Below are positions 1 to 64,000 of a DNA stretch of 64,000 nucleotides, in pieces; the first letter of the stretch is position 1, and every line of letters starts with the position of its first letter. This DNA is from Cetorhinus maximus. Taxonomy: Eukaryota. Location of the stretch: positions 12,400,001 through 12,464,000 of the forward strand of contig NC_135886.1 of NCBI RefSeq assembly GCF_964194155.1, given 5' to 3'. A program made the translations under genes and the position numbers. Under the pieces are notes generated by a model, which was not told the origin of the DNA, did no database searches, and saw nothing but the letters and a program-made list of their open reading frames with translations.

Positions 1-122
1 CAGGGCTATGGGCCGGGTGCAGGAAGGTGGGATTAGAAAGGGCACCTGGGTGTCCTTGGGCTGGCATGGACAAGTTGGGCCAAATGGCCTCCTTCTGTGC
101 TGTAACTTTTCTATGGTTCTAT
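1..122 (+). mobile_element. CR1 LINE 3' end
   Basis: TGGGCCAAATGGCCTCCTTCTGTGCTGTAAC followed by a TTCTAT-type short-repeat tail, the same as other CR1 ends in the window. Confidence 0.8.
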
Positions 123-644
123 TATTAAAATACAGAATGCTCAGAATATTTTGCAATGAGCAAGTAAACCACCATTTAAAAGGGAGTGGAGAGATGATTT
201 TTTAAAAAAGATTAGAATCTATAGATTATAAAAGGTTCCAGTAATGGGGTTAATGTAGACTGCACCAGTTTTAGAGCTACCATCCATATGACCTCATTTT
301 ATTCTATAATTTCTGATTCTGCAGAAAATGTCACAGTTCCTACAGTGAAAATTGTTTAAAATAAAATTTAGAAAAGTTTCTCTCCTGATTATCAACAATA
401 AACCCCCCAAAAACCTGCTTTCATTCACCCACAAGTCTCGTAGAAATTATTTTCTAATTTTTGCTGTTCATCCTGCGTCAATTTTTCAGCAGCTTTTCAC
501 TTAGTATATATATTTTTTTAATATTTCCTGATATAGTATTCACACTGGTTTTCAATTTACAATTTTTAACAATTTAGATCTAGCATTCAATACTGACCCT
601 CCCTTGTTGTATCCTTGTATTCTTAACGTTAATCATTCTGTTTA

Positions 645-1080
645 AAAAAGGAACCTGCATTTATATAGCACCTATCATGGCCTGAGGACATCCGAATGAA
701 CTTTACAGCCAATAACATAATTTAGAAGTGCAGTTGTTTTTGTTATCTAGCGCATAAAGGCATAGCAAGCGCCCACAAATAGTAATGAGATAAATGTTCA
801 GATCATTCGCCTTGTGTTGGTTGAGGGCTGAATCTTGACCAGGAGAACTCCCTTTCTCTTCTTCAAACAGTGCCTCGACATCTTTTACATCCACCTGAAA
901 GGACAGTTTGGACCTCGGTTTTAACATCTCTTCCAATAGATGGCATTTCTAACAGCACAACACTGCTTCAGTACTGCACTGGAGTATCTGCTATAGCTGG
1001 TGCTCGTCTCTGGAGAGGCTCTTGAACCGATGACCGTTAGGCCCAGAAGCAAGAGAGCTACCTACTGGGCCGTGGCTAAC
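645..1080 (-). mobile_element. tRNA-headed Deu-domain SINE (SacSINE1/AmnSINE1-like)
   Basis: Minus strand has a tRNA-like head (GGTTCAAG B-box), the core GTTAAAACCGAGGTCC...CAGGTGGATGTAAAAGAT...GAAGAAGAG..GGGAGTTCTCC and the tail GCTATATAAATGCAGGT. Family name from recalled consensus. Confidence 0.7.
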
Positions 1081-1339
1081 ATGAATGAATGATAGTCGGG
1101 TGAAATTCCAGAGGGATTGCAGCACTCAGCACCTGCTGTACTCCAGTACAATTTAGCACCTCTTAGGAGAGGAACAAAGAGAAATTTCGGACAGGGGAAA
1201 AATTCTCAAGAGAGATTTAGGCTGCATTAATGTCCATGAGTGCAACTTATATATTCAGCAAGGACATGCCACATTGACTCAATAGCACTAAAGAAGGTTA
1301 TCTGCCCTTTTACGTGATAACTCATGTAAATCATGGTGC

Positions 1340-1460
1340 ATTCCCTCAGTATTCTATTTGAGTGTCAACCTAGGTTACATGCTTAAGTCTCTTGGAGTGG
1401 AATTTCAACCCAAAAATTTCTGACTCAGAGGAAAGAATGCTACACAATGAACCAAGGCTA
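1340..1460 (-). mobile_element. Deu-SINE 5' head fragment
   Basis: Similar to the heads at 1000-1080 and 7440-7530. Confidence 0.5.
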
Positions 1461-1476
1461 ACACAATACACTTGAC

Positions 1477-1603
1477 CCAGTACACTTTCGACTTGAAACC
1501 TTAACTCTGTCTTTCTCTCCACAGATGCTGCCAGACCTGCTGAGTCTTTCCAGCAATTTTTGTTTTTGTTTCAGATTTCCAGCATCCGCAGTATTTTGCT
1601 TTT
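1477..1603 (+). mobile_element. Penelope-like terminal fragment with 14-bp TSD
   Basis: GAAACCTTAACTCTG...CAGATGCTGCCAGACCTGCTGAG...GTATTTTGCTTT flanked by ACAATACACTTGAC at 1463-1476 and 1604-1617. Confidence 0.8.
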
Positions 1604-1674
1604 ACAATACACTTGACGTTCTCGTCATGTCTCTACTTAATGAGGTCAGTTTGTGGATCCACCCCCGCAGCAGC

Positions 1675-1755
1675 TTCAGAGTTGTAGCGTTCTAGAGCTG
1701 TAGTATTCTAGAACTCTTATGTTCTAGGGCTGTAGTGATCTAGAGCTGTATTGTC
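1675..1755. repeat. 16-bp minisatellite, about 5 diverged copies
   Basis: TTCTAGAGCTGTAGTA-like units in tandem. Confidence 0.7.
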
Positions 1756-1890
1756 CTTCGACTACCTCCAATCCCATTCGTCTGATGAAGACAGCAGTGG
1801 GAATAGCTTCTCTCTTTTGAAAATCCTTTAAGGTCAGTGATGGAAGGTCTGTGTCTCTTGTGATAACTCTGCCTCTCTCTACCCCGGCAG

Positions 1891-2155
1891 GCTGTGAAAA
1901 GGTTCATGAAGCTGGAGTGTAAATGCCACGGTGTCAGCGGATCATGTACATTAAGGACTTGTTGGTTAGCAATGTCGGACTTTAGAAAGACCGGAGATTA
2001 CCTGCGGAAAAAATACAACCTGGCGATTCAGGTCACCATGAACCAGGATGGAACTGGTTTCACTGTCACCAACAAACATTCAGACAGGTTGATCAAAAAT
2101 GAGTTGGTGTACTTCGAAAACTCACCCGATTATTGCGTCCTGGACAAGGCAGCAG
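1891..2155 (+). CDS. wnt2b: Wnt2b penultimate coding exon
   Basis: Pyrimidine tract plus CAG acceptor ending at 1890. Reads [25 protein letters not shown]...[17 protein letters not shown](G), including the Wnt CKCHGxSGSC palmitoleoylation motif. Donor GTAAG at 2156. 265 bp, phase 1. CVLDKAAG matches recalled WNT2B rather than WNT2. Confidence 0.93.
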
Positions 2156-3144
2156 GTAAGACCCAGATTGTGTCACACGCGGTGGGAGCTGTCACAAGCT
2201 GCAGTCTTAGTGGCAGAGATCTCAAGATATGGACTAGAATTTTTTTTTTTTAACAGGGGAAAGGGTGGCACAAGTGGAGATGAATGCTCTGGAGGTGAAA
2301 AAATGCAGAATGGGTGACTGAGCAGATGTGGGAGAGCAGGGTCAGCTCAGGCTCAAACTGAGTTACTAGGGACACGGTCAGTGGGAAACTGGGGACCTTG
2401 CAGTTGGTGGAATCAGATAACTTGATGCTGAGATGGCTTTGGTTTCATCTGTGGATGATAAATAGGAGGACTTGGGAGAGTAAGGTATCATGGAGATGGA
2501 GGATGGTGACGGGGAAGCATGTGAAGGAGAATGGAGTTGTCAACGAACTGATGGAGAGGTCAAAAAGAGTCAGTGAGCTATGGTCAAAGTCATCTACAAT
2601 GTCCTTGGTGCGGTTGACCAAGGTGGTGTCTGCGTGTGAGTGTTTCAGAAATTAGACTAGAGAATTGGAAGGCTGGAAGAGCTGGATACTGTTGGATAGT
2701 AACAATGCATTCAAAGATCTTGAATTGTCATTTCAATAGATTACAGCTTGAGATAGCAGAAGGGTTTTGAGTGTACCATTACAGAAAAGTCTGTAATGGT
2801 CTTGCTAGATAGGCCGCTTCAAGTCCTTTTTCACTTTGCTCCTTCTACCTCGATCACATTGTCATGAATTTTGCAACCCTAAGTGGGGTCCGCTTGCAAC
2901 TTTCAGATGATTCCCTCCTCCCACTGGGCATATTGGCCTTCATGGTTACACCAGGTCCTGCTGAGACCTGGTAAGTGGGCAATCCCAGTGTAGGGAGTGC
3001 CTGCCTCTCCAACAGGCAGGAGAAAACAGGCAAAGCTTTGTTCACAGACAGAAGTCCTCAGCCAAGGCTAGAACCCAATGTGTCCAGGCCCAGAGCTATG
3101 TTCCAGACCTTCTACTGCTCTCCTGCCAGACTTGAGAAAAGAGA

Positions 3145-3310
3145 AAGAACTTGCATTCCTATAGCAACTTTCACATCCTTAGGACGTCCCTAAGCCTTTC
3201 ACAGCCAATGAAGTGTTATCACTGTTGCAATGTAGGGAAATGTAGACAAGTTGGGTAAAGCAAGCTCCCAGCAACAGCAATGTGATAATGAGCAGGTAAT
3301 CTGTTTTTTA
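3145..3310 (-). mobile_element. Deu-SINE 3' fragment
   Basis: ACTTGCATT..TATAGC...ACAGCCAATGAAGT...CAAGCTCCCA..AACAGCAATGTGATAATGA matches other copies. Confidence 0.65.
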
Positions 3311-3314
3311 ATAT

Positions 3315-3860
3315 TGCCAAAAAGAGAGACATGTTGTTGAAGCTTTTCATCTTGCACTTATCAGGACAAACACAATAATGCCAAATTTCAAACAATCACA
3401 ACAATTTGTACTACAGGAGAAAAGGATGTTGATTGGTTGCCAAGCTGACTCTGATTGGCTGAGGTGTTGCCATGGAGGAAGCAATGGTGAACTATAGGCT
3501 CCCCAAGATCCCGCATAATTGATAAAAGGTGCAGACTTGAACATATTCCTTTTGTTTGCAGAGAATTGGTCTGAGCATATGAATGTATGTTGCTTCTAGC
3601 AACTATAAATGAGCCACATTATGATCTCAACTGATTATCTTAAATTGGTTGTTAGTGTAGCTATTAGCACACTCAGGATTGTTCAGCAAGTTCTGCACAA
3701 TCACAGAATCACATCTAACAGTAAGCATTTTGTTTTGGGGTTTGTAAGCACGGGCTGGTTGATTATGGTCTGTACTCTGCCTATTATGAACATGATGTTG
3801 TTCATTGAAAGGTGAATATTGTCCAAGACCTCAACAAATTATAGCAGTTGTCCGCCACAA
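3315..3860 (-). mobile_element. Penelope-like element family 2, GIY-YIG C-terminal remnant plus 3' end
   Basis: Minus strand translates to CDSVIVQNLLNNPECANSYTNNQFKIIS*DHNVAHL*LLEATYIHMLRPILCKQKEYV, typical of the PLE endonuclease C-terminus. In-frame stops present. Confidence 0.75.
3335..3368 (-). ncRNA. Degenerate minimal hammerhead ribozyme motif (PLE family 2)
   Basis: UGUC-CUGAUAA-GUGCAAGAU-GAAA-AGCUUC-AACA: core one transition from CUGAUGA, palindromic helix III AAGCUU, UUC cleavage triplet. Confidence 0.55.
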
Positions 3861-4194
3861 ATGGCCACACATTTTTAAGCGTGATTATTTCTTGACACCA
3901 TTTGAACTGCCAACTTCAGTATATATTCTCACTTGACTAATTAATACAGGTTGATAGTTACAATTAGTCAACAACTCCGTTTTCATTGTATCATGTGACT
4001 ACCAGTATGGAGAAGAACTCGATGGATCTTGATCCTCCAGCACCAGCAACTTTTATTTATTCATGAAATGTGGGTGTCACTGGCAAGGCCAGCATTTATT
4101 GCCCATCTCTATGCAACCTACATGACAACCCTATTACCCAATGGGTAAAAAAAGAATTCCCCAGTGATTTTCCCTTTAACTTCTTAATCTTTAA

Positions 4195-4860
4195 TCAAAC
4201 CAGAAATGTTGGAAATACTCAGCAGGTCTGGCAGCAGCTGTGGAGAGAGAAAACAGCTAATGTTTCAGGTCGGCAACCTTTTTCTAAAATCAGAACTGGA
4301 ATAGGTTTAACTGTTTTTAAGCAAACAAAGAGCCAGAGAAGAGTGGGGATGGGGGTTTGGTGATGGGGGGAAAGAACGAAAAGGAGAGCTCTGTGTTAAG
4401 GTGGAGAGCAGGAGAGAGTAAATGACAAAAAGGATGATGGTGCATTAAGGCAAAGAGGATAATGAGACAAGTAAAGAAACAAAAGTTAGGTCCAGAGGAG
4501 GTGTAAGTGGTTACAACAGGATAGCAAGGGGTGAGGGGTGGCCTTGGAGGGGGAGGGTTGGTGCGCAATCTGGTAAAGAGAAGGTTCCCATGAAACAGGA
4601 ATACAGGAACATGATGGAAGCAAGGTTGGTGGAGCTTGGGGCTGTAGAGTACATGTTGGCCGTGTATCATTGGGGGCTTCCATCCCAAGCTCCAGCCCAC
4701 ACTTTCCCCACTCCCAATTGCTCTGGTACTGCCGGCACCTTCTGCCCAAGAAAATGGGAGTGGTGGTTATGATCTGGGATCTAAGTTGTGAACAGTCAGA
4801 GCCCATGTTCTAGAGGACAGAGTAAAATAGCCAGAAACTTTACCACCAACTCCAATTCAA
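4195..4860 (-). mobile_element. Penelope-like element family 1, 3' remnant
   Basis: GGAAATACTCAGCAGGTCTGGCAGCA...GTTTCAGGTC terminal block plus purine-rich body similar to 44200-44700. Confidence 0.65.
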
Positions 4861-4889
4861 CGATCAGTCACCTGAATAGAAGAGAATAA

Positions 4890-5430
4890 AATTATAGAAC
4901 GTTACAGCATAGAAAGAGGTCATTCAACTCATCATGGGTCTTGCCAGCTCTCTGTAAGAGCTACTCAGCTAGTCCCACTCCCCTGCCTTTACCTTGCAGC
5001 CTTTCAATTATTTTCTGTTTATTTTATTCCCTTTTGAAAGCCACAATTGACCCTGCCTCCACCACATTCCCAAGTAACATATTCCAGATCCTAACCACTC
5101 ACTGCATAAAAAAGTTTTTCTTCATGTTGCTTTTATGGAACATCTTAAATTGGTGCCCTCTGGCTCTCAGCCCTTCCACCAACGGAACAGCTTCTCCCTA
5201 TCCACTCTGTCCAGATCCCTCACGATTTTGAACACCTCTATCAAACCTCCTCTCTATCCTTCTCTATTCCAAGGAGAACAGTCCAAGCTTCTCCATTCTA
5301 TCCACGTAACTAAAGCCTCTCATCCCGGGACCCATTCCGGTAAATGTTTTCTGCAGCTTCTCCAATTCTTTCTCATCCTCCCCGAAGTGTGGTGCCAAGA
5401 ATTAGACACAATACTTCAACTGAGGCTGAC
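4890..5430 (-). mobile_element. CR1 LINE 3' fragment
   Basis: Reverse complement of the RT C-terminal region (QLKYCV...; LFSLE) and 3' UTR. Confidence 0.75.
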
Positions 5431-6104
5431 CCAATGTATAAAATAAAATAAATAATATAAAATGGGCGGAATCCATTAAGCATCTGTGCAGGGACTGTCT
5501 GGACTGAACACAGGCGTCTAACGAGTGCTCTTCTTTGATTGGGATAATCTGGGTAAATTGGTGGTGGAGGGAGTTGAATGGAATTCCTCTGGTTCCAACA
5601 TGATCACATCTAATCATCCTGAAAATTAAAATTCTCAGAAAACGTTGAAAGTAATTTAGAAAACAGCACAACTGCTGCTGTAAATTAAATACACCTCCTT
5701 TTCTCTCTGTCCAAATATAAGATTAACTGAATTTCCCAATGCATGCAGCATGATTACATTCCCGTGGCAAGATAGGACGTGTTACACAATGACAATGACC
5801 TTGCAGCTGCTCTGATACGTCTCCAGGACCTTAATAAATCCTAGCAACATACCATAGCAACAGTGTATGGCAGATCCCATCATTGAACTCTGTCAACTTA
5901 AGCTCCCCTTCCACAGAGGCTAAACAGAACTTGCAACAAGACAATCTTATGGGAGTCACTTTAAATCATTCACCTGAAACCGAAGAATTAAAAGCATTTT
6001 GTTGAATCAAGGAGCCCGACCCCTGCCACTCAATGTGAAGGGCCAAGGCAAGATGTCAGTCAGCAAGGCTGAAAGGATTGCTGACTGGCTGGCACTAAGT
6101 TTGG

Positions 6105-6300
6105 GCATGTCAGTGGTTGGCATTCTCACTTATGAGCCAGAAGCTTCTTTGCTCGAGTCTTGAGCACATAACCTAAGCTCACACCCTAAGGGAATGCAGC
6201 ACTGTCAGAGGTGCTGCCCATCAGTTCAGATATTAAACCAAGGCCACATCCACCCTCTTAGGTGGACGTAAAAGATCCCACGTCACTATTTTGAAGAGTG
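6105..6300 (+). mobile_element. Deu-SINE fragment
   Basis: TTAAACCAAGGCC...AGGTGGACGTAAAAGATCCC...CACTATTTTGAAGA core. Confidence 0.65.
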
Positions 6301-6589
6301 ACAAGTCACTGCACATTCAATGGGTCTGACCCACATTTAACCCTTTTTGAACAGGTCGTGAGTACTGAAGCTGGGATTGGTTTTGAATGCTAGTCGTAGG
6401 AATTGCAGCACAGAGGAGCTACCCACCCTGGCAAACGCTCCCCCCACACTCCCCATCCCCCCCAACCCCCTTTATGTTTCCAGTACTAATCCTGAGTGGG
6501 TGCTCATTTGTTACTAAATCACAAACCATTGTGAATAACCTTTCCGGATTATTAGTGTAATTCACCTCACGCATCAAAAAATGCATGTT

Positions 6590-6930
6590 TAAGAGAGATT
6601 TTGGTAGAGTAAATAGGAAGAAACTGCCTCCATTGGCTGGTGGGTCAGTAACAAGAGGGCACAGATTTAAGGTAATTAGCAAAAGAACAAGAGGGGAGAT
6701 GAGGAGAATTTTTTATTGAGCAAGTTATGATCTAGGACGCTCTGCCTGAAAGAGCGGTGAAAGCAGATTCATTAATAACTTTCAAAAGGGAATAAGATAA
6801 ATATTTGAAAAGGAAAATAATTACCGGGCTATGGGACAGGAGCGGAGGAATGAACCTAATGGGGTAGGTCTTTCAAAGAGCTAGCACAGGTACAAAAGGC
6901 CAAGTGGTCTCCTTCTGTGGTGTATGATAT
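6590..6930 (+). mobile_element. CR1 LINE 3' fragment
   Basis: ACAAGAGGGCACAGATTTAAGGT...GGCCAAGTGGTCTCCTTCTGTG. Confidence 0.7.
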
Positions 6931-7154
6931 AAGGAATAATGTATCCAGCCTCTCAAACCCTTGCATAATTTTGAACATTCCTCTTAAGATTCATCCTTAG
7001 CTTTGTCTATTCCTAACACAAACACCAGTTTCTGAAATTTCCCATTATAAAATTATTGTCACATCCCTGGTATTAGCCCAATGAATACCTAATGATCTTT
7101 CCTATGGATCAAATATCATTTCTAAAATGGAATAAAAGACTACCCAGCATCTCA

Positions 7155-7530
7155 ACACACTTTACAGCCAATGAGGCACGTTTGAAATGTTGTAATGTAG
7201 AAAATGCTGCGGCCAATTTTGCACATAGCAAGTTCCCACAATCAGGAATGTGATAATGGCCAGATAATCTGTTCTTTTGCAATGTTGATTGAGGGATAAC
7301 TATTGGGAAAACTCCCCTACTCTTCTTCAAAATAGTTCCATGGAATCTTTTGCATCCACCCAAGCAGCCAAATTTGATCCGAAAGACGACTGCATCTTGC
7401 AGTGCAGCACATCCGCACTCCCTGCACTAGAGCGTCAGCTTTGATTTTTGTGCACAACCCCTGGTGTGGGATTTAAACCTGAAACCTTGTGGCTCAGAGG
7501 CGAGAGTGTTGCCAACTGAGCCAAAGCTGC
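7155..7530 (-). mobile_element. Deu-SINE, near full length
   Basis: Head TGGCTCAGTTGGCAACACTC (A-box) plus core, as at 645-1080. Confidence 0.7.
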
Positions 7531-9144
7531 ACACACTGCTCTAAGTGTGGCCTCACCACAAGTTTTTATTCACTTTTGTATTTCGCGCCCTTGCCATACA
7601 TCAGGATGTTAGGATAGTTTCTTTTCAATAGAATTAATTAGGGAAAAAAGTTGAATTATTTTTAAATGCTTGGTTTTTAAAGGAAAGTGTATACATACAA
7701 TTTTAAGGAAGACACAGCGATGTTAACCAACAATGGTTAAAATATTAATGAGCTGAGCCTCGATGTTGTTTCACCTTAGAAGATATTAGTTGCTTATTAG
7801 CCTGTCTGAACAATTGCTAAAAACCTCACGGCCATCCTTCTTGGAGGTCTCTGGTCCCTCCTGGCTATGAGCAGAGAGATATAAAGACACAGAAAAATCA
7901 GTCAGATTTTAAAGTGAAAAGCTGCAAGGGAAAACTTAGGCTAGACTTGGAAGGAGAATTTAGGAAGTTAACTAGGAGTCATTTTGTTTGTTAAGTAAGG
8001 CTGATGTGAGGCAATGTGGTATAATCATTTTTTCCTATTATTACGCAAAGTCAAGTTGTAGTGATTGAATTTAGTAAATTTGATGATGATTATTGTACGC
8101 CATTTTAACTTGCTGAGAAATAAAACCATGTAATAATTCATATCTGGTACGTTTACTAAGGGCTTTCTCAATCCACTCCACCCTTTTATTAGATTGAAGA
8201 AGTACATTTGCAAAAGGCATAAATATCCAGCTAAGTTCATGAGGAGGTAATATTTTTACTACCTCTGTATTACGCTACCTTGTAGTTGGAAATTGGGAAG
8301 GATGATCACATCCCTAAATGTAAGGCTTTCGGGTGGATTACGGAAGTATCTGTCCCAAATGAATAACCAAGAAAATACTTAAATCTTTAGCAGCAGCTAG
8401 ATATAAAACCTAGAAACTGCACAACAAGGTAGTGAATATGCACCCCAAGATCAGTGTATCTGCATCCCCTACATCAGTGTATCTGCAAGCTAGATCAGTA
8501 TATCTACACCCTCTAGAGCAGACAACGTGCACCCGCTAGATCAGTGAATCTGCACCCCCTAGATCAGTGTGCCTGCACCCCTAGATCAGTGTTTCAGTAC
8601 CCCTATATCAGTATATCTGCACGACTAGATCAGTGTATCTGCACCCCAAATCAATGTATCTGCATCCCAAGATCAGGTTTTCCACACCCCTAGATCAGAG
8701 TATCTGCATTCCTAGATGAGTGAATCTGCATTCCTAGATCATTGTGTCTGCATTCCTAGGTCAGTGTATCTGCATTCAACTGCCAGTGTATCTGCCCTAC
8801 CAGATCAGGATATCTGAAATCATAGATCAGTGTATCTGCACCCCTGGATTAGTTTATCTGCATTCCTAGATTAGTGTATCTGCATTCCTGGATGAGTTTA
8901 TCTGCATTCCTGTATCAGTCTATCAACATCCACTAGATCTGTGTGTCTGCACCTCCTAGATCAGTGTATCTGCATTCCTAGATCAGTGTATCTCTACTCC
9001 TATACCACTGTATCTGCATTCCAAGATCAGTGTATCTGCAGCTCCTAGATCAGCGTATCTTCACCCATAGAAATACAGCTGCATTGAGGATCAGTGTATC
9101 TGCACTCATTGCTCAGTGTATCTGCACCCCTATATCAGCGCACC

Positions 9145-10138
9145 TTCACTCCAAGATAATGTACTTGCATAAGCACAGCATAAGCAGCAAGTGACAGACA
9201 AAGCTAAACAACCCCACAGCCAACAGATTAGATCTAAGCTCTGCAGTCCTTCCGCATCCAACCGTGAATGGTGGTAGACAATTAAACAACTCATTGGAGG
9301 AGGAGGATCAATGATGGGGGAGCCCAGCACATCAGTGCAAAGGATAAGACTGAAGCATTTGCTACAATCTTCAACCAGAAGTGCTGAGTGGATGATCCAT
9401 CTCAGCCTCCTTCAGAGATCCCAGGTATCACACATTCCAGTATTCAGCCAATTCAATTCACTCCACACAATATCAAGAAATGGCTGGAGGCACTGAATAG
9501 TGCAAAGGCTATTGGACCTGACAATCTTCCAGCAATAGGACTGAAGACTTGTGCTCCAGAACTTGCCACGCCCCTAACCAAGCTGTTCCAGTACAGCTAC
9601 AACACTGTCATCTACCCAGCAATGTTTAAAAATTGCCCAGGTATGTCCTGTACACAAAAAGCAGGACAAATCCAACCCAGCCAATTACGGCCCCGTTAGT
9701 CTACTCTCGATCATCAGTAAAATAATGGAAGGGGTCATCAACAGTACTATCAAACAGGACTTGCTTAGCAATAACCCGCTCACTGACGCTCAGTTTGGGT
9801 TCCGCCATGGCCACTCAGCTCCTGACCTCATTACAGCCTTGGGTCAAAAATGGACAAAAGAGCAGAACTCCAGAGGTGAGGTGAGAGTGACTGCCCTTGA
9901 CATCACGGCAACATTTGACCGAGTGTGGTATCATGGAGCCCTAGCAAAATTGGAGTCAATGGGAATCAGGGGGCAAACTCTCCGGAGGTTGGAGTCATAA
10001 CTAGCACAAAGGAACCTACACCACATGGACTGCAGCAGTTCAAGAAGGCAGCTCACAACCATCTTCTCAAGGGCAACTAGGGTTGGGCAATAAATGCTGG
10101 CCCAGCCAGCGAAGCCCACATCCTGTGAATGAATTTTA
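9145..10138 (+). mobile_element. CR1-group LINE family B, 5'-truncated and internally deleted
   Basis: KAIGPDNLPAIGLKTCAPELATPL...QFGFRHGHSAPDL...ALDITATFDRVW RT motifs; 3' end GGGCAATAAATGCTGGCCCAGCCAGCGAAGCCCACATCC.TGAATGAA. Confidence 0.85.
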
Positions 10139-13100
10139 AAGTTTCTAGATCATTCCATCTGCATTCCTAGACCAGTGTAACTGAATTCCTGAATCAATGT
10201 ATCTATACCCCCTAGATAAGTGTATCTGCTGCCATAAACCAGTGTATCGACACACCCTAGATCAGTGTACCTCCACTCCTGAGATCACTGTATCTCCACT
10301 CATAGAGTGTATCCTCACGCATACACCAGTGTATCTGCACTCTTAGATCAGCATATCTTCACCCCTAGAAATGTATCTGCATTCCAAAATCAGTGTATAT
10401 GTATTCATGGGCCAATGGCTCTGTACAGGTAGATCAGTGTATTTGCACCTGCTAGGTCACTATATCTGAATTCATAGATCAGTGTATCTACACCCCATAG
10501 ATCAGTTTACCTGCACCCACAAGATCAGTGTATCTCTACCTCCTATATCAGCATATCTGCATTCTGGGATCTGTGTATCTGCACACCCTAGATCAGTGTT
10601 TCTGCATGCCTTAGATCATGTTTCAGCATGCCCTAGCTCAGTGTATCTTCAACCTCTACATTAGTGACTCTACACCCCTAGATCAGTGTATCAGCATTCC
10701 TAGATCAGTGTATCTGCATTCATAGAGCACTATATCTTCACTCCCTTGATCAGTGTATCTGCACCCTCTTGATCATTGTATATGCAACCCTTTTGATCAG
10801 TATAACTGCAGCCTCTAGAAAAGTGTATCTGCACCCCCTAGATCAGTGTATCTGCACTCTTTAGATTAGTGTATCTGTATTCCTTTATCAATATATTTGC
10901 AACCCGGATAAGTGTATTTACACCCCAGATCAATGTATCAGCATTCCTAGGTCAGTGTATCTGCATTCCTAGGTCAATGTTTCTTCATCCAAGGTTACTG
11001 TATCTGCATTCCAAGGTCAGTGTATATCAATGTATCTGCACCTCTAAATCAGTATATATGCATTTCAAATCATTGTATCTGCACCCTAACATCAGTGTAT
11101 CTGCATTCCAAGGTCAGTATATCTGCATTGCAAGATCAGTGTATCTCAGTGTATCTGCATTCCTAGACCAGTGTATCTGCACCCTGTAGATAAATGTGTT
11201 TGAACCCCCTAGATCACTGCATCTACTCCAACTAGATCAGTACATCTGCTCCCCCTAGATCAGCATATCTGCACCCCCTAGTTGAGTGTATCTGCATGCC
11301 CTAGATCTGTGTATCTTCACTCACAACATCAATGTAGCTAGGTTCCTAGATCAGTGTATCTGAACTCCCTTGATCAATCTATCTGACCACCAAGATCAGT
11401 GTGTCTCCACCCCTACATCAATGTATCTGCATTCCAGGATCAGTGTTTCCTCATTCCTTGATCAATGTATCTGCATTCCTCAATCAGTGGATCTGCACAT
11501 CTAGATCAGTGTTTCTACATTCCCAGATCTATGTATCTGTAGCCCCTATGAGTGTATCTGCATTCCTAGATCAGTTACAACTGCACCCCTTCATAAGTGT
11601 ATCTGCATTCCTGGATCATTGTATCTGAATTCCCAGATCATTATACCTGCATTCCTAGATCAGTGTATTTGTACCCATACACCACTGTATCTGCATTCCA
11701 AGGTCAGTGTATCCACACCTCCTAGATCAGTGTATCTGCATTCCTAGATCACTGTATCTGCAATCCTAGATTAGTGTATCTGCTCCCTCTAGATCAGTGT
11801 TTCCTCATTCCTCAATCAATGTATCTGCATTCCTCGATCAGTGTATCTGCATTCCTGGATCAGTGTACCTGCAGCCCCTGTATGAGTGCATCTGCATTGC
11901 AAGATTGGTGTATTTGCATTCCTTGAACATTGTATCTGCATTCCTTGATGAGTGTATATGCAGACCGTAGATGAATGTATCTGCACCTCCTAAATTGGTT
12001 TACCTGCATTCCGAGATCAGTGAATCTGCACTGCCTAGATCAGCGTATCTGCATTCCTAGAATACAGTATCTGCACCCCCAGATCAGTGTATCTGCATCC
12101 TCTAGATTGGTTTATCTGCATTCCTGGGTCAGTGTATCTGCACCTGCTCGACCAGTGTATTTTAATTCCTGGATGAATGTATTTCACCCACTTGATCATT
12201 CTATCTGCACATCATAGATCAGTCTATCTTAACCTACCTCAATCAATGTATTTTCATTCCTAGAATATTGTATCTGCAGCCCTAGATGTATCTGCATCCC
12301 TGGATCAATGCATCTGCAGCCCCTATAAGAGTGTATCTGCATTCCTAGATCAATGCATCTGCATTACTACATCATTGTATCTGCATTCCTCAATCATTAT
12401 ACCAGCACCCCCAGATCAGTGTATCTGAATTCCTCAATCAGTGTATCTGCACACCTAGATCAGTGTATTTGCACATCCTAGATCAGTCTATCTTAACCCA
12501 ACTAGATCAGTGTATCTGCAGTCCTAGATTCAGTATATCAGCATTCATAAATGAGCGTATCTGCATTCCCAGCTCTGTATATCTGCATTCCCAGCTCTGT
12601 ATATCTGCATTCCCAGATCAGTAGATCTGCATTCTTAGATCAGTGTGTCTGCATTCCTAGATCAGTGTATCTGCATTCCTGGAATATTGTATCTGCATCT
12701 CCTAAATCAGTGTATCTGTATTCTGAGATCAGTGCTTCTGCACCCATAGATAATTGTATCTGCATTCCAAGATCAGTGAATCTGCATTGCTAGATCATTG
12801 TACCTGCAGTCCTAAATCATTGTATCCGCATACCTAGATCAGTGTATCTGCATTCCTAGATCAGTGCATCTGCATCCCATTGATCAGTGTATCTGCATCC
12901 CATAGATCAGTGCATCTGGACCCATAGATCAGTGTATCTGCTCCCCCTAGATCAGTGCACCTACACCCCCGACATCAGTGTATCTGTGCTCTAGATGAAT
13001 GTATCTGCATTCCTATATCAGTGTATCTGTATTCCTAGATTGGTGTATCTGCATTCCTAGGTCAGTATATCTGCATTCCTGCATCAGTGTATCTGCATCC

Positions 13101-14943
13101 AATACATCAGTGTATCTGCATCTTAGGCCAGTGTATCAGGGACCCTACATAAGTGTATCTGTGTTCCTAGATGAGTGTATCTACATTCCTATATCAGTGT
13201 ATCTGTATTCCTTAATTGGTGTATTTGCATTTCTGGATCAGTGTAACTGCACCCACTAGATTATTGTATCTCCATGCACGAGATCAGTGCATCAGCAGCC
13301 CCTAGATCAATGTATCTGCACCCCCCAGATTATTTACCAGCATTCGCAGATCAAAGCATCTGTATTCATTGATCAGTGTATCTGGATTCTCAATCAGTCT
13401 ATCTGCACCCCATGATCAGTGTATCTGCATTCCTAGAATACAGTATCTACACCCTCTAGATCAGTGTATCTGCATTCCTACATCAGTGTATATGCATTCC
13501 AAGATCAGTTCATTTGTATTCCTAGATCATTGTATCTACATTCCAAGATGAGTGTATCTGTGCCCCCTAGGTCAGTGTACCTGCATTCTGAGATAAATGT
13601 ATCTGCACCATCTAGATCAGTGTATCTGCATTCTTAGAATACTGTATCTGCACCCCCAGATCAGTGTAGCTGCAGCTGCTAGATCAGTGTATCTGCACTC
13701 CTAGATCAGTGTAACTGCATTCTTCGATCAGTGTAGCTGTACTCCTTCATCAGTGTGTCTGCATTCCTAAATCAGTGTACCTGCACCCCTACATCGGTAT
13801 ATCTGCATTTCTACATCGGTGTATCTGCAATTCTAGATCAGGGTATCTGCATCCCACAGATCAGTGTATCTGCACTCCTGCATTGACATATCTGCATACC
13901 TACATCAGAGCATCAGCATTGCTATGTCAGTATATCTGCACCCCAGATAAGTGTATTTGCAGCCCCTAGATCAGTGTATCTGCACCCCCTAGATCACTGT
14001 ATTTACATTCCACAATGAGTGTATCTGAATTCCTAGATCAGCGTACCTGCATTCCTAGATCATTGTATCAGCACCCCTAGATCTGTTTATTTGCACACAT
14101 AGATCAGTGGATCTGCACAGCTAGATCAGTGTATCCACAGTCCTAGATCAGTGTTTCCACATTCCTGCATCAGTGTATCTGCATTTCTACATCAGTGCAA
14201 TCCTAGATCAGAGTATCTGCATCCCACAGATTAGTGTATCTGCACTCCTGGATCAGCATATCTGCATACCTACATCAAAGCATCAGCATTGTTAAGTCAG
14301 TGTATCTGCACATGTAGATCAGTGTATCTGCATTCTTAGATCATTGTACCTGCATTCCTAGATCAGTGTATCTTCATCCAACCAGATCATTGCGTCCCCA
14401 TTCCTATATCAGTTAATCTGCATTCCTAGATCAGTGTATCTGCATTCCTAGATCAGTGCATCTGCATTCCTAGATCAGTATATCTTCATTCCTAGATCAG
14501 TGTATCGCCATTCCTAGATCAGTGTATCTGCACACCAAGATTAGTGTACAAGTGTTCATAGACTAGTGTTTCTGCACCATGAGTTTATCTGCTCCCCATA
14601 GATTAGCTTATCTGCATTCCTGGATCAGTGTATCTGCATTCCTGGATCAGTGTATCTGCATCCCATACATCAGTGTAGCTGCATCTTAGAAGCTTGTATC
14701 AGGACCCCTAGAGCAGTGTATCCATGTTCCTAGATAAGCATATCTGCATTCCTTTATCAGTGTATCTGCATTCATAGATTAGTGTATCTGCATTGCTGGA
14801 TCAGTGTATCCGCTTCCCTAGTATCCTAGTTTCTGTATCCCTAGAGCAGTGTATCCACATTCTTAGACCAGTTTTTCTGCACCCTTAGATCAGTGTATCT
14901 GCTTCCCCCAGATCAGTGTATCCGCATTCCTAGATCAGTGTAT

Positions 14944-16952
14944 ACTACAGTATTATGTCAAGGGACATAAAGGTTAGGATTAAGAAAAAAAGAGAAGCTT
15001 AGGGCAGATACCAATGGCTCAATACAGCAGAGTCCTTAGAGGAGTATAAAAAGTGAAGAGGGGAACTTAAAAAGGAAATTAGGAAAGCTAAGAGAGTGCA
15101 TGAGAAAGCATTAGTGGGTAGAACAAAGGAAACCCCAAAGGGGTTTTTTAAATAGATAAAGAGCAAGGGAATAACTGGGAAAGAGTAGGGCCAATTAGGG
15201 ACCATAGAGGTAATCTGTGTGTGGACCCAGAAGACGTAGGTACAGTGCTCAATGAACACTTTGCATCAGTCTTCACAATGGAAAAGAACATGCAGATATA
15301 GACATCAGGGTGGAGGACTGTGAAATTTTAGAGGAAATTAACATAGAGAGAGAGGAGGTACTTGTGGGTTTAGCGGCCTTAAAAGTGGATAAATCCGCAG
15401 GCCCAGATGAGATGTATTCAAGGCTGTTGAGGGAGGCAAGGGAAGAGATAGCAGAGGTCCTGGCAGTAATTTTCAAATCCTCTCTGGCCACAGGTGAGGT
15501 GCCAGAGGACTGGAGGATTGCTAATGTCGTCCCATAACTAAAAAATGGAGGAAGGGATAGACCAGGAAATTACAGGCCAGTCAGTCTAACCTCATTGGTG
15601 GGGAAGTTACTAGAAAGAATTCTGAGGGACAGAATATATCTGCACTTGGAGAGACACGGATTAATCAGGGATAGTCAGCATAGATTTGTTAAAGGAAGGT
15701 CATGTTTGACAAATTTGATCGGGTCTTTTGAGGAGGTAACCAGGAGTGTTGATGAGGATAATGCATTTAATGTGGTCTATATGGACTTTAGCAAGGATTT
15801 TGATAAGGTCCCTCATGGCAGACTGGTCAAGAAAATAAGAGCCCATGGGATCCAAGGCATAGTGGCACATTGGATCCAAAATTGGCTGAGAGGCAGGAAG
15901 CAGAGGGTGATGGTAGAGGGATATTTCTGTGACTGGAAGTCTGTTTCCAATGGGGTTCTGCAGGGCTCAGTGCTGAGGCCCTTGCTGTTTGTGGTGTACA
16001 TAAATGATTTGGACTTAAATGTAGGGGGTATGATCAAGAAGTTCGCGGAATAGACAAAGATTGGTAGGGCAGTAAATAGTGAGGAGGATAGTCATAAACT
16101 GCAGGAGGATATCAATGGACTGGTCAGGTGGGCAGAGCAGTGGCAAATGGAATTCAACCTGGAAAAGTGTGAGATAATGCACTTGGGGAGGGCTAACAAG
16201 GCAAGGGATTACACTATGAATGGTAGGACCCTGGAAAGTACTGAAGATCAGAGGGACCATGGTGTGCATATCCACAGATCCCTGAAAGTAGCAGGGCAGG
16301 TAGATAAGGTAGTTAAGAAGGCATCTGGGATACTTGCCTTTATTAGCCGAGGCATAGAATACAAGAGTAGGGAGGTTATGCTGGAACTGTATAAAATGCT
16401 GGTTAGGCAGCAACTGGAGTACTGTGTACAGCTCTCGTCACCACATTATGGGAAGGATGTGATTGCACTGGAGAGGGTTCAGAGGAGGTTTACCAGGATG
16501 CTGCCTGGAGGGTTTGAGCTATGTGGAAAGATTGGATAGGCTGGGGCTGTTTTCCTTGGAGCAGCGAAGGTTGAGAGGGGTCCTGATAGAGGTGTATAAG
16601 ATTATGAGGGGCATAGATAGGGTGGATAGGAAGGCACTTTTTCCATTAGTAGAGGGGTCAATAACCCAGGGGGCATACATTTAAGGTAAGCGGTCGAGGG
16701 CTAAGGGGGGAGTTGAGGAGAATATTTTTCACCCAGAGGGGAGTCAGGAACTCACTGCCTGAAAGATGGTTGAGTCAGAAACTCTTGTAACATTTAAGAA
16801 GTATTTAGATACTCACTTGTGTTGCCATAGCCTCCAGGGCTATGAGCCAAGCACTGGAAAATGGAATTAGTGTAACCAGATCTTTGTTGACTAGCATGGA
16901 AATGATGGGCTGAATGGCATTCTTCTGTGCTGTAGAAGTCTATGAGTCTATG
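14944..16952 (+). mobile_element. CR1 LINE, 5'-truncated, decayed RT
   Basis: KSAGPDEMYSRLLRE, YRPVSLT, QHRFVKGRSCLTNL, YMDFSKDFDKVPH, QGSVLRPLLFVVYINDL; stops and frameshifts; GAGTCTAT tail. Confidence 0.92.
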
Positions 16953-19366
16953 TCTGTATTCCTAGATCAGTGTATCTGCTCCACCAAGATCAGTGTATGT
17001 GCATAGCAAGGTGAGTGTATCTGAATTCCTAGATCAGTGCACCTGCATTCCTAAATCAGTGTACCTGCATTCGAAGATCAGTGTATCTGCATTCCTGCAT
17101 CAGTGTATCTGCAATCCTAGATTAGTGTACCTGCATTCTTAGATCAGTGTACCTGCATTCAAAGATCAGTGTACCTGCAATCCTAGATCAGTGTATCTGC
17201 ATTCCTGCATCAGTGAATCTGCAATCCTAGATCAATGTACTTGCATTCCTAGATCAGTGTACCTGCATTCAAAGATCAGTGTACCTGCATTCCTAGATCA
17301 GTGCATCTGCAATCCTACATTAGTGTATCTGCATTCCTTGATCAGTGTATCTGTGCTCCTTGATCAGTGTGTCTGCAATCCTGCATCAGTGTATCTGCAA
17401 TCCTGGATCAGTGTACCTGCATTCCTACGTCAGTGTTTCTGCAATTCTAGATCAGTGTATCTGCATTCCTTGATCAGGGTATCTGTGCTCCTTGATCAGT
17501 GTGTCTGCATTCCTGAATCAGTGTATCTGCATTCCAAGATCAGTGTATTTGCATTCATTGTACATTGTATCTGCATTCCTTGATGAGTATATTCACAGAT
17601 GAGTGTATCTGTGCCCCCTAGATCAGTGCACCTGCATTCTGAGATCAGTGTATCTGCACCACATAGATCAGTCTTTCTGTATTCCGAGAATATTATATCT
17701 GCACCCCCAGATAAGTGTATCTGCAACATTTAGATTACTGTATCTGCACCCCCAGGTCAGTGTATCTACATGTCCAAGACCAGAGCATCTGCAGGCTGTA
17801 TCTGTAACCCTTAGACCATTTATCTGCATTCCCAGTGCAGTATACCTGTGTTTCTAGATCAGTATGCCTCCATTAATCGATCAGTTTATCTGCATTCTTG
17901 GATTAATGTGTCTGCACACCTAGATCAGTGTAACTGCATTCATAGATCACTGTATCTGCATTCCTGGATCAGTATATCTGCAGCCCCTGTATGAGTGCAT
18001 CTGCATTCCTAGATCAGTGTATGTGCATCCTGAGATCAGTGTATCTGCATTCCTAGATCAGTTTATCTTCATTCCTGGAATACTGTATCTGCACCCCCTA
18101 GATCAGTGTATCTACATTCCTAGATCAGTGTATCTGCATGCCTGGATCAGCATATCTGCACCCACTAGATTAGTGTATCTGTGCCCCCTATATCAGTGTA
18201 TCTGCAACACCTAGATCAGTGCACGTGCATAGCAAGATGCGTGTATCTGAATTCCTAGATCAGTGTATCTGCATTCCTGCATCAGTGTATCTGCAATCCT
18301 AGATCAGTGTACCTGCATTCCTAGATCAGTGTACCTGCATTCAAAGATCAGTATACCTGCATTCCTAGGTCAGTGCATCTGCAATCCTACATAAGTGTAT
18401 CTACATTTCTACTTCAGTGTTTCTGCAATCCTAGATCAGTGTATCTGCATTCCTTGATCAATGTATCTGTGCTCCTTGCTCAGTGTATCTGCATTCCTTG
18501 ATCAATGTATCTGTGCTCCTTGATCAGTGTATCTGCACCCCTACAAGAGTGTATCTGCATTCCAAGATCAGCGTATTTACATTCATTGTACATTGTATCT
18601 GCATTCCTTGATGAGTATATTCACAGATGAGTATATCTGTACCCCCTAGATCAGTGCACCTGCATTCTGAGATCAGTGTATCTGCACCACATAGATCAGT
18701 CTTTCTGTATTCCTAGAATATTATATCTGCACCCCCAGATAAATGTATCTGCAGCAACTAGATCAGTGTATCTGCACCCTCAGATCAGTGTATCAACATG
18801 TCCGAGATCAGTGCATCTGCAGGCCCTAGATCAGTGTATCTGTAACCCTGTGATCATTTATCTGCATTCCCAGAGCAGTATATCTGTGTTCCTAGATCAG
18901 TATGTCTGCATTAATTGATCAGTGTATCTGCATTCATAGATCAATGTATCTGCATTCTTGATCAGTGTATCTGCACTCCTTGATCAGTGTATCTGCATTC
19001 CTGGATTAGTGTATTTGCATTCCTAAATTAGCGTATATGCATTCCTACATCAGAGCATCAGCAATGCTAGGTCAATGAATTTGCACACCTAGATCAGTAT
19101 ATCTGCATTTGTAGATCAGTGTATCTGCATTCCTGGATCAGTATATCTGCAGCCCATGTATGAGTGCATTCCTAGATCAGTGTATCTGCATTCCTAGGTC
19201 AGTGTATCTGCATGCCTGGATCAGTGTTTCTACACCTACTAGATCAGTGTATCTGTGCCCCCTAGATCAGTGTATCTGCACCACCTAGATCAATGTATCT
19301 GCATTCATGCATCAGTGTGCCTGCATTGCTATATCAGTGCACCTGCTTCACCTAGATCAGCGTATC

Positions 19367-19920
19367 TGTATCATGAAACTATTAATGTATATAATATTAG
19401 TGGAAAATATTTTTCTTTTAAAATAGAGGTTTAGTCTGTGGGTGTGTCTTAATTGGATTAAAGCCAGCTAGTCTGGGTGATTTGATGTGTACTAGTTTTG
19501 ATATGTAAGAGAGATAGCATGCATTTGCATTGTTTGAATAGAGCATTCAAGAAGTGGGGTGAAAATAATGAAAGCAGATACCAAGCCATATGTTTATATT
19601 ACTAATAAAATTGGTACTATGGAAGGGTTTTATTGTTAGAAGAGGCTGGTGATACAATGAGAATTTACATTCAATGGGCAATGGTAGGCATAACTTCAGC
19701 AGTTTTCGGGTGTGCAGAGCAGAGGCAATGTGAGATCAACAGCAGCTGTAAGCCTCCAACTGCCTCCACAGGAACCAAAGTGAAAAGAACCTCATTTTGA
19801 ATTTGTAAGGTGAAAACGCTTTGCCTGGTGTCTAGTTAAGTCTATGGGTTGCTGTTGCCTTAATGGAGATTAATTTGGGAATTTGTTAAAAGTTATGATA
19901 GCAGTAATTTGTAGCCATGT
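19367..19920. mobile_element. 554-bp non-satellite insertion, unclassified (possibly an LTR fragment)
   Basis: AT-rich, non-coding, begins TGT, flanked on both sides by ATCAGCGTATC. Confidence 0.55.
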
Positions 19921-22900
19921 ATCAGCGTATCGGCACACCAAATAAGTGTATGTGCATTCGTAGACCATTGTTTCTGCACCATGAGTTCAGTTTATCTGAA
20001 TTCCTAGATCAGTGTATCTGCATTCATGTAACAGTGTATCTGCATCCCACACATCAGTGTAACTGCATCTTAGGCCAGCATATCAGCACCCCTAGATCAG
20101 TGTATCTGCGTTCCTAGATGAGTGTATCTGCATTCATTTATCAGCATATCTGTATTCCTAGATAAATATATTTGCATTCCTGGATGAGTGTATCTGCACC
20201 TCCTAGAGGAGTGTATCGGTGCCCCCTAGATCAGTGCACCTGTATTCTGAGTTCAGTGTATCTGCACCGCCTAGATCAGTCTTTCTGCATTCTGTGAATA
20301 TTATATCTTCACCCCCAGATAAGTGTATCTGCACCCCATAGATCAGTGGATCTGCACTGCTGGGTCAATGTATCTGCTTTCCTAGATCAGTGTTTCTGTA
20401 TTCCTAGAGCAGTGCATCTGCATTCTTAGACCAGTTTTTCTGCACCCTTAAATCAATGTATCTAATCCCCATTGAACAGTGTATCTGAATTCCTACATCA
20501 GTGTATCTGCATTCCTAGATCACTGTATCTCCACACCTAGATCAGTGGATCTGCACACCTAGATCAGTGCATCTGCATTCCTAGATCAGCGTATTTGCAC
20601 TGCTTAGATTTGTGTATCTTCATTCCTAGATCCTGGCATCTGTACTCTAACATCAGTGCACCTGCACCCCATGATCAATGTACCTGCATTCCTAGATCAA
20701 TGCACCTGCACACCCGTAGACCATTGAATCTGCACCCCTACTCCAGTGTATCTCCATTCCAAGATCAGTGTATCTGAATTCCTAGATTAGTGTATCTGCA
20801 GCCCCTAAGTTAATCTATCTGCAGCCCCTAGATAATTGTCACTGCGCCGCATAGATCAATGTACCTGAATTCCTAGGTGAGTGTATCTGCAGCCCCTAGA
20901 ATACTGTATCTGCACTCCAGATCAGTGTATCTGCCTTCCTAGATCAGTGTATCTGCACTCCTAGAATATGGTATCTGTACCCTCTGGATCAGTGTATTAG
21001 CACTCCAAGATTAGTGTATCTGCATTCCTGGATCAATGTATCCATACACGCTTGACCAGTGCATCTGCATTCCTGAATAAATGTATCTGCACCACCTTTA
21101 TCAGTGTATCTGCACATCCTAGATCAGTCTACCATAACCCACCTAGACCAGTGTATCTGCTTTCCTAGAATGCTGTATCTGCAGCCCCTGTATCAATGTA
21201 TCTGCATTCCCAAGATGAGTGTATGTGCATCCCCCAGATCAATGCATCTGCGTCCCCGAGATCAATGTATCCACATCCCCAAGGTCAGTGTATCTGCATC
21301 TGCTACTGCACTGACTCTGCATCCCCTATCTCAGTGACTCTGCATCCCCTAGCTCACTATATCTGTATCCCTTAGGTCAGTGCATCTACATCCCTTAGAT
21401 CATTATATCTGCATCCCCTAGATCAGTGTATCTGCATCTCCTAGATCAGTGCATTTGCATTCCTAGACCAGTGTATCTGCATTCCTAGATCAAGTTATCC
21501 GCATGCCTAGATCAGTGTATCTGCATTCCAGGAACAGTGTATCTGCATTCCAGGAAGAGTGTACCTGCATTCCTAGAGCAGTGCATCTGCATCCCTAGAT
21601 CCAGTTATCTGCATGCCTAGACCAGTATATCTGCATTCCTAGGTCAGGTTATCTGAAATCCTAGATCAGTCTATCTGTGTTTCTGGATCAGTATATCTGC
21701 CCTCCCGGATCAGTTTATCACTATGCCCTAGATCAGTGTACCTGCATGCCCTAGATCAGTGTATCTACACCCCCTCGATCATTTATTTGCATTCCTACAT
21801 GAGTGTATCTGCATTCACAGATCAGTATACCTGCATTCCTAGATCAGTATATCTACTTTCCTAAATCAGTGTATCTGCATTCTTTGATCAATGAATCTGC
21901 AGCACTTGATCAGTGTGTCTGCATTCCTAGGTCAGTGTACCTGAACCTCCTAGATCAGTGTATCTGCACTCCTACATCAGTGTATCTGCATTCCAAGATT
22001 CATGTCTTTGCATTCCTCGAACATTGTATCTGCATTCCTAGATGAGTGTATCTGCAGACCTGAGATTACTGTATCTGCACCAGTGTGTCTGCATATTTAG
22101 ATCAGTGCATCTGCATTCCTAAATCAGTGTATCTTCCTTCCTAGATCAGTGTATCTGCATTCCTGGAATACTGTATCTGCACCCCTAAATCAGTATATTT
22201 GCACAAACTAGATCTATGTATCTTCACTCCTAGATCCTTGTGTGATTCCTACATCAGTGCATTCCTCAATCATCTTCATCTCTTGATCAGTGTGTCTGCA
22301 TTTCTAGATCAGTGTATCTGCAGTCCTTGAACAGTGCATCTTCATTCTTAGACCTGTGTTTTTGCATCCCTAGATAAGTGTATCTGCATTCCTAGATCAG
22401 TGTGTCTGCACCTCATGTATCTGCATCCCTGCACCAGTGTATCTGAATTCCTAGATAAGTGTATCAGCATTTGTGGATCAGTCTATCTGCATCCCTGGAT
22501 CAGTGTGTCTGCAACCCCTAGATCAGTGTGTCTTCACCCCCAGATCAGTATATCAGCAATCCAAAATCAATGCATGCACCCCCAGATCAGTGTATCTGCA
22601 CCCCCAGATCAGTGTATCTGCATTCCTGGATCAGTGTATCTGCACACGCTCGACCAGTATAGCTGCACTCCTGGATAAATGTATCTGCACCACTTTGATC
22701 AGTGTATATCTTCACATCCGAGATAAGTCTACCTTAACCCACCTATATCTGCATTCCTAGAATGCTGCATCTGCAGCTCCTACATGAGTGTATCTGCATT
22801 CCCGAAATGAGTGTATCTGCATCCTCAAGATCCATGTATCCGCGTCCCCAAGACCAATGTATCCACATCCCATAGCTCAGTGTATCTGCATCCCTAGATT

Positions 22901-25900
22901 AGTGTATCTGTATCGCCTAGATCAGTGTATCTGCATCCCCTACCTCAGTGACTCTGCATCCCTTAGGTCACTGTATCTGCATCCCTTAGGTCAGTGTATC
23001 TGCATCCCTTAGATCATTATATCTGCATCCCCTAGATCAGTGTATCTGCATCTCCTAGATCAGTGCATCTGCATTCCTAAATCAGTGCCTCTGCATTCAT
23101 AGATCAGGTTATCTGCATGCCTAGGTCAGTGTATCTGCATTCCAGGAACAGTGTATCTGCATTCCAGGCACAGTATATCTGTATTCCTAGATCAGTGTAC
23201 CCGTATTCATAGATCAGCCTATCTGCATTCCAGGAACAGTGTATCACCACACCCTAAATCAGTACACCTGCATGCCCTAGACCAGTGTATCTGAACCCCC
23301 AGATTGCTTATATGCATTCATACATGAGTGTATCTGCATTCCCAGATCAGTACACCTGCATTCCCAGATCAGTATATCTACATTCCTAGATCGGTGTATC
23401 TGCACCCCCTAGATCCATGTATCTGCACTCCTACATCAGTGTAACTGCATTCCAAGATTCATGTATTTGCATTCCTCGAACATAGTATCTGCATTCCTAG
23501 ATGAGTGTATCTGCAGATCTGAGATGACTGTATCTGCACCACCTAGATCAGTGCATCTGTATTCCTAGAATGCTGTATCTGCACCCCCTATATCAGTGTA
23601 CCTGGATTCCTGAGATCGGTGTACCTGCATCCCCAAGATCAGTGTATCAGCTCCCCCTAGATCAGTGTATCTGCATTCCTAGATCAATGTATTTGCACTG
23701 CCTAGATCTGTGTATCTTCATTCCTAGATCCTTGTGTGACTCCTACGTCAGTGCACCTGCACCCCATGATCAATGTATCTGCATTCCAAGATAATTGTAT
23801 CTGAATTTGTTGATCAGTGCATCTGAATTTCTAGATCAGGTTATCTGCGTGCCTAGATCAGTGTATCTGCATTCTAGTAACAGTGTATCTGCATTCCTAG
23901 ATCAGATTATCTGCAGACCCTAGGTCAGTGCATCTGCAGCCCCTTGAGCAGTGTATCTGCAGCCCCTAGATCAGTGTATCTTCAAGCCCCTAGATTAGTG
24001 TATGTGCAGCCCCTAGATCACTGTATGTGTAGCCCTTGGATCAGTGTATGTGCAGCCCATATATCAGTGTATCTGCACACCTAGATCAGTATATCTGCAT
24101 TCTTAGATTAGTGTATTTGGTCCTAGATCAATGTATCTGCATTCCTACATCATTGTATCTACATTCTTACATCAGTGTATCTGCATTCCTGCACCATTGT
24201 TTCTGCACCCCTCAATCAATCTACGCCCCAGAAATCAATTTGTCTGAATTCTGAGATCAGTGTTTCTGCACCCCAAGATCAGTATACCCGCATTCCTAGA
24301 TCAGCATATCTGCTCCCCTAGATCTGTGTATCTGCAATCTTGGATCAGTGTATCTCCATTCCTAGATCAGTGTATCTGCATTCTTACATCAATTTATGTG
24401 CATTCCTAGATTAGTGTAGTGATCAGTACATCTGCATTCCCAGATCAGTATATCTATATTCCTAGATCAGTGTATCTGTATTCCTTGATCAGTATATCTG
24501 CATTCCTGCATCTGTGTATCTGCATTCCTACATCGGTGTATCTGCATCCCATAGGTCAATGTGTCTGCTCCCCCTGGATCAGAGCACCTGCACCCCCTAC
24601 ATCCATGTTTCTGCATTCCAGTGTCAGTGCATCTGCATTCCTAGATCACTGTATCTGCATTCAAAGATCTGTGATTCTGTATTCCTACATCAGTGCATCT
24701 GCTCCCCCTACATCAGTGTATCTCCATTCCTTGATCAGTGTATCTTCATTCCTGGATCAATGTACCTGCATCCACTATATCAGTGCATCTGCATGCCCTG
24801 TATCAGTGTATCTGCATGCCCTAGATCATTTATCTGCATTCTTGCATGGATTCATCTGCATTCCCTGATCAGTACACCTGCATTCCCAGGTCAGTCAGTA
24901 TATCTTCATTCCTAGATCATTGTGTCTGCATTCCTCAATCAGTGTATCTGCATTCCTAGGTCAGTGCATCTGCACCCCCTAGATTAGTGTATCTTCACCA
25001 CCTGGATCAGTGTATCTGTATTCCTAGAGTACTTTATCTGCAGCCCAAGATCAGTGTATCTGCACCCCCTAGATCACTGTATTTGCATTCTGAGACTAGT
25101 GTATCTGCATTCCTTGAATACGGTATCTGCATCCACTAATGTACCTGCAACCCCTGAGATGATTCTATCTGCATCCCCGAGATCATTGTATTTGCAGCCC
25201 CTAGATGAGTGTATCTGCATTCCCGGGATCTGTGTATCTGCATCCCTGAGATCAGCGTATCTGCATCCCTGAGATCAGTGTATCTGCAGCCCTAGATCAG
25301 TATATCTGCATTCCTAGAATAATGTATCTACATTTCTAAAATAAAGTATCTGCACCCTCTGGTTCAGGGTAACTGCATTCCTAGATCAGTGCATCTGTAC
25401 CCCGTAGATCACTGTATCTGCATCTCTGCACCAGTGTATCTGAATTCCTAGATCAGTGTATCTGTATTCGTGGATCAGTTTATCTGCATCCCCTAGCTCA
25501 GTGTGTCTGCGCTCACTACATCAGTGTGTCTTCATCCCCAGATCAGTGTATCTGCATTCGAATGTACCCCGTAGATTAGTTTCTCTCCACCCCTACACCA
25601 CTGTATCTGTCTTCCAAGATCAGTGTATCTGAATTCCTAGATCAGTATATCTACTTCCCTAGATCAGAGTATCTACAACTCCTAGATCAGTGTATCTGCA
25701 CTTAGTAGATCAGTGTATTTTCACCCCCACATCAGTGTATCTGCAACCCCTAGATCAGTGTATCTGCATTCGCTAGATCAATGTATTTTCACCCCCACAT
25801 CAGTGTATCTGCAACCCCTAGATCAGTGTATCTGCACTCGCTAGATCAGTGTATTTTCGCCCCCACATCAGTGTATCTGCAACCCCCAGATCAGTGTATC

Positions 25901-26278
25901 TGCACCCCCAGGTCAGTCTATCTACATTCCTATGTCACTTTCTGCACCTCATAGATCATTGTATCTACACCCCATACCACTATATCTGCATTCCAAGGTC
26001 AGTGTATCTGAATTCATTGATCAGTGTATCTGCATTCCTAGATCAGTCTATCTGCATTCCTAGATTAGTGTGTTTGCATTCCAAGAAAGGCTCATCTGCA
26101 TTTCGAGATCAGCATTTCTGCATTCCTAGATCAGTGTATCTGCACTCATAGGTCAGTTTATCTGCACACCTAGATCAGTGTTTCTGTATTCCTAGAGCAA
26201 TGTATCTACATTCTTTTAACAGTGTATTTGCATCCTTAAACCAGTGTTTCTGCACCTTTCGATCAGTGTATCTGCTCT

Positions 26279-29262
26279 TCCCCTGCCCTTGGCAGGGGTG
26301 CAGGAACCAAGAGAAAATATTAGAGAGGAATACCAGGGTGAACTGGGAGGGACAGATAGCACTAGTATAAAAAATATTAAGTTAATAGGTAAAGTTGGGA
26401 CAAGGGATAAAGTTAAAAAAATCTAAATCAGGGTTATTATGCATGTTTGTGAATGCATGGAGTATATTAAATAAGATTGGGGAGTTACAGGTACAGATTG
26501 CCATGTGGAAACATGATGTTGTGGCCATAACAGAGACCTGGATCAAGGAAGGGCAGAACTAGGTGTTATATTTTCCCAGGTACAAGGTGTTCAGAAGAGA
26601 TAGGAAAAGAAGGAAAGGAGGGGTGGGGTATTGGTTAAGGAGAGCATTGCAGTGCTGGGGAAACAGGATGTCCCAGAAGGTTCAAGGACAGAATCAATTT
26701 AGCTAGAGCTAAGGAACAAAAAGTGTGCAATTATATTGCTCGGTGTAGTCTACACACCACCAGCTAGTAAGAAGGACATAGAAGAAAAAATCTGCAGGGA
26801 AATTACAGAGATGCAAGCATTACAGAGTAGTTATGATGGGGGCTTTTATTATCCAAGTGTAAACTGGGACAGTGGTAGTGTAAAGGGTGGAGAGGGGCAA
26901 AAGTTCCCAGATTGTGTTCAGGAGAATTTTCTATGCAGTATGTGTCCAATCCAACAAGAAAAGATGCACTGTTGGACCTGGCTCTTGGAAATGAGACAGG
27001 CCAAGTGGATCAAGTGTCATTGGGGGAACATTTAGGAGACAGTGATCATTGTATTGTGCGTTTTAGGATGATGATAGAAAAGGACAGTAGACAATAGACT
27101 GGACAAGAACCAACTTTGATGGGGCAAGAACGGAGCTGGGCCAGATAGATTGGAATGAAAGATTAGCAGAAAAAACTGTAGCTGAACAATGGACTACCTT
27201 CAAAAAAGAATTGGTTCTGGCACAGTCAAGGTATATTCCATCGACAGGGAAAGGTAGGGCAAACAAGTCCAGAGCTCCCTGGATGAAAAAGGAGATTGAA
27301 ATTAAGATAAAGAAGAAAAAATGCGCTTATGACAGGTGTCAGGTAGAAAATACAATTGAGAACCAAAAGGAATACAGAAGATTCAGGAGGGAGATGAAAA
27401 AGCATATTAGAGAAGCGAAGAGGGATTATGATAAAAGATTGGCAATCCACATAAAGGGGAATCCCAAAGTCTTCTATAGGCATATAAATAGCAAAAGGCT
27501 GGTAAAAGGAGGAGTAGGGATGATTAGGGACCTAAAAGAGAATTTACACATGGACCAAGGGGCCATGGCTGAGATATTAAATGAATACTTTGCATCTGTC
27601 TTTACCAAGGAGCTATCCAGGCCATGGGGACAGACTCTGAGGAAACTCTGTCACTAGAAGGGTTCAGAATTGACAAGGAGGAAGTGTTGAATAGACTTCG
27701 GTACTTAAAGTTGACCAGGCACCGGGACCAGATGACATGCATCCAAGGATATTGAGGGAAGCGAGAGTAGAAATTGCAGGGGCACTGCCCATAATCTTTC
27801 AGTCTTCCCTAGACTTGGGGGTGGAGCCAGAGGACTGGGGAATTGCAAACATTATGTCCTTGTTCAAAAAAGGTTGTAAAGATAAGCCCAGCAATTACAG
27901 ACCAGTCAGTTTAACTTCAGTGGTGGGAAAGAGTCTAGAAATAATTATTCAGGATGGAATTAATAGTCACAAGGAAAAATACGGGTTGATAAGGAAGAGC
28001 CAGCATAGATTTCTAAAGGGGAAATTGAGTTTAACTAACTGGCTGGAGTTTTTTGAAGAGGTAACAGAAAAGGTCGATGAGGGTAATGCTGTTGATGTGG
28101 TGTACGTGGACTTGGAAAAGGCATTTGACACTGTACAACACAACCGACTTGTGAGAAAAGTTATTGCTCGTGGAATAAAAGGGACAGTAGCAACATGATA
28201 CAAATTGGCTGAAAAATAGGAAGCAGAGTAATGGTCAATGGATGTTTTTCAGGCTAGAGGAAGGTTTGTAGCGGAGTTCCCCAAGGGTCGGTATTGGGAC
28301 CCTTGCTTTTCCTGATATATATTAATGATCTAGACTTGCTGTGCAGGGGACAATTTCAAAGTTTGCGAATGACACGAAGCTTGGGAGTGTTGTGAACTGC
28401 GAGGGGGACGGTATGGAACTTCAAGAGGACATAGGCTAGTTGGTGGAGAGGGCAGATAGGTGGCAGATAAGTTCAATGTGGAGAAATGTGAGGTGATGCA
28501 TTTTGATAGGAAGAACATGGACAGACAATACAAAATAAGGGGTGGAATTTTGAAGGGGGTGCAGGAGCAGAAAGACTTGGGTGTATATGTGCATAGATCA
28601 CTGAAGGTGGCAGGACAGGTGGAGAGAGCAGTTAACAAAGCATTTAGTATCCTGGGCTTTATTAATTGGGGCATAGAGTACAAGAGCAGGGAGGTTATGC
28701 TGAATTTATATTAGACCCTTGTTAGACCTCAGCTGGAATATTGTGTACAGTCCTGGGCACCATATTATAGAAAGGATGTGAACACATTGGAGAGAGTGCT
28801 GAAGAGGTTTACAAGAATGGTTTCGAGGATGAGAAACTTCAGCTATGAGGATAGATTGGAGAGGTTGGGACTGTTCTCCTTGGAGAGAAGAAGGCTAAGA
28901 GGAGATTTGATAGAGATGTTCAAAATCATGAGGGGGCTGGACAGAGTAGGTGGGGAGAAGCTGTTCCCGCTCATAAAAGGATCAAGAACAAGAGGCACAG
29001 ATTTAAAGTGATTTGCAGAAGAAGCAAATGTGATGTGAGAAAAAACTTTTTCACACAATGAGTAGTTTGGGCCTGGAATGCACTGCTTGGAAGTGTGGTG
29101 GAGGCAGGTTCAATCGAAGCATTCAAGAGGGCATCAGATGATTATTTGAATAGAAAACAATGTGCAAGAGTATGGGAAAAAGGCAGGGCAATGACACTAG
29201 ATCATAATACTCATTTGGAGAGCTGGTGCTGATACGATGGGCCAAATGGCCCCCTTCCGTGC
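26279..29262 (+). mobile_element. CR1 LINE with near-complete decayed ORF2 (APE endonuclease plus RT)
   Basis: Endonuclease motifs CMFVNAWSILNKIGELQ, VAITETW, LLDLAL, LGDSDH; RT motifs YRPVSLTSVVGK and YVDLEKAFD; multiple frameshifts. Confidence 0.92.
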
Positions 29263-31806
29263 CTAGATCAATGTATCTGCTCTCCCAAATCAATGTATCT
29301 GCATTCCTAGATCAATGTATCCTTGGTCAGTGTATCTGTCACCCACCCCCCCCCCCCCCCCCCCCCAGATCTGTGAATATGCATTCCAAGTTCAGTGTAT
29401 CTACATTCTTAGATCATTGTATCTGCATTCCTAGATCGGTTTATCTGTATTCCTACACCAGCCTATCTGCATTCCTCTATCAATGTATCTGCATTCCTAG
29501 ATCAGTGTATCTGCATCCCATAGATCAGTGTATTTGAATCTTAGGCCAGTGTATCTGCGCCCTTGGATCAGTGTATCTGCTCCCTCTAGATTAGTGCATC
29601 TGCACTCCCTACATCACTGAACCTGCATTCCTAGATCAGTGTATCTGCATTCATTGGTCAGTCTATCTACATTGCTAGGTCAGTGTAGTTGTATTTCTTG
29701 ATAAGTACACACTATGCATCTATGCATACCATAGATCAGTGTATCTTCACCCATGGACCAATGTATCTACTCCCCCTAGATCATTGCACCTGCACCCGCT
29801 ACTCAGTATATCTAAATTCCAAGATCTGTGCATCTGCATTCCGAGATCATTGCATTTGCATTCCTAGATCAGTGTATCCTCAATAACTGTATCTGCACAC
29901 CTAGATCAGTGTATCTGCACACTGAGAATAAATATATCTGCATTCAGACTTCAGTGAATCTGCATATATGAGATCGGTCTTTCTGCATTCCCAGATCAGC
30001 GCATCTGCTCCCCATAAATCAGTATATCTGCATTACAAGATCGGTGTCTCTGAATTTTTATATCATTGTTTCTGCAATCCCAGATCAATGGTTCTGCATT
30101 CCTAGTTCAGTGTATCTGCATTCCTAGATCAGTGTTTCTGTACTCCTAGGTCAATGTAACTGCATTCTTAGGCCAGAGTTTCTGCACTCCAAATCAATGT
30201 ATCCACTCCCCTAGGTCAGTGTATCTGCATTCCTCGATCAGTGTATCTGCACTCTGAGATCACTGTACCTGCGCTCCTGGATCAGTATATCTGCATTCCT
30301 GGATAAATGTAACTGCACCTCCTGGATCAGTGTTTCTGCAGCCCAAAATCACTGTATCTTCATTCCAACCTCAGTGTATCTACACTCCTTGGATCAGTCT
30401 ATCTGCTTTACTAGGTCTGCACCCCGTAGAGCAGTGTATATGTAACCCCTACATCGGTGTATATGTACCCCATTGATCAGTACATCTACTCCTCCTATAT
30501 CGGTGTATGTACATGCCCTAGATAGTGTGTCTCCACCCCTACATCAGTGTATCTGCATTCCAAGATCGATATATGGAATTCCCAGTTCAATGTATCTGCT
30601 TTCCTAGATCAGAGTATCTGCATTCCTAGATCAGTGTATCTGCATTCCTAGGTCTGTGTACCTGCACTCCAACGATATCATTTCTGAACCCATACACCAC
30701 TCTATCTGCATTCCAAGATCAGTGAATCTGCACCTCCTAGGTCAGAGTATCTGCACCTCCTAGATCAATGTATCTGCCTTTGGAGATCACTGTATCTGCA
30801 TTCCTAGATTAGTTTATCTGTTCCCTCTAGATCAGTGTTTTTGCATTCCGAGACCCGTGCATCCGCACTCCTTGATCAGTGCAACTGCATCCCTTCAACT
30901 GTGTATCTGCATTCTGGGACCAATGTATCTGCATTCCTGGATGAGTGTATTGGCAACCCCCAGATCAGTGTATATATTCCCACAGATCAGTGTATCTGCA
31001 TTCCTAGGTCTGTGTATCTGCACCCCAAAGATATTGTTTGTGTACCCATACACCACTCTATCTGCATTCCAAGATCAGTGAATTTGCACTTCCTAGATCA
31101 GAGCATCTGCACCTCCTAGATCAATGTATCTGCCTTCGGCGATCACTGTAACTACATTCCTAGATTTGCTCATCTGTTCTCTCTGGATCCGTGTTTTTGC
31201 ATTCCTAGACCCATGCATCCTCGATCAGTGCAACTGCACCCCTTGTGTATCTGCATTCTGGGATCAGTGTATCTGCATTCCTGGATCAGTGTATCGGCAA
31301 CCCCCAGACCAGTGTATCTGCAACCCCCAGACCAGTGTATCTGCAATCCTAGAACAGTGTATCGGCATTCCTAGATCAATGTATCAGCATTCCTAGATTA
31401 GTGCATCTGCATTCCTAGATCAGTGTATCTGCATTCCCAGGCCAGTGTATCTGCACTCTATAGATATTGTTTTTGTACCCCTACACCACTCTGTCTGCAT
31501 TACAAGATCAGTGTACCTGCCCTTCTACATCTGTTTATCTGCACCTCCTAGATCAGTGTGTCTGCATTCCAAGATCACTGTATCTGCACTCCTTGATTAG
31601 TATATCTGCTCCCTCTAGGTCAGTCTACTTGCTTTCTTAGACCAGTGTTTCTGCACCCTAAGATCAGTGTATCTGCTCCCCAAGATCAGTGTATCTGCTC
31701 CCCTAGATCAGTGTATCTGCTCGCCCTAGATTAGTGTGTCTACTCCCACCATTTCAGTGTATATATTCCCCCTAGATCAGTGTACCTGCATTCCTAGATC
31801 AGTGCA

Positions 31807-32045
31807 TTTTTTAAAAATTCATTTATGGGACATGGGCCTTGCTGGCTGGGCCAACATTTATTGCCCATCCCTAGTTGCCCTTGAAAAGGTGGTGGTGAGC
31901 TGCCTTCTTGAACCTCTGCAGTCCATGTATGTAGGTACACCCACAGTGCCATTAGGAAGGGAGTTCCAGGATTTTGACCCAGTGACAGTGAAAGAATGGT
32001 GATATATTTCCAAGTCAGGATGGCGAGTGACTTGGACAGGAACTG
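31807..32045 (-). mobile_element. LINE family B 3' fragment
   Basis: Reverse complement of the family-B 3' end with A-rich tail. Confidence 0.85.
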
Positions 32046-32364
32046 AATGATTGAGGAATGCAGATGCATTGATCTAGGAAAGCAAATACAGTGAACTAGG
32101 TGCTGCAGATATATTGATCTAGGAATGCAGTAGACTGCTATAGGAATGCAGATAGACTGAACTAGTGGGTTATAATAGATTAATCTAGGACATGCCGGTA
32201 CACTGATTAAGAGGGTGTAGAAACATTTATCCAGGAATGAAGGTACACAGGTCAAGCGTGTGCAGATACGCTGATCTCGGGGGTGCAGATACAGTATTTT
32301 AGGAATGCCAATACACTGACCTTAGAGGTGAAGAAACACTGATCTATGAATGCACATACACTGA
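32046..32364 (-). repeat. Inverted satellite segment
   Basis: Monomers read GAATGCAGATACACTGATCTAG, the reverse complement of the array. Confidence 0.92.
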
Positions 32365-35300
32365 TCATTGTATGTGCATTCCTAGATCAGTGTACTTGCA
32401 GCCCCTAGATCAATTTATCTACACTGCAAAGGTCAGTGTATCTGCATTCCTAGATCAGTGTATATGCACCTCCTAGATCAGTGTATCTGCACCCCTACTT
32501 CAGTGTATCTGCACACCCTAGAGCAGTGTGTCCTCACCACCTAGATCAGTATATTTTCACCCCCTAGAACAGTGTATCTGCATTCCTAAATCAGTGTGTC
32601 TGTAGCCCTTAGATCAGTGTATCTTCACCTCTGGATCAGTGATGTATATATACCCCATACATCAGTGCATCTGCACCCATAGATCAGTGTATCTGCATTC
32701 CTCAACCGGTATATCTGCACCCCTAAATCAGTGTGCCTGCATTCCTAGACCAGTGTATCTTCACTCCTAGATCAGTGTGTCTGCACCGCCTAGATCATTG
32801 TATCTGCATTCCTAGATGACTGTATCTATACCTCTAAGAAACATTTAGCTGCATTCCAATATCAGTGTAACTACAAACCAACGACTAGACTGGATCAATG
32901 TCTCTGCACCTCTAGATTAGTGAATCTGCACCCCCAAGTTCAATGTATACTCACGCCCTAGATCAGTGTATCTACACACCCTAGATCAGTTTACATGCAC
33001 CCCCTGGATCAGTGTGGCTATACCCCAAAAATCAGGGTTTCTGCACTGTCTAGATCAGTGTATCTGCAGTCCTATGTCTGTGTATCTGCACTCCTAGAAC
33101 AGTGTATCTTCATTCTTCAATCAGTGTGTCTGCATTGCTCGATCAATGTATCTGCATTCCTTGATCAGTGTATCTGAATTCCAAGATCTGTGTATCCTCA
33201 TTCCTAGATCAGTGTATCTGCATTGCTAGAACAGTGTAACTGCACCCACTAGATCAGTGTATCTTCATTCCCAGATCATTGTATCTGCATTCCTAGATTA
33301 GTATATTTGCATTCCTTGATCAGTGTAACTGGTTTCCTTGATAAGTATATCTGCATTCCTAGATCAGTGTGGCTGCACACCCTAGATCAGTGTATTTGCT
33401 TTCCAATGTCACCATCTGCGCTCCATTGCTCAGTGTATCTGCACCCCTACATCAGTGTATCTGCATTCCAAATCAGTGTATCTGAATTCCTAGATCATTG
33501 TATCTGCATTCCATGATCAGTGTATCTGCATCTTAAGCCAGTGTATCTGCACCCCTAGATCAATGTATCTGCTCCCCCTAAATCATTGCATCTGGTCCCC
33601 CTAGATATTGCATCTGCTCCTCATAGACCATTGCACCTGCTTCCCCTAGATCAGTGTATCTGCAGTCCTAGATCAGTGTATCTGCTTTCCAATGTCACTA
33701 TCTGTGCCCCATTGATCAGCGTATCTGCACCCCTACACCATTGTATCTGCAATCCAAGATCAATGTATCTGAATTCCTAGATCATTGTATCTGCGTTCAT
33801 AGATCAGTGTATCTGCATTCCTACATCAATGTATCTGCACCCCATAGATTTGTGCATCTGCATCTTAGGCCAATGTATCTGCACTCCTAGGTCAGTGTAT
33901 CTGCTCCACCTAGATCAATGTATCTGCTCCCCCACATCAGTGTATCTCCATTCTTATATCAGTGTACCTGTTTTTCTAGATCAGTGTTACTGCTCCCCTA
34001 GATCAGTGTATCTGCATTTCTAGATCAGTGTATCTGCACACCTATTTCAGTATATCTGCATCCATACATCAGTGTATCTGCACCCCCAGGGCATTTATCT
34101 ACATTCCTCCATCAGTGTATCTGCTTTCCCAGATCAGTGTTTCTGCATTCCTAGATCAATATTTCTGCACCCATTAAATCTGTGTATCTACATTGCTAGA
34201 TCAGTGAGTCTGCATTCCTTGATCAGTATATTCTACCCCTTAGATCCGTGAATCTGCATTCCCTAGGTCAGTTTGTCTGCACACCCTAGACCATTGTATC
34301 TGTACACATTAGGTCATTGTATCTGCATTCCAAGATCAGTGTATCTGCCATCCTAGATAAATGTATCTGCACCATCAGATCAATGTATCTGCTTTGCTAG
34401 ATCAGTGAATCTGCATTCCCTATGTCAGTCTATCTGCACCCATAGATCACTGTATTTGCACCCCCTCGATCAGTGTATCTGCACCCACAGGATCATTGTA
34501 TTTGCATTCCTTGATCATTGTATCAGCATTCCAAGATCAGTCTATCTGCATTCCTAGATTAGTGTATCTGCATCCCCTAGATCAGTGTATCTGTACCCCC
34601 TAGATCGGTGTATCTGCACCCTGAGATCCATATATCTGCACCCTGGGATTCGTGTAACTGCACAATTAGAAATTACTGCACATTTGAAGGACTTCTGCTA
34701 GAATTTTTGTAACCTGCAGATTTGCGTATGCAATGTACTGCATCTGGCATTTAACCTTTGTAATTTACTGGTTGTTATGATAAATTGGCACAAAAGCAAG
34801 AATTAGGCTCATTAATGTTACTAAGACCACACTGGGGGCATTTTAATCATATCATGCTTTGAATGTAAAGATTAGCACACAAAGTGGGGACCACTCGATT
34901 CATGTATTAGATCAAAGATTTTACATCACACAAGACTAGCACTCAACTGCCGATATTGACTTCTCTTAATGTTTGAACACATATTGTTTCAATTTGGAAA
35001 ATGAGCCTTCAGAAAAAGCTAAGTGGGATTTCATATGAATATTCAAAAGTACTTAATGAGAACATTATGACAAATGAAGCGTGTTAATCAAAATGTCATC
35101 AAATCCAATCCTACAAAATTTTCCCTATCAAGGACTCAATCATGTTACATAAGACGGTGGTTTGCGCCCTGGTGGTCCACTCGGTGTTAAGCATCACATG
35201 GTGTGGCTCAGTATCCCCACTCTTACATGGCACTCTCTGCCACTTTGCTGCTGAGGAAGACAGTGGGCTGAGAAGGTGTACGATGCGCTGGCCTCTGTTT

Positions 35301-35524
35301 TCCCTGGGCCCTCTCCTCGGCCAGCTGTGCTTTTTATTTCTGCTCACCTCTTCCAATGCCCCTCCAAACAGTCAGCCACCAGAGGTCACAGTCGGCAGCG
35401 ACTGTCTCCCAGTTGTCTGTACCAATATCCGCCATCTTCATATGTTGCTTGCAGGTATGGGTACCCAGGAGGCTGTGACCCAGTGGCCATTTCACTGGTC
35501 TTTGGGTATACGGCTGTCATCCAT

Positions 35525-35605
35525 TTGACCTGAAACGTTAACTCTGTTTCTCTCTCCACAGGTGCTGCCAGGCCTGCTGAGTATTTCCAGCATTTCTGCT
35601 TTTAG
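35525..35605 (+). mobile_element. PLE family 1 terminal fragment
   Basis: GACCTGAAACGTTAACTCTGTTTCTCTCTCCACAGGTGCTGCCAGGCCTGCTGAG. Confidence 0.7.
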
Positions 35606-36886
35606 CTCAGACAAGTTAGGAGGTGAAACTGGTTCTCAGCTGGACAGTGAAATGGGCAGGTCATAAACTATGCTAATGATTTCTTTCACCAACTGCAGAA
35701 TATTTAGCCAACCTCAGTCCCAATGATCCCGCCCAGGATGGTTGCTTTCCAGGGATAACTTTCCCATGATTTCAGCAATGAGTTGGAACCACTAAGCCCA
35801 ATGATTGCTGATCACCTCAGACCATTAATATAACCTTGATAACACTTCCATTCTGATATTTACCCAGCCCAACATTGCACTAATTGCCATCATCTCTATG
35901 GAGGGGAAAAAAATTCCATTTGCACCGTGGTTCCATGCTCTTAGCATTGACTTGCTTGTGTGTCAATGGTTTTGCCACAGTGTGATGTTATGCGTCAAGT
36001 GCAGTTGCATGATCCACTGCCACTATCTAGCTTACTGCAAAAAGGGAGCCGACTGCGTAAGTCTCTTTTGCCACTGCCCAGCCTCTGCATTACCAAGATC
36101 ACCTGTACTGCCTCCTCGCAGTGACACATGGCAACTAGGCACCCTTGGGCCCTAGGCGGAACTGCAGGGGATCTCAGGGGAACCTTGGTCCTCCAGAGAG
36201 GCAATATATAGGACCACTGGCATGTGGGTACGGCCTGGCATCCATCAACCAGGTCCCAGCTATGCATCAAATATTACCCACTGCCTTGTGGGTCCAGCTT
36301 GGAAGAGTCGAAGGAAATGGAGTGGTGTCCTGTAAGTGGCTGGTGACCCCTTTAAGCAAGCAACTTCCAGCAACTCCGGCAACAAAGTGAGTTCCGAGCA
36401 TAGGGAATCACTGCCTCTGGATTCGGTCATGTAGGAGATGCAGATACTGGGCAATCTGTGTCTCCAAATCCTACCCAAGCTATGTAGCCAAAAAACAAAT
36501 GAAGAGGATGCTTCATCCTCCATAACAAATAGAGTGGACATTTCACCCTTATCTCAACAGGGAATGGGAGGTAGCAGTTTATGGTTTAGAAGTCCAGTTC
36601 GATTAGTGTAGGGGGAGAGCTAGGGAAGAGGAAGGGGAAGGGTTGCCCCCAGTGGTGGAAAAGATCATCACATTCTATTCGCCAACCATCACCTGCCTCA
36701 GCTGGGCAGCCCCAGCCAATGAAGTACTGACCCCCAAAAAGCAGCCTTCCTTGATGGGTGCATGAGGATTAAGGATCCTGCCCTGACAAGCAAATGGTAA
36801 ATGGGTAGCCAAGAAAAAAAGGTGAAGAGTCTCCAGCTTGGAACTGGAACTTCAAATCTCTGTGTCCTGGCATGAATGAGGACTTC

Positions 36887-37290
36887 AGACATAGGAACAT
36901 AGGAACAGGAGTAGTCATTCATCCTGTCAAGACTGCTCCACCATTCAATTAGATCATGGCTGATCATCAACCTCAATGCCTTTCCCCGGACAATCTCCAT
37001 ACCCCTTGATGTCATTAGTTTCCAGAACTCTATCGATTTCTCTCTTGAACGTACTGAATGACGGAGTTTCCACAGCCCTCTGGGGTGGAGAATTCCAAAG
37101 ATTCGCCACCCTTTGAGTGAAGAAATTCCTCCTCATCTCAGTCTTAAATGGCCTATCCCTTATCCTGAGATTATGTCCCCTGGTTTTAGACTCACCAGCC
37201 AGAGGAAACATCTTATCTACATCCCCCTTGTTACGTCCTGTAAGAAGTTTGTAAGTTTCAGTGAGGTCACTCCTCATTCTTTGAAACTCT
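36887..37290 (-). mobile_element. CR1 LINE 3' fragment
   Basis: SLEFQRMRSDLTETYK...TRGHNLRI...FFTQRVANLWN; TTCCTATG tail. Confidence 0.85.
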
Positions 37291-37663
37291 AGGGAAGGAA
37301 CAGATAGCCCTAGTGGGGGTGTCCCTTGCTCGCCCTGCTTTCTACCCTTAATGTCACCTATTAGCACATTTCTTAGCTAATATCACCACCATCAACACCT
37401 CTTTGTCCTTTTGTCTATGACATCTTATGGCAATCTCCACCTATCGCTGGCCCTCTATCCAGCTCTACTTGTCCCATCCACCCCCTTAAACCAGCTTATA
37501 TTTCACCTCTCTTCTATTTTTCCTTAGTTGTGTTGAAGAGTCATACGGACTCAAAACGTTAACCGTGTTCCTCTCCGCAGATGCTGTCAGACCTGCTGAG
37601 TTTTTCCAGGTATTTTTATTTTTGTTTTGGATTTCCAGCATCCGCAGTTTTTTGCTTTTATTC
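37291..37663 (+). mobile_element. PLE family 1 3' region with decayed hammerhead
   Basis: AGTT-GTGTTGA-AGAGTCATACGGACTC-AAAAC-GTT-AACC followed by the shared terminal block ending TTTTGCTTTTA. Confidence 0.75.
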
Positions 37664-37664
37664 A

Positions 37665-38090
37665 AATTGGAGAAGTTGGGACCATTTTTCTTAGAGAAAA
37701 GAAGGCTGAGAGGAGGTTTGATAGAGGGTATTCAAAATCATGAGGGATCTGGACAGAGTGGATGGGGAAAAACTGTTCCCACTTGTGAAAGGATCGAGAC
37801 CAAGAGGGCACAGATTTAAAGTAATTGCTAAAAGAAGCACAAGCGTCATGAGAAAATCTTTTTCACATAGCGAGTGGGTAGGGTTTGGTATGCTCTGCCT
37901 GATAGTGTTATGGAGGCAGGTTCAATCAAAGCATTCAGAAGAGAATTGAACTGTTATCTGAAAAGGAAGAATGTGCAGAGTTATGGGGAGAAGACGGAAG
38001 GATAGGAAAGTGAATCGCTCATTTGGAGAGCCGGTGCAGTCACAATGGGCTGAGTGGCCTTGTTCTGTGATGTAACAATTTTGTGATTCG
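37665..38090 (+). mobile_element. CR1 LINE 3' fragment
   Basis: LEKRRLRGGLIE, DRVDGEKLFPLVKGSRPRGHRFKV; same subfamily as 28850-29260. Confidence 0.85.
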
Positions 38091-38094
38091 GTGA

Positions 38095-38480
38095 ACAGCC
38101 TGTCTCTAATTTTAAGCTGATGCCATCTTGTCCTGGATTTCCCCACCAGAGGAAACAGTTTCTTTGTATCCCTGTGCTATTTGAAAAACCTTGATTTTAT
38201 CACCCCCTCAACCTCCTTCTCTTATTCATTCATGGGATGTGGGTGTCACTGGCTAGGCCAGCATTTATTGCCCATCCCTAATTTCTCTTGTGAAGGTGGT
38301 AGTGAGCTGCCTTCCTAAACTCACGCGAATGCCTGCCGATTTTCTACAACCTGTCCTCATAATTTAAACGCTGTTTTCATTCCGGTGAATCTACACTGTA
38401 CCCCCTCCAAGGCTAATATGTCCTTCCTGGTTTGTGGTCCCCAAGACTGAACGCAGTTGCTCCAGATGAGGTCTGTGCAA
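38095..38480 (-). mobile_element. Old CR1 fragment with a nested family-B tail (about 38222-38320)
   Basis: MGKSRTRWHQLKIR motif, interrupted by ATTCATTCATGGGATGTGGGTGTCACTGGCTAGGCCAGCATTTATTGCCC. Confidence 0.6.
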
Positions 38481-38744
38481 GTTAAATGTTTGAACACTAA
38501 GATCTTCAGCAGTTATTAAGTGAACACTACAGGATACAAACAGAAATTAGTGGGAAGCAAATTTAAAATAGATAATTAGGAACAACTCTTTACTCAACTC
38601 AGCATTTAGAATAATCTGAAGGACAGGATAGGAGAGATAAAAACATGAAGGGTGTTTCAAATGGAACTGGATGTTGTAATCAGACAATTGCCGAATTTGA
38701 GAGATGAACTTTAATGACCTTTTCTGATTTTTGCCATTTCATAA

Positions 38745-40430
38745 GTTTTAGTCATAGAGTTATACAGCACAGAAACAGGCTCTTCGGCCCATCATGTCCA
38801 TGCCGGGCATCAAGCACCTATTTATTCTAGTCCCATTTTCTAGCACTTGGCCTGTAGCCCTGTATGCTATGGCATTTCAAGTGCTCATCTAAATACCTCT
38901 TAAATGTTGTGAGGGTTCCTGCCTCTACCACCCCCTCAGGCAGTGTGTTCCAGGTTCCAACCACCTTCTGGGTGAAAAGATTTTTCCCCAAATCCCCTCT
39001 AAACCTCCTGCTCCTTACCTTAAATCTATGCCCCCTGGTTATTGACACCTCCGCTAAGGGGAAAGGTTTCTTCTTACCCTATCTATGACCCTCATAATTT
39101 TGTATACCTCTATCAGGTCCCCCTCAGCCTTCTCTGCTCTCAGGAAAATAACCCTAGCCTATCCAGTCTCTCTTCAGAGCTGAAACGCTCCAGCCCAGGC
39201 AACATCCTAGTGAATCTCCTCTGCACTCTCTCCAGTGCAATCACATCCTTCCTACAGTGTGACGACTAGAACTGCACACAGTACTCCAGCTGTGCCCTAA
39301 CTAGTGTTTTATATAGCTCCAACATAACCTCCCTGCTCTTTTTTCTATGCCTCGGCTAATAAAGGCAAGTATCCCATATGCCTTCTTAACCACCTTATCT
39401 ACCTGTGCTGCTGCCTTCAGGGATCTATGGACATGTACACCAAGGACCCTCTGAACCTCTGTATTTCCTAGGGTCCTACCATTCATTGTGTATTCCCTTC
39501 GTGTTAGTCCTCACAAAATGCATCACCTCACATTTCTCAGGATTAAATTCCATTTGCCACTGCTCTGCCCATTTTACCAGCTCATCTATATCGTCCTGTG
39601 ATTTAAGGCTTTCCTCCTTACTATTTATGACACCACCAATTTTTGTGCCATCTGTGAACTTACTGATTATACCTCTTATATTCACATCTAAATCATTAAT
39701 GTACACTACAAACAACAAGAGTCCCAGCACCGAACCCTGTGGTACACCACTCGTCACAGGCTTCCAATTGCAAAAAACAACCTTTGACCATCACCCTCTG
39801 CCTCCTGCTACTAATTTATCTTGGATCCAATTTGCCAAATTGCCCTAGATCCCATGGTCTCTTACCTTCTTGACCATTCTCCCATGCGGTACCTTGTCAA
39901 AAGCCTTATGAAGTCCATGTAGACTACATCAACTGCACTACCCTCATCTACACAACTAGTCATCTCCTTGAAAAATTCATTCAAATTTGTTAGACATGAT
40001 CTCCTCCTGACAAAGCCATGCTGACTATTCCTGATTAATCCCTGCCTCTCCAAGTGGAGATTAATCCTGTCCCTCAGATTTTTTTCAATAGATTCCCTGC
40101 CACTGGTGTTAGACTCACTGGCCTGCAAATACCTGGTTTATCCCTACTACCCTTCTTGAATAATGGTACCACATTCGCTGTCCTCCAGTCCTCTGGCACC
40201 TCTCCTGTGGCCAGAGAGGATTTGAAAATTAGTGTCAGAGCCCCTGCAATCTCCCTCCCTTGCCTCACACAGCAGCCTGGGATACATCTCATCTGGCCCT
40301 GGGGATTTATCCACTTTTAAGCCCACTAAAACCATTAACACCTTCTCCCTTTCAATGCTAATTTGTTCAAGTATATCAGAGTCCTCCTCCCTGATTTCTA
40401 CACCTATATCGTCCTTCTCCATAGTGAATG
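38745..40430 (-). mobile_element. CR1 LINE, 5'-truncated
   Basis: [58 protein letters not shown]. Confidence 0.92.
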
Positions 40431-40608
40431 TTCCGATTATATTTCAATAAAAGGAAATTGTTGTACAATTCCCATAGTTCAAGCTGAAATGGACCCTTTG
40501 TGTTTCACAGAAACTTTGTCCATCCATATCTATGCATATCCATAACTGTGCTGTGGAGCACAGGATATAAATCACAGGCACCTCAAATCAAAGTCCCAGT
40601 TTATTAAG

Positions 40609-40855
40609 ATAAAAGCGAAATACTGCGGATGCTGGAAATCTGAAACAAAAACAAAAATAGCTAGAAAAACTCAGCAGGTCTGACAGCATCTGCGGAGAGG
40701 AAGACAGTAAATGTTTCGAGTCCGTATGACCCTTCATCAGATCTTCATGAACTTCAGTTCTGATGAAGAGTCATACAGACGTGAAACGTTTACTGTCTTC
40801 CTCTCCGCAGATGCTGCCAGACCTGCTGAGTTTTTCCAGCTATTTTTGTTTTTGC
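40609..40855. mobile_element. Palindromic non-autonomous PLE-derived element with hammerhead motifs on both strands
   Basis: Arms about 40646-40740 and 40760-40854 are reverse complements; degenerate TSD CCCAG(TTT/CTC)ATTAAG at 40595-40608 and 40856-40869. Confidence 0.85.
40755..40795 (+). ncRNA. Minimal type-I hammerhead ribozyme motif
   Basis: CAGUU-CUGAUGA-AGAGUCAUACAGACGU-GAAAC-GUU-UACUG: intact core, ACGU palindromic helix III, CAGU/ACUG helix I; helix II partly mutated. Confidence 0.7.
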
Positions 40856-40884
40856 CCCAGCTCATTAAGCTTTGCATCCTCTTG

Positions 40885-41040
40885 TCTCTGAATCACTGTC
40901 AGAGGTGCTATCTTTCAGATAAGACATTAAACCATGGCCCTGGTCCCCCAGTCAGGCGGGTGTAATTTCGTGACACTGTTTTGAGGAAGAGCAGGGGCTT
41001 CTCTTGAGTGACCTGGCCAATGAGTGACCTCAACCAAAGT
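40885..41040 (+). mobile_element. Deu-SINE core fragment
   Basis: CTGTCAGAGGTGCTATCTTTCAGATAAGACATTAAACC...GAAGAGCAGGGG...CCTGGCCAAT. Confidence 0.65.
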
Positions 41041-41164
41041 CATTTGGTTTCCAAATCTACCTGACGTCTGTTTAACATTGAACTTTTACAAAGGGAATGC
41101 CTGTCTCGTGTGTCTCGCTGCATTTACCACCTTTCAACAGTCCCACCTTTGTTCTTTCTTCCAG

Positions 41165-41394
41165 GGTCTTTGGGTACAGCAGGAAGAATGTGCAACAAGT
41201 CCTCGAGGGATACGGATGGGTGCGAAGTGATGTGCTGCGGTCGGGGCTATGACACCACTCGAGTCGTGCGAGTCACTAAGTGCGAGTGCAAGTTCCACTG
41301 GTGCTGTGCGGTGAAGTGCAAAGAGTGCCAGGAGACAGTCGACTTTCACACCTGCAAAGCGCCTAAACGTGCAGACTGGCTTGACCAGACATGA
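41165..41394 (+). CDS. wnt2b: Wnt2b last coding exon
   Basis: Acceptor TTTGTTCTTTCTTCCAG ending at 41164. Phase-1 join restores [34 protein letters not shown]...[35 protein letters not shown]. The WLDQT C-terminus is WNT2B-like. Confidence 0.95.
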
Positions 41395-41995
41395 TTTCAG
41401 CGAGCAGAGCCGCCTTAATATGGGATATGCGTGAAGGCGCGTGGCATTTTTGGGGAGTTGTAGTTTAGCTGCATGGCTTTTGTCTTTAATTAATACCCTG
41501 TGAAGCACTAAAGAATGGACTACACCTCCCAGGGGACCATGGTGAACCGCTGGACATGTTCAGTAAATCATCGCATATTCCTTATCAGTAGGGGGAATTG
41601 CAATATAAAGCGTAAATCCTGAACCTTATCATTCGCAATGTTAATTTTTTTTTTGGAATGGGACAGTGCAACTGCCCATTAAACAAGAGACTCTGTAAGG
41701 TGAAGCACACCACGGCTTCTGTAGTTGTCAAGTGATGAGGATCTCCCTGTAACACCAGCTGCATGCGACTAATTTCTCCAATCTGGTATTTTTTTTTTTT
41801 TGTTTTTTTTTTATTGGTACGTCAATGCCTTATTAATAAGTGGAAAAGCTGCTGACCGCTCCTAAAGATCATTCAGAAGGATGTGAAGCTGCGATTCTGC
41901 ACGAGAAACAAGGGCCTGCACTTTCTGAAGGCAGTTGTATAACTCTGTATTAACAAGACAACCTGCACTATGAACATTAGCTACAAGAGGATAGC

Positions 41996-42040
41996 AGAGA
42001 GAGAGAGAGAGAGGGAGACAACGCGAGTGAGAGTGATAGA
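41996..42040. repeat. (GA)n microsatellite in the putative 3' UTR
   Basis: Direct reading. Confidence 0.75.
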
Positions 42041-42252
42041 GGGACTTGCCTGGTTATAACTAATCTATCCGTTGATTCGCGTCCATATAAGCCTTCAAAC
42101 TGTAACAGGAAGTCTGTGAAGACATTAAGAATGAGGCTCTGGTTCACTGCTGCTGATTTCAATAGTGCAACTCACCTGAACTTTATATGGTTTAAGAATG
42201 TTTTTTTTTTAAAATATTGTAATAATTCTTACACTACTATCAGTATGTTAAT

Positions 42253-42493
42253 ATAAAAGCAAAATACTGCGGATGCTGGAAATCTGAAATAAAAACAGAA
42301 AATGCTGTAAAAACCCAGCAGGTCTGACATCCTCTGTGGCGAGAGAAAGAGGGTTAAATGTTTCCAGTCCCTATGGCTCTTCTTCAGAGAATGCTTCGAA
42401 GAAGAGTCATTCAGACTCGAAACGTTAACGCTGTTTCTCGCTCCGCAGATGCTGGCCAGGCCTGCTGAGTTTTTACAGCATTTTCTGTTTTCA
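42253..42493. mobile_element. Palindromic PLE-derived element, copy 2
   Basis: Inverted arms; TSD TATCAGTATGTT at 42238-42249 and 42494-42505. Confidence 0.85.
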
Positions 42494-42555
42494 TATCAGT
42501 ATGTTCATGTTTGGCAGTCTGCAAGTGCAGTTCCTACAGTCATAAGCTAATGCAA

Positions 42556-42561
42556 AATAAA
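42556..42561 (+). promoter_or_regulatory. Candidate polyadenylation signal AATAAA for wnt2b
   Basis: AATAAA about 1.16 kb after the stop codon, near the end of largely non-repetitive AT-rich sequence. An ATTAAA near 41678 is an alternative. Confidence 0.35.
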
Positions 42562-42689
42562 TGCATTCTACACTGTACCGTAGTTTGAAGGTATCCCAGC
42601 TGCATATATTGTTTGCATTTTCACAGACAAACCTTTTTCTAATTAAAAAAGAAAAAAAAAAGTTAGGCTGGAGCCCATGTTCTGCCGTG

Positions 42690-43545
42690 TGTATTGTGAG
42701 TTCAGTCTCCAGTCAGAAATGGAGGAAGTACAATCTTCAAATCAGAGTCAAGCAATTCACAGGTGAATTTAGGATCAATTTTTTTTTACACAAAGGGTAG
42801 TGGAAACACACAACTCGCCCCAACTTCCACCTCGAAAGCTGTGGAAACCGGAAATTGAAAATTTTCAAATCTGTGTTCGATGGATTTATTTTTTTCGTTG
42901 GGTATCAAAGGATGTGGAGCAAAGGCTGGTGAAAGGAGTCGAAGTACAAGTCAGTCTTCAAATGGCGCAACAGGCTTGAGGTGGTCTAATTGCAACGTAT
43001 AAAATTCTTAAGCGACCTGACGGGGTTAATGCTGATCTGAAAAAGTGTTTCTCCTCACTGGGGAATCTAGAATACAGGGTCATAGCCTCAGAATAAGGGG
43101 CCGGGCATTTTGGATTGAGCTGAGGGGAAATTTCTTCACTCAAAGGGTTATGAATCTTTGGAATTATCGATCCCAAAGAGCTGTGAATGCTCAATCATTG
43201 AGTGTACTCAAGATGGAGATTGCTAGATTTTTGCATGCTAAGGGCATTAAGTGGGGATAGTGCAGGAAGGTGTAGCTGAGGTCAAATATCAGAAAGTCCT
43301 GTTCTTATTGAATTTCAGAGCAGGCTCGAGGAGCTGAACAATTTACTCTAGTTCCTATTTCTTATATAAAGGCAAAATACTGCGGATGCTGGAAATCTGA
43401 AACAAAAACAAAAAGTGCTGGAAAACTCAGCAGGTCTGACAGCATCTGTGGAGAGAAAGACAGAGAACTGAAGAAGAGTCATACGGACTCGAAACATTAA
43501 CTCTGTCTTTCTCTCTACAGATGCTCCTATTTCTTATGTTCTTTC
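42690..43545 (+). mobile_element. Two tandem CR1 3' fragments
   Basis: GESRIQGHSLRIRGR..RGNFFTQRVMNLWN and a more decayed copy upstream; CCTATTTCTTATGTTCTT tail. Confidence 0.7.
43366..43524. mobile_element. Palindromic PLE-derived element, copy 3, inserted in a CR1 tail
   Basis: TSD TCCTATTTCTTAT at 43353-43365 and 43525-43537; core CTGAAGA-AGAGTCATACGGACTC-GAAAC-ATT at 43468-43498. Confidence 0.85.
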
Positions 43546-43569
43546 GAGAGGGTGAACGACCTACTCCTG

Positions 43570-43700
43570 TTCCTCTGGTATGGTAGTGAATCCTATCACC
43601 AACAGCCCCAGGTTCGATCCCTGATCTGTGCTGAGTTAGCTGACCCCTGGCCAAGATGGCAGTGAGGGTGAAGCAACAAGGCTCAATGGCTCCTGGGTTA
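43570..43700 (+). mobile_element. Probable tRNA-derived SINE head (different family)
   Basis: B-box GGTTCGATCC followed by CTGTGCTGAGTTAGCTGA; no full cloverleaf. Confidence 0.4.
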
Positions 43701-43954
43701 TGGATGGGTGAAGTAGCCAGAATTAGTACATCCCCATCACTGTCCATTTACCGCTGCTGGACACAGCACGTGTGGAGAGAGGAGGAGATTGGACACTTCC
43801 TGCTGCTCACTTTGCTGAATGGCTTATTGACACTCGACACTGAGAGGTCACACATTAAGGAGTAGCAGACAACCTATCAGCATCTATGCCAGTCTACCAC
43901 AGCAACAGTAGGAATGGAGAGGAGAAAAATGGAGGCTTATACAGATCTCAAGCA

Positions 43955-44190
43955 AGAAAGGTGTGCAATTATATAGCCCTTCACAACCTCAGGATGTCTC
44001 ATCGTGCTTTACAGCTAATTAAAGTTTCTTTTGAAGTGTACTGACTGTAATATTGTTGGAGACATGGCAACCAATCACAGCAGCCAATTTGCACACAGCA
44101 AGCTCCCACAAACTGAAATGTGATAATGACCAGACATGAGTTTTAATAATGTTGGTTGAGGGATAAAAATGAACCAGGTCACCAGGGGAG
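43955..44190 (-). mobile_element. Deu-SINE 3' half
   Basis: CAGCCAATTTGCACACAGCAAGCTCCCACAAAC..AATGTGATAATGACCAGA..GTTGGTTGAGGGATAAA. Confidence 0.7.
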
Positions 44191-44195
44191 GATTC

Positions 44196-45740
44196 TAAAA
44201 CAAACGCAAAATACTGCAGGTGCTGGAAATCTGAAACAAAAACCGAAAATGCTGGAAATGCTCAAGGTCAGGAAGCACCTGTGGAGAGAGAAGCTGAGTT
44301 AACATTTCAGGTCAATGACCTTTTGTCAGAACTTGGACATGTTAGAGGCGTGAGAGATTTTGAACAGGTACAGAGGCAGGGAAAAGGCATAGGCAGGAAG
44401 CTCTGTGATAGGATGGAAGGCAGATTAAATGGCAAAAGAGACGATGGTGCAAGGAAAAGGAGATGGTAAAGAAACAAAAGATGTGTCTAGAGGAGGTTTA
44501 AATGGAAACAGAATCATTACCAATAGCAACTGTTGGGGAAAATCAGGGGCAGAGGTTACAAAGTGAAATTGTTGGGCTCAGTGTTCAGGCTAGAAGGTTG
44601 TAAAGTGTATAATTGAAAGATGAGGTGCTGTTCCTTAAGCTGGCATTGAGCTTCATTGGAACTGTGTAGAAGGCAGACGCCAGAGAGTTCAGAATTGAAC
44701 AGAGAATTAAAATGTCAGGTGACCAGAAGCTCACGCTTACAGACAGAATGGAGGTGCTCCACAAAGCCATCGCCCAATCTACGTTCATCTCCCCAATGTA
44801 GAGGCGACCATATCATGAGCAGCCAATACAATACACTAAAGTGAACAAATACAAGTAATTTGCTGTTTCTGGGGCCTTGGACAGTGGGAGGGGAGGAGGT
44901 AAAAGGTCAAGTGTTGCAGCTCCTGAACTTGTATGGGAAGGTGCCCTGGGAAGGGGTGGGGATACTGCGGGTGTTTGAGGAATGGACCACAGTTTCGCAG
45001 ACGGAACAGTCCCTCCCGAATGCTGAAAGAGGAGGAGAGGTGAAGATGTGTTTGGTGGTGGCATCACACCGGAGGTGGTGGAAAATGATCCATTGAATGT
45101 GGAGGCTGGTGGGGTGGAAACTGAGGACAAGGGGAGCCCTATTGCAGGTCTGGGAGGGAGGGGAAGGAGTGAGGGAAGAAGTGCAGGAAAATGGGAGGGA
45201 CACAATGAAGGACCCTGTCGACCATGGTGGAGGGGGATCCTCAGTTGAGGTAAAAGGAGGACATATCAGAAGTGTTGGCGTGGAAAGTACCATTGTCAGA
45301 ACAGATGAGACACAAATAGAAAAACTGGGAGTATAGACTGAAGTCCTTACAGGAAGCGAGTGTGACGAATGGTAGTCAATGGGAGTCAGTGGGCTTGTGG
45401 TGGATATTGATCGATAGTCTATCCCCAGAAAAGGAGACAGAGAAGTCAAGGAAGTGAAGGGAAGTGCTGAAGATGGACCACGTAAAGGTGTGAGAAGGCT
45501 GCAAAGTAGGATGCACCATTGTTTAAATTACCCAGTTCAGAGTGAAAGTAGGAAATGGCACTGATATTTCAATGTATCAGAAATATGTATATATAAATAT
45601 ATTCATCAATATATCAAATAACGAGGTGAAGGAGGGAGGGCTGAGAAGAACTGGAACAAGGAATGTTTCACATATCCCACAGAAAAAAGCAGGCATATGG
45701 GTTCCCATAGTAACACCTTTTATCTGGAAGAAATCCAAGG
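44196..45740 (-). mobile_element. Penelope-like element family 1: decayed RT, linker, GIY-YIG and 3' end
   Basis: FQIKGVTMGTHM (RT), RAPLVLSFHPTSLHIQ..TTKHIFTSPPLSAFGRDCSV..GTFP..CNT (linker), LVYCIGCS (GIY-YIG); decayed hammerhead at about 44298-44333. Confidence 0.85.
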
Positions 45741-45744
45741 CCAC

Positions 45745-46480
45745 AAACTCTCCTTCCAGATGAACCAGCAATTTACTTGTACTTATTTCAACTTAGTATT
45801 CTGTAGTCACTGATCTCCTATCCACTGGGGAGAGCAAACACAGATATAGTGACCACCATTTAATCTGCAAGCGTGACTCAGAGCTTCCAGTGACTTGTCA
45901 TTTTAATTCTCTGCGTTGCTCCCACTCTGACCTCTCTGTCCTCAGCCTCCTACATTGTTCCAATGATGCCCAACACAAGCATAAGGAGCAGCACCTCATT
46001 TTTCGGTTAGGCACTTTACAAACTTTCAGACTCAACATTGAGTTCAATACTTTCGGATCATGCTGCCAATCTGTTCTGATTTCAGATTTCCAGCATCTGT
46101 AGTTTCTTGCTTCTATCAGATCATAACCTCTGCGCCCATATTTTCAGGCAGCAGCTGTCGGTAATGATTTTGCATTCACTGTTTACACCTCCTATCGGTC
46201 CATCTTTTGTTCCTTTACTTGTGCCATGACCATCCCCTTTTGTCTTGCACCCTCATCCCTTTCGCCGTTTAAATACTGCTGCCTTCCATTTCATCACAGA
46301 CTTTCCCTTTCGATCTTTCCTTCCCTCCGCACTTTCCCTGCCTGTGAACTTGCTGAAAATCTGTCACATCTCCAACATTTCTAGTTTTGACAAAATGTCA
46401 CCCACCTGACACATTAACTCTGTTTCTCTCTTTGCAGATGCTGCCTGACGTGCTGAGTGTTTACAGCATTTTCTGTTTTT
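45745..46480 (+). mobile_element. Inverted PLE family 1 segment (GIY-YIG C-terminus plus 3' end)
   Basis: CHFNSLRCSHSDLSVLSLLHCSNDAQHKHKEQHLIFRLGTLQ..LNIEFN; terminal block at 46385-46480. Confidence 0.85.
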
Positions 46481-46974
46481 AGATCAGGTAGAACTTCCCC
46501 GCTCATTTTGAGGTATTTTTCATCCACATGAGGGCCTCGGTTTAACATCTTATACCAAAGAATGACATGGTCTACACTGTGGAGTTGGGGGAGGCTGTTA
46601 TTTCGCCATGGTGAGCGGGTGGGAGGAAGCCAATTGCACTCTTGAGCTGAGGCATTCTTATGTTGTGAGGTACTCACATGACCAGAGTCCAGTTAGAAAC
46701 TGACCAAAGGATCAATGCGACTAACCAATCAATTATCCCTTCAAAATAAAGATAGGTTAATAAGTCTGAGCTCTGACAAAGAGCCCAGTTATCAACATTA
46801 ACTGGTCTCGTCGTCCAGTTTATTGCCTCATGTATTGTCAGCATTTTCTGTATAAGCTTCAGAATTCTAAGTTTGTAGCATTTTCTTTTTATTTGAGTTG
46901 TTGTGTATAGGGTTTCAGATGAGGCAATAGCTGTTTGTATCCTGGTGGGCCTGTTAGGGTGGAATGGATACATA

Positions 46975-49900
46975 GAGGGTCTGTGTTGAAATAATGCTGT
47001 TTATTTAAGGGGCTCTGTATTGGGGTGACGCTGTTTATTTAAGGGGTTCTGTATTGGGGTGATGCTGTTTATTTAAGGAGTACTCTATTGGGGTGAATTT
47101 TTAAAAATTCATTCATGGGATCCAGCATTTAAGCCCGTCCCTAATTGCCCTTGAGAGGTGAACTGCCTTCTTGAACCGCTGCAGCCCGTGTGGTGTAGGT
47201 ACACCCAAAGTGCTGTTAGGAAGGGACTTCCAGGATTTTGACCCAGCGACAGTGAAGAAACAGCGATATTTCCAAGTCAGGATGGTGGTGGCTTGGAGGG
47301 GAACTTTCAGGTGGCTCCAGGAGGAGCCTTGGTGAGTTCTTGCAGTGCACCTTGTAGATGGTACACACTGCTGCTACTGTGCGTCGGTGGTGGAGGGAGT
47401 GAATGTTTGTGAATGGGGTGCCAATCAAGCAGGCTGCTTTGTCCTGGACGGTGTCAAGCTTCTTGAGTGTTGTGGGAGCAGCACTCATCCAGGCAAGCAG
47501 AGATTATTCTATCACACCCCTGACGTGCTTTGACGATGGTGGACAGGCTTTGGGGAGTCAGGAGGTGAGTTTCTTGCTGCAAGATTCCTAGCCTCTGACC
47601 TGCTCTTGTAGCCACAGTATTTATATGGCTAGGCCAGTTCAGTTTCTGGTCAATGGTAACCTGGCAGGATATTGTTAGTGGAGGATTCAGCGATGGTAAT
47701 GCCATTTAAAGTCAAGGGGTGATGGTTAGATTCTCTCTTGTTGGAGATGGTCAATGCCTGGTATCTGTTTGGCAGGAATGTTACTTGCCACTTGTCAGCC
47801 CAAGCCTGGATATTGTCCAGGTCCTGCTGCATTTGGACATGGACTGCTTCAGTATCTGAGGAGTCGCGAATGGTGCTGAACATTGTGCAATCATCAGCAA
47901 ACATCCCCCTTCTGATCTTATGATGGAAGTCATTGATAAGGCAGCTGAAGATGGTTGGGCCTTGGACGCTACCCCCTGCCGTGATGTCCTGGAACTGAGA
48001 TGATTTACCCCCAACAACAACAACCATCTTCCTTTGTGCTGGGCATGACTCCAACCAGTGGAGAGTTTTCTTCCTCTGATTCCCATTGACTCCAGTTTTG
48101 CTAGGACTCCTTGATGCCACATTCGGTCAAATGTGGCCTTGATGTCAAGGACAGTCACTCTCACCTCACCTCTGGAGTTCAGCTCTTTTGTCCATGTTTG
48201 AACCAAGGCTGCAATGAGGTCAGGAACTGAGTGGCCCTGGTGGAGCCCAAACTGAGCATCAGTGAGCAGGTTATTGCTAAGCAAGTGCTGCTTGATAGCT
48301 CTGTCAATAACCCCCTCCATCACTTTACTGATGATCGTGAGTAGATTGATGGGACGGTAATTGGCCAGGTTGGATTTGTCCTGCTTTTTGTGTACAGGAC
48401 CTACCAGGGCAATTTTCCACATAGTCAGGTAGATACCAGTGTTGTAGCTGTACTTGAACAGCTTGGCTAGGGGCGCGGCAAGTTCTGGAGCACAAGTCTT
48501 CAGTACTATTGCCGGAATATTGTCAGGGTACATAGCCTTTGCAGTATCTTGGGCCTTCAGCCATTTCTTGATAGCACGTGGACTGAATCGAATTGGCTGA
48601 AGACTGGCATCTGTGATGCTGGGGACTTCCAGCAGAAGCCTAGATAAATCATCCACTCGGCACTTCTGGCTGGAGATTGGAGCAAATGCTTCAGCCTTAT
48701 CTTTTGCACTGCTGTGCTGGGCTCCTCCATCATTGAAGATGGGGATATTTGTGGAGCCTCCTCCTCCAGTGAGTTGTTTAATTGTCCACTACCATTCACA
48801 ACTGGATGTGGCAGAACTGCAGAGCTTAGATTTGATCCATTGGTTGTGGAATCACTTAGTCTATCACTTGCTGCTTATGCTGTTTGGCACACAAGTAGTC
48901 CTGTGTTATAGCTTCACCAGGTTGGCACCTCATTTTTAGGTATGCCTGGTGTTACTCCTGGCATGCCCTCCTGCATTCTTCATTGAACCAGGGTTGATCC
49001 CCTGGCTTGATGGTAATGGTAATGTGGGGGATATGCTGGGCCATGAGGTTACAGATTGTGGTTGAATACAATTCTGCTGCTGCTGATGGCCCACAGCGCC
49101 TCATGGATGCCCAGCCTTAAGTTGCTAGTTCTGTTCGAAATCTATCCCATTTCACATGGCAGTAGTGCCACACAACACAATGGAGGATATCCTCAATGTG
49201 AAGACGGGACTTCGTCTCCACAAGGACTGTGCAGTGGTAACTCCTACCAATACTGACATGGACAGATGCATCTGCGGCTGGCAGGTTGGTGAGGATGAGG
49301 TCAAGTATGTTTTCCCTCTTGTTGGTTCCCTCAGCACCTGCCGCAGACCCAGCCTAGCAGCTATGTCCTTTAGGACTTGGCCAGCTCGGTCAGTAGCGGT
49401 GCTACCGAGCCACTCTTGGTGGTGGACATTGAAATTCTCCACCCAGCGTACATTCTGCATCCTTGCCACCCTTAGTGCTTCCTCCTAGTGGTGTTCAACA
49501 TTGAGGAGCACTGATACATCAGCTGAGGGAGGGTGGTACATGGTAATCAGCAGGAGGTTTCCTTGCCCATGTTTGACCTGATGCCATGAGACTTCCTGGG
49601 GTCCAGAGTCAATGTTGAAGACTCCATTCTGACTGTATACCACTGTGCCGCCACCTTTGCTGGGTCTGTCCTGCCAGTGCAACAGGAAATACCCAGGGAT
49701 GGTGATGGTGATGGTGGTGTCTGGGACATTATCTGTAAGGTATGATTCCATGAGGATGACTACATCAGGCTGTTACTTGGCTATTTATTTAAGAGGTTCT
49801 TGGTATTGGGGTGATGCTATTTTTTTATTCATTCATCAGGTAGAAGCGTCACTTGCTAGGCCAGCATTTATTGCCCATCCCTAATTGACAGTGCTGCGGG

Positions 49901-50220
49901 ATGAACCAAACACTAGATGCCATTTATTTAAGGGACTCCAAATTGAGACAATGTTGTTTATTTCAGGGGTTCTGTATTGGGATAATGCTGTTCATTTGAG
50001 GGATTCTGTATTGGGATAATGCTGTTTATTTAAGGGATTCTGTATTGGGATAATGCTGTTTATTTAAGGGATTCTGTATTGGGGTGATGCTGTAGATCTG
50101 CATTGAAATGAAGCAGTTACTGTAAGGGGTTCTGTTTTGCACTGGAGACCTTTATATAAGGACTGTTAGAATTGTTAATATAAATGACTCTCTATTGGGG
50201 TGAAGCTGTCTAAACTGGGT
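46975..50220. repeat. 34-bp minisatellite ATGCTGTTTATTTAAGGGGTTCTGTATTGGGGTG, split by LINE insertions
   Basis: Units at period 34 (46996, 47030, 47064); resumes at about 49781-49822 and 49915-50220. Confidence 0.8.
47098..49780 (-). mobile_element. LINE family B, near-complete decayed ORF2
   Basis: Endonuclease motifs ESYLTDNVPD..IPGY..QDRPSKGGG and NFNVHHQEWLGS; RT motifs YRPINLLTIISKVME, QFG, LDIKATFDRMWH, FADD. Confidence 0.92.
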
Positions 50221-50269
50221 TTCTGCTCTTTATATAAATCACAGTTGTTATATAGTCATGCAATTAACA

Positions 50270-50490
50270 CACAAGGTCCCACAAACAACAGAGATATTCA
50301 GATTTTTATTGATGTTGATTGAGGGATAAATATTGGCCAGGACAACTGAGGGAACTCCCTTGCTCTTCTTCAAAATAGTACCATGGGATCTTTGACATCC
50401 ACCTGAACAGGCAGACAGGACCTGATTTAGCATCTCATCTGAAAGACCGCACCTCTGACAGTGCCACACTCCCTCAGTGCCGCACTGAAA
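50270..50490 (-). mobile_element. Deu-SINE core
   Basis: GAGGGATAAATATTGGCCAGGACA..GAACTCCC.TGCTCTTCTTCAAAATAGT.CCATGGGATCTTT.ACATCCACCTGA. Confidence 0.75.
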
Positions 50491-50669
50491 GCTAGAGCAG
50501 ATTTTATAGCCACACCTTGTGCCTCCCAGTAGGGCCAGTGTCACTGAGCAAAGCTGATGGTTTGTATTGTACACTCACGTCCACTCACTGAAACTTTGCC
50601 AAACCCATTTCAGAAGCAATTCCAGCATTTCAGCTGGCCAGTTAATGGCCAGCCAGCGTGAAACATTAA

Positions 50670-51818
50670 GCCGCATTTGACCGAGTGTGGTATCAAGGAA
50701 TCCCAGCAAAACTGGAGTCAATGGGAATCAGGGGAAAACTCTCCGCTGGTTGGAGTCATACCTAGCACAAAGGAAGATGGTTGTGGTTGTTAGAGGTCAG
50801 TCATATCAGCTCCAGGACATCACTGCTGGAGTTCCTCATGGTAGTGCCCTCAGCCCAAACATCTTCAGCTGCTTCATCAATGACCTTCCTTCCATCATAA
50901 GGTCAGAAGTGGGGATGTTCGCTGATGATTGCACAATGTTCAGCACCATTTGCAACTCCTCAGATACTGAAGTAGTCCTTGTCCAAATGCAGCAAGACCT
51001 GGACAATATCCAGGCTTGAGCTGACAAGTGGCAAGTAACAATTGCGCCACACAAGTGCCAGGCAATGACCATCTCCACCAAGAGAGAATCCAACCATCGC
51101 CCCTTGATGTTCTTTGGCATTACCATCACTGAATCCCCCACTATCAACATTCTGGGGGGTTACCATTGACCAGAAACTGAACTGGACTAGCCATATAAAT
51201 ACTGTGGCTACAAGAGCAGGCCAGAGGCAAGGAATCCTGCAACGAGTAACCCACCTCCTGACTCCCCAAAGCCTGTCCACCATCTACAAGGTACAAGTCA
51301 GGAGTGTGATGGAAAACTCCCCACTTACCTCGGTGAGTGCAGATCCCACAACACTCAAGAAGCTTGACACTATCCAGGACAAAGCAGCCCTCTTGATTGG
51401 CACCCCATCCACAAACATTCACTCCCTCCACCACCAATGCACAGTGGCAGCAGTGTGTACCATCTACAAGATGCATTGCAGAAACTCACTAAGGCTCCTT
51501 TGACAGCACCTTCCAAACCCACGATCACTACCACCTAGAAGGACAAGGGCAGCAGATAGATGGGAACACCACCACCTGGAAGTTCACCGCCAAGCCACAC
51601 AACATCCTGATTTGGAAATATATCACCGTTCCTTCACTGTCAGTGGGTCAAAACCCTGGAACTCCCTTCCTAACAGCACTGTGGATGTACCTACACCACA
51701 TGGACTGCAGCGGTTCAAGAAGGCAGCTCACCGCCCACCTTCTCAAGAGCAACTAGGGATGGGCAATAAATGCTGGCCCAGCCAGCGAAGCCCACATCCC
51801 GTGAACGAATTAAAAAAA
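50670..51818 (+). mobile_element. LINE family B, 5'-truncated
   Basis: AGVPHGSALSPNIFSCFINDLP..MFADD; complete 3' end with A tail. Confidence 0.9.
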
Positions 51819-52352
51819 ACGCGCATTGAGAAAGCCTCAGCGTTGCAGGGGTGGGGGCAGGATGTGGGCGGGCGCCGACAAAAGTGAGGGTGCGGGTGGG
51901 CGCTTCTAGCGAGTTCCCTGAAGGCAGGCAGCTGCTGCGGAGCTGCCTCAGGCAGCCGCAGACCTGGACAGATTAAATGGCAAGAATAAAAATGCACCAA
52001 ACTGTGTCTATGCAACACATTCAAGCACCTGACAGCAGAATTCAAAAGACATCAGCTCCCGGATATCATTTCATTATATCCCACCCCTGGCATTTCACCC
52101 CACCCTGGATCGAGGCTTCAGCAAAAATGTGAAGGCCGCCTGGCCGATCGGCCCATCCGCCGACCATAAAAGTGGACGGGCCACGTAAAATCGATTTCAA
52201 TTGCTTCCTTAATGGGCTTAACTGCCCACTTAATTGTCAGTGGGCGCGCTTCCAACTGCCGGGCATGTCCACCGAGCGAAATATTGGCGCGGGTGCGCAA
52301 TGACGTCGGGGCACGCATCTGATTTCCCGCGCAACCAGCATAGAATTCTGGC
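51819..52352 (-). mobile_element. GC-rich MITE relative of 57578-58223, interrupted by LINE B
   Basis: Reverse-complement similarity to 57640-58100 (CCTGCCCCCACCCC, CTCCCTGAGGCAGCTC, CATCCAAGGGCGGGAT); TIR-like end AGAATTCTGGCC. Confidence 0.6.
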
Positions 52353-52784
52353 CAATGTTTCAGGTTGATGATCAGGACCAGAAGAAGTAGTTAGAGCTCA
52401 AATAGTTTTTCAATGAACACGGAGCCATGGAAAGGGTGGGATGGATGGGGAGGAAAGAACAAAGGGAAATGTGTGTATTAGGGTGGAGTGTGGGAATGAT
52501 TAAATGCAAAAGGGATGATGGTTTCTTCCTATAATTCAATGCCCCACATGCGAAGAGTGCAGCCGAGGCTGAAAGGGTGATAGAAACTGGATAACGTGGC
52601 TGGAGTACAGTTAGAAATAGACGGAGCCTCGTTCATTGCTATAGGATTGTTGGTGGCGGGCTCACATAACGAGGAGGTGTTTGCATTGTTTCAAATACAT
52701 CTGACCTTTCATTCCCTGCTGTCAAGGGATAAATTCCTCCCTCCATCCTTGATAGACGACTGTGCTTGTGGTAACACTGTCTCT

Positions 52785-53945
52785 CTCAAAGTGCCACACC
52801 AAAGGTTATTGAAGGAAATAAAAGCTCATGGTGTACACGATAACACATGGGCATGGATAGAAGATTGGCTAGCTAACAGGAAACAGAGGGTAGCCATAAA
52901 TGGATCTTTTTCTGGTTGGCAGCATGTAACTAGTGGTGTGCCAGATGATCAGTGCTGGGACCTCAGCTTTTTACAATTTATATAAATGACTTTGCTGCAG
53001 GGACTGAAGATATGGTTGCTAAATTTGCTGATGACACAAATATAAGTAGGAAAGTAAGTTGTGAAAAAAACATAAGGAAGCTACAAAGGGACATAGATAG
53101 GTTGAGTGAGCAAAGGTTAGGCAAATTGGGTATAATGTGGACAAATGTGAAATTGTCCATTTTGGCAGGAAGAATAAAAAAGAAGCATATAATCTAAATG
53201 GTGAGAGATTGCAGAGGTCTGAGATGCAGAGGGATCTGGGTGTCCTAGTGCATGAATCACAAAAGGCTAGTTTGCAGGTACAGTAAGTAATTAGGAAAAC
53301 TAATAGAATGTTATCGTTTATAGTGAGGGAGTTGAATACAAAAGTAGGGAGATTATGCTTCAGTTGTACAGGGCATTGGTGAGACCACATTTGGAGTACT
53401 GTGTACAGTATTGGTCTCCTTATTTAAGGCAGGATGTAAATGCATTAGAAGCAGTTCAGAGAATGTTTACCAGACTAATACCTGGAATGGGGGGGGTTGT
53501 CTTATGAGGAAAGATTGGACAGGCTAGGCTTGTATCGGCTGGAGTTTAGAAGAGGAAGAGGCGACTTGATTGAAACCTTTAAGATTCTGAGAGGTCTTGA
53601 CAGGGTGGATGTGAAAAGGATGTTTCCTCTTGTGGGAGAATCTAGAACTAGGGGTCACTGTTTAAAAATGAGGGGTCACCCATTTAAGACAAAGATGAGG
53701 AGAATGTTTTTCTCTCAAAGGGTTGTGAGTCTTTGGAACTGTCTTCCTCAAAAGGCGGTGGAAGCAGAGTCTTTGAATATCTTTAAAACAGAGGTAGATA
53801 GATTCTTGATAAGCAAGAGGGTGAAAGGTTATCAGGAATGTGGAGTGGAGGTTACAATCAGATCAGTCATGATCTTATTGAATGGCGGAACAGGCTCGAA
53901 GGGCCGAGTGGCCTACACCTGCTCCTAAATCATATGTTCATGTAT
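52785..53945 (+). mobile_element. CR1 LINE, 5'-truncated
   Basis: KVPHQRLL, NRKQRVAINGSFSGW, LGPQLFTIYINDF, KFADDT, SYEERLDRLGLY. Confidence 0.92.
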
Positions 53946-54594
53946 ATGAGATAGGTTTTAGGGTGTTTGTTAAAGAAGGAGAAAGACAAAGGAAGGAATT
54001 CCAGAGCTTAGGACCCAGGCAGCTGAAAGTATGGCCACTAATCATGGAGTGGTGAGTGTCAGGGACGCAGAAGAGACTAGAATTGGAGGACTACAGAGAT
54101 CTTGGAGGGTTGTAGTTTAGAGGAGGTACAGAGATAGGGAAAGGAGAGGCCATGGAGGGATGAGAATTATAGAATAAAGACATTAGTGATCTGAAAGACA
54201 AGTAAGATTGCAACTGGAATAAGACAACAAATGAGCACTTCGGTTATCATAGGACCAAATATAACACTAATGTACAGGTAGAATCACATCACCAGTGAAG
54301 AAACCAGCATCTGAACTCCTTATCGTTTAAAGGATTTTTATTGCCTAAAAGTTTGAATTACCCAATAATTTAAATTAAATGGGAATTTGAATGAGAAATT
54401 GAATTATTGAATAATCTAAATTAAGTAGCTTTCAATTAAGAGGGGTCGACTCTACATGGAAGGATTAGAGAAGACAGGAACAATACACAGATGGATCTTA
54501 ATCGAATCAAGGGATTCAGATGGTTTATAAGCAGAATAACAGATACCTGGGAGTGAGTTACAGACTGGAATCTAATTGAGATGTTCAAAGAGTT

Positions 54595-55075
54595 TACAAC
54601 AGCAACAACCTGCATTCATATAGTTTCTTTAATGTAGTAAAAACACACTTTGCAGGAGCGTAATCAGACAATATCTGATGACAAAACATAAAAGCTTGAT
54701 CAAAGAGGCAGGTTTCAAGGAATAACTGAGAAAGAGGTGGAGAGGTTTAGTGGGGGACTATCACCGTTCCTTCACTGTCACTGGGTCAAAATCCCGGAAC
54801 TCCCTCCCTAACAGCACTGTGGGTGTACCTACACCACATGGACTGCAGCGGTTCAAGAAGGCAGATGAAGGCCTGGCCAGCAATGGTGGGTTGATGAAAA
54901 TTGGGTTTGCACAAAAGGCCAGAATTGGAGGAGCAGAAATCTCAGAGGGTGGTAGGCCTGGAGGGGATTACAGAGCTAGGGAGAGGTAAATCCGTTAAAG
55001 AAGGATTTGAAAGCAAGGATGAGAAATTTAAAATGGAATTGTCGCCAGACTGGGAGCCAATAGGCCAGTGAGCAA
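54595..55075 (-). mobile_element. L2-like 3' remnant with a nested family-B fragment (about 54758-54865, + strand)
   Basis: ACCTGCATTCATATAG..CAGGAGCG..GAGAGGTTTAG, shared with 60695-60930 and 53950-54200. Confidence 0.5.
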
Positions 55076-55939
55076 GTTCCACGCATAATAAAAGGCCAGT
55101 TTGTGTTGGGTACTGACACTAATAAACCCTAATCAACATGAGTCAACACCCCCTTCGAGAGAGGAATGGGAAAAAAATGTGAAGTTTGGAGGAGTTTAAA
55201 AAAAGTGGAACCTGACACCTTTATAATGTTCCCTCAGCTCATCTTTGACTGAAACAGAAAGCTTCAGGCAATCACTGCTCAGATAAAGATTGATGACTGC
55301 ATTTGTGAAGGAGGTGGGGAGGGGTTGTGGTGGGTGGGTTTCACTCATCAACCTGTGCCTAAATCTGTTAAGTATTTCTGCCAGAGGATATCTGGAGGGG
55401 AGGGGACCTGGGCTTCAGATGTCAGCAGCAAAAACTCAGCATATGACTTTCATGGAGCACAGAAATGTTTTTGAACCACAGAAGAAAGGGTCTGTGTATA
55501 GTCCCCCGAGGGAGCGGAAAGGTAACCTGTTTTGTTTCCTCGAGTTTAGACCATTCCCCATCCCTTGCAACCGGGGTAGTAATTGGCTGGAAGGCAGTGA
55601 GTTGACGAAGATTAGTGAGGAGCAACTTAACTGTCGGCGAGCCATATCTTTGCTGCTGACCGGGCCCGCTGGGAGGATATGAAACAGGATCCCCTGCTGG
55701 GTCAGCAACACTTCACAGACCTCCCGAGCCGTTCCCCCACTTAACCTGAAAGAAATCCATTAATTGCATTCTCCCAGGTTTAACACTCAGCCAGGCCAAA
55801 GCAAACATAAACACAGATTTTCTGAATCCCCCCCGCCTCGGGGTGCAATACTCAAGCACGGCACAACTTATTCAAACGGCCGGCCGTGCTGTTATGGAAT
55901 GCACTGAATATTTGCAGGCCCATGGGGGAAGAGTAGCTG

Positions 55940-56100
55940 GGGTTGTGAGGGAGGTCTTGTGGCACAGTGGGTAGCGATCCCAGCTGAAGCTCCGGGTTTG
56001 AGTTCCCCCCCCCCAGGATTGATGGCCACAAGAAGGTGCGTTTGTGGTGTGCGGGTTGGTAGTCAACCTGCAAATCCTTCTGAAAGGCCTATGGCGAGGT
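55940..56100 (+). mobile_element. Probable tRNA-derived SINE head
   Basis: A-box TGGCACAGTGGG and B-box-like GGTTTGAGTTCC. Confidence 0.4.
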
Positions 56101-56444
56101 GGTAAGATCGGGAGAGTTTCCTGGTCCAACCAGAGCCATGTGGTAGCTGCAGCGTAACAGCCTCCACACATTAAATAGCTGTGTTTTTGGTCAGTCACGA
56201 CAGACCCGGTTTTTTAGCTTGCCTGTGGAGTGGGCAGCTTTAACTGAAAGGACATTCCTCTTCCCCACTTCTCACCATGTCAAAACCAGGGCTAATCAAG
56301 CCCCCTCCAACTATTATTAGAGTTGCTTGTAAGTATTTCCGATCAGGTCTCATCCCACGTTCCTGCCATTGATCACGTGATCCATCCATCATTGGGGCAT
56401 AATTCCTTCCCACCACAATGAAGACATTCTTTGGTTCTGACTGG

Positions 56445-57045
56445 ATAAGATCAGAGGCTAGGAATCCTGCAGCAAGTAACACCCCTCTTGACTCCCGAAA
56501 GCCTGTCCATCATCTACAATGTACAAGTCAGGAGTGCGATGGAATGCTTTCCACTTGCCTGGATGAGTGCAGCTCCAACAACACTCAAGAAGCTTGACAC
56601 CATCAGGGACAAGGCAGCCCGCTTGATTGGTACCCCATCCACAAACATTCACTCCCTCCACCACCGACGCACAGTGGCAGCAGTGTGTACCATCTACAAG
56701 ATGCGCTGCAGAAACTCACCAAGGCTCCTTAGGCAGCACCTTCCAAACCCACGACCACTACCATCTAGAAGGACAAGGGCAGCAGACACATAGGAACACC
56801 ACCACCTGCAAGTTCCTCTCCAAGCCCCTCACCATACTGACTTGAAAATATATCGCCGTTCCTTCACTGTCACTGGGTCAAAATCCCAGGACTCCCTCTC
56901 TAACAACACTGTGGGTGTACCTACACCACATGGACCGCAGCGGTTCAAGAAGGCAGCTCTCCACCATCTTCTCAAGGACAATTAGGGATGGGCAATAAAT
57001 GCTGGCCTAGCCAGCAATGTCCACATCTCATAAACCAGTAAAAAA
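56445..57045 (+). mobile_element. LINE family B 3' fragment
   Basis: QVRSAMECFPLAWMSAAPTTLKKLDTIRDKAARLIG; family-B 3' end. Confidence 0.9.
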
Positions 57046-57459
57046 TAATTCTGAACCATTAGTCATGCAGTATTCTATATCCAATATTGTTATAATGAAT
57101 AAATTAAAGCATCCAAAAACAATGAAAAACATTCATACAATGTTAGTAATGCCCCTTTGATTGCCTTGTTCTCCTTATTTACAGTATCAAAATCCCTTAT
57201 CATTTTGAACACCTCTACTAAATCTCCCCTTAACTGTCTCAGGTTCTTAATTCCATACATCGTGGAGACTATAGTTTGGAGAGTTCCTTCATTCCTGAAG
57301 AACCCTGGAGAGAGTTGGCAACCCCAATTTGAATCCATTCTTTCCCAAAACCTGAACCCTATATAACTCCCGATCGCCCTCCCTCCTACAGCCTAAAGGC
57401 TTTCAAAACCAAACCTGGCGTCAACACAGTTGCTCAGTCTGGATGTACCTGTATTCTTT

Positions 57460-58482
57460 GTAGTTTAGAAGAATGAGAGATGATCTCATTGAAACATAAA
57501 AATCCTCAGAAAGATTGACAGAGTAGATGCTGAGAGGCTGTTTCTCCTGACTAGACGGTATAGAACTAGGGGACATGGGGCAGGATTTTTAGGTCAGCAT
57601 GTGGGCGAGCGTCGGACCCAATTGGATGCGAAATCGCGCGAGGTGATGTCAGGCAAGCGTCCCGATGTCATCCCACGTTCACGCAATACTTCGGTTGGCA
57701 GCCACACGCAAAAGTCGGAAGAGCGCCCGCCAACGATTAAGAGGCCAATTAATGTCATTAAAGTTGCAATTGTCTCCGATTTTTCATGGTGCGTCCAACC
57801 CTACGGCCAGGCGGACTTTGCATTTTTCCTGAAACCTCATCCAAGGGCGGGATGAGGTTTCCGTTATTAAATAAAAAAAACAATAAAAATCTATGGACAG
57901 CATTTTTACCATGTATATGTTCAGGTCACTGATTGTGATGCTTGGACATTTTTCCCTGATTTAAAAAAATTTATTCAATTGTTTTCAAGTCTTCAGCTCC
58001 CTGAGGCAGCTCTCTGCCTTCAGGGCGCTTTTCATTCAGCGCTCGCCCGCCCCCATGCTTACGTCAGTGCCTGCCCTCCTCCTGCCCCCACCCCAGCAGT
58101 GCTGTTAATTGGCCGGCCAGCTTTGAAATCGCGGTCAGGTGCTGATCGCGGGCAGCTGTCCGTTCCCCTGTCGATCCTGGGCCTGCCAATTGCGCCCGCC
58201 TGATTACCTAAAAAATCCTGCCCATGGGCTCAGAACAAGGGGTCGGCCATTTGGAACTGAGATAAGAAGAATTTTTTTTCATTCAGAGGATTATGAATCT
58301 TTGGAATCCTCTACCCCACACAGAGTTGTATCATTGAGTATATTCGTGGCTGAGATCAATAGATTTTTGGGCATTAAGAAAATTAAGGAATATGGGGATA
58401 GGGTGGGAAAGCGGAGTTGAGACAATGGCAGAGCCAGCTCAATGGGCCATATGGCCTACTCCTGCTCCTATTTCTTATCCTT
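57460..58482 (+). mobile_element. CR1 3' fragment, split by a MITE
   Basis: TTTAGAAGAATGAGAGATGATCTCATTGAAAC...AGAACTAGGGGAC | GGCTCAGAACAAGGGG...GGCCTACTCCTGCTCCTATTTCTTAT. Confidence 0.8.
57578..58223. mobile_element. PIF/Harbinger-like MITE, 646 bp
   Basis: TIRs GGGCAGGATTTTTAGGT / ACCTAAAAAATCCTGCCC; 3-bp TSD ATG at 57575-57577 and 58224-58226; non-coding. Confidence 0.8.
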
Positions 58483-59622
58483 ATAGCTTGTTTTCTCTCC
58501 TTTTGTATTGGGGTTTTTGGTCCTGAATATGGGCCTTCACAAGGGCTGCTAACTTTCCAGGACTTTCTTGTAATTTTCGACAATTGATGATTAATCTTCA
58601 GGGGCTCTGCTACAAGCAAGAATCCAGAGGAAAATCAGAGGCATTAAGAAAATTGTGTTTTTAAAATTTTATTTGAACGTTTTCTATTTATTATCTTGGC
58701 TCAGTTGATATTGTAAATAGTTTTAGGATTTCTCATTGAGCATCATCACAGGAGGGTCTAATTGACTGGATAACTTCCTTCCACTATCTGATACCCAGGA
58801 TCGAATCCAGCCCAGAAAAATGGGATTAAAATCTTCTCCCTCTGTCTCACTCTGCCACAAGGATCCTTCCTCCATGCAGTGAGCTTGCTTCAGTCTTGAT
58901 TAGCGTTACCAAATCTCCAGAATTGGCCCTGGAGTCTCCAGGAATTCTCCTGGACACTGCTGAAAGCAAGCCTCGAGAAAAATCAGAGGGACACTAAAAT
59001 AACCTTGTGCATTTTTTTTGAAAAAAGAATGCTATGAACAGTTATTGAAGACAGGGGAAAAGGTTGTTGGACTGACAGTCAAGCTTCATCCAATCGGCCA
59101 ATGAACAGCCTGGCAACTTTCCGACTGACACTGAGATGGACCTGGTGGGTGGCCAATGGCGGGAGTGCTGAGGTAGTAGGGTGGTTGGAGGTGGGAAGTC
59201 AATGATAAAATCTGCAGCAATATACCCATCTAGAGTCAGCATTCTCCATCCATCAAAACACTACACACAAACTACTCCAAAACTGGCAGCATCTCACAGA
59301 CTCGATGTCAGCATTGATGGTGAATGGGAATGGAGTCACCAAGTTGCAGCTCCGAGAATGGAGTTAGGAAGCGTGAGATTATTGGCAAAAAAAAAAGCTC
59401 ACAGCTGCTTAGCAGCTGACCCTATTGCCAGTTGGGGATATAGAAGAATTCCTTTAGTTGTTGCATTTCAGTGTGTTGTGTAATCTGGAATAAAGGTTAT
59501 CCCTCTACAAAAACATACAAAAGACGCCATAGCATAACCAGCAGCTTGGGTCTACATTAATTGGAATCCTAGTGGATGGGATTGAACAAGTGGCCTCTGT
59601 AATCTGACGATGATGGCTGGTC

Positions 59623-59805
59623 AGAATTTTTTTTCATTGAGGATTATGAACCTTTGGAATCCTCTACCCCACACAGAGTTGTATCATTGAGTATATTCGT
59701 GGCTGAGATCAATAGATTCTTGGGCATTAAGAAAATTAAGGAATATGGGTTTAGGGTGGGAAAGCGGAGTTGAGTCAATGGCAAAGCAAGCTCAATGGGC
59801 CGTAT
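59623..59805 (+). repeat. Near-identical local copy of 58268-58450 (CR1-derived)
   Basis: Direct sequence match over about 180 bp. Confidence 0.85.
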
Positions 59806-60694
59806 GGAGCCAGACCAGACGCATGCCCAGACGGCCCCCCTGGCTTCAGACACTGCCCAGCAGATGCTTCTCCTGTCTGTGCACTTCGCCGCATTGCATA
59901 ATCAGGAAGGCCAACCAATCCCAGCCCTTCCCTGCGCCTTGACCTCTGAGGTGCCAAGGGAGCTGGGGAAGAGTGGCGGAGTTACAGATGCTTGCAAAGT
60001 GGAATAATTTTCCATTTCCCCCCTCCCCTCCCCCCCATCCCTCAGTTCCCATCCCCATCCCTCTCTCCCTCCCACCACTGATATTCCTCACTCCAATCAG
60101 CACAGACAAGACAGAGAGGGAAAAGAAATTCCATTGGGAGATTATTGCAGGAATGGAACTGAAACAAAAATCCCAAAGTAGCAACCATAGACAAGGCTGA
60201 AAATTTTAAGAAAATTTTAAGTAAATATTTGTACTGTGTGAAAACCTATCGCATTCAATCCTAAAAACTTGGAACTAGCAATTGTAAGAGGACCTCGTTT
60301 AGTATTGTGCACTTAGTGACTCATGAAATCAAATACAATCTATTGAACCACGCTAAGCTCCCAGACAAAAACAGCAACAGTGCAAGACCAGAAAATCTAT
60401 TACAATCGAACTCCTGCAACAAATTGAAGCAAGTAAATTTTCCAGTACATATCTCAGATCAATGGGGAAAGAAATAGTACACACAGCAAATTTTGCACTG
60501 TACATCTTGCTGCTAGCTTCTGGAGTTAGTTACCTTTGGGCTAACTGCAATTAACCGACCCAGATCTGGAACTGCGACAGTTCAAGGAATGCATTTTTCG
60601 AATTACACAAGAGCAGAGACTGGCAGGTTTTGCCAATCACTGACCGGTGAGTTTATGTTGGAGATTCAAACAATAGCCCCACTTCACCAAATGT

Positions 60695-60930
60695 GCGCTT
60701 GCATTTATATAGCACCTTTAACACAGTTAAAACCATCCTGAGGTGCTTCACAGGAGTGTTACCATACAAGATTTTACACCGCGCCACGTAAGGAGAAATT
60801 TGGACAGATGACCAAAGGTTGGGTCAAAAAGGTCAGTTTCAAGGAGCGTCTTAAAGGAAGAGAGAGAGAGAGAGGTAGAGAGGCGGAGAGGTTTAAAAAG
60901 TGAATTCCAGAGCTTAGGACCCAGACAAAC
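60695..60930 (-). mobile_element. L2-like LINE 3' end
   Basis: CTTGCATTTATATAGCACCTTT...CACAGGAGTGTT...GAGAGGCGGAGAGGTTTA..GAATTCCAGAGCTTAGG. Confidence 0.55.
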
Positions 60931-61424
60931 AAATCAAACACCAGGAAATGCTGCAGCTGCTGACTGACCAGATTTATGGGGATGTGTGAGCTTTGGAGAT
61001 TTCGGTGTGATGTTTAACACAGGGAGAAGTGTCTGCTGATGCACATCAATCAAATAAATAGGATGGCCTTGTTGGGCCCAATGGTCTTTTCCAGTTCTGA
61101 ATAATTCACATGCAATAGATTCTGAAAAAGATTTTGATATGAACTGTGCCCCTGAGAGGAGGCTTCAGCTTGTTAATTGATGTAGAAAATGCACCCGCGC
61201 CCCCCCTCCCCACCAGCCTCAAGAAAAGCCTCCGCCCACAGCAACACAGCAGTAAATTCAATCTCAGTGAGTCCCATGGAACTGTATAACAGATAGTGAG
61301 CATCTCCTGACAATTTTGCATTTCAAAAAATTACATTTTTAACAAACAACCACATATTTAATTTCATTTATAAGCGAGAAAGCTTTTCAAAAACTTTGAA
61401 CGCTTTTCACCAGGTAGAGGCCTT

Positions 61425-61735
61425 TTTTTATGTTCATTGATGGGATGTGGGAGTCACTGGCTATATCAGCATTTATTGCCCATCCCTAATTGCCCTTGAG
61501 AAAGCGGTGGTGAGCTGCCTTCTTGAACCACTGCAGCCCTTGCGATGTAGGTACACCCACAGTGCTGTTAGGGAGGGAATTCCAGAATTTTGACCCAACG
61601 AAAGTGAAGGAACACCGATATAGTTCCAAGTCAGGATGATGTGTGACTTGGAGGGGAACTTAGCTGCTGGTGGTGTTCCCACTCCCTGCTGCACTTGTTC
61701 TTCTTGGTGTCAGGGGCCGCAGGCTTGGAAGTTCA
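61425..61735 (-). mobile_element. LINE family B 3' fragment
   Basis: CAGCATTTATTGCCCATCCCTAATTGCCCTTGAGAA. Confidence 0.85.
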
Positions 61736-61904
61736 TCTTCTATCTTGCTTGCATTAAATGGAACCCTTTTTGGGAGTGGGATTGGGAGTGGGTGCTGATT
61801 TGACAAGGTGCCAATTTCCTGCTCTCTCTTCAGACCCTTATAGATCCTGCTTTGAATAATTATCCAGGACTTCTTTCTCAATCCTGTAATTAAGAAATCC
61901 CAAT

Positions 61905-63968
61905 TGCATTCGTGTTGTGTAGCATTACCACCAGGCTAAATGGGATATACTCAGAACAGTTCTAGCAATTCAAAACTGGGCATCCATGAGTTGCTCTGGG
62001 CCATCAGCAGCAGCAGCAGAATTGGACTCAGCCACAATCTGTAGCCTCATGGACCAGCATATACCCCACTCTACCAGTACCATCAAGCTGGGGGATCAAC
62101 CCTAGTTCAAGGAGCAGTGCAGGAGAGCATGCCAGGAGCAGCACCAAAAATGCATAAAAATTAGGTGTCAGCTTGGTGAAGCTACAACACAGGACTACTT
62201 GCAAGCCAAACAACAGAAGCAGCATGCAATAGACAGAGCTAAGTGATCCCACAACCAGCAGATCAGATCAAAGCTCTGCCACAGTTGTGAACAGTGGTGG
62301 AAAGCTAAAAAACGAATTGGAGGAGGAGGCCCCATAAACATCTTCATCCTCAATGATGGGGGAGCCCAGCACATCAGTGCAAAAGACAAGGCTGAAGCAT
62401 TGCAAATATCTTCTATCAGAAGTGCCAAGTGGATAATCCATCTCGGCCTCCTCCTGAGGTCCCCAGCATCACAGATGCCAGTCTCCAGCCAATTCAATTT
62501 ACTCCATATGATTTCAAAAAATGGCTGAAAGCACTGGACACTACAACGGCTACAGGCCCTGACAAGTACTTGCTATAGAGGGAGTGCAGCAAAGGTTTAC
62601 CCGACGGATTCCTGGGATGGCGGGACTGACATATGATGAGAGATTGAGTCGATTAGGATTATATTCGCTGGAGTTCAGAAGAATGAGGGGGGATCTCATA
62701 GAAACCTATAAAATTCTAACAGGACTAGACAGGGCAGATGCAGGAAGGATGTTCCCGATGGTGGGGGAGTCCAGAACCAGGGGTCACAGTCTGAGAATAT
62801 GGGGTGGACCATTTAGGACTGAGATGAGGAGAAATTTCTTCACCCAGAGAGTGGTGAGCCTGTGGAATTCGTTACCACAGAAAGTAGTTGAGACCAAAAC
62901 ATTGTATGTTTTCAAGAAGGACTGAGATATAGCCCTTGGGGCAAAAGGGATCAAAGGGTATGGGGAGAAAGCCATGATCATAATGAATGGTGGAGCAGGC
63001 TTGAAGGGCTGAATGGCCTACTCCTGCTTCGAGTTTCTATGTTTCTATGTTTCTAATATTCCGCAATAGTTCTGAAGACTTGTGCTCCAGAACTAGTGGT
63101 GCCTCTAGCCAAGCTGATCCAGTACAGCTACAACACTGGTATCTACCCAGCTATGTGGAAAATTGCTGAGTTTTGTCCTGTACACAAAAAGCAGGACAAA
63201 TCCAACCCGGTCAATTACTGCTCCATCAGTCTACTCACAATCATCAGCAAAGTGATGGAAGGTGTCGTCGATAGGGCAATCAAGCAGCACTTACTCAGCA
63301 ATAATTCTGCTCACTGATTTTCAGTTTGGGTTCCGCCAGTGTTAGTCAGCTCCGGACCTCATTACAGCCTTGGTCCAAACATGGACCAAAGAGCCGAACT
63401 TATGAGTTGAGGTGAGAGTGACTGTCCTTGACATCATGCAGCATTTGACTGAGTGTGGCTTCAAGGAGCCCTAGCAAAACTGAAGTCAATGGGAATCAGG
63501 GGAAAACTCTCCAATTGTCCAAAGTCTTATCTAGCACAAAGGAAGATGGTTGTGGTTGTTGGAGGTCATTCATCTCATTCCCAGGACATCACTGCAGGAG
63601 TTCTTCAGGGTAGAGTCCAAAACCCAACTGTCTTCAGCTGCTTCATCAACAACCTTCCTTCCATCATAAAGTCAGAAGTGGGGATGTTCGCTGATGATTA
63701 CACAATGTTCAGCACCATTCATAATTTCTCAGATACTGAAGCAGTCCATGTCCAAATGCAGCAAGAACTGGACAACATTCAGGCTTGGGCTGATATGAGG
63801 CAAGTAACATTCATGCCACACAAGTGCCAGGCAATGACTATTTCCAACAAGAGAGAATCTAACCATCTTCGTTTGACATTCAATGGCATTACCATCATTG
63901 AGTCACCCATGATCAACATTCTGGGGGTTACCATTGACCAGAAACTGAACTAGACCAGCCCTATAAAT
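61905..63968 (+). mobile_element. LINE family B fragment interrupted by CR1
   Basis: RT motifs continue across the insertion (GPD|NIPAIVLKTCAPEL; INNLPS..FADD). Confidence 0.9.
62566..63054 (+). mobile_element. Relatively young CR1 3' fragment nested in LINE B
   Basis: Open 113-aa frame QRFTRRIPGMAGLTYDERLSRLGLYSLEFRRMRGDLIETYK; (GTTTCTAT)n tail. Confidence 0.92.
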
Positions 63969-64000
63969 ATGGTCAGTAAGAGGTGCATGGTTCAGAGACT

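What the first reader, a model, noticed from the sequence alone, without database searches (positions are those of the whole stretch)
40609..43524. Family of tiny palindromic, TSD-flanked elements carrying minimal hammerhead ribozyme motifs (retrozyme-like PLE derivatives)
Seen: three independent 160-250-bp insertions (40609-40855, 42253-42493, 43366-43524), each with its own 12-14-bp TSD. Each has a left arm starting TAAA(A/G)GC(A/G)AAATACTGCGGATGCTGG and an inverted right arm truncated at a different point. At the centre lies CUGANGA-A-GAGUC/GACUC hairpin-GAAAC-RUU, on both strands in the first two copies. Established: Penelope-like elements carry minimal type-I hammerheads whose palindromic helix III (here ACGU) is thought to work as a dimer, and they often show inverted terminal repeats. 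Inference: this is either a non-coding ribozyme-bearing element mobilised by PLE RT and GIY-YIG, or a recurring ultra-short product of PLE insertion. It looks like a MITE but has retroelement-type TSDs.
Basis: partly seen in the sequence, partly recalled or inferred. Interest (0 to 1): 0.85.

Follow-up and report, generated by a model that had tools for sequence, protein, structure and literature searches.

The report
Stub palindromes of a Penelope retroelement
The three small palindromes are stub-sized, back-to-back insertions of the hammerhead-bearing end of a very abundant Penelope-like jumping gene; each is likely built anew when the element lands, and the stubs' shared start point likely marks where the element's RNA begins.

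Summary
The three insertions and their 13-15-bp TSDs are real. They are not a separate ribozyme family. Both arms are the 3' end (pLTR) of a Neptune-type Penelope-like element (PLE). Its ~920-aa RT/GIY-YIG ORF is open in several copies. A 2.3-kb copy with the same layout lies next door, at 44199-46484.
In 1.46 Mb of sampled genome: 22 real mini head-to-head pairs and 0 tail-to-tail. The known ~36-nt PLE tail is on exactly one arm in 19 of 19 classifiable pairs. Centres differ in every copy compared, and sizes run on to 5.6 kb.
5' ends pile up just before hammerhead helix I (30 of 106 arms), about 30 nt below a TATA-like box, not at the cleavage site (2 of 106).
None of the five hammerhead motifs is fully intact, and they lie on opposite strands.
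Best reading: priming on both nicked strands, then run-off at the RNA 5' end, giving dead-end copies. Inverted pLTR, tail and minimal hammerhead are published. This scan noted the same reading twice in other DNA.

The parts
40609..40855 (.). Copy 1: head-to-head pair of 5'-truncated PLE 3' ends
   Evidence: arms 86-92% alike; folds as one -160 kcal/mol hairpin
40595..40608 (+). Copy 1 left TSD (partner 40856-40869, 12 of 14 identical)
40609..40744 (-). Copy 1 tailed arm: hammerhead (C3 at 40740), pLTR end, ~36-nt tail at about 40609-40644; its 5' end is 4 nt before C3
40756..40855 (+). Copy 1 tail-less arm: hammerhead (C3 at 40760; helix II and helix I closing pairs damaged), ends at the common tail-less site
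42253..42493 (.). Copy 2: head-to-head pair; TSD 42238-42252 / 42494-42508; both arms begin 2-3 nt before C3
42253..42389 (-). Copy 2 tailed arm: core letters intact (C3 at 42387), helix II broken
42394..42493 (+). Copy 2 tail-less arm: core broken (C3/U4 swapped)
43366..43524 (.). Copy 3: asymmetric pair with perfect 13-bp TSD (43353-43365 / 43525-43537), inserted in another repeat
   Evidence: 3 empty-site paralogues
43366..43465 (-). Copy 3 tailed arm; stops about 33 nt past C3, so it has no hammerhead core
43466..43524 (+). Copy 3 tail-less arm: holds the core (C3 at 43468) that the other arm lacks; helix I 5' strand and ACGU lost; ends early
44199..46484 (.). Older 2.3-kb head-to-head PLE insertion with the same layout (tailed arm left, tail-less arm right, decayed GIY-YIG ends at 44559-44714 on - and 45797-46099 on +), inside one interrupted repeat
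   Evidence: flanks collinear in 5 paralogues; the fragments alone have no Pfam hit and are recognised by eye against intact ORFs
37330..37661 (+). Longer single PLE 3' end with 3' UTR, TATA-like box, hammerhead and tail; links the stubs to ORF-bearing copies
1490..1604 (+). Solo stub of the same terminus with a 14-bp TSD
41161..41397 (+). Context: last coding exon of a Wnt gene; copy 1 lies upstream of it, copies 2 and 3 downstream of the stop
   Evidence: PF00110, E 4e-26

Best explanation
Each palindrome is two very short copies of the 3' end of an autonomous Penelope-like retroelement joined head to head, likely made in one insertion by reverse transcription primed on both strands of a staggered cut. 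Shown: identity with the PLE pLTR, TSDs of about 14 bp, the tail on one arm only, copy-specific centres, and a sharp 5' edge at helix I. Inferred: the GIY-YIG nuclease nicks the two strands about 14 nt apart. One 3'-OH primes at the tail end and the other about 36 nt upstream at the tail start, the two internal RT start sites known from the anole PLE. When priming uses the pLTR-tail at the 5' end of the transcript, RT would run off the RNA about 100 or 135 nt later, at a TATA/initiator start that coincides with helix I. The two cDNA ends would then be joined by microhomology or short filler. The products lack the promoter, carry the ribozyme on opposite strands inside one hairpin, and are predicted to be dead ends.
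For: (1) The same terminus precedes and follows ~920-aa RT + CX4CxxC + GIY-YIG ORFs; 65,513 first-look RT candidates in the genome. (2) In 1.464 Mb not chosen for the element (apart from the window and its contig neighbourhood): 23 adjacent head-to-head pairs, of which 1 was judged spurious and dropped; 0 tail-to-tail; tail on exactly one arm in 19 of 19 classifiable pairs, 3 not classifiable. (3) The same one-tail layout, with matching flanking duplications, in 5 of 5 long search-picked pairs inspected, in 3 longer sampled pairs, and in the window's 44199-46484. (4) In 11 of 21 pairs, copy 3 among them, the tail-less arm reaches more than 10 nt further 5' than the tailed arm, so neither arm contains the other (about 8 are clear after allowing for fuzzy ends). 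(5) Arms of one insertion share rare alleles 6.7 times more than re-paired arms (0 of 2000 re-pairings reach it): one source per event. (6) 5' ends: 30 of 106 arms lie in the 12 nt around the helix I start, against 5 in the 70 nt from -100 to -30 and 2 in 9 nt around the cleavage site (29 of 112). (7) TATA-like motif at -29 to -32 in 31 of 43 arms that reach upstream. (8) PMC11167929: a purified PLE protein cuts and extends both strands, starts RT internally at two sites that bound the tail, is predicted to be a dimer, and does not need ribozyme cleavage.
Against: No RNA 5' end was mapped: only assembled contigs were available and they listed no start pile-ups. The edge is spread over about 10 nt, and 14 of 106 ends fall at -30 to -9, some of them alignment overshoot. 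Old subfamilies with no close long reference can mimic an edge. The TATA counts are related copies, not independent events. Later deletions at palindrome centres could also make non-nested arms. Arms are not more alike than the best outside copy in 14 of 21 mini pairs and 2 of 5 long pairs, so a single RNA molecule is not shown. In PMC11167929 start-site use did not differ between strands, so strict one-tail pairing needs an added coupling step. That element is a Poseidon, not a Neptune.
Confidence: 0.62

Rival explanations
1. Same parent PLE, but the inverted arm arises by self-priming or fold-back of a single cDNA (or on an antisense template), with endonuclease resolution trimming the tail; unequal centres come from later deletion.
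For: Proposed for inverted junctions in PMC3846280; tail ascribed to EN-mediated resolution in PMC8557442. Several centres hold short snap-back-like inserts. Arms share rare alleles. 7 of 21 pairs have similar arm lengths and 3 of 21 a longer tailed arm.
Against: 11 of 21 pairs have the tail-less arm longer, so they are non-nested. Both outer junctions are element 3' ends abutting the TSD, as expected for two primers. Solo copies end at the tail (45) or tail-less (35) site without any partner, 5 unclear.
Confidence: 0.2
2. The 5' edge is not a transcription start but a splice acceptor (YAG just before helix I) or an RT stop or RNA-processing point at the hammerhead fold; the rest as in the best explanation.
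For: A pyrimidine tract and YAG precede helix I in long copies. In D. virilis the intron 3' end maps to the 5' end of helix I (PMC4209133).
Against: In most solos that start at this edge and have a TSD, the TSD abuts it with no shared upstream exon. The AG is also explained by helix I pairing. TATA spacing fits +1 at this A. The 15 joints shown include none at this acceptor (176 more were not shown).
Confidence: 0.12
3. A non-autonomous, self-amplifying ribozyme element (retrozyme- or MITE-like) whose palindromic RNA is mobilised as a unit by the PLE protein.
For: High abundance (22 pairs per 1.464 Mb); recurrent size of 160-270 bp; retrozymes derive from PLE pLTRs (bioRxiv 10.64898/2026.07.22.740005). 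Short pLTR transcripts from promoter-bearing stubs could act as templates in trans.
Against: Centres differ in 11 of 11 loci. The best outside match across copy 2's centre is 86% with length changes. Only 1 same-strand tandem pair among 162 hits. Motifs lie on opposite strands and inside a hairpin. 4 of 99 arms are intact.
Confidence: 0.05
4. A DNA-transposon MITE.
For: Short, non-coding, inverted repeat, TSD.
Against: Asymmetric ends, variable 12-16-bp TSDs, and both arms are the 3' end of an RT-encoding element.
Confidence: 0.01

Closest known systems
EN+ Penelope-like element insertion units with an inverted 5'-truncated copy and one-sided 30-40-bp tail (PMC8557442 Fig. 2 legend; PMC3846280; PMC2377424 Fig. 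1C legend)
   Same: pLTR at both ends of a single RT/GIY-YIG ORF, head-to-head inverted copy, tail on one end only, TSDs, TATA/Inr-like motifs in the pLTR
   Different: Here the unit is often reduced to the two pLTR stubs (160-270 bp), with TSDs of 12-16 bp against 8-10 in the rotifer. The 5' ends share one edge. The passages read do not quantify tail asymmetry or describe that edge.
Minimal type-I hammerheads of PLE pLTRs (PMC4209133)
   Same: CUGANGA core, extra base before helix II, conserved G-C at the helix II base, short helix I, palindromic positions 15.2-16.2 with no loop 3; most motifs dispersed in truncated PLEs; opposite-strand pairs 100-700 bp apart noted in Schistosoma
   Different: Helix II is 5 bp. 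The youngest ORF-intact subfamilies read U or C at core position 6. Activity is untested here.
Poseidon of Anolis carolinensis (PAc), internal RT initiation (PMC11167929)
   Same: Tail equals the start of the ORF-side sequence between two preferred termini; hammerhead just upstream in the pLTR
   Different: This element has the CX2-5CxxC linker (Neptune/Nematis type). The main text read does not treat head-to-head products or 5' run-off.
Non-LTR retrozymes (PMC7229834; bioRxiv 10.64898/2026.07.22.740005)
   Same: Non-coding, pLTR-related, type-I hammerhead
   Different: Retrozymes are same-strand tandem repeats with two or more intact ribozymes and circular RNAs; these are single inverted pairs with decayed motifs.
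L1 twin priming (recalled, not tested)
   Same: Both nicked strands prime, giving a 5' inversion inside a TSD
   Different: L1 arms do not overlap and L1 primes at poly(A); here both arms copy the same region from two fixed internal starts.

Membership tests
EN+ Penelope-like element (parent) | Single ORF with RT and C-terminal GIY-YIG | tested here: met
   919-926-aa open frames. RVT_1 E 1.6e-6 and GIY-YIG E 4.5e-4, both just under Pfam cut-offs, in 2 of 3 proteins; none in the third. Atlas neighbours at 0.98 carry PF26215 and RVT_1. No PDB sequence match.
EN+ Penelope-like element (parent) | [quoted passage not shown] | tested here: met
   CxxC between the motifs in the translated ORFs; definition from PMC8557442
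EN+ Penelope-like element (parent) | pLTR repeated upstream of the ORF and at the 3' end, with hammerhead | tested here: met
   L132, L133, L136, L142
EN+ Penelope-like element (insertion unit) | Inverted 5'-truncated copy, 30-40-bp tail at one end, TSD | tested here: met
   19 of 19 classifiable mini pairs; long pairs
Neptune clade | CX2-5CxxC linker before a C-terminal EN | tested here: met
   CX4CxxC in the linker; shared with Nematis
Neptune clade | RT phylogenetic placement | not tested
   No reference PLE set was held and no tree was built
Minimal type-I hammerhead | Conserved core with helices I and II, covariation | tested here: met
   Family level: most core positions 83-94 of 99. Helix II covaries at 2 of 5 pairs (0 and 1 of 1000 shuffles; relatedness not controlled); helix I is conserved without covariation.
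Minimal type-I hammerhead | Intact motif in the three copies | tested here: not met
   0 of 5 motifs have core, stems and ACGU together
Minimal type-I hammerhead | Self-cleavage as dimer or with protein | not testable with these tools
   Needs an in vitro assay
Non-LTR retrozyme | Same-strand tandem units each with a hammerhead | tested here: not met
   Inverted single pairs; 1 tandem pair among 162 hits
Non-LTR retrozyme | Abundant circular RNA | not testable with these tools
   Only contigs of guessed-RNA runs were available
MITE (DNA transposon) | Symmetric TIRs, fixed short TSD, shared internal sequence | tested here: not met

The most novel reading that the evidence does not exclude
The mini-palindromes are a genome-scale record of the PLE integration reaction. 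A PLE dimer primes on both nicked strands at two coupled internal start sites, always one tailed and one tail-less. When it uses the pLTR at the 5' end of its own mRNA it runs off at a TATA/Inr start that coincides with hammerhead helix I. One mechanism would then explain inverted pLTRs, the one-sided tail and tens of thousands of ribozyme-centred stubs, and would leave the hammerhead without a role in setting the template's ends.
Probability: 0.45. Interest if true: 0.65.

Novelty: new member of a known kind. Interest (0 to 1): 0.4.

Why it matters
As a new ribozyme element it does not stand. As data it is useful. How PLEs make their inverted ends and one-sided tail, and what their hammerhead does, are still open: PMC8557442 calls the hammerhead's function unknown, and PMC11167929 leaves the later steps unvalidated. 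An estimated 40,000-60,000 such stubs (10-15 per Mb in a non-random sample, scaled to 4.0 Gb) give a large set of reaction products with sharp predictions: one tail per pair, non-nested arms, and an edge at the start site rather than the cleavage site. They also warn annotators: these stubs mimic MITEs and miRNA hairpins and inflate hammerhead counts.

Tried and rejected
Rfam scan: only sub-threshold miRNA and snoRNA hits, no hammerhead model.
Pfam on the window's decayed ORF fragments: 0 of 6 hit. PDB sequence search with a full ORF: none.
Hammerhead cleavage as the source of the 5' ends: rejected, 2 of 106 ends near the site.
Amplified palindrome family: rejected; the loci were not cut out, so only its table was used.
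The longest open frame (1056 aa, L110) is a microsatellite read-through.
Same RNA molecule for both arms: not shown.
RNA evidence for a start site or splicing: runs X1, X3, X18 and X22 are contigs, so no starts can be seen. They show tail-end and tail-start loose ends in X3 and roughly 40- to 100-fold more depth on the pLTR than on the ORF 5' end in the two large runs. No expression claim is made.
The pair table was mis-indexed by one and was redone. In one search, seven 5' ends were mis-assigned to the partner arm; redone without 5 ambiguous references.
The TSD finder has a background of 26 of 300 (pair settings) and 36 of 300 (single settings) at random sites. Only 14 of 85 single arms gave a TSD within its short range; 14 of the 22 mini pairs did, and copy 1 was missed for its two mismatches.
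Sequence look-up in earlier findings gave one unrelated note; none is held for this genome.
Lunse et al. 2016 on PLE hammerhead variants was not held, so whether position-6 variants are published is open.
Full report
1. Observation. The window is G000:C8:12400001-12464000 of a 4.0-Gb genome. It looks like a shark; that is recalled from the look of its repeats and from earlier scan notes on other genomes, and was not tested. The three insertions are at the stated places, with TSDs of 14 bp (2 mismatches), 15 bp (1 mismatch) and 13 bp (perfect). Copy 3's flanks rejoin in 3 paralogues of the repeat it interrupts, overlapping by 12-13 bp. Copy 1's arms are 92% complementary over 99 nt, and it folds into one hairpin of -160 kcal/mol (z -23.9). 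A profile of the terminus finds 120 hits in 1.06 Mb and none in shuffled or reversed controls. The feature is real.

2. What it is. The left arm is the antisense of a PLE 3' end. Following the window's longer copy at 37330-37661 into the genome leads upstream through a 3' UTR into GIY-YIG and RT coding sequence at 90-95% identity among copies. An RT query gave 65,513 first-look candidates, 144 scored. Four of 12 long-frame loci fetched hold 919-926-aa open frames running from just after the tail to the end of the EN. The same terminus, or part of it, sits directly upstream of the ORF and again at the 3' end, so it is the pLTR, and the last ~36 nt (the tail) are the start of the ORF-side sequence. 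The protein has RVT_1 and GIY-YIG hits just under Pfam cut-offs in 2 of 3 copies, atlas neighbours with PF26215 and RVT_1 at 0.98, a CX4CxxC linker and CxxC inside GIY-YIG. By the definitions in PMC8557442 this is Neptune/Nematis type; no tree was built. The window's 44199-46484 is an older 2.3-kb insertion of the same layout with EN remnants on both arms inside one interrupted repeat.

3. Census. I sampled 1.464 Mb: 364 kb around and including the window, and 1.1 Mb from arbitrary places on other contigs. There were 162 terminus hits scoring 20 or more. Adjacent pairs (gap up to 60 nt): 23 head-to-head (1 judged spurious and dropped), 0 tail-to-tail, 1 tandem. The tail is on exactly one arm in 19 of 19 classifiable pairs; 3 were not classifiable, copy 3 among them because its right arm ends early. 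TSDs were found for 14 of 22, 12-16 bp, mode 14. Arm 3' ends are bimodal: 66 tailed, 52 tail-less, 6 other of 124. Long pairs with the same rule and flanking duplications: L082, L087, L134, L138, L140 (search-picked) and three in the sample, up to 5.6 kb. Centres are individual: 11 of 11 loci found with copy 1's centre differ; the best outside match over copy 2's centre is 86%; the 30 loci found with copy 3 vary by eye. Eleven pairs lie in the 364 kb and 11 in the other 1.1 Mb, giving a rough 40,000-60,000 genome-wide.

4. The 5' edge. Aligned to natural long copies, 30 of 106 arms start between -9 and +2 relative to C3 (peaks at -4 and -3), 14 at -30 to -9, 5 at -100 to -30 and 29 further up; 2 start within 9 nt around the cleavage site at +31 (18 of 124 arms were dropped for low identity or no alignment; similar). 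In long copies a TATA-like motif lies 29-32 nt above that A in 31 of 43 arms, and the A usually follows two pyrimidines. Several solos begin at this edge directly after their TSD. The simplest reading is that the template RNA begins there. A splice acceptor at the same place has a precedent (PMC4209133) but predicts upstream exon sequence that most TSD-bounded solos lack. RNA data could not decide.

5. Hammerhead. Across 99 arms most core positions are conserved in 83-94; position 6 is A in 55, U in 28 and C in 11, and the C-G of ACGU decays like a CpG. Helix II covaries at two pairs (G-C 57 / A-U 17; U-A 65 / C-G 9; relatedness not controlled). Helix I is conserved without covariation. So the family carries a genuine minimal type-I motif, as published for PLE pLTRs. 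The three copies do not keep it: 4 of 5 motifs have the core letters, none has core, stems and palindrome (4 of 99 in the sample do). Isolated folds give helix II in 3 of 5. The two motifs of a pair are on opposite strands and pair with each other in a read-through RNA.

6. Mechanism. Both outer junctions are element 3' ends next to the TSD, the geometry expected if each nicked strand primes its own cDNA. In 11 of 21 pairs the tail-less arm holds 5' sequence that the tailed arm lacks while lacking the tail; copy 3 is a clear case. Simple fold-back cannot make this without a later deletion. Arms share rare alleles (0.026 vs 0.004 per site; 0 of 2000 re-pairings; one pair contributes 12 of 45 and may be misaligned, and without it the rate is still above every re-pairing), so each event uses one source; one RNA molecule is not shown. 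PMC11167929 supplies the biochemistry for a related clade: both strands cut and extended, two internal RT starts bounding the tail, predicted dimer, ribozyme cleavage dispensable. I infer dual priming with coupled start sites, run-off at the transcript start for the stubs and random truncation for long copies, then end joining. Confidence 0.62 for the whole chain, about 0.95 for the PLE-stub identity alone.

7. Literature. Read: PMC4209133 (parts 1-2 of 4: abstract, results, discussion), PMC11167929 (parts 1-2 of 4, main text, plus passages), bioRxiv 10.64898/2026.07.22.740005 (parts 1-3 of 5, no supplements). Passages only: PMC3846280, PMC8557442, PMC2377424, PMC7229834, PMC6765202, PMC6155905. 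Lunse et al. 2016 was not held. Eight searches listed no paper on such mini-palindromes, on two-strand priming as the source of PLE inversions, or on a start-site edge; Repbase, Dfam and subscription papers were not searchable. Two earlier scan notes on other DNA reached the same reading; I saw them after forming mine (note), and they are not independent evidence.

8. Verdict. Real, abundant and explained as the smallest form of the known PLE insertion unit; not a new ribozyme element. New member of a known kind; interest 0.4, carried by the testable mechanistic regularities.

Noticed in passing
L132-L136, L142 and sampled arms: The subfamilies with open ORFs, including the youngest (97-99% alike), read U or C at hammerhead core position 6, while older ones keep A. 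The catalytic core may be relaxing in the most recently active elements.
   Followed up: partly
window 41161-41397; 42253-42493; AATAAA at 42556: Last exon of a Wnt gene (Wnt2b-like by recall). Copy 2 lies between the stop and an AATAAA about 60 nt downstream of it, so it may put a 240-nt imperfect hairpin in the 3' UTR.
   Followed up: no
L142:5549-5556 and 5630-5636; L135: Younger subfamilies have a donor-like CAG/GT about 80 nt below the YAG at helix I, which would frame the hammerhead as a small exon. The three copies lack this donor.
   Followed up: partly
window 46070-46117: A tail-only fragment of about 47 bp with an apparent short duplication, nested inside the right arm of the 2.3-kb insertion.
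   Followed up: no
window 43466-43524; r148 pair; two longer C4 pairs: Some tail-less arms end 45-70 nt before the usual site yet abut a clean TSD, suggesting occasional priming further upstream.
   Followed up: partly
window 32331-32398 and 13702-14494: A miRNA-like hairpin that looks like an inverted junction of a short tandem repeat also present near 14 kb.
   Followed up: no
L251-L263 centres: Centres often hold short templated-looking fillers, including a snap-back of the helix I 5' strand. These loci were picked by a query that has such a filler.
   Followed up: partly
runs: The element's pLTR-ORF junction is held by runs of at least three coded organisms at a share of 0.2 or more, so it is not confined to this genome.
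   Followed up: no
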